DNA of 64,000 nt from Candidatus Omnitrophota bacterium (GTDB lineage Bacteria; Omnitrophota; Gorgyraeia; Zapsychrales; Zapsychraceae): assembly GCA_003528115.1 (NCBI GenBank), contig DOGZ01000014.1, forward strand, positions 66,466 to 130,465, read 5' to 3'. How positions within the stretch are numbered: position 1 is the first letter of the stretch; each line of letters starts with the position of its first letter. This document shows, in pieces, positions 1 to 64,000 of this stretch. Both the position numbers and the translations under genes were made by a program. The notes under the pieces are model-generated. The model saw only the letters and a list, made by a program, of their open reading frames with translations, did no database searches and was not told the origin of the DNA.

Positions 1-150
1 TCCATGCAAGCGAATATTCAGTATTTTAAGCAACGGATAAATCCATAATTTCTTTTCTAAGAAATCATCATTAAGATCCTAACTATATAGGATTATTATA
101 TTTATAATAATAAACATGATAAGAAAATCGCCGTTTTTTTATTATTTTGT

Positions 151-179
151 TTGACCAAAAAAAAATTCTTTGGTATATT
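151..179 (+). promoter_or_regulatory. sigma70-type promoter upstream of purB (-35 TTGACC 151-156, 17-nt spacer, -10 TATATT 174-179)
   Basis: Near-consensus hexamers with 17-bp spacing, ~125 nt upstream of the purB ATG in an AT-rich leader. Confidence 0.5.
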
Positions 180-306
180 AGGTGCGTTTAACTTCAGTAT
201 TTTCACGAGGTAACACGCCTTAAAGTAATATTTGGTTTTGTTAAAAAATAGCGGGTTTATCCCAGTGACTATTCCCTCCATTAATTAGAGAAAAGGAGTT
301 GCCAGT

Positions 307-1602
307 ATGATTGAACGTTATACTTTATCCAAAATGGGCAATATCTGGTCAGAAAAGCATAAGATGGAGATCATGCTTAAAATCGAAGTCCTTGCTTGTG
401 AAGCTATGTGCAAACTGGGCTTGATTCCGAAAAAGTCTTTGGAAAAGATTAAAAAGAACGCCAAATTCGATATTGATGAAGTCAAGAAACTGGAAGAAAA
501 GACCAAACATGACATTGTCGCTTTTATTAATAATGTCGGACATTATATCGGCCCGGAAGCCAGATATCTGCACATGGGGCTGACCTCCTCGGACTTGCTG
601 GACACCTCGCTTTCCGTACAGTGCGTGGAGGCCAGTGATATTCTGCTGGGCGACATTATAAAATTTTTAGCGGTTCTTAAATTGAAAGCGAAAAAATATA
701 AGGACACACCCTGCATTGCCCGTACGCACGGTGTTCACGCGGAACCCATGACTTTCGGGCTCAAACTGGCTGTATGGTATGACGAAATGAGACGCAACCT
801 TGAACGCATGGAGCAGGCGCGCGAGATGATGCGTTATGGGAAATTATCAGGCGCTGTCGGTACCTATGCCAATATTGATCCTTCCGTTGAAGAATTTGTG
901 TGCGAGAAACTGGAACTGAAACCTGTGAATATCGCCACCCAAATTATCCAGAGAGACCACCATTGTCAATTCGTCACAACCCTGGCGTTAATCGGTTCCA
1001 CCCTTAATAAAATAGCCACGGAAATCAGATTATTACAGAAAACTGAAGTCCTGGAAGTGGAAGAGCCTTTCTTTAAAGGACAGATTGGGTCCTCGGCCAT
1101 GCCGCACAAGCGCAATCCCATTGCCTGTGAGCGCATTTCCGGGTTGTCCCGTATTCTGCGGGCCAACTCCCAGGTGGCTTTTGAAAATATTTGTCTGTGG
1201 CATGAGCGGGACATCAGCCATTCGGCCGCTGAACGGATTATTCTGCCGGACAGCACCATCGCGCTTAATTACATGTTTCATAAATTGATCCCCATCATCG
1301 ACGGGCTGTTGGTTTATCCTAAAAATATGGTAGCCAGCCTGACTAAAACAAAGGGATTGATTTATTCTCAGAGGGTTTTATTAGAGTTGATGAAAAAAGG
1401 TCTCGCCCGGGAAGCCGCTTATGAAATCATCCAGCGTTGCGCCATGCAGGTCTGGCAGGAAACATCTAATTTCAAAGATATTCTTTATCGCGATCGGTTG
1501 GTGAGGAAATATTTGAAACCTAATGAAATTGATGGTTGCTTTGATATCAAATATTATACACGGCACACGGATCAAATTTTTAAAAGAGTGGGATTAAAAT
1601 AA
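307..1602 (+). CDS. purB: adenylosuccinate lyase
   Basis: 431 aa; fumarate-lyase signature GSSAMPHKRNP; first gene of a contiguous pur cluster. Confidence 0.9.
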   Translation: MIERYTLSKMGNIWSEKHKMEIMLKIEVLACEAMCKLGLIPKKSLEKIKKNAKFDIDEVKKLEEKTKHDIVAFINNVGHYIGPEARYLHMGLTSSDLLDTSLSVQCVEASDILLGDIIKFLAVLKLKAKKYKDTPCIARTHGVHAEPMTFGLKLAVWYDEMRRNLERMEQAREMMRYGKLSGAVGTYANIDPSVEEFVCEKLELKPVNIATQIIQRDHHCQFVTTLALIGSTLNKIATEIRLLQKTEVLEVEEPFFKGQIGSSAMPHKRNPIACERISGLSRILRANSQVAFENICLWHERDISHSAAERIILPDSTIALNYMFHKLIPIIDGLLVYPKNMVASLTKTKGLIYSQRVLLELMKKGLAREAAYEIIQRCAMQVWQETSNFKDILYRDRLVRKYLKPNEIDGCFDIKYYTRHTDQIFKRVGLK

Positions 1603-2306
1603 TGGAAAAAAGAAAACAGATTTACGAAGGCAAAGCCAAGATCATTTTCGAGACGGATCAGCCGGAGTATGTCATCCAGTATTTTAAAGATGACGCCACC
1701 GCTTTTAATGCCGCGAAGAAAGGCGTTATCGAGCAAAAAGGGATTATGAATAATAAAATTTCGACAAAGATTTTTGAATTCCTTCAGAGTCAGGGCGTTG
1801 AAACGCATTTTGTCAAGCACTTGAGTGACCGGGAAATGCTCATTAAGAAAGTGGAAATTGTTCCCCTGGAGGTGATCATCCGCAATAAAGCGGCGGGTTC
1901 TTTGTGCCGGTTATTGGGGCTCCCGGAAGGTCGGGCCTTTGAAACACCTATTTTAGAGTTTTGCTATAAAAATGACGCGTTGAATGATCCTTTGGTCAAT
2001 GAATATCATATTCGAGCCCTGAATTTCGCGACGGAGAAAGAAATCGCGTTTATAAAAGAAAGCACGTTTAAGATTAATGATTTGATGCGCAATTTTTTTT
2101 CCCGATTAAATCTGGAGCTCATCGACTTTAAACTGGAATTCGGAAGATATCAGGGAAAGATCATTCTGGCGGATGAGATTTCTCCGGACACGTGCCGCCT
2201 TTGGGAGACGGGGACAGGAAAGAAACTGGATAAGGATCGTTTCCGGCATGATTTGGGAAATATCGAAGAGGCTTATAAAGAGGTTTTGAGCCGCGTCACG
2301 AGTTAA
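1602..2306 (+). CDS. purC: SAICAR synthetase
   Basis: 234 aa; ATG overlaps the purB stop (TAATG); N-terminus typical of PurC (YEGKAKI...). Confidence 0.9.
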   Translation: MEKRKQIYEGKAKIIFETDQPEYVIQYFKDDATAFNAAKKGVIEQKGIMNNKISTKIFEFLQSQGVETHFVKHLSDREMLIKKVEIVPLEVIIRNKAAGSLCRLLGLPEGRAFETPILEFCYKNDALNDPLVNEYHIRALNFATEKEIAFIKESTFKINDLMRNFFSRLNLELIDFKLEFGRYQGKIILADEISPDTCRLWETGTGKKLDKDRFRHDLGNIEEAYKEVLSRVTS

Positions 2307-2499
2307 AAACTAATAATAAAAGATCATCAAGCAAGTGACGAAGTATTCGTAAGTTCACGAGTTACATGAGCTGCCGTGGGTAGATCATTTTTTATAAATG
2401 TACCAACGCGATAACTCGCCGACTCGCGACGACATATCTTTTCATCCTTCCTGCTGACTTCCGCTAATTGTGCGTAGGTCAATAACATGACATAATACG

Positions 2500-5427
2500 A
2501 TGTTCTGGCGCATTGAAATAAAATTAAAAGAGAATATTTTTGACGCCCTCGGTGCGGGGATCCATAGATCGGTCCTGGATTTGGGTATTCGGACGATTTC
2601 CGGAGTCAAGGTTATTCAGGTGTATACCATTGACGGACGGATCAGTGAAGTACAGGTTCAAACGGCCTGCAGGGAATTGCTGGCGGATCACATCACGCAG
2701 GATTATGCCTACGCGGCCTACGACCACGCCGGGGATAAAAAAGAAAGATCTTCTTCCCCCTTTTCAGCGACGGAGAGTGCCTTCAGCATTGAAACCGCGT
2801 ATAATCCGGGAGTCATGGATCCGGTCGAACGATCGACGATCAAAGGATTAAGAGACCTCGGGATTGAACCGGTCGATGCGGTGCGGACGGCCAAGAAATA
2901 TGTTCTGCGCGGGACGGCCTCGTCTAAAGAGCTGCATATCATCACGAACAAAGTCCTCTTGAACAAGCTGATTCAGCACGTGGTCCAGGAGCCTTGTCCT
3001 CAAAAGACGTTCGCCGCTTCACCGGCGCAGCGATCCTTCAACCTGATTTATGTGGATTTAATCAAAGCCGGTGTCCGGCAATTAAAAAAAATAAGCAAGG
3101 ACGGACAGCTTTACCTCAATCTTGACGAGATGACGGTGATCCAGAAATATTTTAGAAAGCTTAAACGGAATCCGACCGATTGTGAATTGGAGACCATTGC
3201 TCAAACCTGGAGCGAGCATTGTTATCACAAGACGTTCCGCGGTAATATCCGTTATCAATACCAAGAGAACGGTCAAAAGAAAACGAAGGTGATCCGCAAT
3301 CTGTTGAAATCCACCATCTTCAAGGCCACTCAAGAAATCAATAAGTCCTGGTGTGTTTCTGTTTTCCATGATAACGCGGGCGTCATTAAATTCGATAAAG
3401 ACAGCCATGTCTGTTTTAAGGTTGAGACGCACAATCATCCTTCGGCCCTCGAGCCTTATGGCGGCGCGAATACAGGGTTGGGCGGTGTGATCCGTGATAT
3501 CCTGGGGACGGGGCTTGGGGCCAAACCGATTTGCAGTACGGATGTTTTTTGTTTTGCCCCGCCGGATTTGCCTTTTAAGGATTTGCCGGCCGGGACATTG
3601 CACCCCAAGAGGATTATGAAAGGGGTCGTCAGCGGCGTGCGGGATTACGGCAATAAAATGGGAATTCCGACGGTCAATGGGGCGATCGTTTTTGATAAGA
3701 AATTTGTGGGCAATCCGTTGGTGTATTGCGGGAATGTCGGGCTGATTCCCAAGGACAGAGTCCGAAAGAAGGTGCATCCAGGAGATTTAATCGTTGTTGC
3801 CGGAGGAAAAACGGGGCGGGATGGAATTCATGGAGCGACATTTTCTTCCGGAGAATTGACCGAGCAATCGGAGGTGATTTCTTCGGGGGCGGTACAGATA
3901 GGCGATCCTATTGAGGAAAAAAAAGTCTTGGATGTCCTCCTGCAGGCGCGGGATTTAAATCTTTATACCGCAATCACGGACTGCGGAGCCGGCGGGCTCT
4001 CCAGCGCTGTCGGGGAAATGGCCAAAGAGTTGGGCGCGCGTGTTGACCTTGAGAAGGTGCCTTTGAAGTATGAAGGCTTAAGTTATATGGAAATTTGGAT
4101 CTCGGAGTCTCAAGAGCGGATGGTGCTGTCGGTCAATCCCAAAAATATTCAGAAGTTTTTGAACGTGTTTGCCTCCGAGAATGTCGAGGCCACCGTTATT
4201 GGCGCTTTTACGGGGAGTCAACGCCTCGAACTTTTTTATCAAGGCCGTCAGGTCTGTGATCTGGCCATGGGCTTTTTGCATGACGGGATTCCGAATTTGA
4301 CCAAGGAGGCCTGTTGGACCCAACCCCGCCAACGCTCCCTCAGGATTCCGGTCACGCGGGATTTGGCAAAGAAATTACGGGAAGTTCTGTCCCATTATAA
4401 CGTGTGTTCCAAGGAATCCGTGGTACGTCAGTATGACCATGAAGTGCAGGGGGGGAGTGTCATTAAGCCTTTGAGCGGTGTCAACGCCGACGGGCCGTCT
4501 GACGCCAGTGTCGTGAGGCCGAGGCTGGATTCCCTCAAGGGGATAGCTGTTTCCAACGGCATTAATCCGCGGTTTGGGATGATCGATCCTTTCTGGATGG
4601 CCGCCTCGTGCATTGATGAGGCCGTGAGGCAGATCATTGCCGTCGGTGGAGACATGGAGAAAATTGCCATCCTCGATAATTTCTGCTGGGGGAATCCGGA
4701 TAAACCGGACCGCCTGGGCAGTCTGGTGCGCGCGGCGCAGGGGTGTTATAAAACCGCGGTCGGTTATCAGGTGCCGTTTATTTCCGGTAAAGACAGTTTG
4801 TATAATGAATATACCCAAGGCAAGAAATCCATCGCCATTCCCGGGACGTTGCTCATTTCCGCGATCGGCATTATCGAGGATGTGACCCAATGCGTGACCA
4901 TGGATTTTAAAAAAGCCGGAAATGTCATTTATGTCGTCGGTGAGACAAAGGATGAATTGGGCGGATCGATTTTTCTGGCGACATTGGATTTGATCGGATC
5001 AACGGTTCCCCGGGTGGATACGGAAAAGGGAACACGGATATTCAAGGCCTTATCCCGCGCTGCGCGCAAAGGGTTTGTCCGTTCCATCCACGACTGTTCC
5101 GAAGGAGGAATAGCGGTGGCCCTGGCGGAAATGGCTTTTAGCGGCGGCTTGGGCGTGCGTGCGCGGTTGGACCGGCTTCCTTTTTACAGCGAGGAAAAGA
5201 GAGACGACAAACTGCTCTTTTCAGAATCCAATTCCCGTTTTATTGTTGAAGTGGACCCGGATCACCAGAAGAGCTTTGAACGGATTCTCAAAGATGTTCC
5301 TTTTGGAATGATGGGGCATGTCGAGGCGACCGAGGAATTTGTTGTTTATGGTTTAAACGGCGAGATTTGTATGAAAAGTTCCCTGAGGGATCTCAAGGAA
5401 TCCTGGCAGAGTCCGCTGCGAGGGTAA
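2500..5427 (+). CDS. purL: FGAM synthase II with N-terminal PurS-like domain (purS-purL fusion)
   Basis: 975 aa; first ~80 aa resemble PurS, followed by a linker and tandem AIRS/PurM-like PurL domains. Confidence 0.85.
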   Translation: MFWRIEIKLKENIFDALGAGIHRSVLDLGIRTISGVKVIQVYTIDGRISEVQVQTACRELLADHITQDYAYAAYDHAGDKKERSSSPFSATESAFSIETAYNPGVMDPVERSTIKGLRDLGIEPVDAVRTAKKYVLRGTASSKELHIITNKVLLNKLIQHVVQEPCPQKTFAASPAQRSFNLIYVDLIKAGVRQLKKISKDGQLYLNLDEMTVIQKYFRKLKRNPTDCELETIAQTWSEHCYHKTFRGNIRYQYQENGQKKTKVIRNLLKSTIFKATQEINKSWCVSVFHDNAGVIKFDKDSHVCFKVETHNHPSALEPYGGANTGLGGVIRDILGTGLGAKPICSTDVFCFAPPDLPFKDLPAGTLHPKRIMKGVVSGVRDYGNKMGIPTVNGAIVFDKKFVGNPLVYCGNVGLIPKDRVRKKVHPGDLIVVAGGKTGRDGIHGATFSSGELTEQSEVISSGAVQIGDPIEEKKVLDVLLQARDLNLYTAITDCGAGGLSSAVGEMAKELGARVDLEKVPLKYEGLSYMEIWISESQERMVLSVNPKNIQKFLNVFASENVEATVIGAFTGSQRLELFYQGRQVCDLAMGFLHDGIPNLTKEACWTQPRQRSLRIPVTRDLAKKLREVLSHYNVCSKESVVRQYDHEVQGGSVIKPLSGVNADGPSDASVVRPRLDSLKGIAVSNGINPRFGMIDPFWMAASCIDEAVRQIIAVGGDMEKIAILDNFCWGNPDKPDRLGSLVRAAQGCYKTAVGYQVPFISGKDSLYNEYTQGKKSIAIPGTLLISAIGIIEDVTQCVTMDFKKAGNVIYVVGETKDELGGSIFLATLDLIGSTVPRVDTEKGTRIFKALSRAARKGFVRSIHDCSEGGIAVALAEMAFSGGLGVRARLDRLPFYSEEKRDDKLLFSESNSRFIVEVDPDHQKSFERILKDVPFGMMGHVEATEEFVVYGLNGEICMKSSLRDLKESWQSPLRG

Positions 5428-5510
5428 CTTTTCCGCGCCACAATATTTTTTTACTTTTATGAAAGTCAGTCTGATTTAAGAAATACGGACTTTCGCGAAT
5501 GGGAGAAAGA

Positions 5511-6179
5511 ATGAAACCAAATCAAAAAGGGAAATTGATGGAGGACTTGAAAATGGAAGACCCATGGCGGGTATTTCGGATTATGGGCGAATTTGTCGAG
5601 GGATTTCATGAACTCGCGGAGATCGGGCCGGCGGTCAGCATCTTTGGATCGGCCAGGACCAAACGAACGAACGGTTTGCATGCGCAAGCGGTGAAGACCG
5701 CGCAGCTTTTAGCCAAAGAAGGCTACGCGATCATTACGGGCGGCGGTCCTGGGATTATGGAGGCCGGCAATAAAGGCGCGCTTAATGCCAAAGGACGCTC
5801 TATTGGTTTAAACATCGAACTGCCGTTTGAACAAAAACCCAACCGCTATATCAATAAACTCATTAATTTCCACTACTTCTTCTGCAGGAAAGTGATGTTT
5901 GTTAAATATGCCAAGGCCTTTGTGATTTTTCCCGGCGGTTTTGGGACCCTCGATGAACTCTTCGAGAGTCTGACCCTGATCCAGACAGGGCGGATGGGAA
6001 AATTCCCCGTCGTCTTGTTTGGTTCGCAATATTGGAGCGGCTTGGTGGACTGGCTCAAGAATACCGTGGTCAAAGAAAAGAATATCGATCCTCAAGATGT
6101 TGAGATTTTTCAGATTGTCGATACTCCGGAGGATGTTCTTAAAGCGATTCACAATTTCTACAACAATAAAAAGAAATGA
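5511..6179 (+). CDS. LOG-family (TIGR00730) nucleotide N-glycosidase / PpnN-like protein
   Basis: Motifs GGGPGIMEAGNKGA and PGGFGTLDELFE; RBS GGGAGAAAGA precedes the ATG at 5511 (alternative ATG at 5499). Confidence 0.75.
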   Translation: MKPNQKGKLMEDLKMEDPWRVFRIMGEFVEGFHELAEIGPAVSIFGSARTKRTNGLHAQAVKTAQLLAKEGYAIITGGGPGIMEAGNKGALNAKGRSIGLNIELPFEQKPNRYINKLINFHYFFCRKVMFVKYAKAFVIFPGGFGTLDELFESLTLIQTGRMGKFPVVLFGSQYWSGLVDWLKNTVVKEKNIDPQDVEIFQIVDTPEDVLKAIHNFYNNKKK

Positions 6180-6233
6180 AGCTTTCGACGAGGAGGGTGC
6201 CCCCACCGCAAGAGGCGGGGTATCCTAAGAGCC

Positions 6234-7097
6234 ATGAATGAGCAAGTCAAAGTCATTATTTTACGAACAGCCGGCACGAATTGTAACGAAGAAACGGCCT
6301 TCGCGTTTAGAAGTTGCGGGGCATGGGTGGATCAGGTCCACATTCATAAACTTTTTAACAGCTCCGTTCATTTAAAGGAGTATCACATCCTGGCCATTCC
6401 CGGCGGGTTTACGTATGGAGATGACATTGAGTCCGGCCGTATTTTGGCCAATGAATTGCGCCTGCGTCTGGGCGGGGACATCCGTCAATTTATTGAAGAC
6501 GGGAAACTTATGATCGGTATCTGCAACGGGTTTCAGGTATTGGTGAAAGCGGGACTTCTTCCGGGGCCTTTCAGTGAAGAAGAAAGACATCCCTCCACGT
6601 TTTCCCAACGCGCGACTTTGGTGAATAATGATTCGGGCCATTATGAAGACCGGTGGGTCTATTTGAAGGTCGACGGAAAGAGTGTCTGGACCCGAGGCAT
6701 AGAGCGGATGATCTACATCCCCGTCGCGCATGGGGAAGGAAAGTTTGTCCCTCGGGATCAAGACGTCCTTGCCCAGTTGCAAGGGAACGGTCAGGTCGCC
6801 TTTCGTTACTGCGGGCCAAACGGAGAAAAGCCGGAGTTTCCTCAAAATCCTAACGGATCCGTGGATGACATCGCCGGCATCACGGATAAGACGGGCCGTA
6901 TTTTGGGGCTGATGCCTCACCCTGAACGTCATTTTGTTTTTACCCAGCATCCCAGTTGGACACGGTTAGATAAAAAACAGCACTTGGGAGACGGGGCCAA
7001 GATTTTTGAAAATGGGGTGCAGTACGTGCGCAAGAACATTTTGAAAACGGCGCTAATCCCCCGTCTCCTCGCGGCGGGAACCGGCAAGGGGCAATAA
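6234..7097 (+). CDS. purQ: FGAM synthase I, glutamine amidotransferase subunit
   Basis: 287 aa; class-I GATase nucleophile elbow GICNGFQ; His/Glu present near the C-terminus. Confidence 0.85.
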   Translation: MNEQVKVIILRTAGTNCNEETAFAFRSCGAWVDQVHIHKLFNSSVHLKEYHILAIPGGFTYGDDIESGRILANELRLRLGGDIRQFIEDGKLMIGICNGFQVLVKAGLLPGPFSEEERHPSTFSQRATLVNNDSGHYEDRWVYLKVDGKSVWTRGIERMIYIPVAHGEGKFVPRDQDVLAQLQGNGQVAFRYCGPNGEKPEFPQNPNGSVDDIAGITDKTGRILGLMPHPERHFVFTQHPSWTRLDKKQHLGDGAKIFENGVQYVRKNILKTALIPRLLAAGTGKGQ

Positions 7098-7114
7098 GAA
7101 TAGGGAAGAGACAT

Positions 7115-8176
7115 ATGTTGAAACTCAAGAATATCCCGAGACGAGCGGAGGCACTCTCCTATAAATCCAGCGGGGTGGATATCGCTAAGGCGAATGCCTT
7201 TGTCAAGGCAATTGGCCCGGACATCGCCGGCACTTTAAACCCGTCGGTCATCCAGAGCAAGGGCGCTTTTGCCGGTTTGTTTTCCCTGGACCGGAAAAAA
7301 TACAAGAATCCCGTGCTGGTGTCCTCGACCGATGGGGTGGGGACGAAGCTGCTGGTCGCCAAGTCCATCGGGAAACATGACACGGTTGGGATAGATTTGG
7401 TGGCGATGAATGTCAATGACATCCTGTGCGTCGGCGCTCAACCTTTATTTTTTCTGGATTATATCGCGTGCGGAAAAGTGGATGTAAAGATTTTAAAGGC
7501 CGTGATCAAAGGGATTGCCGCCGGATGCCGTCAGGCCGGGTGCAGCCTGATCGGGGGAGAAACGGCTGAAATGCCCGGGCTGTACGCGCCCGATGAGTAT
7601 GATCTGGCCGGTTTCGCGGTGGGTGTTGTGGAGAGAAACCGGATCATCGACGGCGCGGAGATCAAGGCCGGGGACAGGCTGATCGGCCTTCCATCGAGCG
7701 GTCTGCATTCAAACGGGTTTTCTCTCGTCAGAAAGGTTTTTTCTTTAATCGAACAAAAGAAATTGGCTAAAGAGCTTTTGAAGCCGACAAGGATTTATGC
7801 TAAAGAAGTGACGGCGGTTGTCGATCAATTCCCTCCTCAAGGGAAGTCCTCCGCTGCGGGGGTCAAAGGGATTGCCCATATTACCGGCGGGGCGTTTTAT
7901 GAAAAATTGACGAAAATTCTTCCGGACGGAAAATGCTTTATTGTGGATAAAAAAAGCTGGCCGGTTCCGGAGATTTTTCAGAGGATTCAAGAAAAGGGGA
8001 ATGTCCGTGATGAGGAAATGTACCGGACGTTTAATATGGGAATTGGTTTGGCCTTTGTGTTTAATCAGGAAATCATTCCTTCGGTCAAGGCCTTCCTCGC
8101 TGGACAAAAAATTAAGCATTATGAAATCGGCGAAGTGGGTGAGGACGTCAAGAGAAAAATTATTTTTTCTTCATAA
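7115..8176 (+). CDS. purM: AIR synthetase
   Basis: 353 aa; AIRS N- and C-domain organisation; sits in the pur cluster. Confidence 0.9.
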   Translation: MLKLKNIPRRAEALSYKSSGVDIAKANAFVKAIGPDIAGTLNPSVIQSKGAFAGLFSLDRKKYKNPVLVSSTDGVGTKLLVAKSIGKHDTVGIDLVAMNVNDILCVGAQPLFFLDYIACGKVDVKILKAVIKGIAAGCRQAGCSLIGGETAEMPGLYAPDEYDLAGFAVGVVERNRIIDGAEIKAGDRLIGLPSSGLHSNGFSLVRKVFSLIEQKKLAKELLKPTRIYAKEVTAVVDQFPPQGKSSAAGVKGIAHITGGAFYEKLTKILPDGKCFIVDKKSWPVPEIFQRIQEKGNVRDEEMYRTFNMGIGLAFVFNQEIIPSVKAFLAGQKIKHYEIGEVGEDVKRKIIFSS

Positions 8177-8206
8177 GCGGCATGAAGGTGAACAGGAGAG
8201 AGGGAT

Positions 8207-9511
8207 ATGAAGGTTCTTATTGTGGGTTCAGGCGGACGGGAGCATGCCCTGGCGTGGAAGATTAAGCAAAGTCCCATGGTCAAAGAGCTTTACTGCGCTC
8301 CCGGTAATGGGGGGATCGCCCAGATTTCCGAGTGCGTGGACATCCCGGCAGAGGATATCCAGAGGCTTGTTCAATTCGCCAAGAAGAAAGCCATTGATTT
8401 AACCGTCGTCGGTCCTGAGGCCCCTTTGGTGGCCGGAATCGTGGATGTCTTTAAGAAAGAGGGATTAGCTATATTCGGGCCCAGTCAGCTCGCGGCCCAA
8501 CTGGAAGGGAGCAAGGTTTTTGCCAAAGAATTCATGCAGAAATATGACATCCCGACCGCCGCCTTTGAGTCCTTTGATGATATTCGGGAGGCGAGGGCGT
8601 TTTTGGCTAAAGCGGAATTTCCTTTGGTTATCAAGGCCGACGGTCTGGCCGCGGGAAAAGGGGTGATGATCTGTCAGAACATGGAAGAAGGCGAGGAAAG
8701 CCTGGTTCAGATGATGGAGGACAAGATTTTTCAGGAAGCCGGCCGCCGTGTGATCATCGAGGAATGTTTGAAAGGGGAGGAAGTTTCTATTTTGGCGATT
8801 AGCGACGGAAAGAATTATGTGCTCTTGGATTCTTCCCAGGATCACAAGAGAATTTTTGACGATGATTTGGGGCCGAATACCGGAGGGATGGGGGCTTATT
8901 CGCCGGCGCCTATTGTGGATGCCGAACTGTTGAGAAGGATTGATGAAAGCATTATTGGACCGGTAATCCGCGGGATGAAAAAAGAAGGCGCACCTTTTGA
9001 GGGTATTTTGTACGCGGGGCTCATGATCACCATTGAAGGCCCCAAGGTCCTGGAATTTAATGTGCGGTTTGGCGATCCTGAAACGCAGGTCATTTTACCG
9101 AGATGGAAGAATGATCTTCTGGAGATCATGCTGGCGTGCGGCGAGGGACGGCTGAATAAAGTCCAGTTGCAATGGGACCCGCGCCCGTGCGTGTGTGTGG
9201 TGATGAGTTCCGGCGGATATCCGTCCAAGTATGAAACCGGGAAAGAAATTCTTGGTTTAGAAAAAGTGCAGGGCAAGTTAGACACCATGATCTTTCACGC
9301 GGGAACCAAAAAAGAAGGGAAGAAAATCCTGACGGCCGGCGGCAGAGTCCTGGGGGTGACGGCGTTGGGACGCGATATCCTGGAGGCCATTGAGAGGGCT
9401 TATGAAGTGGTGGAACAAATCCAATTCGATCGTTGTTTTTTCAGACGGGATATCGGTTCCAAGGCGATGAAACATAAAGGGGTCAGGGCTCCGGCGGGAC
9501 GGCAAAACTAA
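8207..9511 (+). CDS. purD: phosphoribosylamine-glycine ligase
   Basis: 434 aa; ATP-grasp fold; N-terminus MKVLIVGSGGREHALAWK characteristic of PurD. Confidence 0.9.
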   Translation: MKVLIVGSGGREHALAWKIKQSPMVKELYCAPGNGGIAQISECVDIPAEDIQRLVQFAKKKAIDLTVVGPEAPLVAGIVDVFKKEGLAIFGPSQLAAQLEGSKVFAKEFMQKYDIPTAAFESFDDIREARAFLAKAEFPLVIKADGLAAGKGVMICQNMEEGEESLVQMMEDKIFQEAGRRVIIEECLKGEEVSILAISDGKNYVLLDSSQDHKRIFDDDLGPNTGGMGAYSPAPIVDAELLRRIDESIIGPVIRGMKKEGAPFEGILYAGLMITIEGPKVLEFNVRFGDPETQVILPRWKNDLLEIMLACGEGRLNKVQLQWDPRPCVCVVMSSGGYPSKYETGKEILGLEKVQGKLDTMIFHAGTKKEGKKILTAGGRVLGVTALGRDILEAIERAYEVVEQIQFDRCFFRRDIGSKAMKHKGVRAPAGRQN

Positions 9512-9530
9512 TGTAGGGAGAGGTCAGCGT

Positions 9531-10016
9531 ATGAATAATATCCAAATTGCTCTTATGATGGGAAGCCAGTCGGATCTGCCCGTGATGAAAGAGGCGGCCA
9601 AAATTCTGGAAGAATTTGATGTGTCGTATGAAATAAGGGTTCTTTCCGCGCACCGGACTCCAAAGGAGACGGCGGAGTATGCCGAACAGTTAAGGCTCCG
9701 GGGCGTGAAGGTGGTGATTTGCGGGGCCGGGGCTTCAGCCGCTTTGGCAGGGGTGGTGGCGGCGCATACGAGTTTGCCTGTGATTGGCGTGCCGATTGTC
9801 GCGACCCCTTTAAACGGAATGGACGCCTTGCTCTCGACTGTGCAAATGCCGCCGGGAGTTCCCGTGGGGGCGATGGCCATTGGGCCATCGGGGGCAAAAA
9901 ACGCGGCGCTCCTGGCTTTGCGGATTATCAGTCTTCAGGATAAGGACGTGGAGCGAAAATTGGCGGAATTTAAAGAAGAGCAAAGAAGAAAAATTCTTGA
10001 TACGGATCTGAATTGA
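9531..10016 (+). CDS. purE: N5-CAIR mutase
   Basis: 161 aa; MGSQSDLPVM and SAHRTP motifs. Confidence 0.9.
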   Translation: MNNIQIALMMGSQSDLPVMKEAAKILEEFDVSYEIRVLSAHRTPKETAEYAEQLRLRGVKVVICGAGASAALAGVVAAHTSLPVIGVPIVATPLNGMDALLSTVQMPPGVPVGAMAIGPSGAKNAALLALRIISLQDKDVERKLAEFKEEQRRKILDTDLN

Positions 10017-11077
10017 AAACAGAAATCGTTGAAGTCCATCCAGATTTTCCTGATTTAAAGAAAATAATTTATTGCGCCAAGATTATTCGTCAGGGCGGAT
10101 TGGTTATTTTCCCAACGGAAACTGTTTACGGAATTGCGGCGGATTTCTCGAATCCGCGGGCCATCCAAAGACTGCGGGAGGTCAAGGGCCGCTCCGAGGA
10201 CAAACCATTTTCTGTCTTGATTTCCCAGCGGGCGTTGATATCGAATTATACGACCAGTACGGATCCGGCCCTGTACAAATTAATTAACGCGTTTTGGCCT
10301 GGGCCATTGACCGTGGTGGTTCCGTCTAAAGAAGAGGGAAAGACGATCGGGATCCGCATGCCGGATCATAAAATCGCCTTAAGGTTAGTGCAGGAATCCC
10401 AATGCACCATTGCGGCGCCTTCGGCCAACCGGACGGGCGAAGAATCTCCGACGACATGCCAAGAGGCTTTAAAAAATTTGGACGGGTTGGTGGAAGTGGC
10501 GATTGACGGGGGCATCGCGAGAATCGGCAAAGGATCCTCGGTGGTTGACCTTGTTCAGGAAAAACCGACGGTTCTGAGGGAGGGCACGATCACGCAGGCG
10601 GACGTGGATCGTGTCACGCAAAAAAAAGGCGTTCTCTTTATCTGTACCGGCAATAGCTGCCGGTCGGTAATGGCGGAATATTTCTTGAAGAATTTGTTGA
10701 AGGATCGTGATGATGTGGAGGTGTTGTCGGCCGGCACAGGCGTTTTTTTGCGTTCAACAGCCAGCGCCGAGACGGTTGCGGTCTTAAAAGCGGAGGGGAT
10801 TGACGCCTCGCAGCATTTGTCCCAGCCGATCAGCACCGTCTTATTGAAGCAGGCGGATCTGATATTTGTGATGACCCGGGGCCATCGTCAGCAGGTTTTG
10901 GAACGTATCCCTGAAGTCGAGAAGCGGGTGTATCTCTTAAAGGAGTTTATTAAAACAGCGGGAGGGTATTCCTTTGACCTGGACATCCCTGACCCGATAG
11001 GCCGCCCCCGTGAGGCTTATGAGGAATGCCTGGCGATGATCAAAGAGGCGGTGCAGAGGATCGCGCAGCTTGTTTAG
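10013..11077 (+). CDS. L-threonylcarbamoyladenylate synthase (TsaC/Sua5/YrdC domain) fused to low-molecular-weight protein-tyrosine phosphatase
   Basis: TTG start overlaps the purE stop; N-terminal half is YrdC-like; C-terminal half carries the LMW-PTP P-loop CTGNSCRS (CX5R). Confidence 0.75.
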   Translation: MKTEIVEVHPDFPDLKKIIYCAKIIRQGGLVIFPTETVYGIAADFSNPRAIQRLREVKGRSEDKPFSVLISQRALISNYTTSTDPALYKLINAFWPGPLTVVVPSKEEGKTIGIRMPDHKIALRLVQESQCTIAAPSANRTGEESPTTCQEALKNLDGLVEVAIDGGIARIGKGSSVVDLVQEKPTVLREGTITQADVDRVTQKKGVLFICTGNSCRSVMAEYFLKNLLKDRDDVEVLSAGTGVFLRSTASAETVAVLKAEGIDASQHLSQPISTVLLKQADLIFVMTRGHRQQVLERIPEVEKRVYLLKEFIKTAGGYSFDLDIPDPIGRPREAYEECLAMIKEAVQRIAQLV

Positions 11078-11153
11078 TGGCCGCGTTACGGATGACCGTG
11101 GACAAATGCCTTAACGCGGGACTCGCCGACACGTTAACTTTTAAGGAGCTTTC

Positions 11154-11618
11154 ATGAAAATTTACATCGGAGCCGATCATCGCGGATATGATTATAAAGA
11201 GAAAATTATTAAAATACTCCAAGACCTGAAGTATAAAGTCACGGATTTCGGCGTTTATCATAAAGAAAAAGACTGCGATTATCCTGAAATCGCTTATCAA
11301 GTCGCGACCCACGTCGCTTCTACGAAAAATAGCCGGGGCATCCTCATTTGTATGTCGGGAATAGGCCAGGCCATGGCGGCCAACAAGGTGCGGGGGGCGT
11401 ATGCCGCCCTGTGTCATGACGCAGAGTCGGCTCTCTTGTCCCGTCAGCATAATAATGCCAATGTCCTTGTCCTGGGCGCGAAATTTGTCAAAGAAAAGGA
11501 CCTCAAAGACATTGTCCAGATATGGCTCACGACGGCGTTTGAAGGAGGAAGGCACCGTCGGAGGGTGAATAAGATTAAGAAAATCGAGAAAGGGATGGAT
11601 ATCCAATTCTGCCGATGA
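11154..11618 (+). CDS. rpiB: ribose-5-phosphate isomerase B
   Basis: 154 aa RpiB/LacAB family; N-terminus [15 protein letters not shown]. Confidence 0.85.
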
Positions 11619-11647
11619 AGACTATGGAACTGAACAAAGGAAAAACC

Positions 11648-12895
11648 ATGAAACATCTATCCGTGACCGATCCCGAGGTTTATCAGGCGATCGTTGAGGA
11701 AATAAAACGGCAACAGAATAATCTTGAATTAATCGCCTCAGAAAATATCGTCTCACAGGCCGTCCTCGAGGCCCAGGGGTGCGTGATGACCAATAAATAT
11801 GCCGAAGGCTACCCCGCGGCGCGCTGGTACGGGGGGTGTGAATACGCGGACGTCGTGGAGACCCTGGCGATTGAACGCGCCAAGAAGCTCTTCGGCGCAC
11901 AACATGTCAATGTTCAACCGCATTCCGGTTCGCAGGCGAATATGGCTGTTTATCTGGCGGCGCTCGAATACGGGGATACGGTGCTGGCCATGGATCTGGC
12001 CTGCGGCGGGCATTTAACACACGGATTTAAAATCAATTTCTCCGGTCGTTCCTACAATTTCGTCTCTTACAAGGTCGATCCAAAAACGGAGATGATTGAT
12101 TATGAGGAGGTTGAGGCCTTGGCCAAAGAGCATAAACCCAAAATGATTTTAGCCGGCGCTTCGGCGTATTCGAGGACGCTGGATTTTAAAAGATTCCGCG
12201 AAATTTGCGACAAGGTCGGCGCGGTTCTCTTTGTGGACATGGCGCACATCGCCGGACTGGTGGCGGCGGGCCTTCATCCTAACCCCGTGCCTTACGCGGA
12301 ATTTGTGACGACGACTACGCATAAAACACTCAGAGGCCCCCGGTCAGGCATGATCCTCTGCCAGGAGCGGTTCGCGAAGAAGATCGATTCCGCCATTTTT
12401 CCCGGCATCCAGGGCGGCCCGTTGATGCATGTCATCGCGGCCAAGGCCGTGGCGCTGAAAGAGGCCCTCAGTGAGGAGTTTAAACAGTATCAGCAGCAGG
12501 TCGTGAAAAACGCCAAGACCTTTGCTCAGGGGATGGCGGAGGCGGGGTACAGGATTGTCGCGGGCGGAACGGATAATCATCTTTTTATGGTGGATCTGCG
12601 TGGTAAAAATATCACGGGCAAAGAGGCGACGGAGGTGCTCGACAAAGTGCGCATCACGGTCAATAAGAATCTCATTCCGTTTGATCCGCAAAATTCGCGG
12701 GTGACCAGCGGTATCCGCGTCGGAACTCCGGCGGTCACCAGCCGCGGCATGAAAGAGCCGCAGATGAAAATAATCGCCGGATTGTGCGACCAGGCTATGA
12801 CGCATAAGGAAGATCCCGCTCTCCTGGCTAGGGTCAGAGCGGACGTTGAACAATTGACCAAGGCGTTTCCCATTTATCAGGAATTAGCGATGTAA
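11648..12895 (+). CDS. glyA: serine hydroxymethyltransferase
   Basis: Canonical SHMT; PLP-lysine region [12 protein letters not shown]; start taken at the ATG at 11648 (ORF is open from 11615). Confidence 0.9.
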
Positions 12896-12899
12896 GACC

Positions 12900-13376
12900 A
12901 TGAAGTGTCCCGCGTGCCATTACAATGAAACAAAGGTGATTGATTCCCGCCTCAATAGTGATGGAAGTTCCGTCCGCAGGCGCCGGGAGTGTCTGAAATG
13001 CGAGAAACGGTTTACGACGTACGAATATGTCGAGCAGGTGCCTTTGATGGTGGTTAAACGTGACGGTCGTCGCCAGCCGTTTGACCGCAAAAAAATCATT
13101 GCCGGCCTTGTGAAGGCTTGCGAAAAGCGGCCTGTCAGTATTGATAAAATGGAAGAGGTCACCAGTGAGATTGAGCGCGTCATTCAAAAGAAGTTTGACC
13201 GCGAGGTGCAGTCTAAAGATATCGGCGAGTTGATTATGGAGAAGCTCGCGGCCTTGGATGAGGTCGCGTATGTGCGCTTCGCCTCTGTGTACCGCCAATT
13301 TCGCGATGTCAATCAATTCATGAGCGAGTTGACTCTCATGCTCGATAAGGAAAAGGGTAAAAAAACAGATCATTAA
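12900..13376 (+). CDS. nrdR: transcriptional repressor NrdR
   Basis: Zn-ribbon CPACHYNETKVIDSR...CLKCEKRFTTYE followed by an ATP-cone. Confidence 0.95.
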   Translation: MKCPACHYNETKVIDSRLNSDGSSVRRRRECLKCEKRFTTYEYVEQVPLMVVKRDGRRQPFDRKKIIAGLVKACEKRPVSIDKMEEVTSEIERVIQKKFDREVQSKDIGELIMEKLAALDEVAYVRFASVYRQFRDVNQFMSELTLMLDKEKGKKTDH

Positions 13377-13406
13377 CAACAACGGCAGGATTTATCCGGG
13401 AAAACT

Positions 13407-13817
13407 ATGATTCAGGTAGAATTGAGTAAAATTATTATTGATGAAAAAAGACAAGATCAGCAGATCATTGTCCTAAAAGAAAAAAATGGCACCCGCCAGT
13501 TCCCTATCGTGATCGGCATCTGGGAGGCGTCCAGTATTAAAATGAAAATCGCGGATATTGTCCCTCCACGTCCCATGACGCACGATCTTTTGGCTGCCAC
13601 TATCAGCGGACTCCATGCCAAACTGGAACGGATGAGCATTGATAAAATGGTGAACAATACCTTTTACGCCAAATTGGAGCTTAAGACAAAAGACGGCGAA
13701 ACGTGTCTTATCGACGCCAGGCCATCAGATGCCATTGCCGTCGCTGTCCGGCTGGACGCGGATATTTTTGTTGCCGAAGATATCCTTAATAAGGTCGCTA
13801 TCTTTAAAAGCGAATAA
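13407..13817 (+). CDS. bifunctional nuclease family protein (DUF151/BFN)
   Basis: 136 aa; BFN-domain-like core (PIVIGIWEASSI...THDLL). Confidence 0.6.
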   Translation: MIQVELSKIIIDEKRQDQQIIVLKEKNGTRQFPIVIGIWEASSIKMKIADIVPPRPMTHDLLAATISGLHAKLERMSIDKMVNNTFYAKLELKTKDGETCLIDARPSDAIAVAVRLDADIFVAEDILNKVAIFKSE

Positions 13818-13924
13818 TTTTATAATTCGAGGCCAATTGTAAAAGACCCGCGACAACCCGGGCAGAACGTCTTTTATCGTTGGTCTTTTGTATTTTCCCA
13901 TTCAATAGATTTATTGTCACGACA

Positions 13925-15394
13925 ATGCTTATGCCGCTTCTGACAGAGTATCCTCAACTGAAAACGATCCGAGAGATGGCCCGTAAAAAAGGGGTGGCTA
14001 TTTATATCGTCGGCGGATTCTTGCGCGATTACCTCTTGGGTCAGTGCAAGACGGATTTTGATTTCGCCGTTGAACGAGACGCCCTGGGCTTGGCCCGAGT
14101 GTTTGCCAGAAAAATTAAAGGGGCGTTTGTCCTTCTGGATGAAGAGCGCGGTTGCGCCCGCGTCGCGAGGAAAGAAGGAGGGCAGATATACACCTTTGAT
14201 TTCGCCGACTTCCGGGCCAAGACGTTTAAAGGGGATTTGTCTCATCGCGATTTTACGATTAATACCTTGTTTGTTGATCTGGTTTCTTTGACAGGGACTG
14301 AGGAGGTGGGGGATGTCCTGCGGGACCCCGGGAATGGTTTGGCGGATTTGAAAAATCAGAAAATCCGAATGACATTTGCCAAGACGTTCGAGGAAGATCC
14401 TTTGCGGATGATGCGGGCCTTCAGCCTCAGGGCGAACCTGGGATTCCAAATAGAGGCCCGGACCCTAACGCGCATAAAAAAGGATAAGGAACGTATACGG
14501 GATGTTTCCTATGAAAGGATTCGCGATGAATTATTCAAGATCCTGGAGTCCAGCCGGACCGGCGATGTTTTGAAAGAAATGGACCGGGCGGGATTATTAG
14601 AGAAGATTATGCCGCAGGTGAAGGTGATGTTTCATTGCAAACAGGGGGGGTATCATCATTTGGATGTCTGGCCGCATTCGCTGGAGACCGTTGTTCAGGT
14701 TGACCGGATGTTGAAACAACCCAGCCTGCTTGAGGAAAAATTAAGTCATTCGGATGTCGGCCAGGATTTGCATAAGTACCTGGCAGATCCTCTCGGCGGT
14801 AATCGCAGCCGCAAGGCCCTCATCAAACTGGCCGCCCTTGTGCATGATATCGGAAAACCCGATACCCGTAAGAAAGAAAAAGAAAGGGTTTCTTTTCACG
14901 GTCATGAACGGGTGGGGCGGGATATTGTCCGGTGCATTGCCAAACTGCTGAAACTTTCAACGCAAGAACGCCACGCTTTGGAGGACATGGTTCTCTGGCA
15001 TCTTCGGCCGGGGTATTTGTCGGATTTTCAACAACCTTCCCAGCGGGCGGTCTATCGTTATTTCCGCGACGCCAAAGAGGAGGCGGCGGGAATTCTTTTA
15101 TTGTCCCTGGCGGATCAGCAGGCCACGCGCGGGCCGTTGACGAGTGAAGACGATCAGCGGCAACATGAAAAAATTTGTTTGCAATTAATGCAACAATTCT
15201 TTATCAAGAGAAGAGAGAAACCTTTTCAACGTATCATCAGCGGCGATGATTTGATCAAGACTTTGAAATTAAAACCGTCTCCGCTGTTCGGAAAGATATT
15301 AGGTGAAGTCGAGGAGAAACAGACATTGGGAGAAATCAAGACAAAACGGGAAGCGCTGGCGCTGGCGAAGAAGATGGCGCAGCCGACGCGTTAA
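13925..15394 (+). CDS. cca: CCA-adding tRNA nucleotidyltransferase / poly(A) polymerase family with HD domain
   Basis: PolyA_pol head (GGFLRDYLLG...DFDFAV) plus HD motif (ALVHDIGKP); start uncertain (ORF open from 13880). Confidence 0.8.
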   Translation: MLMPLLTEYPQLKTIREMARKKGVAIYIVGGFLRDYLLGQCKTDFDFAVERDALGLARVFARKIKGAFVLLDEERGCARVARKEGGQIYTFDFADFRAKTFKGDLSHRDFTINTLFVDLVSLTGTEEVGDVLRDPGNGLADLKNQKIRMTFAKTFEEDPLRMMRAFSLRANLGFQIEARTLTRIKKDKERIRDVSYERIRDELFKILESSRTGDVLKEMDRAGLLEKIMPQVKVMFHCKQGGYHHLDVWPHSLETVVQVDRMLKQPSLLEEKLSHSDVGQDLHKYLADPLGGNRSRKALIKLAALVHDIGKPDTRKKEKERVSFHGHERVGRDIVRCIAKLLKLSTQERHALEDMVLWHLRPGYLSDFQQPSQRAVYRYFRDAKEEAAGILLLSLADQQATRGPLTSEDDQRQHEKICLQLMQQFFIKRREKPFQRIISGDDLIKTLKLKPSPLFGKILGEVEEKQTLGEIKTKREALALAKKMAQPTR

Positions 15395-15400
15395 AGGGTA

Positions 15401-16339
15401 ATGAAAATCATAAATTTAGAATTAAGAATTATTAAAGGCGACATGACGGAGCTGGAGGTCGACGCCATTGTCAATCCATCGAATCGGGAATTGAAAATGG
15501 ATGCGGGGCTGGCGGGATGGATCAAACAGAAGGCCGGCGCGGCTGTGGAGGATGAGGCGAAAAAGAAAGGCCCGCTTGAACCGGGTAGCGTTATTTGGAC
15601 CGGGGCGGGGCGGCTCAAGTCAAAATATATCATTCATGCCGTGACGGTGGGTGGAGATGGAAGGGCGGATGAGATGACTATCCGCCGGGCGTGTGCCGGG
15701 GCGTTTGGGTGCGCCGGTGAATTAAATGTAAAATCCGTGGCCTTGCCGGCGTTGGGCTGCGGCGCGGGCGGTTTTCCGGTGGTGGGATCCGCGAAGATCA
15801 TGGCCCAGGAGACGCTTAAGTTCGCGCGGTTCGGCAACAGCACCGTACGGGAAGTGGTCTATTGTCTTAAGGACGATGAGACGTATCAGACATTTGAAAA
15901 ACAAATTTACGGTTATATCAATCATGTCCAGAATGATTTGGGTCTTGGCCCGTATGTGACTGTGGATATTATTATTGAATGGAACGAAGGGATCGTTCTG
16001 ATTGAACGGTCGAATCCTCCCTTTGGACTGGCTTTACCCGGCGGGTTCCTGGATTATGGGGAGAGCCTGGAGCAGGGGGCTATCCGTGAGGCCAAGGAAG
16101 AGACGAATATGGATCTCCTGGATTTGTGTCAGTTTCACACCTACTCGAGTCCTGACCGGGATCCGCGTTTTCAAACAGTTTCCACGGTCTTTGTGGCGAA
16201 GGGGCGCGGGACCCCGCGATTCGGCGACGACGCGAAGGGATTGCGGGTTGTGGCGGTTGAAGATCTTTTGAAACTGGACTATGCCTTTGACCACAAACAG
16301 GTGATTCAGGATTATCTGGCCTTGGTCAAGCGATTTTGA
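15401..16339 (+). CDS. macro domain (Appr-1''-p processing) fused to NUDIX hydrolase
   Basis: N-terminal macro motifs (IVNPSN..., GCGAGGFP); C-terminal NUDIX box GGFLDYGESLEQGAIREAKEETN. Confidence 0.75.
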   Translation: MKIINLELRIIKGDMTELEVDAIVNPSNRELKMDAGLAGWIKQKAGAAVEDEAKKKGPLEPGSVIWTGAGRLKSKYIIHAVTVGGDGRADEMTIRRACAGAFGCAGELNVKSVALPALGCGAGGFPVVGSAKIMAQETLKFARFGNSTVREVVYCLKDDETYQTFEKQIYGYINHVQNDLGLGPYVTVDIIIEWNEGIVLIERSNPPFGLALPGGFLDYGESLEQGAIREAKEETNMDLLDLCQFHTYSSPDRDPRFQTVSTVFVAKGRGTPRFGDDAKGLRVVAVEDLLKLDYAFDHKQVIQDYLALVKRF

Positions 16340-16388
16340 ATTTCGTCAGCTCCGACGGAATCGGGAATGCCGAATTCAAGGGGAAACG

Positions 16389-18704
16389 ATGAAGAGAGGG
16401 AGGAGAAAGATGTTTTACGCGCGATGGATTGGTGCCATGGTTTATCTGCTTGCTGTCGTTGGATGGGGAGTTCATTTTTCCGCAAGAACGGTCTTGGCCG
16501 AGGAAACAACAGAGATTTCATGCCCTGAAGGCGGCCTCTCCGGCGGGTGCCCTGGGACATGCGCGGAAGGTCAGCGCTGCCTGAATGCTCCTGGGCCGTG
16601 CCATAGGTGCATGGATGTCAAGCGCGTGGAGATCACGTGGATCATTATTATTATTGAAACGCCCTTGGGCCGTGTTGTGTTGGACAACCCCGATACTCGT
16701 CAGAATGGCGCGGGTGATTTTGAACCGGTGTCCTTGATGGTCCTGGCAAATGCCGATGGGAGTGTGGGGGATCTTGGAAAATCCAAGGCGCGTTTAGAAT
16801 CGATCGCCGACAGTTTTAAGGCCGGTCTTTTATCCCAAGGGACGTCGAAGGAAATTGCCGTCAAAATAAAAGAAGGTCTCGACAAGACCGATCGTCCTTA
16901 CAGCATTGGGTGTTTTGACGCGTTTGATCAGGCGGATGCTTTGAAACTGCCTCCGGCGGGAAGCGCGGACGAGGCGGCCGGGGCCTTCGGGTCAGACGTG
17001 GAGAAGGATGTTATCCATAACGGCCCGGTCCTGGCCTGCGGTAGGCAAGACGGCGTCAATGCCCTGGCCATTTTTGATGCCGGCGGGTCCCTGGTCCAGA
17101 CCATCACCAAGGAACTATTACTTCAGAACCCCGACGTAATAGAGGAGTCCCTCGCCCAGGCGGAACAGCGGAGTCGGAAATATTTTAGTCCTGAAGTTCA
17201 ACAGGGCATAACGCCGGCAATTCAGCCGCATCCCATTGTGAGCCTCCCCGCAGACGCTCAGGTTGAGGTGAATGATCCTCTGTATCATTACGTAAAGCCG
17301 AAAAAGAAAAAACTCCTGGGGATTTTAGGAAGCAGCACCAAGGCGCAGATCACCATCGGCAGCAGTTTAAGAATGGGCGGGGGTGTGCTGGGGGGAGTTT
17401 CAACGGAAACGGATAGAAGCCAGGGACCGGATATCAAAGATCAATGGGGGATAAAGAGGGTCGGTTTCTCACCTCCTTCGGATCCGTCCTCCGCGTGGAA
17501 CGTCATGGGGGTTCCAGAGAAAAATGTGGTGGTGGCGGTCATTGATTCAGGATTTGATTTCGCGCATCCTGACGCTCCAGCGTTCTCGTGGACGAATGCA
17601 AAAGAAGTGCCGGATAACGGTATCGACGATGATGCCAACGGGTATGTGGATGACGTAAGGGGATGGAATTTTGTTGACGAAAATAACGACCTAAAAGATT
17701 TAAAAGGACACGGGACTTTTGTCGCCGGCATCCTGGCGGCCAGGACCAATAACGGGCTGGGGATCGCCGGGATTAATCCGGGGGCGGTGATCCTGCCGTT
17801 GAAGGTGACGGATCCCCAAGGACGGGCCAACAGTTTGAATATCGCCAGGGCGATCCATTACGCCGTCGATCAAGGAGCCCGGGTGATCAATATCAGTCTG
17901 GGGGGCCGCGGCTTCTCCAGGTTAGAACAGCATGCCGTCAATTACGCGTTCGCGCACGGCGTTTGTGTGGTTGTGGCCAGCGGCAATACCGGAGATTATC
18001 TGGGCGATGTGGGGCCGGCATCAGCCCGCCGGGTGTTGACTGTCGGGGCGATCAATTATGACGGACAGCGTAGTACCGTCTCGAGCTGGGGACCGAACAA
18101 TGGTTTGTTGGCACCGGGAGAATTGATCGCGTCGCTTCAGTCCGGCGATGCCCCGATGGAGGGGAAGATTTATCTTGATGACAAAAAGTATCATCTTCAG
18201 TCAGGGACGTCATTTTCCACGCCGATGGTGGCCGGTACCGCGTCTCTTCTTTTGGCGAAGAATCCGCAATGGACAGCCAGTCAGATAGAGGATATTTTGA
18301 TGGGCACGGCCACGGATATGGATCAGGAAAATTGGGATGATAAAACAGGCGCCGGTCTTTTAAATGCCTCTAAGGCCCTGAGGGCTGCCGAGAGCGGATA
18401 TTTAACGCTGAAGCTGACAGAGATGCGTATCAATAAAGACAAGAAAAAGAAACTTGCATCGGTCGATGTTTATGGCACGGTACGCGGCGACGTTGATTAT
18501 TTCACCCTGGGTGTCGGAAAAGGCGCCAGGGCCAGGAAATTCAAGACCGTGGCCGGTCCATTTAAGACGCAGGCGGATCATAACTGGATAGCCCGTATCA
18601 ATGAAAAGGAACTCAAAGGCAGCAACACATGGATCATTCAACTGAACGCGTTAGACAGAAGCGGTCAATCCAAGACCGCTGAATCCGTCTTGTTGTTGAA
18701 ATGA
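16389..18704 (+). CDS. secreted subtilisin-like (S8) serine peptidase with Cys-rich N-terminal region
   Basis: Signal/TM N-terminus; catalytic triad contexts DSGFDFAHPD, HGTFVAGILAA, GTSFSTPMVAG; Cys-rich stretch CPEGGLSGGCPGTCAEGQRCLNAPGPCHRC. Confidence 0.85.
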   Translation: MKRGRRKMFYARWIGAMVYLLAVVGWGVHFSARTVLAEETTEISCPEGGLSGGCPGTCAEGQRCLNAPGPCHRCMDVKRVEITWIIIIIETPLGRVVLDNPDTRQNGAGDFEPVSLMVLANADGSVGDLGKSKARLESIADSFKAGLLSQGTSKEIAVKIKEGLDKTDRPYSIGCFDAFDQADALKLPPAGSADEAAGAFGSDVEKDVIHNGPVLACGRQDGVNALAIFDAGGSLVQTITKELLLQNPDVIEESLAQAEQRSRKYFSPEVQQGITPAIQPHPIVSLPADAQVEVNDPLYHYVKPKKKKLLGILGSSTKAQITIGSSLRMGGGVLGGVSTETDRSQGPDIKDQWGIKRVGFSPPSDPSSAWNVMGVPEKNVVVAVIDSGFDFAHPDAPAFSWTNAKEVPDNGIDDDANGYVDDVRGWNFVDENNDLKDLKGHGTFVAGILAARTNNGLGIAGINPGAVILPLKVTDPQGRANSLNIARAIHYAVDQGARVINISLGGRGFSRLEQHAVNYAFAHGVCVVVASGNTGDYLGDVGPASARRVLTVGAINYDGQRSTVSSWGPNNGLLAPGELIASLQSGDAPMEGKIYLDDKKYHLQSGTSFSTPMVAGTASLLLAKNPQWTASQIEDILMGTATDMDQENWDDKTGAGLLNASKALRAAESGYLTLKLTEMRINKDKKKKLASVDVYGTVRGDVDYFTLGVGKGARARKFKTVAGPFKTQADHNWIARINEKELKGSNTWIIQLNALDRSGQSKTAESVLLLK

Positions 18705-18730
18705 AGTTTTCTATATACCCGCGGTGAGAA

Positions 18731-19915
18731 ATGGAGCAGGCGCCCGGGAAAGGAGAATGGAGAGAAAAAATGGATATTCGAACAAAATCAGTGCATACAG
18801 GGGTCTACAAAGATAATAGTTACAATTCCGTGACAACCCCCATCTATCCGACATCCACGTTTTACTTTGACGCCCTGGGAAAGAACAAGGGGTATGATTA
18901 CACGAGAAGCGGGAATCCGACGCGCACGGCCTTGGAGGAAAATATCGCCTCTCTGGAAGGAGGGATAGGCTGTTCCGTGACAGCCACGGGCATGGCCGCT
19001 GTGACGGCGATCCTGTTTCTGTTAAAGCCCGGCGATCATGTCGTGACCGGCGATGATATTTACGGCGGAACGTACCGGTTATTTGATCAGGTCTTTACAA
19101 AGATGGGGGTCTCGTTTTCTTTTGTGTGTATGCGCAATTTGGCGGAAGTGAAAAAGGCCATTCGCCCGGAAACCAAGTTGATGTGGATCGAAACCCCGTC
19201 GAATCCTTTGCTCAATATTGTGGATTTAGGGGCGGTGATCAAAGTCGCGAAGGAGAAGGGTATAGTCACGGTGGTGGATAACACTTTTATGTCGCCGTAT
19301 TTTCAACGGCCTTTTGAATTCGGGGCCGATATGGTCATGCACTCCACGACGAAATATATCAACGGTCACAGCGATGTGGTCGGGGGAGCCATTATCTATA
19401 ATGGCAAAGAAATCGAAGAGAGGATGCGGTTTTTTATCAACGCGCTGGGAGTCGCGGAATCTCCTTTCGATGCCTGGCTTGTCCTGCGGGGGGTGAAGAC
19501 CCTGGCCCAGCGGATGGAGGCCCATCAGGCCAACGCGCTGGCGATCGCCCGCTATCTGGAACAACACAAATATATTAAAAGGGTTTATTATCCCGGCCTC
19601 ACGAGTCATCCCCAGCGCCGGCTCGTGAAAAAACAGATGAAGGGATGCGGCGGCATGCTTTCCTTTGAACTGAACACGGCTAAAGTCCCGCTTAATCAAT
19701 TCTTGGGTAAGTTAAAATATTTTTCATTGGCGGAATCTCTGGGGGGAGTCGAGTCCCTCATTGAACATCCCTGGTCGATGAGTCACGCCTCCATGGGCAA
19801 GGGGGCTTTGCAGGCTTCGGGTATTACGGAAGAAACGATCCGCGTCTCGGCAGGGATTGAGCACGTGCGGGATCTCATCGCTGATTTGGATCATGCCTTG
19901 AAGGGAAAGGCGTAA
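18731..19915 (+). CDS. Cys/Met-metabolism PLP-dependent enzyme (cystathionine gamma-synthase / beta-lyase / methionine gamma-lyase family)
   Basis: 394 aa; PLP-lysine region STTKYINGHSDVVGG typical of the family. Confidence 0.85.
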   Translation: MEQAPGKGEWREKMDIRTKSVHTGVYKDNSYNSVTTPIYPTSTFYFDALGKNKGYDYTRSGNPTRTALEENIASLEGGIGCSVTATGMAAVTAILFLLKPGDHVVTGDDIYGGTYRLFDQVFTKMGVSFSFVCMRNLAEVKKAIRPETKLMWIETPSNPLLNIVDLGAVIKVAKEKGIVTVVDNTFMSPYFQRPFEFGADMVMHSTTKYINGHSDVVGGAIIYNGKEIEERMRFFINALGVAESPFDAWLVLRGVKTLAQRMEAHQANALAIARYLEQHKYIKRVYYPGLTSHPQRRLVKKQMKGCGGMLSFELNTAKVPLNQFLGKLKYFSLAESLGGVESLIEHPWSMSHASMGKGALQASGITEETIRVSAGIEHVRDLIADLDHALKGKA

Positions 19916-20031
19916 CGGCCGTTTTTTCCTTGCCGAGATCACCTGTAAATAATTTAGGTAACGCAGGCGCAACCAAGCTTATCGACCGGACGCGAAAATC
20001 CTGAAATAAAATCATGTCTTAATCCGATCCC

Positions 20032-20634
20032 ATGAATCCATCGCCCTCGTATCTTTCCGAACCGGATGTCCAACTGATGCTGGAATTTCAGGCGGGGCGT
20101 AAAGACTCTTTTGAAACTCTGCTGCGAAAGTATTATCCCCGTTTGTTAAATTTTATTTATCGTTTTGTCGGGAACCGCGAGGCGGCCGAAGATCTCACGC
20201 AGGAGGTCTTTATCAAGGTGTACCAGGGCGCGTCTGGGTATCAGCCGCACGCTCAATTTAAAACCTGGCTTTACACCATTGCCCGGAACATAAGTCTGAA
20301 TGCGTTGAGGAAGAACAAAAACTCAGGTTTTTCCCTGGATGAGGACATTGATTGTGAAGGGGATTCTCTTAAGCGGCAACTGCCGGATACGCGAAATTTG
20401 AATCCGAAAGAAGAGTTGGTTCAAAAGGAAACCGCCCGGGTGGTTCAGGAAGCCATCCAGGCCTTACCGGAAAATCAGCGCTTGGCGGTTATCCTGCGCC
20501 GGTATGAAGAGTTTTCCTACGAAGAGATCGCGAAAACCATGAATGTGTCGGTGGAGGCCGTTAAGTCCATTTTAAACAGGGCCAAAGAGAATTTGAAAAA
20601 AAGTTTGGCAGGGTATTGTTCTCATGGTTACTGA
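20032..20634 (+). CDS. ECF (sigma-70 family group 4) RNA polymerase sigma factor
   Basis: 200 aa; region 2 (DLTQEVFIKVY) and region 4 HTH (YEEIAKTMNVSVEAVKS). Confidence 0.85.
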   Translation: MNPSPSYLSEPDVQLMLEFQAGRKDSFETLLRKYYPRLLNFIYRFVGNREAAEDLTQEVFIKVYQGASGYQPHAQFKTWLYTIARNISLNALRKNKNSGFSLDEDIDCEGDSLKRQLPDTRNLNPKEELVQKETARVVQEAIQALPENQRLAVILRRYEEFSYEEIAKTMNVSVEAVKSILNRAKENLKKSLAGYCSHGY

Positions 20635-20751
20635 CTTGTGCCTCTGAAGGATAAGATTTTATTGGTTGGGCGTAGGGCAATAAATTTAATTGAGCAAGAG
20701 TATCAAAACTTTTCGGTCGGGTGTGTGTTTAAAGAAATAGGAGGAAATGGC

Positions 20752-21258
20752 ATGGAATGCCGGGAGATCAAAGATTTTATTTTGATGTTGATTGAAGGGG
20801 AACCGCAGGATCCGCGGCTTAACGAGGTTAAGGCGCATCTGGAGGTTTGCCCGTCCTGCCGGAAAGAGGCCGAAGCCCTTCAAAAGACCTGGCTCTTGCT
20901 CGGTGAATGGAAAGACATCGCTCCTTCTTCGGGTTACGTTTCTGAATTTTGGACAAAAATAGCGCAAAAAAAACCATGGCCTGAAAGGATCGCGGAGGGT
21001 CTTAAAAAGACGCTGATCCAGAAACGCCCCGCGCCTGTTTTCATAGGCGCCGGGATTTTGATGATCGTCATCTCTCTTTTTGCTCTCCGGAACTACTTTC
21101 AAGGACAGGAAGCCGAGCAGATGGTGGCTGCTCTTAATGAAGAGGAGATGGAGGTGTTCGAAAACATGGACATTGCGGAAAATTATGAGTTGATTGAAAA
21201 CATGGATTTACTGATGGAGTTGGAAATAATAGAAAACTTAGAGGCGTTACAAACATGA
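20752..21258 (+). CDS. anti-sigma factor, zf-HC2 type, single TM
   Basis: Directly after the ECF sigma gene; AGGAGG RBS precedes the ATG; C/H-rich motif H-X3-C-X2-C and one TM helix (FIGAGILMIVISLFAL). Confidence 0.6.
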   Translation: MECREIKDFILMLIEGEPQDPRLNEVKAHLEVCPSCRKEAEALQKTWLLLGEWKDIAPSSGYVSEFWTKIAQKKPWPERIAEGLKKTLIQKRPAPVFIGAGILMIVISLFALRNYFQGQEAEQMVAALNEEEMEVFENMDIAENYELIENMDLLMELEIIENLEALQT

Positions 21259-21968
21259 AATTGAAGAAAAGATTTAACCTGAATTGCGGAGTTGTCATCG
21301 TCAGTCTCTGCCTGGGAGGCGTGGCAGGGAGCGGCGTTGTGTATGCCAGTAACGATCTGCCGGGACAAGGACAACCCGCGGGAGAATCTAAACAAGAGAT
21401 AAATGATTCGATACGTGATAACGAAAGGCGGCCGAGGGAATTTCGGAAGAAATGGCGGCAGATGACGCCGGAACAACAGGAACGCTGGAGACAACGGTTA
21501 AGACAATGGAAAAACCTGGATCCGCAAAAAAAAGCTGCCGTCAAAAGAAAATTATGGCAGTATCAACGACTCTCACCGCAGGAACGGTCAAGGATTAGAG
21601 ATAATTGGTTGAAATACAAAAATCTCAACGAGGATCAGCGCCGTGCTTTGAAAGACAAATTCGGGCGATGGCAGAAACTGGATGAAAAGCAGAGACATTA
21701 TTTGAAAGAAAAATTTAACCACCTGAGGTCTCTGCCCTCGGAGCGCCGCCGCAATGTTTTGCGCAATATGGACAAATGGAAGGGCCTGACCGATGGGGAA
21801 CGGCGGTTTTTAAAAGAAAAATATCGACAGTTTCAAGACGTGTCTCCTGAACAAAGAAAAGGGCTTTTTGAGAGAAATCAGTCCCGGCAAAATCTTTCAC
21901 CGGCAAGGAAGGAATATCTGCGTCAAAGAATGAAGAGAGGGAGAGGGGAAGGATGGGGAAATCCGTAG
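21255..21968 (+). CDS. secreted repeat protein (DUF3106-like) co-encoded with the ECF sigma/anti-sigma pair
   Basis: Signal peptide, then degenerate ~25-aa repeats rich in W/R/Q/E (RWRQRLRQWKNL..., QERSRIRDNWLKYKNL...). Confidence 0.5.
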   Translation: MKLKKRFNLNCGVVIVSLCLGGVAGSGVVYASNDLPGQGQPAGESKQEINDSIRDNERRPREFRKKWRQMTPEQQERWRQRLRQWKNLDPQKKAAVKRKLWQYQRLSPQERSRIRDNWLKYKNLNEDQRRALKDKFGRWQKLDEKQRHYLKEKFNHLRSLPSERRRNVLRNMDKWKGLTDGERRFLKEKYRQFQDVSPEQRKGLFERNQSRQNLSPARKEYLRQRMKRGRGEGWGNP

Positions 21969-22118
21969 GCGGGGAGGCGAGGATTCGCCAGATGTTATTT
22001 GTCGATCGCAAGACAGGGAATGATGGCCGCATTCAAATAGGTAGAAATAGTAAAATATTTTTGTTAATATATCCGCGCTTGAAATTCTTGACGCAATAGG
22101 GGGAAGGGTGAAGGTAGG

Positions 22119-22892
22119 GTGAAAATCAGTTTTACAAAAAAAATCCATTGGACGGGGCTCCTCCTGGTTGTTTTGGGTTTGTGCGGTTTTTCCGACGTCA
22201 CATTAACCGACATTGAAACCGCCGTTATCCGACAGGATTACCGGGAGGGCAGACGATTATCTGAAGAATTGCTGTCGCGCCAGCCGGATAAGCCAACCGC
22301 TTTGGCGGCTTCGTATTATCTTGGCTTAAGTTGTGTTCTGATGGGGCAAGGGGCTGAGGCTAAAAAGATTTTCAAGAAATTGGAGAAAGAGACGGAAGAT
22401 CAGAATCTGCGGGATAAGGTTTATTTGGGGTTATTTGATGCCTATTACATGGAGGGCCATTTTAAAAAGGCGCTTGGGATCATTCAGAAATTACAACACA
22501 CAAGCGTTCAGTCGGAGTTCATGAGTTTAATTTATTTGAAATTAGCCCGGGTGAATTTAAAATTGACGAAATGGGATAAGGCGCGGGACTATTTGAAGAA
22601 AATCATTAATAATTATCCCAACAGTTTGGAGGTCCACACGGCCAGACAACTGCTGGAAGAAAAACAATATTTTGCCGTCCAGGTAGGCGCCTTTATCGAC
22701 CGTGAACGCGCTGAGAAACTGGTTTCTGAATTAATCCAAAAGCAAGAATACGCGTACATTGTTGAGACCCTCGACAGGCATAGCCGAACATTTTATCGTG
22801 TCCGCGTCGGCCAGTTATCTTATTTAGGCGAGGCCGAGAAATTAAGAAAAAAGTTATCCAAACAGGGATATCCTACCCAGATCTACCCTTAG
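22119..22892 (+). CDS. TPR-repeat protein with C-terminal SPOR (septal peptidoglycan-binding) domain
   Basis: Signal peptide, TPR-like helical repeats, C-terminal SPOR-like ~75 aa (FAVQVGAF...YRVRVG). Confidence 0.65.
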   Translation: MKISFTKKIHWTGLLLVVLGLCGFSDVTLTDIETAVIRQDYREGRRLSEELLSRQPDKPTALAASYYLGLSCVLMGQGAEAKKIFKKLEKETEDQNLRDKVYLGLFDAYYMEGHFKKALGIIQKLQHTSVQSEFMSLIYLKLARVNLKLTKWDKARDYLKKIINNYPNSLEVHTARQLLEEKQYFAVQVGAFIDRERAEKLVSELIQKQEYAYIVETLDRHSRTFYRVRVGQLSYLGEAEKLRKKLSKQGYPTQIYP

Positions 22893-22909
22893 CCGTTCGT
22901 TACCTAATA

Positions 22910-23848
22910 GTGTGTATGCTTCTTCCTGGAATCATTTTTATCGTCGGGCCAACAGCGGTTGGGAAGTCAGATGTCGCTATTGTTCTGGCCCAACGCATTC
23001 AGGGGGAAATTATCTCCTGTGATTCGATGCAGGTTTATAGGGAAATTCATATCGCCAGCAATAAACCATCTGGGGATGAGTTAAAGAGTGTTCCGCATCA
23101 TTTAATCGATATTATTTCTGTCCGCGACGAGTTTGACGTGGCGCGATTTAATCAATTGGCCTTGACGCACATCAAGGCCATTCATAGCCGACAGCGCGTT
23201 CCTATTGTTGTCGGTGGGAGCGGGATGTATGTGCAGATCCTTTTAGACGGGATTTTTGAAGGTCGGGGCAAAGACCCTGAATTGCGCCAGGCCCTTGTCC
23301 GGCAGGCCCACGAACTGGGACCGGACGTATTATATGAGAAATTAAAACGGATGGATCCGCAGGCCGCGGCCAGGACGCATCCTAACGATTTGAAGCGGAT
23401 TATCCGGGCCCTGGAGATTGTGCTGACGGAAAATAAATCCGTCTCGGAATTGCATAAAGAGCGCAAAGGTTTGTGGGGGCAATATCCCATTGATATTTTT
23501 GGACTCAATTTAGATAGGAAGGAACTGTATAAAAAGATAGAGGCGCGGGTTGACCATATGTTTCAAGTCGGCGCGGTCGAAGAGGTCAGGGCTCTTCAGA
23601 ACATGTCGTTGAGCAAGACCGCCGAATGTATCATTGGTGTTAAAGAAATCCGGGGATATTTAAACGGCGCGTATGCAGAGGGGGAGGCCCGTGATCTGAT
23701 GAAACTCCATACCCGCCGTCTGGCTAAACGTCAGTTAACCTGGTTTAGAAAAGATAAACGCGTTTTTTGGTTGATGCTGGATTCCCCAGAAACGCCGCGG
23801 CGGGTTGCGGAGAGAATTTTAGAACAACTTCAAATCAGGGAAGGTTGA
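22910..23848 (+). CDS. miaA: tRNA dimethylallyltransferase
   Basis: P-loop GPTAVGKS; classic MiaA (IISCDSMQVYR...). Confidence 0.9.
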   Translation: MCMLLPGIIFIVGPTAVGKSDVAIVLAQRIQGEIISCDSMQVYREIHIASNKPSGDELKSVPHHLIDIISVRDEFDVARFNQLALTHIKAIHSRQRVPIVVGGSGMYVQILLDGIFEGRGKDPELRQALVRQAHELGPDVLYEKLKRMDPQAAARTHPNDLKRIIRALEIVLTENKSVSELHKERKGLWGQYPIDIFGLNLDRKELYKKIEARVDHMFQVGAVEEVRALQNMSLSKTAECIIGVKEIRGYLNGAYAEGEARDLMKLHTRRLAKRQLTWFRKDKRVFWLMLDSPETPRRVAERILEQLQIREG

Positions 23849-23856
23849 ACAAGGGT

Positions 23857-25107
23857 ATGGAAAAGAACCATAAAGAAAAAGTCTTGCTGGTCATTGTTGA
23901 GTTAAAGAAACGGAAAAGCGGCTGGTCGACAAGCGAAATCCGCGACGAAATGGAAGCGTTAGTGGTCGCCTGCGGCGGAGAAGTGGTTGGGGATGTTATT
24001 TGCCCGCTGGCCACTCCGACGGCAAGATATTATATCGGTGAGGGAAAAGTCAAGGAAATAGCCCAGGAATGTGTTCTCAAAGAAGCCGATACGGTCATAT
24101 TTAATCATGATCTCAAGGGCACGCAGCAAAGGAATTTGGAAGAAAGTTTTAAGATAAAGACGATTGATCGCACGCAGTTGATTTTAGATATTTTTGCAAG
24201 ACGGGCCACAAGCCGGGAAGGCAAGATGCAAGTGGAACTCGCGCAGTTTGAGTATTTGTTGCCGAGGCTTGTTGGAAAAGGCGTGGAACTATCCAGATTA
24301 GGCGGGGGGATCGGGACGCTGGGCCCCGGCGAGACCAAGCTTGAGATCGACCGGCGGCGTATATCCGAAAAGATTACCCGGTTGCGCCAAGATCTCAAGG
24401 AAGTGGCTTCTGAGCGCGCGCTCAAACGGAAGAAACGCCAGGAATTCGGGACCCCGTCGCTGTCTCTGGTGGGATACACGAATGCCGGAAAGTCTACGCT
24501 GTTAAACACTCTGACGCAGTCTGATCAAGAAACGAAAGACGGTTTGTTTACAACGCTGGATTCTCTTTCCCGGCAGTTGGTTTTACCAAACCATCAAAAG
24601 GCGATTTTAACAGATACCGTTGGGTTTATGCATGAGCTGCCGCACCGTCTTGTTGAGGCGTTCAAGGCCACATTGGAAGAGGTGACGCAAGCGGATATTC
24701 TGGTGCATGTCCTGGATGTGAGTCATCCTCAGTTCCGTAATTTGTATGAAGCCGTCGGCGTCGTTTTAAAGGAACTTGAGGCTCAGGATAAGCCGACGAT
24801 TGTTGTCCTAAACAAAATCGATAAGCTGGACGATAGACATTGGGTACAGCATCTTCGTGAAAATTTTGAGCACGCAGTCGGCGTTTCGGCGAAAACGGGG
24901 GAAAATGTGTCGGAATTATTGGCCATGATCAGCGCGCTCTTATCTTCACGTCTTGTTGAGATTAACATTGACGTTCCGATCAGCCGGATGGATCTCGTGA
25001 ATCTGGCCCATGAAGAAGGTCAGGTCATTTCCGTAAAATATTATACGGACACGATTAATATTCGGGCAACGGTGCCGGTCCACCTGGCCGGGAAATTCTA
25101 TAAATAG
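23857..25107 (+). CDS. hflX: GTPase HflX
   Basis: HflX N-domain plus G-domain (GYTNAGKST, DTVGF, NKID); start at ATG 23857 (ORF open from 23767, overlapping the miaA end). Confidence 0.85.
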   Translation: MEKNHKEKVLLVIVELKKRKSGWSTSEIRDEMEALVVACGGEVVGDVICPLATPTARYYIGEGKVKEIAQECVLKEADTVIFNHDLKGTQQRNLEESFKIKTIDRTQLILDIFARRATSREGKMQVELAQFEYLLPRLVGKGVELSRLGGGIGTLGPGETKLEIDRRRISEKITRLRQDLKEVASERALKRKKRQEFGTPSLSLVGYTNAGKSTLLNTLTQSDQETKDGLFTTLDSLSRQLVLPNHQKAILTDTVGFMHELPHRLVEAFKATLEEVTQADILVHVLDVSHPQFRNLYEAVGVVLKELEAQDKPTIVVLNKIDKLDDRHWVQHLRENFEHAVGVSAKTGENVSELLAMISALLSSRLVEINIDVPISRMDLVNLAHEEGQVISVKYYTDTINIRATVPVHLAGKFYK

Positions 25108-25117
25108 CCGGAGTTTC

Positions 25118-26170
25118 GTGTTTAGGATTTTTAAAAGAATGACGTTTATATTTCTTTTTATCCGCGTAGCCGTTATTTTGTTTGTCTTCCTTGGCGCCCC
25201 GAGGATACTTTGGGGGATTGTCGAGACGCCCGCCACGGAGGGGAGACTTTCTCTTGAAGAACCTTCGGTTGATTTGACGGAATTGGGGGGCACCCCTGAA
25301 TCCGGGGAAACGAAATCGAATGGTATTTACAAAGAGCTTTATGAAACCGGCGAGGTCAAGCGGCGTCTCACGTATGAGAACGGCCTTCCCAACGGGCATT
25401 TTAATACGTACTACAAAAACGGGAAATTAATGGGCGAGGGCTTATATATTAACGGTATTTTAGAGGCAAAGGCCCGAAGCTACTATCCTAATGGATTATT
25501 AAAGTTGGAAGCTCATTATGAAAGAGGGGTCATTGACGGCGCTGTTAAGTGGTTTTATCCTGACGGCACAGTCCAGCGCATAGCCCATTATGAAAACGGG
25601 ACGCTCGATGGCCTTTTGACGGAATACAGGGAAAACGGACAGCCACAGTATGAAAGGAATTATAATCATGGGAACGAAGATGGCCTCGCCAAAGAGTACG
25701 GGCCAGAGGGTTTTCTTTTGAGAACGGCTTTTTATAAGAACGGGGTCCAGCAAGGGGTCATTCGTGAATATGATGAAAGTGGAAAGTTGAACAAGGCTTT
25801 TGATGCCCACCGCGGCGTTCCACGGGGAGTCATTAAAGAGTATTACGCGACGGGAGAGTTAAAAAGTAAGGGGGTTTTGAAAAAAGGCCGATTACAGGAT
25901 GGGGTGATTACGGAATACTATAGAACCGGTGAGGTCTTTCGGGAAATTTCCCTCAAGCAGGGCCGACGGGAAGGTATTTTCCGGGAATTTTATATCGATG
26001 GCGGGCTGAAAACTTTAGGGTATTATAAAAACAATCGGCGGGAGGGGATTTTTAAGACGTATTATCCTGATGGAACTTTAAAAAATGAGCGGAGTTTTCA
26101 AAACAATACGAAAATATTTAGTAAAAATTACGATACGTATGGTAACCTTATCCTGAATGACGACTATTAA
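25118..26170 (+). CDS. secreted MORN-variant (YwqK-family) repeat protein
   Basis: N-terminal hydrophobic signal, then >10 tandem ~23-aa repeats of the Y-x-NG-x-L / G-x-W-x-x-YYxNG type. Confidence 0.6.
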   Translation: MFRIFKRMTFIFLFIRVAVILFVFLGAPRILWGIVETPATEGRLSLEEPSVDLTELGGTPESGETKSNGIYKELYETGEVKRRLTYENGLPNGHFNTYYKNGKLMGEGLYINGILEAKARSYYPNGLLKLEAHYERGVIDGAVKWFYPDGTVQRIAHYENGTLDGLLTEYRENGQPQYERNYNHGNEDGLAKEYGPEGFLLRTAFYKNGVQQGVIREYDESGKLNKAFDAHRGVPRGVIKEYYATGELKSKGVLKKGRLQDGVITEYYRTGEVFREISLKQGRREGIFREFYIDGGLKTLGYYKNNRREGIFKTYYPDGTLKNERSFQNNTKIFSKNYDTYGNLILNDDY

Positions 26171-26215
26171 AAAAGATTCAATCATCGTGGAAAGGGATTT
26201 TCGTTAATTATTAAT

Positions 26216-26887
26216 ATGGTAAGTTTGATTATTATTCTTATTATTATTCTTTTTGTTGGAGGGATTATCCTTTTAGGCGAAGCCTCTCCGTTCAAGAGAA
26301 AATCTAGGCCTGAGATCCTTCGATCTTTGGCCAAATTTCTGGATGGGCGTCTTGAACCCATCGAACAGGCGGAAAATTCTTTTAGAATCCGTTTTACGTA
26401 TGAGGGGAGAGAATTTGTTTATGAGGATTGGGAGGAACAAGGAATCCAGAACACTATTTATAAAACGTATTTAAAACTTCAAACGCCCGGTAATTTCACC
26501 TTAAATTTTACGGAAAAAAGCCGGGGAGGTTCTGTGCGAAGTGATTTGATTCTCATTTCAAAGATTGACGCCAATTCGGTCTATAAAGACTCTAAAGTTC
26601 AAATTCCCAAAGAATTACAGGACTTTAATATCCACTCGAATAACCCTGTACTTCTCAATGATCTTTTCCAAGAGCCAAAGATAATAAAGATATTTTCTGA
26701 ATTTAAGAATAGAGATAATCGTGGCCGCCCGTTTATGACCCTAAAAATTATTGAAGGTGCTATTATTTTGGAGTTTCCTTACTCAGGTTTATACTATCCA
26801 AAGCCGCTCAACCTTCAGCCAAACTTTCATTCCTTAGAAGTTTATTTAGAGCGGTTATTCTTTATATCTAAGAAACTTATATCCTAA
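26216..26887 (+). CDS. hypothetical membrane-anchored protein
   Basis: 223 aa ORF; N-terminal TM (LIIILIIILFVGGIILL); no recognised domain. Confidence 0.4.
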   Translation: MVSLIIILIIILFVGGIILLGEASPFKRKSRPEILRSLAKFLDGRLEPIEQAENSFRIRFTYEGREFVYEDWEEQGIQNTIYKTYLKLQTPGNFTLNFTEKSRGGSVRSDLILISKIDANSVYKDSKVQIPKELQDFNIHSNNPVLLNDLFQEPKIIKIFSEFKNRDNRGRPFMTLKIIEGAIILEFPYSGLYYPKPLNLQPNFHSLEVYLERLFFISKKLIS

Positions 26888-26929
26888 GAACGCCTACCGG
26901 TATGGGGGCGCCTGGGTCAGAATTGAGTG

Positions 26930-26957
26930 TTGACAACAAAGACTTTTTTGTTATAAT
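26930..26957 (+). promoter_or_regulatory. sigma70 promoter of the hrcA-grpE-dnaK-dnaJ operon (-35 TTGACA 26930-26935, -10 TATAAT 26952-26957)
   Basis: Consensus hexamers with a 16-nt spacer, immediately upstream of CIRCE. Confidence 0.6.
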
Positions 26958-26963
26958 ACCGCC

Positions 26964-26990
26964 TTAGCATTCTCCTTTAAGGAGTGCTAA
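26964..26990 (+). promoter_or_regulatory. CIRCE operator (HrcA binding site)
   Basis: TTAGCATTC-N9-GAGTGCTAA matches the CIRCE consensus TTAGCACTC-N9-GAGTGCTAA; lies between the promoter and hrcA. Confidence 0.85.
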
Positions 26991-27003
26991 ATTTTCATGG
27001 AGA

Positions 27004-27750
27004 GTGAATATGACATCACGATTAGTGGATGTTAGAGCAAGGAAAGATAAAATCCTTGGAATAACGATTGATCAGTATATTAAAACAGTTTCACCTGTTA
27101 GTTCTATGTTTTTGGCCACTGAATACAATCTGGAATTAAGCCCGGCCAGCATAAGAAATATCCTTGCTGAATTAGAAGAAGACGGTTATTTGACGCATCC
27201 CCATACTTCAGCCGGCCGAATCCCTACTCAAATGGGATACCGGTATTACGTGGATCATTTGATGGATGAAATCCAATTGCTTGAAGAGGAAAAACAGCGT
27301 ATTAAAGCGGAAGTTGATCAAAACAGCATGGAACTAGAAGAGTTGCTGGATAAGACTTCCCGTGTTTTGTCGGATACGACCCATTATACCAGCATCATTT
27401 CTGTTGATGGATGGGGCAATAAAGTATTTTGCTGCGGAACCAGCTTTATTGTGGACTATCCAGAATACCAGGACATCAAAAAGATTGGGAATATCTTGAC
27501 CGCGTTAGATGAAAAAGAACAACTGCTGGGAATTATTAATCAAGATTTGGCGAAGAAAATTAATATTTATATCGGCCATGAAATGGCCTGTTCTGAGATT
27601 AATAGCTGTTCTTTGGTTGTTTCAAGATACCGGTCCAAGGAAGGAACGACTGGCCGGTTAGCTGTGTTGGGCCCCACCCGAATGAATTATGAACACGTAG
27701 TTTCCGCCATAGATTATCTCTCCCATCATTTAATGGAAGAAATTTTATAA
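27004..27750 (+). CDS. hrcA: heat-inducible transcription repressor HrcA
   Basis: 248 aa; position ahead of grpE-dnaK-dnaJ and behind CIRCE; N-terminal wHTH. Confidence 0.8.
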   Translation: MNMTSRLVDVRARKDKILGITIDQYIKTVSPVSSMFLATEYNLELSPASIRNILAELEEDGYLTHPHTSAGRIPTQMGYRYYVDHLMDEIQLLEEEKQRIKAEVDQNSMELEELLDKTSRVLSDTTHYTSIISVDGWGNKVFCCGTSFIVDYPEYQDIKKIGNILTALDEKEQLLGIINQDLAKKINIYIGHEMACSEINSCSLVVSRYRSKEGTTGRLAVLGPTRMNYEHVVSAIDYLSHHLMEEIL

Positions 27751-27756
27751 TTTGAG

Positions 27757-28365
27757 GTGTCCAAGGAAATGCAGGAAAATCCCCAGACAGATAGTTCAAA
27801 GGAAAACAACTCGCCATCAGGAGATCATGCGGCTGAGAAAGGTTTTCTTGATGAAAAACAAGAGAAGGTGGGACAAGAGAGCGCGCCAGATCCCATGATC
27901 AAGATTAAAGAGTCGGACTATAAAAAACTTAACGAAGAGGCGGTTCAGTATAAAGACCGGTATGTCCGGTTGTACGCTGAGTTTGAGAACGCACGTAAGC
28001 GCATGGAGCGCGAAAAAATAGAGTTTATGAAATACGCGAATGAGGAGCTTATTATCGAATTTTTAGCGATATTGGATAACCTGGAACGATCCATTGAAGC
28101 CGCTAAAACAAAGCATCAGGATTATGAGGCATTTCTTAAAGGGGTGGAAATGGTGATGACGCACATTCATGAAATGCTGAAGAAGAACGGCGTTCGTCCG
28201 ATTGAAGCCAAGGGAAAGATGTTTGATCCCCATTGTCATGAAGTCTTGATGCAGGAAGAGACAGATCTTTTTGAGGATGGAATTGTTATGGAAGAATTTC
28301 AAAAGGGATATTATCTTGGCGATAAAGTTGTTCGTACCGTTAAAGCCAAGGTGGCCAAGAAATGA
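27757..28365 (+). CDS. grpE: nucleotide exchange factor GrpE
   Basis: 202 aa; GrpE coiled-coil and C-terminal motif (RYVRLYAEFENARKR). Confidence 0.9.
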   Translation: MSKEMQENPQTDSSKENNSPSGDHAAEKGFLDEKQEKVGQESAPDPMIKIKESDYKKLNEEAVQYKDRYVRLYAEFENARKRMEREKIEFMKYANEELIIEFLAILDNLERSIEAAKTKHQDYEAFLKGVEMVMTHIHEMLKKNGVRPIEAKGKMFDPHCHEVLMQEETDLFEDGIVMEEFQKGYYLGDKVVRTVKAKVAKK

Positions 28366-28409
28366 AAGACAGAATCAGCATATCGTTGTGAGGTTAAAGG
28401 AGGACCGAC

Positions 28410-30347
28410 ATGGCAAGAGCAATTGGTATTGATTTAGGAACATCGAATTCGGCGGCCGCCGTTATGGAAGGTGGACGTCCAACGATTATTCCTTCGGCTG
28501 AAGGGGCGGGTGTGGCTTCGGGAAAGGCGTTTCCGTCTTTTGTCGCTTTTACGAAGGATGGGCAGCGATTGGTGGGAGAGCCGGCTAGACGCCAGGCTCC
28601 GATCAATTCGGAAGGGACCATTTACGCGGCTAAACGTAAAATGGGGACTAATGAGACGTTTAAGGTCTTTGGAAAAGAATTCACGCCCCAACAGGTCAGC
28701 GCTTTTATTCTGCAAAAAATAAAAACGGACGCGGAGAAATTTCTCGGTGAAAAAGTGGAGGAGGCTGTGATCACCGTGCCCGCGTACTTTAATGACAATC
28801 AGCGTCAGGCCACTAAAGACGCCGGAGAAATCGCCGGGCTAAAAGTCTTAAGAATTATTAATGAGCCCACGGCCGCTTGTCTGGCCTACGGATTGGATAA
28901 GGCCGGCAAAGAACAGAAAATTATGGTCTTCGATTTCGGCGGCGGCACGCTGGATGTTACTATCCTGGAAATGGGATGGGATGAGGAGCATAAGGCGGCA
29001 ACGTTTGAAGTATTATCGACAAGCGGGGATAATCATCTCGGCGGCACCGATATGGATAATGTCTTGATTGATTATATCGTCGGTGAGTTCAAGAAAGACT
29101 CAGGAATAGATTTGAAAAATGACAAAATGGCCTTTCAGCGGTTAAGAGAGGCAGCGGAAAAAGCTAAAGTCGAACTTTCGAGCACGGTTTCCACAGATAT
29201 TAATCTGCCGTTCATCACCGCCGATGCCAGCGGACCTAAACACCTGACGTTGACGATTGACCGGGCCAAATTGGAAGATTTGATTTCTTCCATTGTTGAT
29301 CGTTGCCGTGGGCCGATTATGCAGGCCATGAAAGATGCCTCCGACAAACTCGGGGAGAAGGTTCAGGTCGAACGCGTTATTCTCGTTGGGGGGCCGACAC
29401 GCATGCCCATTGTTCAGAAATTCGTTGAGAAAGAAATTGGTCAGAAAATTGAACGCGGAGTCGATCCTATGGAGTGCGTGGCGTTAGGGGCCGCTATTCA
29501 GGCAGGGATTATTCGCGGCGAAGCCAAGGAAGTTTTGCTTTTGGACGTCACGCCATTAACCCTCGGTATTGAGACCTTAGGAGGGGTTTTTACGAAATTG
29601 ATCGATCGCAATACCACGATTCCCATCAAAAAAAGCCAGATTTTCTCAACCGCCGATGATAATCAAACAGCGGTGACTATTCGAGTTCTTCAGGGAGAAC
29701 GGCAGATGGCCAATGATAACACGGAATTAGGACGTTTTGATTTGGTCGGTATCCCGCCGGCACCAAGAGGTGTTCCGCAAGTTGAGGTTACTTTTGATAT
29801 TGATACCGACGGTATCGTTCATGTCTCCGCCAAAGATAAAGGAACGGGGAAAGAGCAATCAATCCGGATTACAGCTAAAACTAAACTCTCGGACGCGGAA
29901 ATAGAAAAAATGGTTAAAGAGGCCGAAAAATATGCCGAAGAGGATAAAAAACGAAAAGAAGAGGTGGAATTACTTAATCAGGCCAATAGCCTTCTTTATT
30001 CGACGGAAAAAGCCGTGAAAGATTACGGTGATAAAATTTCAGCCGACGATAAATCCCATATAGAGAAAGAACTTGAGACCCTGAAAGAAGCGATCAAGGG
30101 CAAGGATAAGGATAAGATCAAGCATCACATGGATTCCTTGCAGAAGGCGAGTCATAAATTGGCGGAGGAAGTCTATAAATCAACGGCCTCACAACAGGCC
30201 GGTGGTTCACAGGCGGAGGGCTCTGCTGATCATGGGACGCATTCTGGGGGGGCAGATTCTCCGCATGGGCACAAAGGAGAATCCAAATCAGACAAAAACG
30301 ATGATGTCATTGACGCGGATTTTAAGGCCGAGGATGACAAGAAATAA
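28410..30347 (+). CDS. dnaK: chaperone DnaK (Hsp70)
   Basis: 645 aa; Hsp70 signatures [27 protein letters not shown]. Confidence 0.95.
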
Positions 30348-30408
30348 GGTGTTAACAAAATAAAGAAAGTCAAGAGTGTAAATTATAGTCTTTGAATATA
30401 AATTAGAA

Positions 30409-30438
30409 GGGACGCGAAATCTCGCGTCCCTCCTTATT
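30409..30438 (+). terminator. putative intrinsic terminator/attenuator between dnaK and dnaJ
   Basis: 9-bp GC-rich stem GGGACGCGA/TCGCGTCCC with a 4-nt loop, followed by TCCTTATT. Confidence 0.45.
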
Positions 30439-30466
30439 GAATCCGCGGTTATTGAGAAGGTTTTAG

Positions 30467-31621
30467 ATGAAAAAAGATTATTACGAAATTTTAGGTGTTC
30501 CCCGGCAGTCCGCTTTGCCGGAGATAAAAAAAGCTTATAGGTCGCTGGCTCTGAAGTTTCATCCGGATCGCGTACCGGAGGGAGAAAAGAAAGAAGCTGA
30601 AGAAAAGTTTAAAGAAATATCAGAAGCTTACGGTGTCTTGTCTGATCCCCAGAAACGTTCGTTGTATGATCAATATGGCCATGCCGGGATCGATCGAAAC
30701 TATACGGCCGATGATATATTTAAGGGGGCGGATTTTAGCAGCATCTTCGGTGAAGCCGGGTTGGGGGATGTCTTTAGTCAGTTTTTTGGTGACGCGGCCT
30801 TTGACATATTCGGCGGGTCGAGCTCGGGCCAGCGGGGTTCTCGAAAACGTCATCAACGGGGACGTGATATTCAGTATGAGGTGGATGTCTCTTTGGAAGA
30901 GGCCTTCACCGGGATCAAAAAGAAAATTCAAATTCCCCGCAATGAGTATTGCACGCATTGCCAGGGTTCTGGAGCTAAAGCGGGCAGTCACATGAAAACG
31001 TGCAGCACTTGCGGTGGACGGGGCCAGGTGATGATGGCCAGTGGATTTTTCAGGATGGCTCAAACCTGTTCCGCGTGTGGGGGGCAGGGGCAGATTATTA
31101 CAGAATATTGTCCTGAGTGTCATGGAAAGGGATACCTCAGGGTGACAAGGAATATAGACGTTGGCATTCCGCCGGGGGTGGACAATAGTTCCAGACTCAG
31201 AGTCCGGGGCGAGGGCGAGATCGGGAGCGGCGGGGCTGGTGATCTTTTTCTCTATATTCACGTTCTGGATCATGAAACTTTTAAAAGAGACGGGAATGAT
31301 ATTTATATGCCTTTAGAAGTGAGTTTTATCAAAGCGGCTTTAGGCGCGGAGATGTCCGTTCCCACGCTGAATGGCCAGGTATCGATGAAGATTCCGGCTG
31401 GAACGCAAAGCGGGAAGGTTTTTCGTCTAAAAGGGAAGGGAATGCCGGATGTGCACATGGGGGCGCAGGGGGATCAATATGTTACGATTATGCTTCAAGT
31501 TCCCACAAAATTAAGCCCTGAGCAGAGGGAATTATTGGAGAAATTTGCAGAGATCAGTGGAGAGGACGTTACCCCGATGGCAAAATCTCTTAAGGAAAAG
31601 ATAAAAAAAGTTTTTAAATAA
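30467..31621 (+). CDS. dnaJ: chaperone DnaJ
   Basis: J-domain with HPD (KFHPDR), G/F region, four CxxCxGxG zinc-finger repeats. Confidence 0.95.
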
Positions 31622-31655
31622 CAATGCCGGGCGAAGAAGCAAGGGAGGTGTGAAT

Positions 31656-31934
31656 ATGCCGACATATCAATATGAATGTGACGCGTGTGGACATGAGTTG
31701 GAGGTCTTACAGACCATGCTGGACAAGAAATTAAAGAAGTGTCCGAAGTGCGGTCAGAATAAATTGCAACGGCTGATTGGAGCGGGCAGTGGAATGATTT
31801 TCAAGGGCAGTGGTTTTTATGAAACGGATTATAAAAGGAAAGAACCGGCCCAAAAAGAAACCGCCCCGAAACCGTGTGAAATGGCTAAAGCAGGGGAAAA
31901 GGTCTGTTGTCCTTGCGCGCCGGTTAAAGAATAA
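31656..31934 (+). CDS. FmdB-family zinc-ribbon protein
   Basis: MPTYQYECDACGH...CPKCG motif. Confidence 0.65.
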   Translation: MPTYQYECDACGHELEVLQTMLDKKLKKCPKCGQNKLQRLIGAGSGMIFKGSGFYETDYKRKEPAQKETAPKPCEMAKAGEKVCCPCAPVKE

Positions 31935-31955
31935 TCCGGAGGCGGAAATAGGAAA

Positions 31956-32336
31956 ATGGGCTATTTAGATATTCGGAAAATCTTGAGATTTTGGTTTCCA
32001 GTATTGGGATATTCTGGTATTATTTTTTACGTTTCTTCTATCGCCAAATTGAAGACTCCTGTCGATATTATGTATTTTGACAAGGTTTGGCACCTGTTGG
32101 AATATTTGCCGTTTGGTTTCTTGTTAGCCAGGGCTCTGGTCAATACAAGAAGTTCTCTTTCCCGAAGTTCAATGGTGGGGTTGGTTCTTTTATTGTCTTT
32201 TTTTTATGGTGTCAGTGATGAGGTTCACCAATCTTTTGTTGCCGGGAGAGAATCCGCCTTGACGGATGTTTTGGCAGATACCATTGGTGGTTTAATAGGA
32301 GGGTATGTGTACCCTTTTTTTAATAAAGGGATTTGA
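31956..32336 (+). CDS. VanZ-like membrane protein
   Basis: 126 aa, 3-4 TM helices, similar to the VanZ family. Confidence 0.45.
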   Translation: MGYLDIRKILRFWFPVLGYSGIIFYVSSIAKLKTPVDIMYFDKVWHLLEYLPFGFLLARALVNTRSSLSRSSMVGLVLLLSFFYGVSDEVHQSFVAGRESALTDVLADTIGGLIGGYVYPFFNKGI

Positions 32337-32396
32337 ACAGAGAGAGGGAAAAGGGGGATCTTTCTATTTAAAGAACTGGAGGTTAATGAAGAGATT

Positions 32397-33662
32397 ATGG
32401 CAGGCATTAAACCATTCAAAGCAGTTTATTATAACTCGAAAAAAATAAAGGACTTATCCAAAGTTGTGTGTCCGCCTTATGACGTTATCAGTCCTGAGGA
32501 GCAGGAGTATTATCATAATTTAAGTCCACAGAACTTTATTCATATAGATTTAGCCAAGGATAAACCGAGTGATAATAAGACGAATAATAAATATATCCGG
32601 GCCAGAAGGATTTATGAAGATTGGCTGAAAAAGGGCGTCTTGATGCAGGATGAGGCCCCGTGTATTTACTTTTATAAGCAGGAATATAAAATCCAGGGAC
32701 AAAATTATAGCCGATTGGGTTTCATCTCTTTGATGGAGTTGGAGGATGAAAAAGACTCCAAAATCGTTCCTCATGAAAATACGCATGCCCACGCGGTGGA
32801 AGATCGTTTGAACTTGTGTAAAAGTCTTCATTCCAATTTAAGCTGTATTTTTGTTTGTTTCTCCGATAAACAAAAGAAAGTTGAGAAAAATTTTAATAAG
32901 CATGTTATGACGAATAATCCTTTGTTTGATATTGAGGATAATGACAAAGTCCGGCATAAATTGTGGCGGGTGGATGATCCCATTCTGATAAACGAAATTA
33001 ACGCGTCGCTTTCCGATCAGCATTTATTTATCGCCGATGGACACCATCGTTATAAAGTGGCTATGGAGTACAGGCGCTTCAAGATGGGGAGAAAGAAAAC
33101 TTTAACCGGTAATGAGCCGTTCAATTACGTGATGACTTATTTTACCAATATGGATTCCAGGGACCTCCTGATATTGCCGATGCACCGGATCGTTAAACAG
33201 ATTCCTAAAGACCTGGACTTCTTAGAAGAATTTTTCCGTATCGACAGAGTGAAAAGTCGTGATGATTTGCATATCTTGCTCGCGCGAGCGGGGCATAACG
33301 AGCATGCCTTGGGATTCTACACGCGGGACGGGGCCAAACTGTTGCGATTGAAAAATAAACAGCTTATTGATGAACATGTCAAAGAAGGATCCAGCGAATA
33401 TAAAAGGTTGGACGCGACTATTCTCAAATATTTTGTTTTTGATCGGGTGGGTATTGAATCGAGCAGCGTTATTTATACCAAAGATATGAAAGAAGCCTTC
33501 TCCATGGTGGATAATTTTGAGGCAGAGGCGAGCTTTATCTTGAACCCCGTCAAGATCACACAATTAAAGACCATAGCCCTGAATGGAGAGAAAATGCCTC
33601 CGAAAACAACGTATTTCTATCCAAAGGTCCTTTCCGGTCTGACGGTTTATAAAATGGATTGA
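32397..33662 (+). CDS. DUF1015-family protein
   Basis: 421 aa; N-terminus (KPFKAVYYN...CPPYDVIS) typical of DUF1015. Confidence 0.55.
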   Translation: MAGIKPFKAVYYNSKKIKDLSKVVCPPYDVISPEEQEYYHNLSPQNFIHIDLAKDKPSDNKTNNKYIRARRIYEDWLKKGVLMQDEAPCIYFYKQEYKIQGQNYSRLGFISLMELEDEKDSKIVPHENTHAHAVEDRLNLCKSLHSNLSCIFVCFSDKQKKVEKNFNKHVMTNNPLFDIEDNDKVRHKLWRVDDPILINEINASLSDQHLFIADGHHRYKVAMEYRRFKMGRKKTLTGNEPFNYVMTYFTNMDSRDLLILPMHRIVKQIPKDLDFLEEFFRIDRVKSRDDLHILLARAGHNEHALGFYTRDGAKLLRLKNKQLIDEHVKEGSSEYKRLDATILKYFVFDRVGIESSSVIYTKDMKEAFSMVDNFEAEASFILNPVKITQLKTIALNGEKMPPKTTYFYPKVLSGLTVYKMD

Positions 33663-33713
33663 GGGGAAGTTTTTACCCCAGTCTAGAATCTATTCGTATA
33701 TGCTTTTAAAAAT

Positions 33714-34571
33714 ATGGCTCTATTTGGCAAAAAGAAATATACTCTTGTTACCGTCAAGAAAAAGGATATCCCAGCCGGCTTGTGGACAAAATGCCCTGAA
33801 TGTTCGGCCCCTACCTATAAAAAAGAATTAAGCAATAATTTTTACGTTTGTCCGAAGTGCCGGTATCATTTTACGTTAACGGCTCAGCAAAGGATCGATT
33901 TTCTTATTGATCAGGGGACGTTTCAGGAAATCGATGCCGACTTGATATCGGTTGATCCCTTGGAATTCAAAGGGCCCAAGACGTATAAGGAAAAATTAGA
34001 AAGTGATCGTCAGGCTACAGGGTTGAAAGACGCTGTGATCACAGGATATGGAAAGCTTCAGGGAAAGAAGATCGCCATCGCGGTGACGGATTCAAGATTT
34101 ATTATGGGCTCTATGGGGTCCGTTGTCGGCGAAAGGATCACGCGCGTAGTTGAGTTGGCTACGGAAAAGAAATGGCCGGTTCTTATCGTTTCAGGATCCG
34201 GGGGCGGGGCGCGGATGTACGAGGGGGTCTTCTCCTTAATGCAGATGGCCAAGACATGTGCCGCTTTGGCCAGACACCATAAGGCGGGTTTTTTGCATAT
34301 TTCGTTATTAACGAATCCCACGATGGCGGGGATTATGGCTTCATTTGCCGGCATCGGGGATATTATCATGGCCGAGCCCAAAGCCCTCATCGGTTTCACG
34401 GGACCGCGTGTTATTGAACAGACCATCCGTCAGAAACTTCCTGAAGGATTTCAGAAATCAGAATTTCTTTTGGCGCATGGGTTGTTGGATATGATTGTTG
34501 ACCGGAAAGATTTGCCACATGTCCTTGCTCAAATTATTGACTATTCACAAAACGGCAACAAAAACGAATAA
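33714..34571 (+). CDS. accD: acetyl-CoA carboxylase carboxyltransferase beta subunit
   Basis: N-terminal Zn ribbon CPECSAPTYKKEL...CPKCRYHF plus carboxyltransferase domain. Confidence 0.9.
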   Translation: MALFGKKKYTLVTVKKKDIPAGLWTKCPECSAPTYKKELSNNFYVCPKCRYHFTLTAQQRIDFLIDQGTFQEIDADLISVDPLEFKGPKTYKEKLESDRQATGLKDAVITGYGKLQGKKIAIAVTDSRFIMGSMGSVVGERITRVVELATEKKWPVLIVSGSGGGARMYEGVFSLMQMAKTCAALARHHKAGFLHISLLTNPTMAGIMASFAGIGDIIMAEPKALIGFTGPRVIEQTIRQKLPEGFQKSEFLLAHGLLDMIVDRKDLPHVLAQIIDYSQNGNKNE

Positions 34572-34620
34572 GACCCAGAACGCGTTCGGTCTTAGAAAAT
34601 CAGTTTAAAGGAAAAAATTT

Positions 34621-35724
34621 ATGGCGCAGATAAGTTTAAAAAATGTATCCAAGATTTATAAAGGTGATGTTAAGGCGGTTGACAAGGTCAACATAGGGAT
34701 CGAAAACAAAGAGTTTCTGGTCCTTGTCGGACCGTCAGGGTGCGGCAAGTCCACCACCTTAAGAATGATTGCCGGTCTTGAAGAGATTTCGGAAGGCACG
34801 ATATGGATTGGGGATAATGTGGTCAATGATGTGCCGTCGAAAGACCGTAATATCGCCATGGTCTTCCAGAATTACGCCTTGTATCCGCACATGACGGTGG
34901 CCGAGAATATGTCCTTTGGGCTGCGTTTGCGAAAATATCCCAAACATGAAATTGAACGACGCGTTAATGAAGCTACGGAGATCCTGGGAATCAAGAAGTT
35001 GATCAATCGCCGGCCCAGACAACTTTCCGGCGGTGAGCGGCAGCGCGTGGCTTTGGGCCGGGCCATTGTGCGCAAACCCATGGCTTTTTTGTTTGATGAG
35101 CCTTTAAGCAACCTGGATGCCAAAATGCGCGTCCAGATGCGCACGGAAATTCATAAACTGAGATTAAGACTTCAGACAACATTCGTGTATGTCACGCATG
35201 ATCAAACAGAGGCCCTGACACTGGGGGACCGGATTGCCGTCATGAAAGACGGACGCGTTCAACAAATCTCTGATCCCATGACGATTTATGATAAGCCGGC
35301 CAACAAATTTGTCGCAAGTTTCATCGGGACGCCCCCGATCAATTTAATGGAGGGGCGAATCATCAAGAAAGAAAGAAAATACTATTTTGATGAGGGAAAA
35401 TTTCAGGTCAGACTTGTCGAAGAAATGCATAATGTCGTAGCCCCGTATGACGGCAAACCCATTACCTTTGGAATCAGGTCTGAGGATGTTTATGATAAGT
35501 TGTTTGTTTCCCAGGCGTCCCCGGATACGACCGTCAGGGCGGTCTGTGAAGTGGTTGAGCCTCTGGGGTCGGAGGTGTATTTATATCTCAATTCAGGGAA
35601 GAATGTTTTTATTGCCCGCGTGGGAGCCCATAACCGACCAGAGGTGAACCGGGATATGGATCTTGTTTTTGATATGAGTAAGGTGCATTTCTTTGATCCG
35701 GACACTGAAAAAACAATTATTTAA
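34621..35724 (+). CDS. ABC transporter ATP-binding protein, MalK/UgpC-like with C-terminal TOBE domain (no adjacent permease/SBP)
   Basis: Walker A GPSGCGKST, signature LSGGERQRV, Walker B FLFDEP; MalK-like C-terminal extension. Confidence 0.85.
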   Translation: MAQISLKNVSKIYKGDVKAVDKVNIGIENKEFLVLVGPSGCGKSTTLRMIAGLEEISEGTIWIGDNVVNDVPSKDRNIAMVFQNYALYPHMTVAENMSFGLRLRKYPKHEIERRVNEATEILGIKKLINRRPRQLSGGERQRVALGRAIVRKPMAFLFDEPLSNLDAKMRVQMRTEIHKLRLRLQTTFVYVTHDQTEALTLGDRIAVMKDGRVQQISDPMTIYDKPANKFVASFIGTPPINLMEGRIIKKERKYYFDEGKFQVRLVEEMHNVVAPYDGKPITFGIRSEDVYDKLFVSQASPDTTVRAVCEVVEPLGSEVYLYLNSGKNVFIARVGAHNRPEVNRDMDLVFDMSKVHFFDPDTEKTII

Positions 35725-36988
35725 TTCACAATTTTTTCTTCCTTTCACGCTACTTCTTTCTTTAGTAGTTTTCTTCCTCTTTGCCAGTCTTCTTAATTCC
35801 GCTTTTTTTATTTATCTTGTCGCTGGATTGCTTATTACAATTTTTTATTTGATCCGTCTCAACGGACATTTGACCCGGTATAAGGCCGAAGCGGATTTGC
35901 AGATCCAGAATCTCTATGAGCAAAGAAATTTGCTCGATGCTGAGATGGACAAAGAGAGCGCCTCCATTCAATCCTTTCGAAAGAAGATTATTAATTATTC
36001 CCATCTCAAAGGTCTCACCGAACGGTTGAACATGTGTCTTTATACAGAGGACACCTCCAGAGCTCTTTCGGCGGAAGTCAATAAAATGTTTGGCGAGAAG
36101 GAAACTATGATTATTCTTTATCTTCTGCATTCCAAGACGGGTGAATTGGGGATTTCTATTTCCCATAAGGGACAAATGAAGATCAATATCAAATCGAAGA
36201 AAGGAGATATCTTTGATCAGTGGCTTGTCAAGAATATGCAGCCGTTGCTCATTGAAGATACCAAGAGTGATTTCCGGTTTGACCTTGACAAGGTTGTTTC
36301 AGAGGACCCGCGGGATATCCGCTCTATGATCAGTGTCCCTTTAATGATTGGGAATAAAGCCCTGGGGATTCTTCGAGTCGACAGTCCCAAGCCGGATCAG
36401 TTTGATACAGAAGACTTAAGGCTTTTGACAACGATCGGAGATTTGGGCGCCGTTGCCATTGAGAACGCGCAATTGTTTGAACGCGTCGAGCGTTTGGCTA
36501 TCAGGGATGGATTAACGGATCTCTATTTGAGAAGGTATCTGATGAGCCGCCTCCCGCAGGAGATCAATCGTCATATGCGCGGTGGAACACAGTTGTCTTT
36601 TCTAATGCTCGATTTGGATAAATTTAAACAATACAACGATCAATTTGGTCATATGGCGGGAGATATCGTCCTTCGGACCGTGGGGGTGGTTTTGGCGGAA
36701 TTTTTGGATAGGCCGGGGAATTTGGTCTGCCGCTATGGAGGGGAAGAATTTGCTGTCTTATTACCGGAATGTCCGAAGAGTAAAGCCGTTGAGATAGCTG
36801 AAGAAATCAGGGAAAGAATTTCTCAACAAACGGTTATTTTAAGAAGAGAAAAAACAAATATCACGGCATCTATTGGGGTGGCTACATTCCCAGTCGACGC
36901 TCATAGTAAGGAAGAATTGATCGATAAAGCGGATCAGGCTTTGTACAAGGCCAAGAGTGAAGGAAGGAACAGAGTGTGCGCCGCTTAA
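35693..36988 (+). CDS. membrane-anchored GAF-GGDEF diguanylate cyclase
   Basis: 2 N-terminal TM helices, GAF-like middle region, GGDEF domain with RYGGEEF active site. Confidence 0.8.
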   Translation: MIRTLKKQLFNSQFFLPFTLLLSLVVFFLFASLLNSAFFIYLVAGLLITIFYLIRLNGHLTRYKAEADLQIQNLYEQRNLLDAEMDKESASIQSFRKKIINYSHLKGLTERLNMCLYTEDTSRALSAEVNKMFGEKETMIILYLLHSKTGELGISISHKGQMKINIKSKKGDIFDQWLVKNMQPLLIEDTKSDFRFDLDKVVSEDPRDIRSMISVPLMIGNKALGILRVDSPKPDQFDTEDLRLLTTIGDLGAVAIENAQLFERVERLAIRDGLTDLYLRRYLMSRLPQEINRHMRGGTQLSFLMLDLDKFKQYNDQFGHMAGDIVLRTVGVVLAEFLDRPGNLVCRYGGEEFAVLLPECPKSKAVEIAEEIRERISQQTVILRREKTNITASIGVATFPVDAHSKEELIDKADQALYKAKSEGRNRVCAA

Positions 36989-37007
36989 AAATTACAAGGG
37001 ATAAGAA

Positions 37008-38027
37008 ATGAATTTTATCATGGTATCGGTTCTCCTGATTTACGTGATGATGGTGATTCTTTTTGCCCGGCGTTTGGTGGCGCAGATTGAGTTGAGGGGG
37101 AAATGGAGATTGGCGGAAGAGCGGCAGACCTTTCAAGGATTGCAGGCTCAGAAAAAATCCTTGAGTGAGGAAAAGATAAAACTGGAAGAAGAGGCGATCA
37201 AAATTTTTGTTTTGTATGAACTTACAAAAGAGACCACGAAAAGTGTGCATGAAGAAGAGGCCTTTGAGATTTTTAAACAGAAGCTTAAAGAACATGTGTC
37301 CTTTCGTGACTGTCGCCTCTTTGATCCCGCTTCCGAAGAGATAGAGCATTTGAAGCAGTCCGAGGAGTATTTTGTTTTTGCTCTCTGCGCCAAGAGACGG
37401 AGGATGGGCTTTCTCGCGGTGCAAGAGGTCCCGGATGAAGACAAGGAAAAGCTGATGATCCTCAGCCATCAGTTTGCCCTTGTTTTAAGACGGGTGAGAC
37501 TTTATCAGGAAATTGAGAAGATTGCCATCACAGACAGTTTAACGGAAGTCCATACCCGGCGCTACCTCCTGGAGCGTTTCAAGGAAGAAATTCAACGATC
37601 CCGGATGCGTCGAATGAAGGCCTCTTTCCTAATGATTGACGTGGATCATTTTAAGAAATTTAATGATAGTTACGGCCATTTGGCCGGAGATCTGGTTTTA
37701 AGGGAAATCGCCGGGATTATCAAAGAAAATATCCGTGAGATCGATATCGCGGGTCGTTACGGCGGAGAAGAATTTTGTGTTGTGTTGCCGGATACGGGTC
37801 GTCAAGGGGCCATCTATGCCGCTGAACGTATCAGACTGGCATCTGAGAAAACTCCGATTAAAGCGTACGACGCGAAAATCACGGCCACGGTTAGTATCGG
37901 CGTATCGACTTTTCCGGAAGACGGAGAAAAAACAGATGAATTGATTGACAAGGCCGATTGGGCTTTGTACAGGGCTAAAAAGCAAGGGCGTAACAAGGTC
38001 TGCTCTTTTGGAATTTATGAGGGCTAA
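37008..38027 (+). CDS. membrane-anchored GGDEF diguanylate cyclase
   Basis: N-terminal TM helix, coiled-coil, GGDEF domain with RYGGEEF. Confidence 0.8.
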   Translation: MNFIMVSVLLIYVMMVILFARRLVAQIELRGKWRLAEERQTFQGLQAQKKSLSEEKIKLEEEAIKIFVLYELTKETTKSVHEEEAFEIFKQKLKEHVSFRDCRLFDPASEEIEHLKQSEEYFVFALCAKRRRMGFLAVQEVPDEDKEKLMILSHQFALVLRRVRLYQEIEKIAITDSLTEVHTRRYLLERFKEEIQRSRMRRMKASFLMIDVDHFKKFNDSYGHLAGDLVLREIAGIIKENIREIDIAGRYGGEEFCVVLPDTGRQGAIYAAERIRLASEKTPIKAYDAKITATVSIGVSTFPEDGEKTDELIDKADWALYRAKKQGRNKVCSFGIYEG

Positions 38028-38264
38028 ATCATCTCAAATTATCCAAAATTAACAAAAATTAACTAAAATACCCGTTGAATCGCCGGGATTCATCGTGTAA
38101 GATGTGTCCGTCTTAAGGGGTATCCGGCTGTTGAATGGTCCAAGACGAGATGAGAAAATATTTTTTGTTGATAGCCGGTCGGTTCCCGCCCAGTTTATAG
38201 ACCCCTTTTTATCCGATTAAGATTCAAACTTTAATAATTTCTAAGTGATAAATTCAAGATCAAT

Positions 38265-39200
38265 ATGAAGAACTTGACTATAGGTGTCGATGTCGGCGGG
38301 ACCAATATTAAATTGGGGCTAGTGGATTCATCCGGCAAAATTCGGGACAGGTCTTTTTTGGAGACGAAGAGTTATTCGTCGGACAAAGGAAAGTTGATTT
38401 CCGCGCTCGCGGATGCGGTTTTAAACCTCCTGGGAAAAAACAAATTAACCCAAGCGGATGTTTTAGGGGTGGGGTTAGGGTTACCGGGTCTGATTGATCC
38501 CGTGCGAGGGATTGTCCACGTGCTTCCTAATATCCCGGGATGGCACAATGTCCCGATTAAAGCCCTTCTGGAAAAAAAGACCGGGATCCCCACGTTTATT
38601 GAGAACGATGTCAATTTAATTACATTAGGGGAATGGAAATTCGGGATCGGGCAGGGATGTCAAAATCTTGTGTGTATCACGTTGGGTACGGGTGTCGGCG
38701 GGGGACTGATATTGAATAACGCCTTGTACAGAGGCGAAGGCTTTGTGGCCGGAGAGATCGGGCATATGCCTCTCAATGAAAAAGGACCTGTTTGCCCCTG
38801 CGGCGGATGGGGGTGTTTTGAACGGTACGTCGGAAATCAAACGTTGTTGGCAAAGGCGAGAAAGACTTTTAAAAATAAGAATATGGGAATCCAGGATGTC
38901 TTTGCCTTGGCAAACCAAGGCCATTCGCAGGCCCTGGCGTTCTGGGAGGAGACGGCCACGCGTATCGGTAACGCCCTGGTGGGTGTGGTCAATCTTTTAA
39001 ATCCGCGCATGATTATCATCGGAGGGGGAGTTGCCAACAACTTTAAATATATGGGTAAGACGATTGAAAAGATTATTCAACAGCGCGCGATGAAGGTGCA
39101 GGCGAAGATGGTTAAGATCGTTCAGGCCAGATTAATAGACGATGCCGGCCTCATCGGAGCGCAGGTGCTTGTGCAGGAAGCGCTCGGGATAAAATCATAA
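38265..39200 (+). CDS. ROK-family glucokinase
   Basis: ATP motif GVDVGGTNIKLGLVD and the ROK zinc motif CPCGGWGCFE. Confidence 0.85.
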   Translation: MKNLTIGVDVGGTNIKLGLVDSSGKIRDRSFLETKSYSSDKGKLISALADAVLNLLGKNKLTQADVLGVGLGLPGLIDPVRGIVHVLPNIPGWHNVPIKALLEKKTGIPTFIENDVNLITLGEWKFGIGQGCQNLVCITLGTGVGGGLILNNALYRGEGFVAGEIGHMPLNEKGPVCPCGGWGCFERYVGNQTLLAKARKTFKNKNMGIQDVFALANQGHSQALAFWEETATRIGNALVGVVNLLNPRMIIIGGGVANNFKYMGKTIEKIIQQRAMKVQAKMVKIVQARLIDDAGLIGAQVLVQEALGIKS

Positions 39201-39214
39201 GAGATACGACCTAG

Positions 39215-41506
39215 ATGGTGAGAAATATTTCATTCCTTATAGGACTTTCGCGTTTGGCGATCTGCTTCGTTGCAACCTTCTGTGCTTGCTCAGCGTACGG
39301 ACACTGTACGCCGCGCGGAGTTTATCCCGAGCTTTTCTCGGGACTCCTCGGTTGCGCCTCGAATTTCATCCAAACGCGAAAGTCCTACCTTAGAACGATA
39401 TCCGTTTTTTTCTTCGGTTTATCAATTTTTTTGTCGATTTTCCTGACGGGACACGCGTGGGCCCAATCTCCTAAAGAGTCTGTTGAATTAAACGGCGATA
39501 CGGTCGAATATTCGGTCGACGGCAATAAGGTAACGGCACAAGGAAACGTGGAGGTTGTTTATCAAGAGGTGCGGCTTATGTGTGATAGCGTGGAATTCTC
39601 CCGAGACACAAAGATGGCGTATGCCCAAGGCAATGTCCGTTTGGTGACAGGCCAGGGAGAGATCTCCGGCGATCGCATGGTCTTTAATTTTGAAACCATG
39701 AGCGGTGATTTTAACGGGGCGAAGATTTTTTCCAAGCCTTATTTCGGGCAAGCTAAAAAGATTTCTAAAAAGGAAGGCAACGAGATTGATCTGATTGAGG
39801 GCCATATGACCACCTGCGACCATGATAAACCGCATTTTAAAATGGTTTCCCGCAAAATAGAGATTTATCCGGGAGAAAAGATGGTTGCCCGTCGCAGCAA
39901 ACTGGTGTTAGGTAAGGTCCCGTTATTGTACCTCCCTAGGTTAACTCAGCGATTGGACGGAAAAAAGCCCCTGGTTGTTTTTACGCCGGGGTACAATAAA
40001 GAATGGGGGATGTTTGTTCTCTCCAAGACGTTTTTTCACATTAATGATAACCTCAAGGGATTTATCCGCGTCGATGCCAGGGAAAAAAGAGATGTGGCGG
40101 AAGGATTGGATCTTGAATATAAATCACCGAAGACGGGAAGCGGCCTTATCCGGACATACTACATGAATGAACGCAGGATCTCCGCCAAACGTTTTTATAA
40201 GGAACGCCCCACTCCGACCATCGAGAGGGAACGATTTAAAGCCGAATGGCGTCATAAGTGGAAGATCGATGACAATACCAATGCCATTTTACAGTATTAT
40301 AAATTAAGTGATAAAACACTTTTGAAGGAATATTTTGAAAGAGAGTTTGAGAAAGACAGCGCCCCGCAAACGTACTTTTTGTTAACGAGAAATTTGCCCA
40401 AAGGGACGTTCAGTTTCAGGACGGATGCCAGGGTTAACCGTTTTGAATCGGCGGTCGAGCGCCTCCCGGAAGTGCGCTACGATCTTTCAAATGAGAAAAT
40501 AGGGGAAACGGGGTTATATGTTAAAGATACGACGACCTTTTCTAATTTAACCTCCAAGACAGCCTCTCCCAGCGAAATCCGCAAAAAGACCCTGCGTCTT
40601 GACACGGAAAATGAGATTTCGTACCCCTTTAAGTTAGGATTTGTCGAATTGAAACCTTTTGTCGGGGGCCGAGAGACGTTTTACAGCAGGACGATCGATC
40701 CGGCGGAATACAACTCGATCCGTGGGATCTTCCGGACGGGATCAAGCCTGAGTACGAAATTTTACCGCCTTTGGGAAACCGAAACAGATGTCTGGGGCAT
40801 GGATATTCATCGTTTAAGACACATCGTGACGCCGACGGTATCGTATGTTTTTCAGGGGGACCCCACGATTCCGTCCTCCCATTTGGATTCCTTCGACAGT
40901 ATAGATTCTTTAAGTAATCAGCACTTCATTAATTTTTCTATTGAAAATAAATTGCAGACAAAAAGAGGGGGCGAGACGGTGGAATTGCTGCGCGCCATCC
41001 TAGGCACAGATTTCCATCTGAAGGAAGAGTCTACCAAGGGAGGTTTTGGAACCATAACTTCTGATATTGATTTCCGGCCCAAGGATTGGCTGACCTTGTA
41101 TTTTGACGCGGGTTATGATACAACAACGGATCGTTTAAGCACGGCCAACTTCGATTTGTATATTAACGGCAAAGACGACCGCTGGTCTTATGGCGTGGGG
41201 AAGAGGTTCAACTCAAATGCCGACGATCAACTGACCCAGGAATTAAAGTGGAAGATTAATCCCAAGTGGGCTTTGCGATGGTATCAGAGGTTTGATGTGG
41301 AGGCGGGTATTTTAAAAGAACAGGAATACACGATCCGACGCGATCTGCATGAATGGTTGATGGATATCAGCTTTAATGAAACGCGGGATGAGGGAGACGA
41401 AATCTGGATTATCTTTACACTCAAAGCTTTCCCGGATATCGCGCTGGACGTGGGCTCAGGGTTTAATGAACGCAAAGCGGGATCCCAGAGTGAAGATCGA
41501 CCGTAG
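39215..41506 (+). CDS. lptD: LPS-assembly protein LptD (OstA family); 5' end/start uncertain
   Basis: ~760 aa OstA-like organisation (N-terminal OstA domain plus large beta-barrel); the ORF's first ~60 codons are encoded by the MITE copy, so the true start is probably downstream, after ~39390. Confidence 0.7.
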   Translation: MVRNISFLIGLSRLAICFVATFCACSAYGHCTPRGVYPELFSGLLGCASNFIQTRKSYLRTISVFFFGLSIFLSIFLTGHAWAQSPKESVELNGDTVEYSVDGNKVTAQGNVEVVYQEVRLMCDSVEFSRDTKMAYAQGNVRLVTGQGEISGDRMVFNFETMSGDFNGAKIFSKPYFGQAKKISKKEGNEIDLIEGHMTTCDHDKPHFKMVSRKIEIYPGEKMVARRSKLVLGKVPLLYLPRLTQRLDGKKPLVVFTPGYNKEWGMFVLSKTFFHINDNLKGFIRVDAREKRDVAEGLDLEYKSPKTGSGLIRTYYMNERRISAKRFYKERPTPTIERERFKAEWRHKWKIDDNTNAILQYYKLSDKTLLKEYFEREFEKDSAPQTYFLLTRNLPKGTFSFRTDARVNRFESAVERLPEVRYDLSNEKIGETGLYVKDTTTFSNLTSKTASPSEIRKKTLRLDTENEISYPFKLGFVELKPFVGGRETFYSRTIDPAEYNSIRGIFRTGSSLSTKFYRLWETETDVWGMDIHRLRHIVTPTVSYVFQGDPTIPSSHLDSFDSIDSLSNQHFINFSIENKLQTKRGGETVELLRAILGTDFHLKEESTKGGFGTITSDIDFRPKDWLTLYFDAGYDTTTDRLSTANFDLYINGKDDRWSYGVGKRFNSNADDQLTQELKWKINPKWALRWYQRFDVEAGILKEQEYTIRRDLHEWLMDISFNETRDEGDEIWIIFTLKAFPDIALDVGSGFNERKAGSQSEDRP
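39240..39387 (+). repeat. MITE-like inverted-repeat element, copy A (terminal IR AGGACTTTCGCGTTTGG / CCAAACGCGAAAGTCCT)
   Basis: Near-identical second copy at 54780-54903; flanked by T...A; contains nested palindromes; copy A carries an extra ~24-bp hairpin insert. Confidence 0.75.
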
Positions 41507-41528
41507 TGTTGGAAAGAGGAAGGTTACA

Positions 41529-42851
41529 ATGGATATTGCTATTATAGGTTCGGGATATGTGGGGCTGGTGACCGGCGTCTGTCTGGCGCACATCGGCCAT
41601 CGGGTTATCTGTGTGGATAATAACCAGGAAAAGATCAAGAGATTAAGACAGGCTAAAATCCCTATTTATGAGCCGGGGTTGGATGAGTTGGTTAAGAAAT
41701 ATTTGAAGAGTAAGAGGCTTTCTTTTTCGACTTCCATCAAAGAGGCTACCCGAAAGGCGACGGTTATTTTTATAGCCGTGGGGACCCCCGCGCGGCAAAA
41801 TGGAGAAGCGGATTTAACGTACGTTGAGAATGTCGCCCGCGAGATCGCCCTGAATATGGATTCTTATAAGTTGATTGTCGAGAAATCGACCGTGCCCGCG
41901 GAGACAGGCAAACGCATTGAGCGCACCATAAAGTTGAATTTATCCAAGAAGTTCAGAAAAGGGAATAAAATCACCTTAGATTTCGACGTGGCCTCCAATC
42001 CCGAATTCCTGCGCGAGGGGTCCGCGATTCATGATTTTATGCATCCGGATCGAGTCGTGATCGGTGTGGAATCCAAAAAGGCGGAACAAATTTTCCGGGA
42101 GATCTATAAACCTTTAAAAACGCACATGATCGTCACGAATATCAGTTCCGCCGAGCTGATCAAACACGCCTCCAATTCGTTCCTTGCCACCAAAATTTCG
42201 TTTATTAATTCGATCGCCCAAATTTGTGATCACGTGGGGGCGGATGTCTTGAAAGTGGCTGAAGGGATGGGATTTGATAAACGCATCGGACGCCAATTCC
42301 TCGACGCGGGTATAGGTTACGGCGGCAGTTGTTTTCCCAAAGATGTGGAGGCCTTTATCCGCCTGAGCGAAAAAAGCGGGTATCATTTCAGCCTCCTCAA
42401 TGAAGTCAGGAATGTGAATGAATGCCAGAGAATTTCTTTTGTTAAACTTATCGAAGATAAATTATGGATTATTAAAGGGAAAAAAATCGGGATCCTGGGG
42501 CTGGCCTTTAAACCTAACACCGATGATATGCGCAATGCCCCTTCCATTGATTTAATCAATATGCTTCAAAATGAGGGGGCCCTCATTAAGGCGTATGATC
42601 CCAAGGCCATGCCCAATACAAAAAAGTGCCTAACAAAAGTGACGTACTGCAAGGATCCTTACGAATTGGCCAAAGGATGTGATTGTTTATTATTGGTCAC
42701 GGAGTGGGATGAATTCAAAGATTTGGATTTCAAGATGATCCGGCGGTTGATGAAGCAGCCTCTTGTATTCGACGGACGAAACTTGTATCATGACAAAAAT
42801 TTGAAAGAACTCGGTTTCGAGTATTATGGGATCGGACGTGGACAGATTTGA
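41529..42851 (+). CDS. ugd: UDP-glucose 6-dehydrogenase
   Basis: MDIAIIGSGYVGLV NAD motif; catalytic Cys region GYGGSCFPKD; start at ATG 41529 (ORF open from 41376, overlapping lptD). Confidence 0.85.
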   Translation: MDIAIIGSGYVGLVTGVCLAHIGHRVICVDNNQEKIKRLRQAKIPIYEPGLDELVKKYLKSKRLSFSTSIKEATRKATVIFIAVGTPARQNGEADLTYVENVAREIALNMDSYKLIVEKSTVPAETGKRIERTIKLNLSKKFRKGNKITLDFDVASNPEFLREGSAIHDFMHPDRVVIGVESKKAEQIFREIYKPLKTHMIVTNISSAELIKHASNSFLATKISFINSIAQICDHVGADVLKVAEGMGFDKRIGRQFLDAGIGYGGSCFPKDVEAFIRLSEKSGYHFSLLNEVRNVNECQRISFVKLIEDKLWIIKGKKIGILGLAFKPNTDDMRNAPSIDLINMLQNEGALIKAYDPKAMPNTKKCLTKVTYCKDPYELAKGCDCLLLVTEWDEFKDLDFKMIRRLMKQPLVFDGRNLYHDKNLKELGFEYYGIGRGQI

Positions 42852-42892
42852 ATCTTGAATCGCGCGTATAAATAATAAAAGAATAAAACGTT

Positions 42893-44194
42893 ATGTCACT
42901 GGCCCTGAAAAGAAAAATTCTGGAAAAAAAGGCGCGGATTGCCGTGATAGGCCTGGGTTATGTGGGATTGCCTTTGGCGGTGAATTTTGCCAAGGCCGGG
43001 TTTAAGGTTTTTGGCGTCGACACGGACACCGATCGCATTGAAAAGATCCGTCAGAAGAAGAGTTATATTCTCGATGTCCCGCAAGCGGATATCGTCCGCG
43101 TGGTTCAGCAAGGAACGTTCGAGGCTATGACGGAATTCGAAATATTGAAGACGGTCGATGTCATTATCATTTGCGTCCCGACGCCCTTGAAACGGAAATA
43201 CACCCCGGATATCACCTATATCCTTAGCGCCGTGCGGTCTATCCGGAAATATTATAAAAAAGACACCTTGATTATCCTGGAAAGCACCACGTATCCTGGG
43301 ACAACGGAAGAGTTGATTTTGCCTGAACTGCAGAAGAGCGGTTATCAATTGGACAAGGATTTCTATCTCTCTTTTTCGCCGGAGCGCATTGACCCGGGGA
43401 ACAAGAGATATGATGTGACAAGGATTCCCAAAATTGTCGGCGGCATGACGCCCAAGAGCGGCGCTTTGACCCAACAGCTTTATGAGAATATTATCGGGAA
43501 GGTGCATCTGGTCTCCTCGGCTAAGGCCGCGGAAATGACCAAGCTCTTGGAGAATACGTTTCGTATTATCAACATCGGTTGGGTGAATGAAGTGGCGATG
43601 ATGTGCCATAAACTCGACATCGACGTCTGGGAGGTGATTGACGCGGCCAAGACTAAGCCGTTTGGTTTTATGCCGTTTTATCCCGGTTTGGGCGTCGGCG
43701 GACATTGTATCCCGGATGATCCGCTGTACCTTTACTGGAAGGCCAAACATCACGGTTTCAGCTCAAAGTTTATAAAAATTTCCGCGGATATTAATTCCCA
43801 TATGCCTTTTTACGCGGTGGACCGGTTGAAGGAAGTTTTGGGGAAGAACAACAAGCAACTCAAAGGGGCTCACGTGTTGGTCATTGGGGTGACGTATAAA
43901 AAGGATGTCAAGGATTTACGCAAGTCTCCTTCCGTAAAATTAATCGAAATCCTTCAAGGACAGCATTGTCGCGTGGATTACTTCGATCCCATCATCCCGT
44001 ATCTGTCCCTCGGCGCCATTCAGGCCGTTTCGGTGAAGTTGACGAAAGAGGAGTTAAGAAAATATGATTGTGTCGTGATAGCCACCGATCACACGGGGAT
44101 CGATTATCCTTTGATTCGGAAGCACGCGCGTCTCATTTTTGATATCCGCAATGTTTATGGAGAGACGCGGGATAAAAAAATTGTTAAATTTTAA
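42893..44194 (+). CDS. nucleotide-sugar dehydrogenase (UDP-N-acetyl-D-mannosamine / UDP-GlcNAc 6-dehydrogenase family)
   Basis: IAVIGLGYVGLPLA NAD motif; catalytic region GVGGHCIPDD. Confidence 0.8.
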   Translation: MSLALKRKILEKKARIAVIGLGYVGLPLAVNFAKAGFKVFGVDTDTDRIEKIRQKKSYILDVPQADIVRVVQQGTFEAMTEFEILKTVDVIIICVPTPLKRKYTPDITYILSAVRSIRKYYKKDTLIILESTTYPGTTEELILPELQKSGYQLDKDFYLSFSPERIDPGNKRYDVTRIPKIVGGMTPKSGALTQQLYENIIGKVHLVSSAKAAEMTKLLENTFRIINIGWVNEVAMMCHKLDIDVWEVIDAAKTKPFGFMPFYPGLGVGGHCIPDDPLYLYWKAKHHGFSSKFIKISADINSHMPFYAVDRLKEVLGKNNKQLKGAHVLVIGVTYKKDVKDLRKSPSVKLIEILQGQHCRVDYFDPIIPYLSLGAIQAVSVKLTKEELRKYDCVVIATDHTGIDYPLIRKHARLIFDIRNVYGETRDKKIVKF

Positions 44195-44227
44195 CGCAAG
44201 AATTTTCTAAACGCGAAGGGCGCAGAT

Positions 44228-45181
44228 ATGGCACGAAAAAAAGTGGTCATGATAACCGGCGGGGCCGGTTTCTTGGGAAGTCATTTGTGTGACTGGTTTA
44301 TGAAGAAAGGGCTCAAAGTCATTTGTGTGGATAATCTCATCACAGGAAGCCTGGAGAACATCCGGCAGCATGCCAAAGACAAGAATTTTGAATTCATTAA
44401 ACATGATATCTCCAAAGAACTGCGTGTGGAAGGGCCGGTGGATTATGTCCTTCATTTTGCCTCTCCGGCAAGCCCTGTGGATTATTTGAATTTCCCAATC
44501 CCGACGCTGAAGGTCGGTTCTTTGGGTTCGCACAATATGCTGGGATTGGCCAAACTGAAGAAGGCCCGGTATCTTGTCGCCTCAACGTCTGAAGTTTACG
44601 GAGACCCGGAAGTCCATCCTCAGAAAGAGACCTATTGGGGGCACGTTAATCCTATCGGTCCGCGCGGGGTTTACGACGAAGCCAAGCGTTTTGCCGAGGC
44701 GATCACCATGGCGTATCATCGTTACCACAAGGTCGACACCAAGATCGTGCGTATTTTCAACACGTACGGCCCGCGGATGCGCATCCATGATGGACGGGTT
44801 GTTCCCAATTTTATTTTTCAGTCATTACGGAATCAACCCTTGACGGTTTATGGACGGGGAGAACAGACCCGGTCGTTTTGTTATTATTCCGATCTAATCG
44901 ACGGTATTACCCGTCTTCTGTATTCCGATATCCCGGGGCCGGTGAATATCGGCAATCCCGTTGAGTTTAAGATCATCGACTTCGCGAAGTTGGTAATTAA
45001 GCTTTCCGGGACCCGGAGCAAGATTGTTTACCGACCGTTGCCTGTCGATGACCCCAAACAGCGCAAACCGGACATCACCCTTGCCAGGAAGGTCTTGAAG
45101 TGGTCTCCCGACGTCAAATTGAGAGACGGCCTGGAGCAAACTATTCTGTGGTTCAAGAGCCATCTCCCCGCAGAACGCTGA
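44228..45181 (+). CDS. UDP-glucuronate decarboxylase (UDP-xylose synthase) family SDR
   Basis: [13 protein letters not shown] Rossmann motif, YDEAKR catalytic motif; follows ugd. Confidence 0.8.
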
Positions 45182-45246
45182 TTCCCCGGGTCCCCGTGAA
45201 CCGGCGTTTGCGCCGTTAAGGAAAACCATGCAAAGAGTGCGTCCAA

Positions 45247-46227
45247 ATGATGCGTTCCGGTAATATTCCCTCAGACAAATTATTAGCAATGTATGCCTCG
45301 CTGCTCAAGATCCGCCGGGTCCAACTCAAGATCGAGGAACATTATCATGAAAACGCAATGAAGACCCCCGTGCACCTTTGCCTGGGGCAGGAGGCGGTTT
45401 CCGTCGGCGTATGCGCGAACTTAAAGACACGAGATATGATCTTCAGCAATCACCGCAGCCACGGCCATTATTTGGCCAAGGGCGGAGATTTAAAAGCCAT
45501 GATGGCGGAACTTTATTGTAAAGAGACGGGGTGCGCGAAAGGCCGCGGGGGATCGATGCATCTGATTGATAAATCCGTCGGACATTTTGGATCATCCGCG
45601 ATTGTCGGCGGCGGCATCCCTCACGCGGTGGGGGCCGCGTTCGCCTTTAAGATGCGCAAAGAAGATCTTGTGGCCGTGACATTTTTCGGCGACGCGGCTT
45701 CGGAACAGGGCGTTTTTTATGAGAGCATGAATTGGGCGGCCCTCAAGAAACTGCCCGTCATTTTTGTCTGCGAGAATAATCATTATTCCGTGTGTTCGCA
45801 TATTGATGTCCGTCAGGCGAATTATGATATTTCCATGAGGGCCAGGGCTTTTGATATTCCCTCGATGAGGGTCGATGGGATGAATCTCCTGGAGGTGTGT
45901 GAGAAATCCCAGGCGGCTATTGAAATGGCCAGGGCTGGGAATGGGCCGTATCTCTTGGAGTGTGTCGTGCAGCGATGGCGGGCCCACGCCGGAGCCGGAG
46001 ATCCCCAAAAAGAACAGTATCGCAAGACGGAAGACATGGATGAATCCCGAAGGCGGGACCCTTTAAAGGATTTTACCGCTTATCTTCTGGATCATCGCGC
46101 GGCCGGCCAAGATCAGCTTGACGTCGTAGACCGGCAGATTGATCAGGAGATTGAAGCGGCGTTTCGTTTCGCCCGCGAAAGCCCCCTGCCGGATCCGGCG
46201 GGATTAGAGAAGTATTTATATTGCTGA
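45247..46227 (+). CDS. TPP-dependent dehydrogenase E1 component alpha subunit (acetoin/pyruvate dehydrogenase E1-alpha-like)
   Basis: TPP-binding motif GDAASEQG...CENNHYS. Confidence 0.8.
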   Translation: MMRSGNIPSDKLLAMYASLLKIRRVQLKIEEHYHENAMKTPVHLCLGQEAVSVGVCANLKTRDMIFSNHRSHGHYLAKGGDLKAMMAELYCKETGCAKGRGGSMHLIDKSVGHFGSSAIVGGGIPHAVGAAFAFKMRKEDLVAVTFFGDAASEQGVFYESMNWAALKKLPVIFVCENNHYSVCSHIDVRQANYDISMRARAFDIPSMRVDGMNLLEVCEKSQAAIEMARAGNGPYLLECVVQRWRAHAGAGDPQKEQYRKTEDMDESRRRDPLKDFTAYLLDHRAAGQDQLDVVDRQIDQEIEAAFRFARESPLPDPAGLEKYLYC

Positions 46228-46396
46228 ATTCCGGACTCCCGGAGTGTTCCATTATTTTTGCGCAAGTCAGGCCACTGTAACAGAAAGTATTGATTAAGTT
46301 TGTACCCTTCTTTAATCCTCCCCGCCGTGGGGGAGGAAGGGTGGGGGGTGAAAAAAATTAGGTTACAATGCAATAGAGTGCGCAGGTCAATAAAAA

Positions 46397-47440
46397 ATGC
46401 CTTGGACCAAAATACAAGTCGAAAAACAGGAACCTGTCTTTGACGCCAGTGAAGGGCAGAATGTCCGCAAATTAAGTTACGGCGAGGCCATCCGCGAGGC
46501 CTTGGATCAGGCCCTGGAACGCGATCCCCGGGTCTATGTGATGGGGCAGGGGATCAATGATCCCGGGGGCATGTTTGGATCTACCGACGGTCTTTATAAA
46601 AAGTACGGTCTGGAGAGGGTCTTTGATACGCCGCTTTCCGAGGAGGGCATCCTGGGGATGGCCATCGGATCAGCCATGGCCGGCTTGCGTCCGGTTTCCA
46701 TCCATAACCGGCCGGACTTTCTTTTAATGGGGATGGACCAGATCGTCAATCACGCGGCCAAATGGAGTTATATGTTTGCCGGTCAAGTTCCGATCCCTCT
46801 GGTGATCCGTGCCTGTATCGGACGCGGATGGGGATCGGCGGCCCAGCATTCGCAGGCCTTGCAGTCCCTTTTTGTTCACATCCCCGGCCTCAAAGTGGTG
46901 ATGCCCTCGACGGCTTATGACGCGAAAGGATTATTGATCACCAGTATCGCCGATAATAACCCTGTTCTGTATTTTGAACAGCGCTGGGTGTACAAACATC
47001 AAGGGTATGTGCCTGAGGATGTTTATTCGATTCCCTTCGGGGAAGGGGTCATCAAAAGAGAAGGGACGGATGTTACGATCGTTGCCGTTTCTCACATGGT
47101 GATTGAATCCCTGCGCGCCGCAGAGGAATTGGAAAAAAAAGGCATCAGCGTTGAGATTATCGATCCACGCTCTTTAAAGCCTTTGGATGATCAGTTGATC
47201 CTTAAGTCTGTGGCCAAGACCGGCCGGCTGCTGGTCTCTGATTTGAGCTGGAAGACCGGCGGGTTCAGCGCTGAAGTCATCGCGACGGTCGTCGAGAAAG
47301 GATTTCACTTTCTTAAGAAAGCCCCTGTCCGCGTGGCCTTTCCGGATATCCCCACGCCCGCGGGCCATGTGCTGGAAGAGGCCTTTTATCCGGGGGTCGA
47401 GGATATTATTGAAGCCGTCCGGAAATTGATGGGAAAATGA
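46397..47440 (+). CDS. TPP-dependent dehydrogenase E1 component beta subunit (transketolase-like)
   Basis: 347 aa E1-beta architecture; paired with the E1-alpha upstream. Confidence 0.8.
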   Translation: MPWTKIQVEKQEPVFDASEGQNVRKLSYGEAIREALDQALERDPRVYVMGQGINDPGGMFGSTDGLYKKYGLERVFDTPLSEEGILGMAIGSAMAGLRPVSIHNRPDFLLMGMDQIVNHAAKWSYMFAGQVPIPLVIRACIGRGWGSAAQHSQALQSLFVHIPGLKVVMPSTAYDAKGLLITSIADNNPVLYFEQRWVYKHQGYVPEDVYSIPFGEGVIKREGTDVTIVAVSHMVIESLRAAEELEKKGISVEIIDPRSLKPLDDQLILKSVAKTGRLLVSDLSWKTGGFSAEVIATVVEKGFHFLKKAPVRVAFPDIPTPAGHVLEEAFYPGVEDIIEAVRKLMGK

Positions 47441-48390
47441 TGCGAAGACATTCGAAGATCCTGATCGTCGGGCACGACGACATCGTGGAAAACGCGTTGG
47501 TGGAACACTTTCAGTCGAAGGGGTTCAGCCGTGTCTTTTCTTCCTCCGCGATGGCCATGGACACCACCATTCAAACATCGGTTTATGATTTCTTTTCTCA
47601 GCATCGTCCCGAGTATGTGTTTTTAGGATCCACCCGTTCGGGCGGGATTGAAGCGAATCGGACAAGGGGCGCCGAATTTATTTATCATAACCTCGAGAGC
47701 CAAAATAACATTCTTTACGCGGCGCATAAGTTTGGTGTTGAGAAATTGCTTTTCCTGGCGAGTTCCTGTGTCTACCCCAAAGATTGCCCGCAGCCGATAC
47801 GGGAAGAGTCACTTTTAACCGGGGAGCTGGAGAAGACCAGTGAGCCCTACGCCGTGGCCAAGATCGCCGGCATCAAACTCTGTCAGGCGTTTCGACGGCA
47901 ATACGGACTTAAAACGGTGGTGATGATCCCTGCGACGATTTACGGACCGGGAAGTGATATGGATATCCAGACCGCTCATGTCATCGGCGCTTTGATCGGA
48001 AAGTTTGAATCGGCGGTAAGCCATCATGAAAAACAAGTGACGGTCTGGGGGACAGGCACGCCTCGAAGAGAGTTTATCTATGTGGAGGATTTTGTTCAGG
48101 CCTGTCTTTTCTTAATGGAGCATTATGATCAGGAAGAGATCGTGAATGCGGGGTGCGGATACGATGTCACCATTAAAGAACTGTCCGAGATGGTCGCTGA
48201 GGCGGTTGGATACAAAGGAGATATCATTTTTGACAGTTCCAAACCTGATGGAACGGCCAAGAAATTATTGCATAACAGCCGGATCACAAAACTAGGCTGG
48301 CGGCCCAGGGTTTCTTTAAAAGAAGGCGTTGAGAAAACAGTCGCGTGGTTTAAAGAGGAAGTCAAACATCAGAAGCGTGAATTTTTATAA
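47437..48390 (+). CDS. fcl: GDP-L-fucose synthase (GDP-4-keto-6-deoxymannose 3,5-epimerase/4-reductase)-like, with degenerate N-terminal Rossmann motif
   Basis: Recalled resemblance to E. coli Fcl (e.g. LLFLASSCVYPK...EPYAVAKIAGIKLCQAF); ATG overlaps the E1-beta stop (ATGA). Confidence 0.75.
   Translation: MMRRHSKILIVGHDDIVENALVEHFQSKGFSRVFSSSAMAMDTTIQTSVYDFFSQHRPEYVFLGSTRSGGIEANRTRGAEFIYHNLESQNNILYAAHKFGVEKLLFLASSCVYPKDCPQPIREESLLTGELEKTSEPYAVAKIAGIKLCQAFRRQYGLKTVVMIPATIYGPGSDMDIQTAHVIGALIGKFESAVSHHEKQVTVWGTGTPRREFIYVEDFVQACLFLMEHYDQEEIVNAGCGYDVTIKELSEMVAEAVGYKGDIIFDSSKPDGTAKKLLHNSRITKLGWRPRVSLKEGVEKTVAWFKEEVKHQKREFL
48298..48378 (+). repeat. direct repeat copy 1 (native 3' end of fcl)
   Basis: ~80 bp repeated at 49654-49733 (1 mismatch) and, more diverged, at 51412-51469. 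Confidence 0.85.
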
Positions 48391-48465
48391 CAGTGTATTT
48401 TATTGGCGCTTTTTATTATTTAATCAGACTTCTTCAAGGGATTTAGAATTAAAAAAGGATGTGAA

Positions 48466-48711
48466 ATGCGTATCCCCCCTAATAAACAATTATTTTGGTT
48501 TCTTAAAGATACTGTCTCTTTAGATCTGTCTAAAACTTCAGACCTGGAGCTGTATGTACAACAGGTACTATCCAGAGGAAACCAAGAGGACGTCAAAGCC
48601 CTCTTAACTGCGGTTGATTTTGAACAATTTAAGCAAGTATTCTCAAGAATTAAACGATTTTTTCCCTGGGAGGTTCGGGCTTTTTGGGAGGATTTCATTG
48701 AAAATTATTAA
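48466..48711 (+). CDS. small hypothetical protein, candidate antitoxin of the downstream AbiEii-like gene
   Basis: 81-aa ORF whose stop overlaps the likely TTG start (~48695) of the nucleotidyltransferase gene; no recognised domain. Confidence 0.3.
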   Translation: MRIPPNKQLFWFLKDTVSLDLSKTSDLELYVQQVLSRGNQEDVKALLTAVDFEQFKQVFSRIKRFFPWEVRAFWEDFIENY

Positions 48712-49378
48712 CTCGGTTCAAGAAAAAATTCTCAAAAGTTTCGGCGACATTAAAGACAGTGACCAGTTTTATTTAACTGGAGGTACCGCCCTGTCTTATT
48801 TTTATTTAAAACATAGACAGAGCAATGATCTGGACTTTTTTACTTCTACAGAAGAAATTGTCGGCTCATTCAGCCATCAACTTGAGGATCATTTAAAAGC
48901 TAATGGATTTAAGTGTCAGCGGCAAAGGGGGCTCCATTCATTTGTAGAACTGATTGTGACATTGGATAATGAAACAACGCTAATTCATCTTGCCGTAGAT
49001 GCTGCTTTTCGCTTCGAACCAACGAAAGAATTTCCTGCTTTCCTTCATCTGAAGGTTGATAACTTAACTGATATTGCGTCAAATAAATTATTGGCACTAT
49101 TTGGAAGAGCCACTTTAAGGGATTTCATTGACGTTTATTTTCTGATTAAAAAAGAGGGATTTTCAAAAGAACAATTAATTGATACTGCCAAGAAAAAAGA
49201 CCCGGGATTTGATTTGTATTGGCTCGGCGTGGCTTTTGAACGGATTAATACCTTTGACTCAAAATCTACGGATATCTTTATGCTCGTTAAGCCTTTACCA
49301 ATCGAAGAATTAAAAACGTTTTTCAACCAATGGCGTAAAGAAATTGCCGGCGAATTAAAACCTTTTAAAGGACAATAG
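48695..49378 (+). CDS. AbiEii/AbiGii-family (DUF1814) nucleotidyltransferase, putative type IV TA/abortive-infection toxin
   Basis: Motifs LTGGTALSYFYL, HRQSNDLDFF and RDFIDVYFL match recalled DUF1814 family motifs; AT-rich relative to neighbours; the ORF is open from 48614 but the probable start is TTG at ~48695. Confidence 0.6.
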   Translation, partial: SLKIINSVQEKILKSFGDIKDSDQFYLTGGTALSYFYLKHRQSNDLDFFTSTEEIVGSFSHQLEDHLKANGFKCQRQRGLHSFVELIVTLDNETTLIHLAVDAAFRFEPTKEFPAFLHLKVDNLTDIASNKLLALFGRATLRDFIDVYFLIKKEGFSKEQLIDTAKKKDPGFDLYWLGVAFERINTFDSKSTDIFMLVKPLPIEELKTFFNQWRKEIAGELKPFKGQ

Positions 49379-49381
49379 GTC

Positions 49382-49515
49382 CCTAACTCCTAATTAGGAA
49401 TTTCTATTCTCCTCGAGAGCTCATCGATATCCATTTTGCACCCATTGGGTGAAAAAACTAGCTCGTCGAAATATCGAGGGAGCCATGATTCTCTAATTAG
49501 GAGTTGAGGATAGGT
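49382..49515. repeat. short inverted-repeat-bounded element (CTAACTCCTAATTAGGA ... TCTAATTAGGAGTTGAG)
   Basis: 15-17 bp imperfect inverted repeats around a perfect 10-bp palindrome CCTAATTAGG, spaced ~100 bp apart in non-coding DNA. Confidence 0.4.
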
Positions 49516-49614
49516 GTTCCCATAGCGGCAAATGAGGTTCAAGCAAAGGATGAGGCGAAGGACAACGCCTTGACGTTATGTCGTCAAGGTCGGCCACCGG
49601 CGTGAGGTGTGAGG

Positions 49615-49733
49615 TTGCAATTGTCGCCCGCGGGAGAGAATTGTAGTGTAAAAGGCGGCCCAGGATTTCTTTAAAAGAAGGCGTTGAGAAAACAGTCGCG
49701 TGGTTTAAAGAGGAAGTCAAACATCAGAAGCGT
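49615..49733 (+). repeat. direct repeat copy 2 (junction module plus fcl 3'-end duplicate)
   Basis: 49654-49733 is ~99% identical to 48299-48378; 49615-49658 is similar to 51367-51410. Confidence 0.85.
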
Positions 49734-50047
49734 CCTGGTGCTTATTAAAAAAGGCGGTGGCATAGCGTTTATCGACGTCCGCACAAGTAATAGAATGCAT
49801 CCCTTTGGCAAAAGGACGTCGTTATACTGACTACTAGCACATTCTATTTCTTTTACAGAAGTCAGTAATTTACTTTGCAAGAAAAGAAATAAGAAATTTT
49901 TTTCTTGAGCTGTCGTTATTATGAAAAATAAAGTCTACATTCAGACATGGGGCTGGGCGATGAACGCGTTATAGGATGAGAATGGAGAGGACAGCTAAAC
50001 CATAGTAAATAATAAGTTGTAACAGAAATCATCTTTCTCTTAAAATT

Positions 50048-51007
50048 ATGCACGACAAAAATCTTCATTTATGGCAACATGCGCACACCTTTGGACAGGA
50101 GCATAAACGCTCCGGGGAACGCCGTACGACTCTTGTTATTGTCATTACGGCTGCAATGATGGCGGTTGAGATTGTTACCGGCATCCTCTTCGGCTCTATG
50201 GCCTTACTTGCCGATGGTCTGCACATGGCCTCTCATACAATTGCCCTTTTAATCAACGTTTTTGCCTACATCTATGCCCGACGTCATTCCCATGATACGC
50301 GGTACAGTTTCGGTACGGGAAAGGTCAACGCTCTGGGAGGATTCACCGGAGCAGTCCTACTCGCCGTTTTTGCTCTTATGATGGCGTGGGGGAGTATGGA
50401 GCGCCTTATGCATCCTGTTTCTATTGCCTTTAATCAAGCTATCTTTGTGGCCATCATCGGATTGATTATTAATGGAGTTTCGGTCTTTATCCTTGGGCAC
50501 GAAGAAGATAATCATGACGCGCATGAACATTCCGACCATCACCACGATGACCGCCACGACCACAATTTAAAATCAGCCTATTTTCATGTTTTAGCCGATG
50601 CCCTGACATCCATTCTGGCGATTATCGCTCTCTTGACAGCAAAATACTTTGGCCTCATTTGGATGGATCCTCTGATGGGCATTGTCGGTGCCATTTTGGT
50701 ATGCCAATGGTCGTTGGGACTTTTACGAACAACGAGCTCCATCTTGCTTGATAGACAGGGATCGGACGAACTCAAAACAAAGATCAAGGAAAGCATTGAA
50801 AGTGTTGGTGATAGTCGGGTCGCTGACCTGCATCTCTGGGTGTTGGGTCCGAATATCTACGGTGTCATCATTTCGGTGGTTACTCATAATCCCGAATCGC
50901 CGGAGTACTATAAAAAATTACTTCCTCTTCATTTGGGCCTTGCGCACGTGACAGTTGAGGTTTATCCGTGTCCCAACAAGGAAGAAACCAAAGTGTCGAA
51001 TCGATGA
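50048..51007 (+). CDS. czcD: cation diffusion facilitator (CzcD/ZitB-type) divalent metal efflux transporter
   Basis: 6 TM helices, His-rich cytoplasmic loop HEEDNHDAHEHSDHHHDDRHDHN, C-terminal CDF domain. Confidence 0.85.
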   Translation: MHDKNLHLWQHAHTFGQEHKRSGERRTTLVIVITAAMMAVEIVTGILFGSMALLADGLHMASHTIALLINVFAYIYARRHSHDTRYSFGTGKVNALGGFTGAVLLAVFALMMAWGSMERLMHPVSIAFNQAIFVAIIGLIINGVSVFILGHEEDNHDAHEHSDHHHDDRHDHNLKSAYFHVLADALTSILAIIALLTAKYFGLIWMDPLMGIVGAILVCQWSLGLLRTTSSILLDRQGSDELKTKIKESIESVGDSRVADLHLWVLGPNIYGVIISVVTHNPESPEYYKKLLPLHLGLAHVTVEVYPCPNKEETKVSNR

Positions 51008-51015
51008 AGTAAAGA

Positions 51016-51222
51016 AACAAAAGACCGCGCGGTACGAAAACCGAGATTGTCGAAGCCGCTATCGCTTCCTTTAAAAAGGAATTCGCGATTTCCGATCTCG
51101 AAAAAGCCTGCCCGGGAGTAAGCCGGGACATGATCCGCATTGTGATGAACCGCTTAAGGAAAGAGGGGCGGTTAAAAATCCTGGGCCGTGGCCGCGATGC
51201 ACGGTGGGCAAAACTCAAATAG
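51016..51222 (+). pseudogene. gene remnant: C-terminal winged-helix-like fragment without a start codon
   Basis: Frame open from a TAA stop at ~51013 with no usable start; translation ...ISDLEKACPGVSRDMIRIVMNRLRKEGRLKILGRGRDARWAKLK resembles C-terminal wHTH tails (e.g. of Fic/AbiEi-type proteins). Confidence 0.35.
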
Positions 51223-51366
51223 ACAATAGCACATCTTAACGTGGTAATGAATGTGGTAATATCAAGGGGTGCCGGAGAAGACCGTTGCCTGCCCTGAGTG
51301 AACGAAGTATGTCGATGGGGTACAATCCTAATGAAGGAGGGTGTCCTGGGAATTCTGGGAATGAGT

Positions 51367-51469
51367 TTGCAATTGTCGCCCGCGGAAGAGAATTGCAGAG
51401 TAAAATGCGGCGAGGTTTCTGTAAAAGAAGGCGTTGAGAAAACAGTCGCGTGGTTTAAAGAGAAAGTCA
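51367..51469 (+). repeat. direct repeat copy 3 (junction module plus diverged fcl 3'-end remnant) upstream of the epimerase gene
   Basis: TTGCAATTGTCGCCCGCGG... shared with copy 2; TAAAAGAAGGCGTTGAGAAAACAGTCGCGTGGTTTAAAGAG shared with the fcl 3' end. Confidence 0.8.
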
Positions 51470-51487
51470 ACAGACAGGAGAGTGTTC

Positions 51488-52420
51488 ATGAAGATATTAG
51501 TCACCGGAGGCGCGGGTTATTTAGGCGCTGTTATCGTTCCTGTATTACTGAAAGAAGGCCACCAGGTCTCGGTGGTTGACAATTTTATGTATAATCAAAC
51601 CCCTTTGCTGGATTGCTGCCATCATCGCGACTTAACGATTATCCGGGGGGATGCCCGGGATAAATCCCTTATTGCCAGGGAATTAAAAACCGCCGATGCC
51701 ATTTTCCCGCTGGCCTGTTTGACCGGCGCGCCTTTGTGCGCGAAAGATCCCCAGGCCGCGGAATCCATCATCGTCGAGTCCATAAAGATGATTTTGAGCT
51801 TGCGGAGCCCGGCCCAGAAAATTATTTATCCAACGACGAACAGCGGTTACGGTGTCGGCGAGAAGGGGAAGCATTGTACCGAAAAGACTCCTTTAAGACC
51901 GGTCTCTGTTTACGGCCGGCTGAAGGTCAAGGCGGAAGAGGAACTATTAAATGCCAAAGGAGCGATAACCTTGCGTTTGGCGACGGCTTTTGGGGTGAGC
52001 CCCCGGATGCGGCTGGATCTTCTGGTCAACGACTTTACGTACCGGGCGGTGAATGACCGTTTTGTGGTGTTGTTTGAAGCCCATTTTAAACGGAACTATA
52101 TTCATGTGCGCGACGTGGCCAAGGCCTTTGTACATTCTTTGAATCGTTTTGACAAAATGAAGGACGAACCATATAATGTAGGCCTGAGTGACGCCAATTT
52201 AAGCAAGTTGGAACTCTGCGCGGAGATCAAGAAACACGTTTCTGAATTCTATTTTGTCGAATCGGCGATCGGTCAGGATCCTGATAAAAGAGATTACATC
52301 GTCAGCAATGAAAAAATTGAGGAAACAGGATTCAAACCCGATGTCTCTCTCTCGGAAGGTATAAGCGAGCTTGTCAAGGGATACCAAATTATCAAGAGAA
52401 ATCAATACACAAATGTCTAA
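51488..52420 (+). CDS. NAD-dependent nucleotide-sugar epimerase/dehydratase (SDR)
   Basis: MKILVTGGAGYLGAV Rossmann motif and catalytic YGRLK (YxxxK); start at ATG 51488 (the ORF upstream of it is out-of-context repeat sequence). Confidence 0.8.
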   Translation: MKILVTGGAGYLGAVIVPVLLKEGHQVSVVDNFMYNQTPLLDCCHHRDLTIIRGDARDKSLIARELKTADAIFPLACLTGAPLCAKDPQAAESIIVESIKMILSLRSPAQKIIYPTTNSGYGVGEKGKHCTEKTPLRPVSVYGRLKVKAEEELLNAKGAITLRLATAFGVSPRMRLDLLVNDFTYRAVNDRFVVLFEAHFKRNYIHVRDVAKAFVHSLNRFDKMKDEPYNVGLSDANLSKLELCAEIKKHVSEFYFVESAIGQDPDKRDYIVSNEKIEETGFKPDVSLSEGISELVKGYQIIKRNQYTNV

Positions 52421-52534
52421 GGTTGAACGCGTCGGCGAATTCACGGGTGTCGTGGGTGTCATCAATTCTTGGAATGCCCTTAACGCGCGGCTTGCTGAGC
52501 TCGAGTCTCCCATCAACTCTCTCTTTTTAAGTCC

Positions 52535-53995
52535 ATGGATATAGTCTTCATCAAAGCGAATAATCAAAAGAAAATCTATCAGGACCTCAGTAAAGATTTT
52601 ACGGGCATTGAACCTCCTTTATGGCTGGCCTTGACGGCCGCTTATATCAGAGAATACGGTTTCTCTGTGGCTGTGATTGACGCAGAGGCTGAAAATCTCG
52701 ATACCCAGGAAACGGTCGATCGGATCAAAGAATTCAATCCACGATTAGCCTCGGTGGTTGTCTCGGGGACGAACCCTTCCGCGTCCACTTTGAATATGCC
52801 CGGCGCGGGCGAAGTCCTAAGAGAGATGAAAAAGAAATGTCCGGGTATTCCAACGGTCATCTCCGGTCTTCATCCTTCAGCCTTGCCCGAGCGAACGGTG
52901 AAGGAAGAAACGGCCGATTTTGTTATGGAAGGGGAAGGGTTATCGACGCATTTAGAACTTCTTCAGGCCTTAAAATCAGGGAAGACGCTGGATGAAGAAT
53001 TTGCCCTGGACGGTCTTTGGTATAAAAGAGACGGCCGAATTATTTCCCATCCCAGGGCGGTCAATGTGAATGATTTGGGGATCCTGCCGATGCCGGCGTG
53101 GGATCTGCTGCCCATGGAGCAGTACCGGGCGCATAACTGGCATTGTTTTGGCCATGTCGATGAACGCCAGCCGTACGCCGTCATTTATACAAGTTTGGGG
53201 TGTCCGTTCAACTGCAGTTTTTGTTGCATCAATGTCACCTTCGGAGGATCAGGGATCCGGTATCGTCCTCCGGTCAAGGTCGTCGAAGAAATCGATTTTC
53301 TTGTGAAAAATTACGGCGTGAAGAATATCAAGGTCCTCGATGAACTGTTTGCCATGAAACAAACTCATGTGGAGGAATTATGTGATCGTCTGATTGCCCG
53401 CGGGTATGATCTGAATTTCTGGGTGTACGGCCGGATTGACACGGTCAAAGAATCCATGCTGGCCAAGATGAAGAAGGCGGGGATCAACTGGATTGCCTAC
53501 GGGATCGAGGCCGGCAGTAAAAGGGTGCGTGATGGAGTTTCCAAAGGGAGGTTCGATCAGGAACAGATTCGAAAGGTCGTTAAAATGACTCAGGCGGCCG
53601 GCATTTATGTCGTCGGTAATTTTATTTTCGGACTTCCTGAAGATGATCTTCAGACCATGCAGGAAACCTTGGATTTAGCCAAGGGATTAAATTGCGAGTA
53701 CGCCAACTTTTACTGTGCCATGGCGTATCCGGGTTCCAAGCTTTATGACGATGCCCTGGCGCAGGGGATCGCGCTTCCCCGGACATGGACCGGATACGCG
53801 CAATTTAGTGAAGAGACATTCCCCTTGGCGACGAAATATATCTCGGGCGCGGATGTCCTGCGGTTTCGCGATAAAGCCTTTGATGAATATTACGGCAGTC
53901 CGGTTTATTTAAATATGATTGAAGAAAAGTTCGGAGTGAGGACCGTTGAACATATCAAGGAAATGTGTTCCGTGAAGTTGAAAAGAAAATATTAG
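52535..53995 (+). CDS. B12-binding domain radical SAM enzyme
   Basis: N-terminal cobalamin-binding-like domain; radical SAM cluster motif CPFNCSFC (CxxxCxxC). Confidence 0.8.
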   Translation: MDIVFIKANNQKKIYQDLSKDFTGIEPPLWLALTAAYIREYGFSVAVIDAEAENLDTQETVDRIKEFNPRLASVVVSGTNPSASTLNMPGAGEVLREMKKKCPGIPTVISGLHPSALPERTVKEETADFVMEGEGLSTHLELLQALKSGKTLDEEFALDGLWYKRDGRIISHPRAVNVNDLGILPMPAWDLLPMEQYRAHNWHCFGHVDERQPYAVIYTSLGCPFNCSFCCINVTFGGSGIRYRPPVKVVEEIDFLVKNYGVKNIKVLDELFAMKQTHVEELCDRLIARGYDLNFWVYGRIDTVKESMLAKMKKAGINWIAYGIEAGSKRVRDGVSKGRFDQEQIRKVVKMTQAAGIYVVGNFIFGLPEDDLQTMQETLDLAKGLNCEYANFYCAMAYPGSKLYDDALAQGIALPRTWTGYAQFSEETFPLATKYISGADVLRFRDKAFDEYYGSPVYLNMIEEKFGVRTVEHIKEMCSVKLKRKY

Positions 53996-54029
53996 ACGGC
54001 GGGAAAGAGGGGAAAACGAGAGGGGATTT

Positions 54030-54767
54030 TTGAATTTAGAAAATGTTGATGCCGTTGTCCTCTGCGGGGGGCTTGGGAAAAGATTAAGAAGTGTTACCGG
54101 AGACAATCCAAAGGTTATGGCCGCGGTCGAGGGCAGGCCTTTTCTGGATGTCCTCATGGAGTATTTAGCGCGGCAGGGATTCAAACGGGTCATATTATGC
54201 ACCGGTTATCAAGCCGATCAGATTGAAGCGTATTACCGGCAAAACACCCACGGACTGCGTTTTGAGTTCTCCAGAGAAGAAGAACCTTTGGGGACGGGAG
54301 GGGCGGTAAGAAACGCCCGATGTTTGATTCAAAGTAGTCCTTTCGTTGTTTTAAATGGGGATTCATTTTGCGCGGTGAATTACCGCGCTCTGGGGGAGTT
54401 TCATCAATCCCGAAAAGCCCTGGCTTCTGTGGTTGTCTCGAAGGCCGAGGATCATAGGGATTACGGGGGCATTGTCCTTGATGAAACCGGCAGGATTGTC
54501 CGTTTCCTCGAGAAGAATAACCCGGTTCTGTCCGGCGGAAAGAAGACAGCGGACGAGGTCTCCTGCGTCAATGCCGGGATTTATTGTTTTAATGACGAAA
54601 TTTTTTCCTTCATGCCCAAAGCACGGACCTTTTCTTTGGAATATGATTTTTTCCCAGGTCTTGTACGACATCTTTTTTTTGGTTTTCTGGTGGAGGAGGC
54701 CTTCTTGGACATTGGCACGCCGGAAAGATATCAGCAGGCCTTGGCAAAAATGAAAAGACCGGTTTAA
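54030..54767 (+). CDS. sugar-1-phosphate nucleotidyltransferase (HddC / GDP-heptose-type)
   Basis: TTG start; nucleotide-binding motif VVLCGGLGKRLRSVTGDNPKVM typical of the NTP_transferase family. Confidence 0.75.
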   Translation: MNLENVDAVVLCGGLGKRLRSVTGDNPKVMAAVEGRPFLDVLMEYLARQGFKRVILCTGYQADQIEAYYRQNTHGLRFEFSREEEPLGTGGAVRNARCLIQSSPFVVLNGDSFCAVNYRALGEFHQSRKALASVVVSKAEDHRDYGGIVLDETGRIVRFLEKNNPVLSGGKKTADEVSCVNAGIYCFNDEIFSFMPKARTFSLEYDFFPGLVRHLFFGFLVEEAFLDIGTPERYQQALAKMKRPV

Positions 54768-54779
54768 AATAAATTAAAG

Positions 54780-54903
54780 TAGGATTTTCGCGTTTGGCGA
54801 TCTGCTTCGTTGCAACCTTCTGTGCTTGCTCAGCGTACACAACAGTACGCCTCGCTTCGCTCCTCGGTTGCGCCTCGCATTTCATCCAAACGTGAAAGTC
54901 CTA
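54780..54903 (+). repeat. MITE-like inverted-repeat element, copy B
   Basis: ~90% identical to 39240-39387 apart from a ~24-bp indel; same orientation; intergenic, immediately 5' of the GT2 gene. Confidence 0.75.
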
Positions 54904-54916
54904 TAAAAAAAAGGAA

Positions 54917-55714
54917 ATGGTTTTGCGTTCTCAGCAGGAGAAACAACGCGTGGAAGATATTATCGTCAGGAACAAGATGACGGCTTACAGTCTTTCGGTG
55001 GTGATTCCGGTTTATAATGAAGAAGACTGTATTGAAGAGACGCTGGCGAAGATTCAGGAGTTCTTGAACGTCCGTTTCCAGGATTATGAGATCCTTGTCG
55101 TGGATGACGGCAGTGATGACGGGACGTATTTAAAAGTCAAAGCCTTGGCCGAGAAAAACAAACGCATCCAATTGTTCAAGAACGATAGAAACAGCGGTAA
55201 GGGATTTAGCGTCAAAAGGGGCATGCTGGCGGCCACGTCGGACTTTGTTTTGTTCATGGACGCGGACTGCTCAACCCCGGTTGAAGAAATTATGAAATTT
55301 GTGCCGTATTTCTCCCAAGACATCGATATCCTGCTGGGTTCCAGAGTCTTGAAAGAGTCTAACGTCCTTAAGAGGCAAGGGGTTATCCGCAGGAGCTTGG
55401 GTCGGTTGTTTAATTGCCTTATTCAGATATTTTTATTCCAAGGCGTCCAGGATACGCAATGCGGGTTTAAGTGTTTTAAAAGACAGGCCGCCCAGAAATT
55501 ATTTAAACTCCAAACGATTCAGCGGTATTGTTTTGACGCCGAGATTCTTTTCTTGGCCAGAAAACGGAACTGTACCATTAAAGAAATTCCGATCACCTGG
55601 GTCAACAGAAAGAATTCAAGATTGGGAATTATAAAAGACGCCCCGAAAATGCTTTCCGATTTATTAAAGATCCGGTGGAATGATTGGAAGGGTATATATG
55701 CGGATTCCCGCTAA
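54917..55714 (+). CDS. family 2 glycosyltransferase (polyprenol-phosphate sugar transferase, DPM1/ArnC-like)
   Basis: SVVIPVYNEEDCI...VVDDGSDDGT GT2 signature with DAD motif (FMDADCS). Confidence 0.8.
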   Translation: MVLRSQQEKQRVEDIIVRNKMTAYSLSVVIPVYNEEDCIEETLAKIQEFLNVRFQDYEILVVDDGSDDGTYLKVKALAEKNKRIQLFKNDRNSGKGFSVKRGMLAATSDFVLFMDADCSTPVEEIMKFVPYFSQDIDILLGSRVLKESNVLKRQGVIRRSLGRLFNCLIQIFLFQGVQDTQCGFKCFKRQAAQKLFKLQTIQRYCFDAEILFLARKRNCTIKEIPITWVNRKNSRLGIIKDAPKMLSDLLKIRWNDWKGIYADSR

Positions 55715-55736
55715 TATGTCCATCAAGGGTGGAGAA

Positions 55737-56891
55737 ATGCGAAAGACATTTAAAGTTCCCTTCGGGACGGTTTCTATCACGCCGGAGGCGCGTCAGCTCA
55801 TTGACCGGATCCTTGAGTCCACGTGGGTGACCAAGGGGAAATATGTGCAAGAGTTCGAGAAGAAATTCGCGGAGCTTTTCGGCGTCAAGGAGGCCGTGGC
55901 GGTCAGCAGCGGCACGGATGCCGATGCCCTGGCCTGCGCGGTCCTTTATGACTTTGGGGCGCGGCGCGGGGATGAAATTATCGTCCCGGCCCTTTCTTTC
56001 GTCGCTACGGGCAATGCCGTCTTTCAGGCGGGATTTGTTCCTGTCTTTGTGGATGTCCAGAGGGAGACATTAAATATCAATCCGGCGAAGATCGAAGAAG
56101 TGATCACGCCCAAGACCCGGGCTATCATGCCGGTGCATTTGATGGGGAAGCCGGCCGCGATGGATCAGATCCAAGAGATCGCCCGGCGACACAAGCTTTT
56201 TGTGATTGAAGATGCCGCCGAGGCTCATGGCGCGCAATACCGGGGGGAAAAAATCGGGGCTATCGGAGATATGGCGGCCTTCAGCCTTTACGCGGCGCAT
56301 ATTGTGACAACGATTGAAGGCGGGATCATGACGACCAATAATCCCGCGATGGCGGAGGCCATGCGGTCGTTGCGCAATCATGGCATGGTGAACAAATTCA
56401 CTTTCCAGCGCATCGGCTTTTCCGCCAAGATGAATGAAATTGAGGCGGCGGTCGGTCTGGGGAATATCCAAATATTCTCGACCATCCTGGAGAAACGCCG
56501 AAGAAATTTGATTTATCTTATTGACAAATTCAGGAGATTCGAAGATTATTTTATAACCCTCAAAGAGGAGCCGTACGAAAAAATAGGGCCGCACGCCTTT
56601 TCGATCATTCTGCGGGAAAAGGTGGGCTTTACCAAGGACGAATTTGTTTCTTACATCGAAGCCAAGGGAATCGATTCGCGGAATCTCTTTTATTCCATGC
56701 CGACCCAAACGGCCAGTTACGCCTTTTTAGGCCATAAGCTCGGGGATTTTCCCGAGGCGGAGTATTGTTCAGATCAGGGGACACACATCGGCATCCATCA
56801 AGACATTTCTTCGGAAGACCTGGATTATATCGCGGAGGTCGTTCAGACGTTTCTCCAATCAAAAAGATTAAGGGTTCGCTCATGCACATAG
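55737..56891 (+). CDS. DegT/DnrJ/EryC1/StrS-family PLP-dependent sugar aminotransferase
   Basis: Family architecture; PLP-lysine region; ORF is open from 55680, overlapping the GT2 end. Confidence 0.8.
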   Translation: MRKTFKVPFGTVSITPEARQLIDRILESTWVTKGKYVQEFEKKFAELFGVKEAVAVSSGTDADALACAVLYDFGARRGDEIIVPALSFVATGNAVFQAGFVPVFVDVQRETLNINPAKIEEVITPKTRAIMPVHLMGKPAAMDQIQEIARRHKLFVIEDAAEAHGAQYRGEKIGAIGDMAAFSLYAAHIVTTIEGGIMTTNNPAMAEAMRSLRNHGMVNKFTFQRIGFSAKMNEIEAAVGLGNIQIFSTILEKRRRNLIYLIDKFRRFEDYFITLKEEPYEKIGPHAFSIILREKVGFTKDEFVSYIEAKGIDSRNLFYSMPTQTASYAFLGHKLGDFPEAEYCSDQGTHIGIHQDISSEDLDYIAEVVQTFLQSKRLRVRSCT

Positions 56892-57997
56892 CCATCAATT
56901 GCCGGTCGTTTATAAAAAAGAAATATACGGGAATTGGAAGGTATACCTACCATTTAGTTAAAAGCCTGAGCGAGATCGACACGCAGAATGAATATCAGTT
57001 ATACGCGAAAAAAGGCATTCTGAATCTCAACAAGCGCCTGCCGCATTTCGGCGTCAAGAATTTTATTATCAAGACGGATCGATTTAACAGAGGCATCGAA
57101 AAGTCTTTGGGAAAAGTCGATATTTACCATTCCCCCAGCCCTGATTCCCTGAATGTCAATAATGGAGCCAGAATCGTTGTGACGGTCCATGATCTGATTT
57201 TTAAAGCCTTTCCGCAGGGACACACGCAGAGAACGCTGGATGAGACAGAAAAACAGTTTACGAACATAGGGAAAATCGCCTCAAAGATTATTTGTTGTTC
57301 TCAAAATACGATTAACGATCTCAAGAAATATTTTCAAGTCCCTGAGGACAAAATCGCTTTAGTTTACCAGGGCGTCGACAAAAATTTGTTTTATCGTGTC
57401 GGCAAAGACGAAGAGCCGACAGCCGCTAAAATGATCAGGGCCAGAGGCCTGAAAGAGCCGTTTGTTTTGTCCGTCGGGACTATTGAGCCGCGGAAGAACC
57501 TGGAAAATCTTCTTCATGCCTTTGACAAATTAAGGACGAGAAATCAATTTAAGGGAAAATTGGTTGTGATCGGCATGAAGGGATGGATGAGCGACGGGAT
57601 TGAAGGCCTCATCCGTAAGCTTGAGTTGAAGAATCATGTGATCTTTTTAGGATATCTCTCGGACCAGGAACTGCGGTATTTTTATAACAAGGCGGAGGCT
57701 TTTGTCTTTCCGTCTTTTTACGAGGGATTCGGGTTCCCTATTGTAGAGGCCTTTGCCTGCGGGGCACCCGTGGTCACTTCGAACGTTTCTTCCTGCCCCG
57801 AGGTCGCTCGGGACGCCGCCCTGATCGTCGATCCTTACCGGCCCGAAGATATTGCCGGGGCCATTGCCCGGATCGTGAAAGATTCTTCCCTTCGACAGAC
57901 TTTAAGGCAAAAAGGGTTTAAAAGAGCGCAAGATTTCAATTTCCGCAAGACAGCCGAGGAGACATTGAAAGTTTATCAAGAGGTTTACCGGACGTGA
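56882..57997 (+). CDS. family 4 glycosyltransferase (GT-B)
   Basis: C-terminal GT4 motif EGFGFPIVEAFACGAPVV. Confidence 0.8.
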   Translation: MHIAINCRSFIKKKYTGIGRYTYHLVKSLSEIDTQNEYQLYAKKGILNLNKRLPHFGVKNFIIKTDRFNRGIEKSLGKVDIYHSPSPDSLNVNNGARIVVTVHDLIFKAFPQGHTQRTLDETEKQFTNIGKIASKIICCSQNTINDLKKYFQVPEDKIALVYQGVDKNLFYRVGKDEEPTAAKMIRARGLKEPFVLSVGTIEPRKNLENLLHAFDKLRTRNQFKGKLVVIGMKGWMSDGIEGLIRKLELKNHVIFLGYLSDQELRYFYNKAEAFVFPSFYEGFGFPIVEAFACGAPVVTSNVSSCPEVARDAALIVDPYRPEDIAGAIARIVKDSSLRQTLRQKGFKRAQDFNFRKTAEETLKVYQEVYRT

Positions 57998-58040
57998 AAG
58001 TCCTGAGATTAAGAGTAAAGGGCTGAAGCACGGACTGACC

Positions 58041-58883
58041 ATGAAAATAAGCGGTTGTACCATTGCGCGCAATGTGATCAAATATAATTATCCTGTCCTG
58101 GAATCCATACAATCGATCCTGCCGATCTGTGATGAGTTTGTTGTTAACGTCGGTGATTCTCAAGACGAGACGCTGGCCTTAATTAAGTCGATTAAAAGCG
58201 ATAAAATACGCATCATTCAAAATGTCTGGGATTTTTCGCAAAAAGCAGAAGTCCTTTCCCACCAGACCAATCTGGCCTTGCGCGCATGTCGCGGGGACTG
58301 GACGTTTTATCTTCAATCCGATGAGGTGATCCATGAAGAGGATCTTCCCGTGCTGGAGAGGATGATGCGCCGGTATCTGGAGGACAAAGAGGTGGAGGCT
58401 TTAAGATTTAAATGGTTTCATTTTTACGGGAGTTATTTCCGGTACAGGATTGATCGCGGCTGGTACCAGAAGCAAGACAGAATTATCCGTAATAACGGGG
58501 AGATTGAATCGTATGGGGACGCGTACGGTTTTCGGCGCAAGGACGCTCAGCCCTTAAAAAGAAAGAACACCGGGTGCTTTCTGTATCATTATGGTTGGGT
58601 TCAGCCCGAGGATGTGATGAAACAGAGACGGATCAACGCCGAGAAAATTGGATTTGTCACACTGCAGGAAGGGGAGCGAAGGCAAGAATATAGTTATAGT
58701 GATTTAAACCGATTTCCGATCTATTGGGGAACTCATCCTCAGGGGATGGGGAGGAGGATCCGGGAACACCGGTTGAGTCAAAAGGATTTAAAGGAGATCA
58801 ACAAGAAATACTGGTGGCATCCGTTCAAATGGCTGAAGGTCAGGTATAAAACATTTAAGAGAATCTCCCATAAAATTGAATAA
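58041..58883 (+). CDS. putative glycosyltransferase (GT2-like LPS biosynthesis family)
   Basis: 280 aa; N-terminal region resembles small GT2-like LPS proteins; assignment tentative. Confidence 0.45.
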   Translation: MKISGCTIARNVIKYNYPVLESIQSILPICDEFVVNVGDSQDETLALIKSIKSDKIRIIQNVWDFSQKAEVLSHQTNLALRACRGDWTFYLQSDEVIHEEDLPVLERMMRRYLEDKEVEALRFKWFHFYGSYFRYRIDRGWYQKQDRIIRNNGEIESYGDAYGFRRKDAQPLKRKNTGCFLYHYGWVQPEDVMKQRRINAEKIGFVTLQEGERRQEYSYSDLNRFPIYWGTHPQGMGRRIREHRLSQKDLKEINKKYWWHPFKWLKVRYKTFKRISHKIE

Positions 58884-59958
58884 GGAACGTGGTATGAGCG
58901 TCGACAAGGATGTCTATGCGGTTGTCTTGGCCGGCGGGTCCGGAACGCGTTTTTGGCCCATGAGCCGGGAATCCCGGCCGAAGCAATTCTTGAATATTGT
59001 GGGCGCGGCATCGCTTTTCCAGGACACGCTCAAGCGGATCAAGCCAAAGATAGCCGGGGCGAACATATTTATTGTGACGAATGCTGTTTACCGAAAACAG
59101 GTCGGACAGCAAACCGCCGCGTATCAGATCCCCAAGACCAATATATTGCTGGAACCTCAAGGGAAGAATACCGCGCCGGCGATCTGCTGGGCCGCTTGGA
59201 AAATCCATCAGATCAATCCCGACGCTGTTCTGGCGGTATTTCCCTCGGATCACCTGATTCTCCATCAAGGCAATTTCCTCAAAGTTTTGGAGGAAGCTCT
59301 GGTCTTGGCGCGACGGGAATACCTTGTCACGCTGGGCATAGTCCCCACAAGACCGGAGACGGGATACGGGTATTTGAAAATCAGGAAGACGACTTCGCGG
59401 GGCCGGAAGGTCGTCAAGGTCGAGAAGTTCATCGAGAAACCTTCGCTGGAAAAGGCCAGGCAGTTTGTCCGGCAGAAGAGGTATTTGTGGAACAGCGGCA
59501 TGTTTATCTGGAAGAGCGCCGTTGTGCTAAAAGAGTTTGAAAGACATCTGCCGGAGATGTGCCGCGTATTGCGCGGGAGGACCGCGCTCGCCCAGATTCG
59601 TAAAATTTGGCCGCAGCTTCCCAACATTTCCATTGATTACGGTATTTTGGAGAAGGCGGATAACGTGGCGGCCGTTCCGGCCAAAGATATCGGCTGGTCG
59701 GACGTCGGGAGTTGGGAGGCGTTGGCGGATGTTCTTCCGAAAGATAAAAACAGGAATTATTTTAAAGGCGATGTGATCTCCCTGGATTGCGCGGGCAGTT
59801 TCGTGTGGGGAGAAAAGAGGCTGATTGCCGCGGTAGGACTCGAAGATCTGATTGTTATTGATACACCGGAGGCGGTGTTGGTTTGTAAAAAAGATATGTC
59901 TCAACGGATTAGAGAAATCGTTTCAGCCCTGAAAAAAAATCAAAGGACGGAGATTTAA
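58876..59958 (+). CDS. manC: mannose-1-phosphate guanylyltransferase
   Basis: N-terminal motif VVLAGGSGTRFWPMSRESRPKQFL and ManC fold; alternative start at 58894. Confidence 0.8.
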   Translation: MNKERGMSVDKDVYAVVLAGGSGTRFWPMSRESRPKQFLNIVGAASLFQDTLKRIKPKIAGANIFIVTNAVYRKQVGQQTAAYQIPKTNILLEPQGKNTAPAICWAAWKIHQINPDAVLAVFPSDHLILHQGNFLKVLEEALVLARREYLVTLGIVPTRPETGYGYLKIRKTTSRGRKVVKVEKFIEKPSLEKARQFVRQKRYLWNSGMFIWKSAVVLKEFERHLPEMCRVLRGRTALAQIRKIWPQLPNISIDYGILEKADNVAAVPAKDIGWSDVGSWEALADVLPKDKNRNYFKGDVISLDCAGSFVWGEKRLIAAVGLEDLIVIDTPEAVLVCKKDMSQRIREIVSALKKNQRTEI

Positions 59959-59964
59959 TGCCCC

Positions 59965-61050
59965 ATGAGCGCGTTGCCCCAGCCGTTAAAGAGAGTTTTG
60001 ATTATTAACATTTTCGGTATCGGCGATGTCCTTTTTACCACTCCCCTGATCCGCAATTTGAAATCCTCTTTCCCTGATATTTTTATTGGGTATCTCTGCA
60101 ATCAACGGGCCCGCCCGGTGCTTGAAAATAATCCTCACGTGGACAAAATTTTTGTTTATGAACGCGATGACTTTAAGAAGATTTATGATCAGTCCAGGAT
60201 TCTCTATTTAAAGAAATTAAACGCGTTTATGAAGGATATCCGCCGGGAGGGATTTGAGGTTGTCCTGGATGTCTCCTTAAACAGTTTCACGGGTTTTCTG
60301 GCGTGGTGGGCGGGCATTAAACACCGGGTGGGGTTTGATTATAAGAACAGAGGTTTTTTTCTGAATCATAAGATTTTCTTGAAAGGGTATGAAGAGAAGC
60401 ATGTGGTTGAGTATTATTTGAAGCTCTTAGAGGAAGTCGATGTTCCTGTTGTGAGCAAAACCCTTGAATTTCATGTCCGCCGTGAGGACGCGGAGTGGGC
60501 GGGGCATTTTCTCAAGAGTCAGGGGGTTTCTCCGGACAGTTTGCTGATTGGCCTGGTGCCGGGGGGCGGGGCCAGTTGGGGGAAGGACGCTTTCTACAAG
60601 CGATGGCCCGCGGAGAAATACGCGAAATTAGCCGATAAATTATTTGAAAAATATTCCGCGGATATTATACTGTTGGGTGATTCAAAAGAATTGGGCGTAT
60701 CCGCGGAGGTCGCTCGCCTGATGCGCCATCCCGCCGTATTGGCTACGGGTCTGACAACCATCGGTCAATTCGCGGCGTTGACACAGAAATGCTCTTTCAA
60801 TATTCTCAACGATGGCGGTCCGTTGCATGTGGCTGTAGCCGCCGGGGCAAAAACAGTTTCTATCTTCGGGCCTGTGGATGAACGTGTTTACGGCCCTTAT
60901 CCACGATCGGATCATCATAAAGTTGTCACCAAGCAGCTCGCCTGCCGGCCGTGCTATCGGCGTTTTCGAAGGGCCAGTTGTGACCATATAAGTTGTCTCC
61001 ATCAAATAACTGTGGACGATGTCCTCCAAGAGGCGGCGGAGATTATTTGA
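59965..61050 (+). CDS. family 9 glycosyltransferase (ADP-heptose:LPS heptosyltransferase-like)
   Basis: RVLIINIFGIGDVLFTTPLIRNLK N-terminus and GT9 architecture. Confidence 0.75.
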   Translation: MSALPQPLKRVLIINIFGIGDVLFTTPLIRNLKSSFPDIFIGYLCNQRARPVLENNPHVDKIFVYERDDFKKIYDQSRILYLKKLNAFMKDIRREGFEVVLDVSLNSFTGFLAWWAGIKHRVGFDYKNRGFFLNHKIFLKGYEEKHVVEYYLKLLEEVDVPVVSKTLEFHVRREDAEWAGHFLKSQGVSPDSLLIGLVPGGGASWGKDAFYKRWPAEKYAKLADKLFEKYSADIILLGDSKELGVSAEVARLMRHPAVLATGLTTIGQFAALTQKCSFNILNDGGPLHVAVAAGAKTVSIFGPVDERVYGPYPRSDHHKVVTKQLACRPCYRRFRRASCDHISCLHQITVDDVLQEAAEII

Positions 61051-61102
61051 CCATAGATTCCAATTTCCCAGGCGCCTGGAAAATTGGGGGAAACAAGAAG
61101 GG

Positions 61103-62239
61103 ATGAAGGGCATGAGTGTTCCATTTATCGATTTTAGCCAGCAATATCACGCCATTAAGGACCGGATTGACGTCGGGCTTAAAAGGGTTTTTGAAAAGGG
61201 GAATTTTATTTTGGGTGAGGAGGAGAAGGTCTTTGAGACGGATTTTGCCAAATATTGTGACGCGGCGTACGCGGTGGGGGTGAATTCCGGAACCGACGCG
61301 TTATATTTAGCGTTGGCGGCTCTGGACATAGGGCCCGGGGATGAGGTGGTCCTTCCGACTTTTTCTTTTATCGCCACAGCCCTGTGCGTTTCGTACACCG
61401 GCGCCAGGCCTGTCTTTGTCGATATCCAGGAAGACACGTATAATATTGATCCACAGAAACTTAAAAAGGCCATCACGCATAAAACCAAGGCGATCCTTCC
61501 TGTCCATATTTACGGTCAGCCGGCGGATATCAACGAGATTGCAGAGATTGCCCGAGGGCATAATATCCCTGTTGTTGAAGACGCGGCCCAGGCGCATGGG
61601 GCCCTCTATCAGGGGAGAAAAGTCGGATCCCTGGGGGAAAGCGCCTGTTTCAGTTTTTACCCGACTAAAAGTCTTGGGGCGTTCGGCGACGGCGGGATGG
61701 TCGTGACCAGTAATAAAAAAATCTATGAGAAGGTGATGATGCTGAGGGATTACGGCCGGAGTGATCGCTATGATCACAAGATTAAGGGATTTAATTCGCG
61801 GCTGGACACCGTCCAGGCGGTTGTTTTATCGGCCAAATTGAACCATCTCGATGAATGGAACAAGATGCGTTTGGATAACGCGGCCTATTATTGTCAAGTG
61901 CTCAAGGAGGCGGAGGGCATCATCACGCCGGTCATGAAACAGGACAGGACCCATGTCTTTCAAACATTTGCCGTGCGTTTGAAAAACCGTGACGCGGTCT
62001 GCGACCGGATGAAGAACAAAGGGATCGGGGTCTTGATTCATTATCCTATTCCCATACATCTTCAGGAGGCGTATGCCGATTTAGGATATAAAAGAGGTGA
62101 TTTCCCCGTCTCAGAACGGGTGGCCGGAGAGATTCTGTCTTTGCCGATGTTCCCGCATATGCGTAGAGAGCAGATTCAATACGTCTGTGAATCCCTAAAA
62201 GAATTCATCACCTGCGGGGGGTTGAAAGGAAAACAATGA
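61103..62239 (+). CDS. DegT/DnrJ/EryC1-family PLP-dependent sugar aminotransferase (second copy)
   Basis: Second DegT-family gene in the locus; PLP-lysine region (FSFYPTKSLG). Confidence 0.8.
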   Translation: MKGMSVPFIDFSQQYHAIKDRIDVGLKRVFEKGNFILGEEEKVFETDFAKYCDAAYAVGVNSGTDALYLALAALDIGPGDEVVLPTFSFIATALCVSYTGARPVFVDIQEDTYNIDPQKLKKAITHKTKAILPVHIYGQPADINEIAEIARGHNIPVVEDAAQAHGALYQGRKVGSLGESACFSFYPTKSLGAFGDGGMVVTSNKKIYEKVMMLRDYGRSDRYDHKIKGFNSRLDTVQAVVLSAKLNHLDEWNKMRLDNAAYYCQVLKEAEGIITPVMKQDRTHVFQTFAVRLKNRDAVCDRMKNKGIGVLIHYPIPIHLQEAYADLGYKRGDFPVSERVAGEILSLPMFPHMRREQIQYVCESLKEFITCGGLKGKQ

Positions 62240-63000
62240 GCCAGTTGCCGCTGTCCGTGGTTGTGATTACAAAGAATGAGGAGAATAATATCAGCGAATG
62301 CCTGGGAAGTGTGCGTCACTGGGCGGATGAAATTATCATCGTCGATGATGAAAGCCAAGACCGCACGGTGGAAGTCGCCGAGAAATACGCCGATAAAATC
62401 TTCCATCGGCGGATGGATAATGAGGGCAAGCACAGAAACTGGGCGTACGCGCAGGCTAAAAATGAATGGGTGTTAAGCCTGGACGCGGACGAATACGTCA
62501 GTGACGAGTTGAAACAGGAAATCAGCCGCGTCCTTCCGGATACAAAATTCCATGCCTTTTCTATTCCTTTAAAGAATTACATTGGAGGCTACTGGGTCCG
62601 GTATTCGGGTTGGTATCCGGCCGGGAAATTGCGCCTTTTCATGAAAAGCCGTTTCAAGTACGAAGAAGTGGAAGTCCATCCCCGTGTTTTTCTCGATGGA
62701 GAAACAGGCCATTTAACCAAAGATATTGTTCATAAAGGGTATCCGGATTTTGAACATTTTCTGGCCAGCCTGAATCGTCAGACGACGCTGGAGGCCAGAA
62801 AATGGATCCACACGGGCAGGCACATGTCTTTGGGCCGGGCGGTGTGGCGTACGCTGGATCGTTTCCCCCGTTCTTTTGTCGGGAAACAGGGATACAAAGA
62901 CGGTTTTATAGGTTTTATGGTCGCTTTCTTCGCCTCGCTTTATCAGATTATCAGTTACGCGAAATATTGGGAAATGAAGAAGAAGCAACCCAAGAAATAA
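62236..63000 (+). CDS. family 2 glycosyltransferase (LPS core-type)
   Basis: LSVVVITKNEENNISECL...IIIVDDESQDRT GT2 motif. Confidence 0.75.
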   Translation: MSQLPLSVVVITKNEENNISECLGSVRHWADEIIIVDDESQDRTVEVAEKYADKIFHRRMDNEGKHRNWAYAQAKNEWVLSLDADEYVSDELKQEISRVLPDTKFHAFSIPLKNYIGGYWVRYSGWYPAGKLRLFMKSRFKYEEVEVHPRVFLDGETGHLTKDIVHKGYPDFEHFLASLNRQTTLEARKWIHTGRHMSLGRAVWRTLDRFPRSFVGKQGYKDGFIGFMVAFFASLYQIISYAKYWEMKKKQPKK

Positions 63001-63069
63001 GGTCGGGATTCAAACCCGAGGACTTTGGTTATGGTGGAATCCCGGATCAATCGAAAGGGAGATGGAGGA

Positions 63070-63627
63070 ATGAAGGTTGTATTTCTCGATAGAGATGGTG
63101 TGATCAATGAGTTCCCGGGCAACGGCAATTATGTCACCTTGCTCAAGGAGTTTCATTTTATTCCCGGGGCTTTGGAGGCCTTGCGAAAATTGACCGAGGA
63201 AGAATATTCCATATTTGTTATTTCCAACCAGGCGGGTGTGGGCAAGGGGATTTATACCCAAGAAAAGCTCAATCATATTACCCGCACCATGCTCCAAAAG
63301 GTCAAAAAGGCCGGCGGGAAAATCAAGAAGGTTTTTTATTGCACGCATAAGTCCGGCGTTGGTTGCGATTGCCGGAAACCGGAAATAGGTTCTGTCCGTC
63401 GGGCCCTGGGGTTAATGAATAAAACAATCCACGCGGCGAAAAAGGCTTTTTTTGTCGGGGATACGCAGGTGGATATCCTGGCTGGACATAATGCCGGCTG
63501 TAAGACGATCTTTGTCTTATCCGGTCGCGAAGACCGCCGGCACATGCGCAGTTGGGAAGTCAAGCCGGATTTTATCGCCAAAGACCTTCTGGAGGCGACA
63601 CAAATCATAACCCAGGATGTCGCCTAG
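63070..63627 (+). CDS. gmhB: D-glycero-D-manno-heptose 1,7-bisphosphate phosphatase (HAD)
   Basis: HAD motif I FLDRDGVIN and GmhB zinc-binding Cys cluster CTHKSGVGCDCRKP. Confidence 0.8.
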   Translation: MKVVFLDRDGVINEFPGNGNYVTLLKEFHFIPGALEALRKLTEEEYSIFVISNQAGVGKGIYTQEKLNHITRTMLQKVKKAGGKIKKVFYCTHKSGVGCDCRKPEIGSVRRALGLMNKTIHAAKKAFFVGDTQVDILAGHNAGCKTIFVLSGREDRRHMRSWEVKPDFIAKDLLEATQIITQDVA

Positions 63628-63696
63628 GCCCCTTCTCCAACGACGATATAAATCGAATAAGAATTCTATCCTTTCGCGCTCAGCAGAGAGTCTATT

Positions 63697-64000
63697 ATGA
63701 AAATCCTCGTTATTCACGCCTCGGCCGGGGCGGGACATCTGAAAGCCGCCGAAGCCATTTATCAGGGTCTCATCCGCGACTCCCGGCATCACGTCGTTCT
63801 CGTGGACGCTCTGGACTATACGAGTCCGTTTTCCAAGAAACTTTACCGGGAGGCGTACGCTTTTGTGATCTCCAGGATGCCTCGGCTCTGGGGGTTCCTG
63901 TTTTCTCTTCTGGATGTGAATGTCCTTCAGCCTTTTGTCAGGAAGGTGAGAAGGGCGCATAACGCCCTTAGCGCCGGGAAGTTACACCGTTTCTTGCGGG
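63697..64000 (+). CDS. MGDG-synthase/MurG-like (GT28) glycosyltransferase, 5' partial (runs off the window)
   Basis: N-terminus MKILVIHASAGAGHLKAAEAI typical of diacylglycerol glycosyltransferases. Confidence 0.5.
   Translation, partial: MKILVIHASAGAGHLKAAEAIYQGLIRDSRHHVVLVDALDYTSPFSKKLYREAYAFVISRMPRLWGFLFSLLDVNVLQPFVRKVRRAHNALSAGKLHRFLR

Follow-up and report, generated by a model that had tools for sequence, protein, structure and literature searches.

A conserved class-B radical SAM enzyme of an Omnitrophota bacterium, very probably dedicated to modifying GDP-heptose for a surface glycan

Class-B radical SAM enzymes, from which the DxHxxG motif is usually missing, have mainly been described from the biosynthesis of antibiotics, cofactors and lipids. 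Most characterised enzymes that combine a B12-binding domain with a radical SAM core are methylases, and the known sugar methylases (GenK/Fom3 type) act on aminoglycoside and antibiotic intermediates, not on the GDP-heptose of surface glycans. BchE, the anaerobic Mg-protoporphyrin IX monomethyl ester oxidative cyclase, forms a carbocycle. Radical SAM sugar epimerases also exist. AprD4 (PDB 6FD2) is a radical SAM 1,2-diol dehydratase of apramycin biosynthesis that makes no use of cobalamin, so that a B12-type fold alone is no proof of cobalamin binding. HpnJ has been implicated genetically in a sugar-to-cyclopentane conversion (the cyclitol of BHT cyclitol ether).

Two described sugar pathways resemble the gene module reported here. 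The capsular GDP-heptose pathway of C. jejuni (HddA/HddC/GmhA/GmhB, Cj1427, a C3-dehydratase and C4-reductases) follows the same precursor logic as the module; in it, Cj1427 is the enzyme that oxidises C4 of GDP-heptose, with 2-oxoglutarate as oxidant and L-2-hydroxyglutarate as a product (PMC10680097). Radical SAM and ThDP enzymes are both absent from this pathway. The yersiniose and erwiniose pathways begin with an E1 or ColD-type 3-dehydratase and proceed, as in the module, from a 3-deoxy-4-keto NDP-sugar by ThDP-dependent acyl addition (YerE/ErwE) to reduction (YerF/ErwF), and ThDP branching enzymes are known to take 3-deoxy-4-keto NDP-sugars as acceptors (PMC9306805). The sugars of these pathways are CDP-hexoses, their ThDP enzyme is of the single-chain YerE type and a radical SAM step is missing, whereas the module has GDP-heptose, a ThDP enzyme of two subunits (E1 alpha/beta or split transketolase) and, at its core, a radical SAM enzyme of class B. 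A literature search for radical SAM or B12 enzymes together with heptose, GDP-sugars or polysaccharides returned nothing relevant.

The enzyme is encoded in a 64,000-nucleotide stretch of contig DOGZ01000014.1 of Candidatus Omnitrophota bacterium (assembly GCA_003528115.1), here called the window, by an ATG-started open reading frame of 486 codons for amino acids at 52535..53995 (all genes and motifs located below, the two foreign cassettes apart, lie on the + strand). The protein is 100% identical to the Omnitrophica WOR_2 GWA2_45_18 protein P0002. The cobalamin domain and CxxxCxxC radical SAM motif of the original prediction were confirmed. A Rossmann-type cobalamin-binding domain occupies residues 22-139 (52598..52951; PF02310, 65.6 bits, cutoff 32.1) and a radical SAM core residues 218-382 (53186..53680; PF04055, 69.1 bits, cutoff 29.5), with scores so far over the curated thresholds that chance matches are of no concern. 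The [4Fe-4S]/SAM motif CPFNCSFC is found at residues 223-230 (53201..53224), and its three cysteines (C223/C227/C230) are invariant in orthologues and also kept in BchE. An AlphaFold (AF2) model of the protein has a pLDDT of 91.2, and the predicted fold agrees with radical SAM structures. A housekeeping role of the HemN or MiaB kind is contradicted by the presence of the B12-binding domain and by low scores against the respective models (HemN-type 30.5 bits against a cutoff of 504, HemZ 21.5 against 321, MiaB/RimO 23.3 against 251). An Rfam scan found neither a riboswitch nor another RNA.

The canonical DxHxxG motif is missing from the B12-binding domain. The cobalamin domains of TsrM and OxsB can be aligned with this domain, those of CysS and TokK in part; against the N-terminal domain of AprD4 no significant alignment was obtained. 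Judged by its domains, the protein belongs to class B of the radical SAM enzymes; cobalamin binding itself we infer. Two motifs are specific to the family. The loop SGTNPSAST (52763..52789) follows strand 3 of the Rossmann domain, with G78, N80, P81, A83, S84 and T85 invariant in 20 orthologues. The motif YRAHNWHCF (53123..53149) lies just N-terminal of the cluster-binding loop; Y197, A199, H200, N201, W202 and H203 do not vary in the same 20 orthologues, and at least 90% have C204. In alignments, YRAHNWHCF was found neither in BchE nor in the accessory radical SAM paralogues.

No curated family claims the protein. HpnJ (TIGR03471; 159.5 bits, cutoff 577.6) and BchE (TIGR02026; 149.8 bits, cutoff 481) are the two best curated models in all 20 family members tested, HpnJ ahead of BchE, with an E-value of 2.7e-58 to HpnJ for the best member, and both scores of the focal protein lie below the cutoff for membership. 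HpnJ shares the two-domain architecture, aligns over nearly the full length (residues 28-462) and is presumed to act on a sugar; it differs in its hopanoid gene context, whereas the focal gene is surrounded by GDP-heptose genes and no hpn genes. Genuine BchE is about 26% identical to the focal protein over the cobalamin and radical SAM domains, but has the SGTNPSAST loop deleted, lacks YRAHNWHCF, carries a long C-terminal extension and differs in family-specific indels; the focal locus has no photosynthesis or bacteriochlorophyll context. The JGI automatic annotation labels many family members BchE. AprD4, the closest structure to the model, followed by true cobalamin methylases, is significantly similar over the radical SAM half only (NF033070, 90 bits, cutoff 500), while the focal N-terminal domain scores well as B12-binding. 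The cobalamin-dependent methylases of solved structure (TsrM, TokK, CysS, MgmA) are 15-20% identical to the protein, and the curated methylase models fall far under their cutoffs (HpnR 66 of 650 bits, PhpK 79 of 600, TsrM 49 of 500, KedN5 45 of 700, MgmA-type 85 of 360) in a library without a GenK or Fom3 model. No membership of the GenK/Fom3 type emerged. Of the sugar C-methyltransferase and epimerase activities proposed in the original prediction, methylation stays a leading candidate, although the nearest curated families, HpnJ and BchE, are not methylases, and the nearest structure is a dehydratase.

The family is spread over more than ten phyla and comprises at least 583 species genomes, with identities of 50-74% across Omnitrophota, Planctomycetota, Nitrospirota, Chloroflexota, Desulfobacterota, Cyanobacteria, Proteobacteria and one archaeon. 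Hundreds of orthologues align with the focal protein over its whole length, and it has kept all invariant residues. Cultured carriers are Solidesulfovibrio magneticus RS-1 (on pDMC1), Azospirillum spp. and Herbaspirillum sp.; the orthologue is DMR_RS21980 in S. magneticus RS-1 and AZOLI_RS29160 in Azospirillum lipoferum 4B.

Gene linkage was counted in 49 related loci, each 18 kb or longer, which represent at least 10 phyla. An HddA-like GHMP kinase is present in 43 of these, orthologues of the HddC-like NTP-transferase in 35-39, a Cj1427-type extended SDR (SDR2) in 41 (mostly directly upstream of the radical SAM gene), a DegT-family enzyme of the His type in 44 and a GDP-fucose-synthase-like SDR (SDR1) in 35-41. 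The kinase, isomerase, phosphatase and transferase of the module have HddA, GmhA, GmhB and HddC as best matches. A two-subunit ThDP enzyme is encoded in 45 loci, by E1 alpha/beta genes in 25 and by a split transketolase in 20, never by both, and its genes mostly lie immediately upstream of the radical SAM gene. The E1 genes had been taken for an optional add-on of about half of the loci, a view that was rejected when unbiased clustering of open reading frames revealed the split transketolase in the other half. Within the clusters the focal family is single-copy and core, whereas other class-B radical SAM enzymes are accessory.

The same 6-7 sugar genes accompany the radical SAM gene in about 90% of the long loci, and this linkage survives the shuffling of gene order and the analogous replacement of two partners. 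It argues against a tie to the cluster by position only, with a lipid, cofactor, peptide or other non-sugar substrate or some other radical transformation. Such a tie is unlikely; it would account for the family members outside the module (L004/L014, L029 and L075), and class-B families with weak similarity to this one do act on lipids or RiPPs.

In the window, the gene for the ThDP-dependent E1 alpha-like subunit (45247..46227; PF00676) is followed by those for the E1 beta-like subunit (46397..47440; PF02779, PF02780) and for SDR1 (47437..48390), a GDP-L-fucose-synthase-like epimerase/reductase (NCBIfam Fcl, 378 bits, cutoff 500) whose best PDB matches are GDP-fucose synthases. Two foreign cassettes (48379..51403), marked by a dip in GC content, then split the module; they carry an AbiEii toxin (48614-49378) and a cation-efflux CDF protein (50048-51007) according to Pfam, and each is followed by a copy of the 3' end of SDR1 (48299-48378), at 49654-49733 (99% identical) and 51404-51483 (80%). 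SDR2 follows at 51488..52420, its start probably being the ATG at 51488 and not the TTG at 51434. Downstream of the radical SAM gene lies an HddC/ManC-like sugar-1-phosphate guanylyltransferase (54030..54767; PF00483) that scores 153.9 bits with the NCBIfam model for HddC and 156.3 bits with that for mannose-1-phosphate guanylyltransferase, both under cutoff. A GT2 glycosyltransferase of the polyprenyl-phosphate type (ArnC/DPM-like; 54917..55714; PF00535, 76 bits with an ArnC-type model) sits between this gene and the DegT gene (55737..56891; PF01041) in this lineage, an arrangement also present in L012. Next come a GT4 glycosyltransferase (56882..57997; PF00534) and a GT2-like protein (58041..58883; weak PF00535 match), both kept downstream in close Omnitrophota relatives, with orthologues 48-57% identical in L007-L012 and L039 for the former and 60-72% identical in L007-L012 for the latter. 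A GmhB-like heptose-bisphosphate phosphatase (63025..63627; NCBIfam PRK08942, 147 bits, cutoff 178) is 28% identical to the HAD protein of the module in L006. An HddA-like kinase and GmhA were not found within the 64 kb.

The original prediction had placed the radical SAM gene between an NDP-sugar epimerase and a heptose-type nucleotidyltransferase. The positions and the nucleotidyltransferase stand, and the nucleotide-sugar setting is upheld by conserved synteny in dozens of loci spanning phyla; the supposed epimerase is instead an orthologue of the GDP-heptose C4-dehydrogenase Cj1427. SDR2 matches PDB entries 6vo6 and 6vo8 over its full length (residues 2-309, E-value 2.5e-121) with about 60% identity. 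According to the homology search, the sequence of 6vo6 is that of a 313-amino-acid protein of C. jejuni, which we take to be Cj1427 after the depositor's name and Huddleston et al. (2020). Genes for an L-2-hydroxyglutarate oxidase occur in the pDMC1 cluster of S. magneticus and in 5 of 80 related loci; none was found in the 64-kb window. The label of aminotransferase for the neighbouring DegT protein was likewise corrected. Perosamine synthase is its top PDB match, but H207 (56298-56300) is aligned to the catalytic Lys of that enzyme (FSLYAAH against FSFFGNK), and the change from Lys to His was found in 41 of 41 DegT orthologues. An aminotransferase that makes an amino-heptose was therefore rejected; with His in place of the Schiff-base Lys, a PMP/PLP-dependent GDP-4-keto-heptose 3-dehydratase is to be expected. 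Most of the remaining loci have an alternative DegT protein with ColD as best match.

The module thus recalls the C. jejuni pathway in its Cj1427 orthologue (60%), predicted His-type 3-dehydratase and fcl-like reductase. The set of partners in the 49 loci suggests that the radical SAM enzyme tailors a GDP-3-deoxy-4-keto-heptose that is also given a ThDP-derived carbon unit. Very probably, its dedicated role is to tailor the sugar in a conserved pathway that modifies GDP-heptose for a surface glycan. In the order of steps that we infer, the Cj1427-type SDR would oxidise C4 with 2-oxoglutarate as oxidant, and the His-type DegT protein would remove the 3-OH and give GDP-3-deoxy-4-keto-heptose. 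The two-subunit ThDP enzyme (E1 alpha/beta here, split transketolase elsewhere) would then add a C2 acyl unit, which by analogy with YerE/ErwE may be placed on the C4 ketone; in L002, an HMGL-type aldolase gene adjoins the ThDP genes, an echo of ErwI. The radical SAM enzyme would work next on a non-activated carbon, the GDP-fucose-synthase-like SDR would complete the sugar, and glycosyltransferases would transfer it. Against this pathway stand the HddA-like kinase and GmhA missing from the window, the two cassettes that split the module and the members of the family outside it.

For the radical step itself, a GenK-type C-methylation of the GDP-sugar is plausible, though short of probable. Reductive cleavage of SAM would generate a 5'-deoxyadenosyl radical, and this would take a hydrogen from C6 or C7 of the heptose side chain or from the acyl branch, in each case at an unactivated carbon. 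Methylcobalamin would then pass its methyl group to the substrate radical and be regenerated by a second SAM. This reading fits the predominance of methylases among characterised enzymes of the same architecture and the N-terminal domain, whose sequence appears closer to the cobalamin domains of TsrM and OxsB than to the cobalamin-free domain of AprD4, and it needs no partner reductase beyond SDR1. It is opposed by the methylase models, every one of which stays under cutoff, by the non-methylases HpnJ and BchE, which score best in all 20 members, and by the best structural match, the cobalamin-independent dehydratase AprD4. We know of no glycan with the predicted C-methylated 3-deoxy branched heptose.

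The prominence of HpnJ, tied to a cyclopentane, and of the carbocycle-forming BchE among the family models makes it also possible, if tentatively so, that the enzyme is a C-C bond-forming cyclase or rearrangase like HpnJ, BchE or OxsB. Its substrate would be GDP-3-deoxy-4-keto-heptose with the ThDP-installed acyl group at C4. The 5'-deoxyadenosyl radical would abstract hydrogen from C7, and the resulting alpha-hydroxyalkyl radical would add to the branch carbonyl (C8), closing a cyclopentane of C4-C5-C6-C7-C8 in a carbocyclic nonose of the caryose type (4,8-cyclo-3,9-dideoxynonose). The biosynthesis of caryose was stated as unknown in 2022, and related cyclopentane formations were ascribed to radical SAM enzymes (PMC9092360). 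The chemistry of the module matches caryose atom for atom (heptose, 3-deoxygenation, pyruvate-derived C2 unit, terminal methyl group), and the usual place of the ThDP genes immediately upstream of the radical SAM gene favours the same reading. A C7-C8 bond to a ketone carbon calls for umpolung or radical chemistry, which would explain why a radical enzyme is core. The family is single-copy and core where other class-B enzymes are accessory, and the invariant His/His/Cys motif could supply acid-base catalysis and hydrogen-atom donation. However, the HMM scores are far under the cutoffs (160 against 578 for HpnJ, 150 against 481 for BchE), the chemistry of HpnJ itself is unproven (PMC9092360), a carbon radical adds to a carbonyl only at high energetic cost, and cyclisation would leave cobalamin without a clear role and the fcl-like SDR without explanation. 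We know of no module carrier that makes caryose. With a betaproteobacterial family member as query, Burkholderia caryophylli, which produces caryan and caryose, was absent from the best 120 matches, where only Herbaspirillum sp. DW155 and unnamed or MAG matches appeared, an uninformative result. In its specific form, a cobalamin-type carbocyclase that joins C7 to the carbonyl carbon of the acyl group on C4 and gives a caryose-like cyclopentane-fused nonose, the proposal is rather doubtful.

Dehydration and epimerisation are less likely than methylation or ring closure. As an AprD4-like, cobalamin-independent 1,2-diol dehydratase, the enzyme would abstract hydrogen at the C6/C7 diol of the side chain, and loss of water would give a 7-deoxy-6-keto or 6-deoxy-7-aldehyde product, which an SDR would then reduce or the ThDP carboligase take as electrophile for chain extension. 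A sugar diol is the substrate of AprD4 and an SDR its partner, carboligation by transketolase or E1 enzymes usually takes aldehyde acceptors, and a Cj1427-type SDR, unlike one of the 4,6-dehydratase type, preserves the C6/C7 diol. This reaction is nevertheless very unlikely: the AprD4 model reaches 90 bits of 500 and covers the radical SAM half only, the N-terminal domain, in contrast to that of AprD4, matches B12-binding domains well and carries invariant loop residues, deoxygenation at C3 is already assigned to the His-type DegT protein, and a 4,6-dehydratase would be a far cheaper route to 6-deoxygenation. An epimerase had been suggested in the original prediction; it would invert an unactivated stereocentre (e.g. 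C6) of a GDP-heptose derivative, with hydrogen returned by a Cys from the opposite face. The nearly invariant Cys204 of the family-specific motif and the existence of radical SAM sugar epimerases are consistent with this reading. Known radical epimerases lack a B12-binding domain, however, epimerisation at C6 of heptoses is normally carried out by an SDR (HldD), and no gene of the neighbourhood calls for it, which makes epimerisation highly improbable.

We know of no earlier description of a strongly conserved class-B radical SAM family built into a primary GDP-heptose pathway for surface glycans, and the annotations of two cluster neighbours, as epimerase and aminotransferase, are corrected here. 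The enzyme travels with genes that turn GDP-heptose into a 3-deoxy, carbon-extended sugar, so the product is probably a not-yet-known cell-surface sugar; the module predicts a higher-carbon sugar that is 3-deoxy, extended by the ThDP enzyme and radically modified, and that many environmental bacteria would carry on their surface. All upstream substrates can be made with published C. jejuni enzymes, and the question of caryose biosynthesis becomes directly testable. If the carbocyclase reading were true, carbocyclic LPS sugars would for the first time have a biosynthetic route, and such sugars, known so far from one Burkholderia species, would extend to hundreds of mostly uncultivated species in more than ten phyla.

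The open reading frame at 52535-53995 (+ strand) runs from an ATG start to a stop codon and encodes a radical SAM protein of 486 amino acids. The original prediction that it combines a B12-binding domain with a radical SAM cluster motif was borne out: the Pfam B12-binding domain covers residues 22-139 (65.6 bits; cutoff 32.1), the Radical_SAM domain covers residues 218-382 (69.1 bits; cutoff 29.5), and the motif CPFNCSFC is located at residues 223-230 (nt 53201-53224, + strand). Classification with HMMs ruled out a housekeeping enzyme of the HemN or MiaB type lacking a cobalamin domain, as the respective models scored 21-31 bits against cutoffs of 251-504. With both sequence-defined features present, the protein falls within the class-B radical SAM architecture. 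The window is 100% identical to Omnitrophica WOR_2 bacterium GWA2_45_18. A perfect sigma-70 consensus (12/12; TTGACA, 17-nt spacer, TATAAT) is present at 52149-52177 (+ strand) within the coding region of the neighbouring gene SDR2, approximately 360 nt ahead of the radical SAM start, and could be an internal promoter or a chance match.

No NCBIfam model reached its cutoff with this protein. The best were HpnJ (159.5 bits; cutoff 577.6) and BchE (149.8 bits; cutoff 481), followed by assorted class-B families, and all 20 diverse family members tested ranked HpnJ first and BchE second. Because every threshold tested was missed, profile scores place the protein outside HpnJ, BchE, AprD4 and every curated methylase family. 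Full-length relatives recovered from 5.8 billion proteins had no names or only generic ones (57-74% identity among the best 120), and a literature search found no publication on the family or its gene module. A scan of species-representative genomes detected a relative in at least 583 genomes; the best 80 of these (50-71% identity) belong to Omnitrophota, Planctomycetota, Nitrospirota, Chloroflexota, Desulfobacterota, Elusimicrobiota, Margulisiibacteriota, Poribacteria, Cyanobacteria and Proteobacteria, and include one Methanoperedenaceae archaeon. A proteobacterial branch, which includes Herbaspirillum sp. DW155, is just as populous; among cultured organisms, Solidesulfovibrio magneticus RS-1 and three Azospirillum species carry the gene on plasmids. 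The family has numerous invariant residues and two signatures, the Rossmann-domain loop SGTNPSAST and the motif YRAHNWHCF directly ahead of the cluster-binding loop, both missing from a genuine BchE and from accessory paralogues. Such accessory class-B radical SAM genes of other families (1-3 per cluster) occur in loci L019, L026, L028, L034, L038, L039, L052, L053 and L062; their products share 25-39% identity with the focal protein and have no HNW motif, which suggests that some lineages modify the same sugar further by radical chemistry.

The gene set around the radical SAM gene recurs on contigs with orthologues. Loci from the 80 best-scoring genomes (L001, L002, etc.), partly contigs of metagenome-assembled genomes that may be chimeric or truncated, were compared by tBLASTn with the window proteins and by unbiased clustering of all ORFs. 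Among the 49 loci that span 18 kb or more, with counts that hinge on the similarity thresholds chosen, the partners were a two-subunit ThDP enzyme (45), a DegT-family protein (44), a GHMP kinase (43), the short-chain dehydrogenases SDR2 (41) and SDR1 (35-41), and a nucleotidyltransferase (35-39); GmhA-like SIS and GmhB-like HAD genes were found in approximately 10-20% of loci. The ThDP genes usually lie immediately upstream of the radical SAM gene and are of two mutually exclusive types, E1 alpha/beta (25 loci) and a split transketolase-like pair (20 loci; order TktN-TktC-rSAM, e.g. L018, L031, L044, L081). A third variant, a short E1_dh/Transket_pyr pair (199 and 178 aa), is present on the Herbaspirillum-type contig L089. 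Across phyla, the gene order is shuffled and the gene set kept. Non-orthologous proteins stand in for one another in two of the roles, that of the ThDP enzyme (E1 alpha/beta or transketolase) and that of the 3-dehydratase (two types of DegT), which argues for co-selection of functions, and not only of genes, with the radical SAM enzyme. A few family members occur outside the module (L004/L014, L029, L075): in L004/L005/L014 (bacterium DP16D_bin.2), L029 and L075, radical SAM proteins with 52-59% identity have no adjoining GDP-heptose module, and the neighbours in L004 encode uncharacterised proteins of 252 and 496 aa and one GT2. The module genes may be located elsewhere in these genomes, or there may be another context in which the enzyme works.

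The neighbour originally read as an NDP-sugar epimerase is SDR2 (51488-52420), which instead shares approximately 60% full-length identity (E 2.5e-121) with PDB 6vo6/6vo8, a 313-aa protein of Campylobacter jejuni. By the depositor's name, and reportedly by Huddleston et al. 2020, 6vo6 is probably Cj1427, a GDP-heptose C4-dehydrogenase. The tightly bound NADH of Cj1427 is re-oxidised by 2-oxoglutarate, yielding L-2-hydroxyglutarate (PMC10680097). A gene for L-2-hydroxyglutarate oxidase is present in the pDMC1 cluster of S. magneticus RS-1 (L088, 27444-28646) and in L043, L051, L072, L076 and L083, where it would recycle the L-2-hydroxyglutarate of a Cj1427-type dehydrogenase. NUDIX hydrolase genes recur in L002, L048, L072, L073, L076, L087 and L088.

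The best match of the DegT protein (55737-56891) is GDP-perosamine synthase, and residue 207 (56298-56300), at the position of the Schiff-base Lys, is His (FSLYAAH vs. FSFFGNK), as in 41 of 41 orthologues. Replacement of this Lys by His characterises sugar 3-dehydratases (ColD, E1, SpnQ), and with this substitution the protein is predicted to be a 3-dehydratase, for which the C. jejuni HS:5 C3-dehydratase is a comparison case. A ColD-type DegT (FSFYFAHHMST; top PDB matches ColD/WbdK) is found instead in 17 loci. In the second DegT of the window (61019-62239) the Lys is retained (FSFYPTK), and this protein is expected to be an authentic aminotransferase. SDR1 (47437-48390) resembles GDP-L-fucose synthase (378 bits; cutoff 500), and the closest matches are HddA for the kinase, GmhA for the isomerase, GmhB for the phosphatase and HddC/ManC for the transferase, with scores below or near the cutoffs. 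On these matches, all identifiable partners are assigned as GDP-sugar or heptose enzymes.

An HddA-like GHMP kinase and a GmhA-like isomerase were not found anywhere in the 64-kb window, although the kinase gene adjoins the radical SAM gene in 43 of the 49 long loci. The close relative L012 shares this layout, with no kinase gene and with a GT2 of the polyprenyl-phosphate type placed between the transferase and DegT genes. In the window, SDR1 and SDR2 are separated, and the module thereby split, by approximately 3 kb of lower-GC DNA (down to 0.40) with two cassettes, one encoding an AbiEii toxin (48614-49378) with a small upstream ORF and the other a CDF cation-efflux protein (50048-51007). 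Three copies of the 3'-terminal 80 nt of SDR1, at 48299-48378, 49654-49733 (99%) and 51404-51483 (80%), flank the two cassettes, a pattern that suggests repeated insertion into one site. The region at approximately 39-64 kb is an LPS/glycan locus with LptD, two UDP-glucose/GDP-mannose dehydrogenase-family genes, a UXS-like SDR, glycosyltransferases, a heptosyltransferase, the Lys-type DegT, and ManC-like and GmhB-like genes. The two dehydrogenase-family genes and the UXS-like SDR lie at 41376-45181, between LptD and the E1 genes. The closest Omnitrophota relatives (L001/L007, L009, L010) have the same block ahead of the module, so this glycan locus seems to include a UDP-GlcA/xylose-type branch. 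No Rfam elements were found in the window. The mechanical ORF starts at 51434, 55680 and 56765 probably lie too far 5'; alignment with orthologues, and the overlap that these starts create with the genes in front, favour ATG codons at 51488 (SDR2), 55737 (DegT) and 56882 (GT4) as the most likely starts.

The substrate, the order of steps, the use of cobalamin and the radical SAM reaction are inferred. In the second step, SDR2 would oxidise C4, and in the third, the His-type DegT would remove the 3-OH to give GDP-3-deoxy-4-keto-heptose, so far obtained only in vitro with mixed C. jejuni enzymes (PMC10680097). The ThDP enzyme would then add a C2 acyl unit; YerE and ErwE, ThDP enzymes that branch sugars, are known to use 3-deoxy-4-keto NDP-sugars as acceptors (PMC9306805). 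An HMGL-type aldolase ahead of the E1 genes in L002 echoes ErwI. The fifth step would comprise the radical SAM reaction and reduction or epimerisation by SDR1, and the sixth, transfer of the sugar by glycosyltransferases (GT2/GT4 in the window; polyprenyl-phosphate GT2 and GT-C in other loci). Such a pathway would be a hybrid of C. jejuni GDP-heptose modification and the colitose/yersiniose scheme (3-dehydration, then ThDP branching); both schemes are already known, and neither has a radical SAM step.

C-methylation, the commonest activity of this architecture, is our leading but tentative reading of the radical SAM reaction. It gives cobalamin a clear role, requires no additional partner, and agrees with the domains and with the structural neighbours MgmA, TsrM, CysS and TokK, cobalamin-dependent methylases with structural matches of 29.7, 29.0, 28.3 and 23.6 (OxsB, 20.7). 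The highest structural match was AprD4 (33.1; 405 residues aligned), a sugar 1,2-diol dehydratase, which supports dehydration of a C6/C7 diol. However, AprD4 matches at the sequence level only in the radical SAM half, and the alignments of TsrM and OxsB span both domains, so that the N-terminal domain is judged closer to genuine cobalamin domains than to the vestigial one of AprD4; with sequence support weak and a seemingly cofactor-competent N-domain, AprD4-like dehydration is improbable. Epimerisation, named beside C-methylation in the original prediction, is less probable still, and other chemistry or a role outside the sugar pathway is unlikely.

Besides C-methylation, C-C ring closure or rearrangement like that of HpnJ and BchE is a serious, if doubtful, possibility, in keeping with the steady HMM ranking of these enzymes and the tightly adjacent ThDP genes. 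A specifically caryose-type product, part of this reading, is somewhat more doubtful. The stoichiometric fit to caryose (4,8-cyclo-3,9-dideoxy-nonose) is striking: heptose, a pyruvate-derived C2 unit on C4, 3-deoxygenation and one C7-C8 bond, which is hard to make by ionic chemistry. According to a 2022 review, the origin of caryose is unknown, and radical SAM enzymes are held responsible for related conversions of sugars to cyclopentanes (HpnJ, calditol synthase, PtmC) (PMC9092360).

The module is widespread and conserved and implies a so far uncharacterised sugar, and its possible link to carbocyclic LPS sugars is directly testable.
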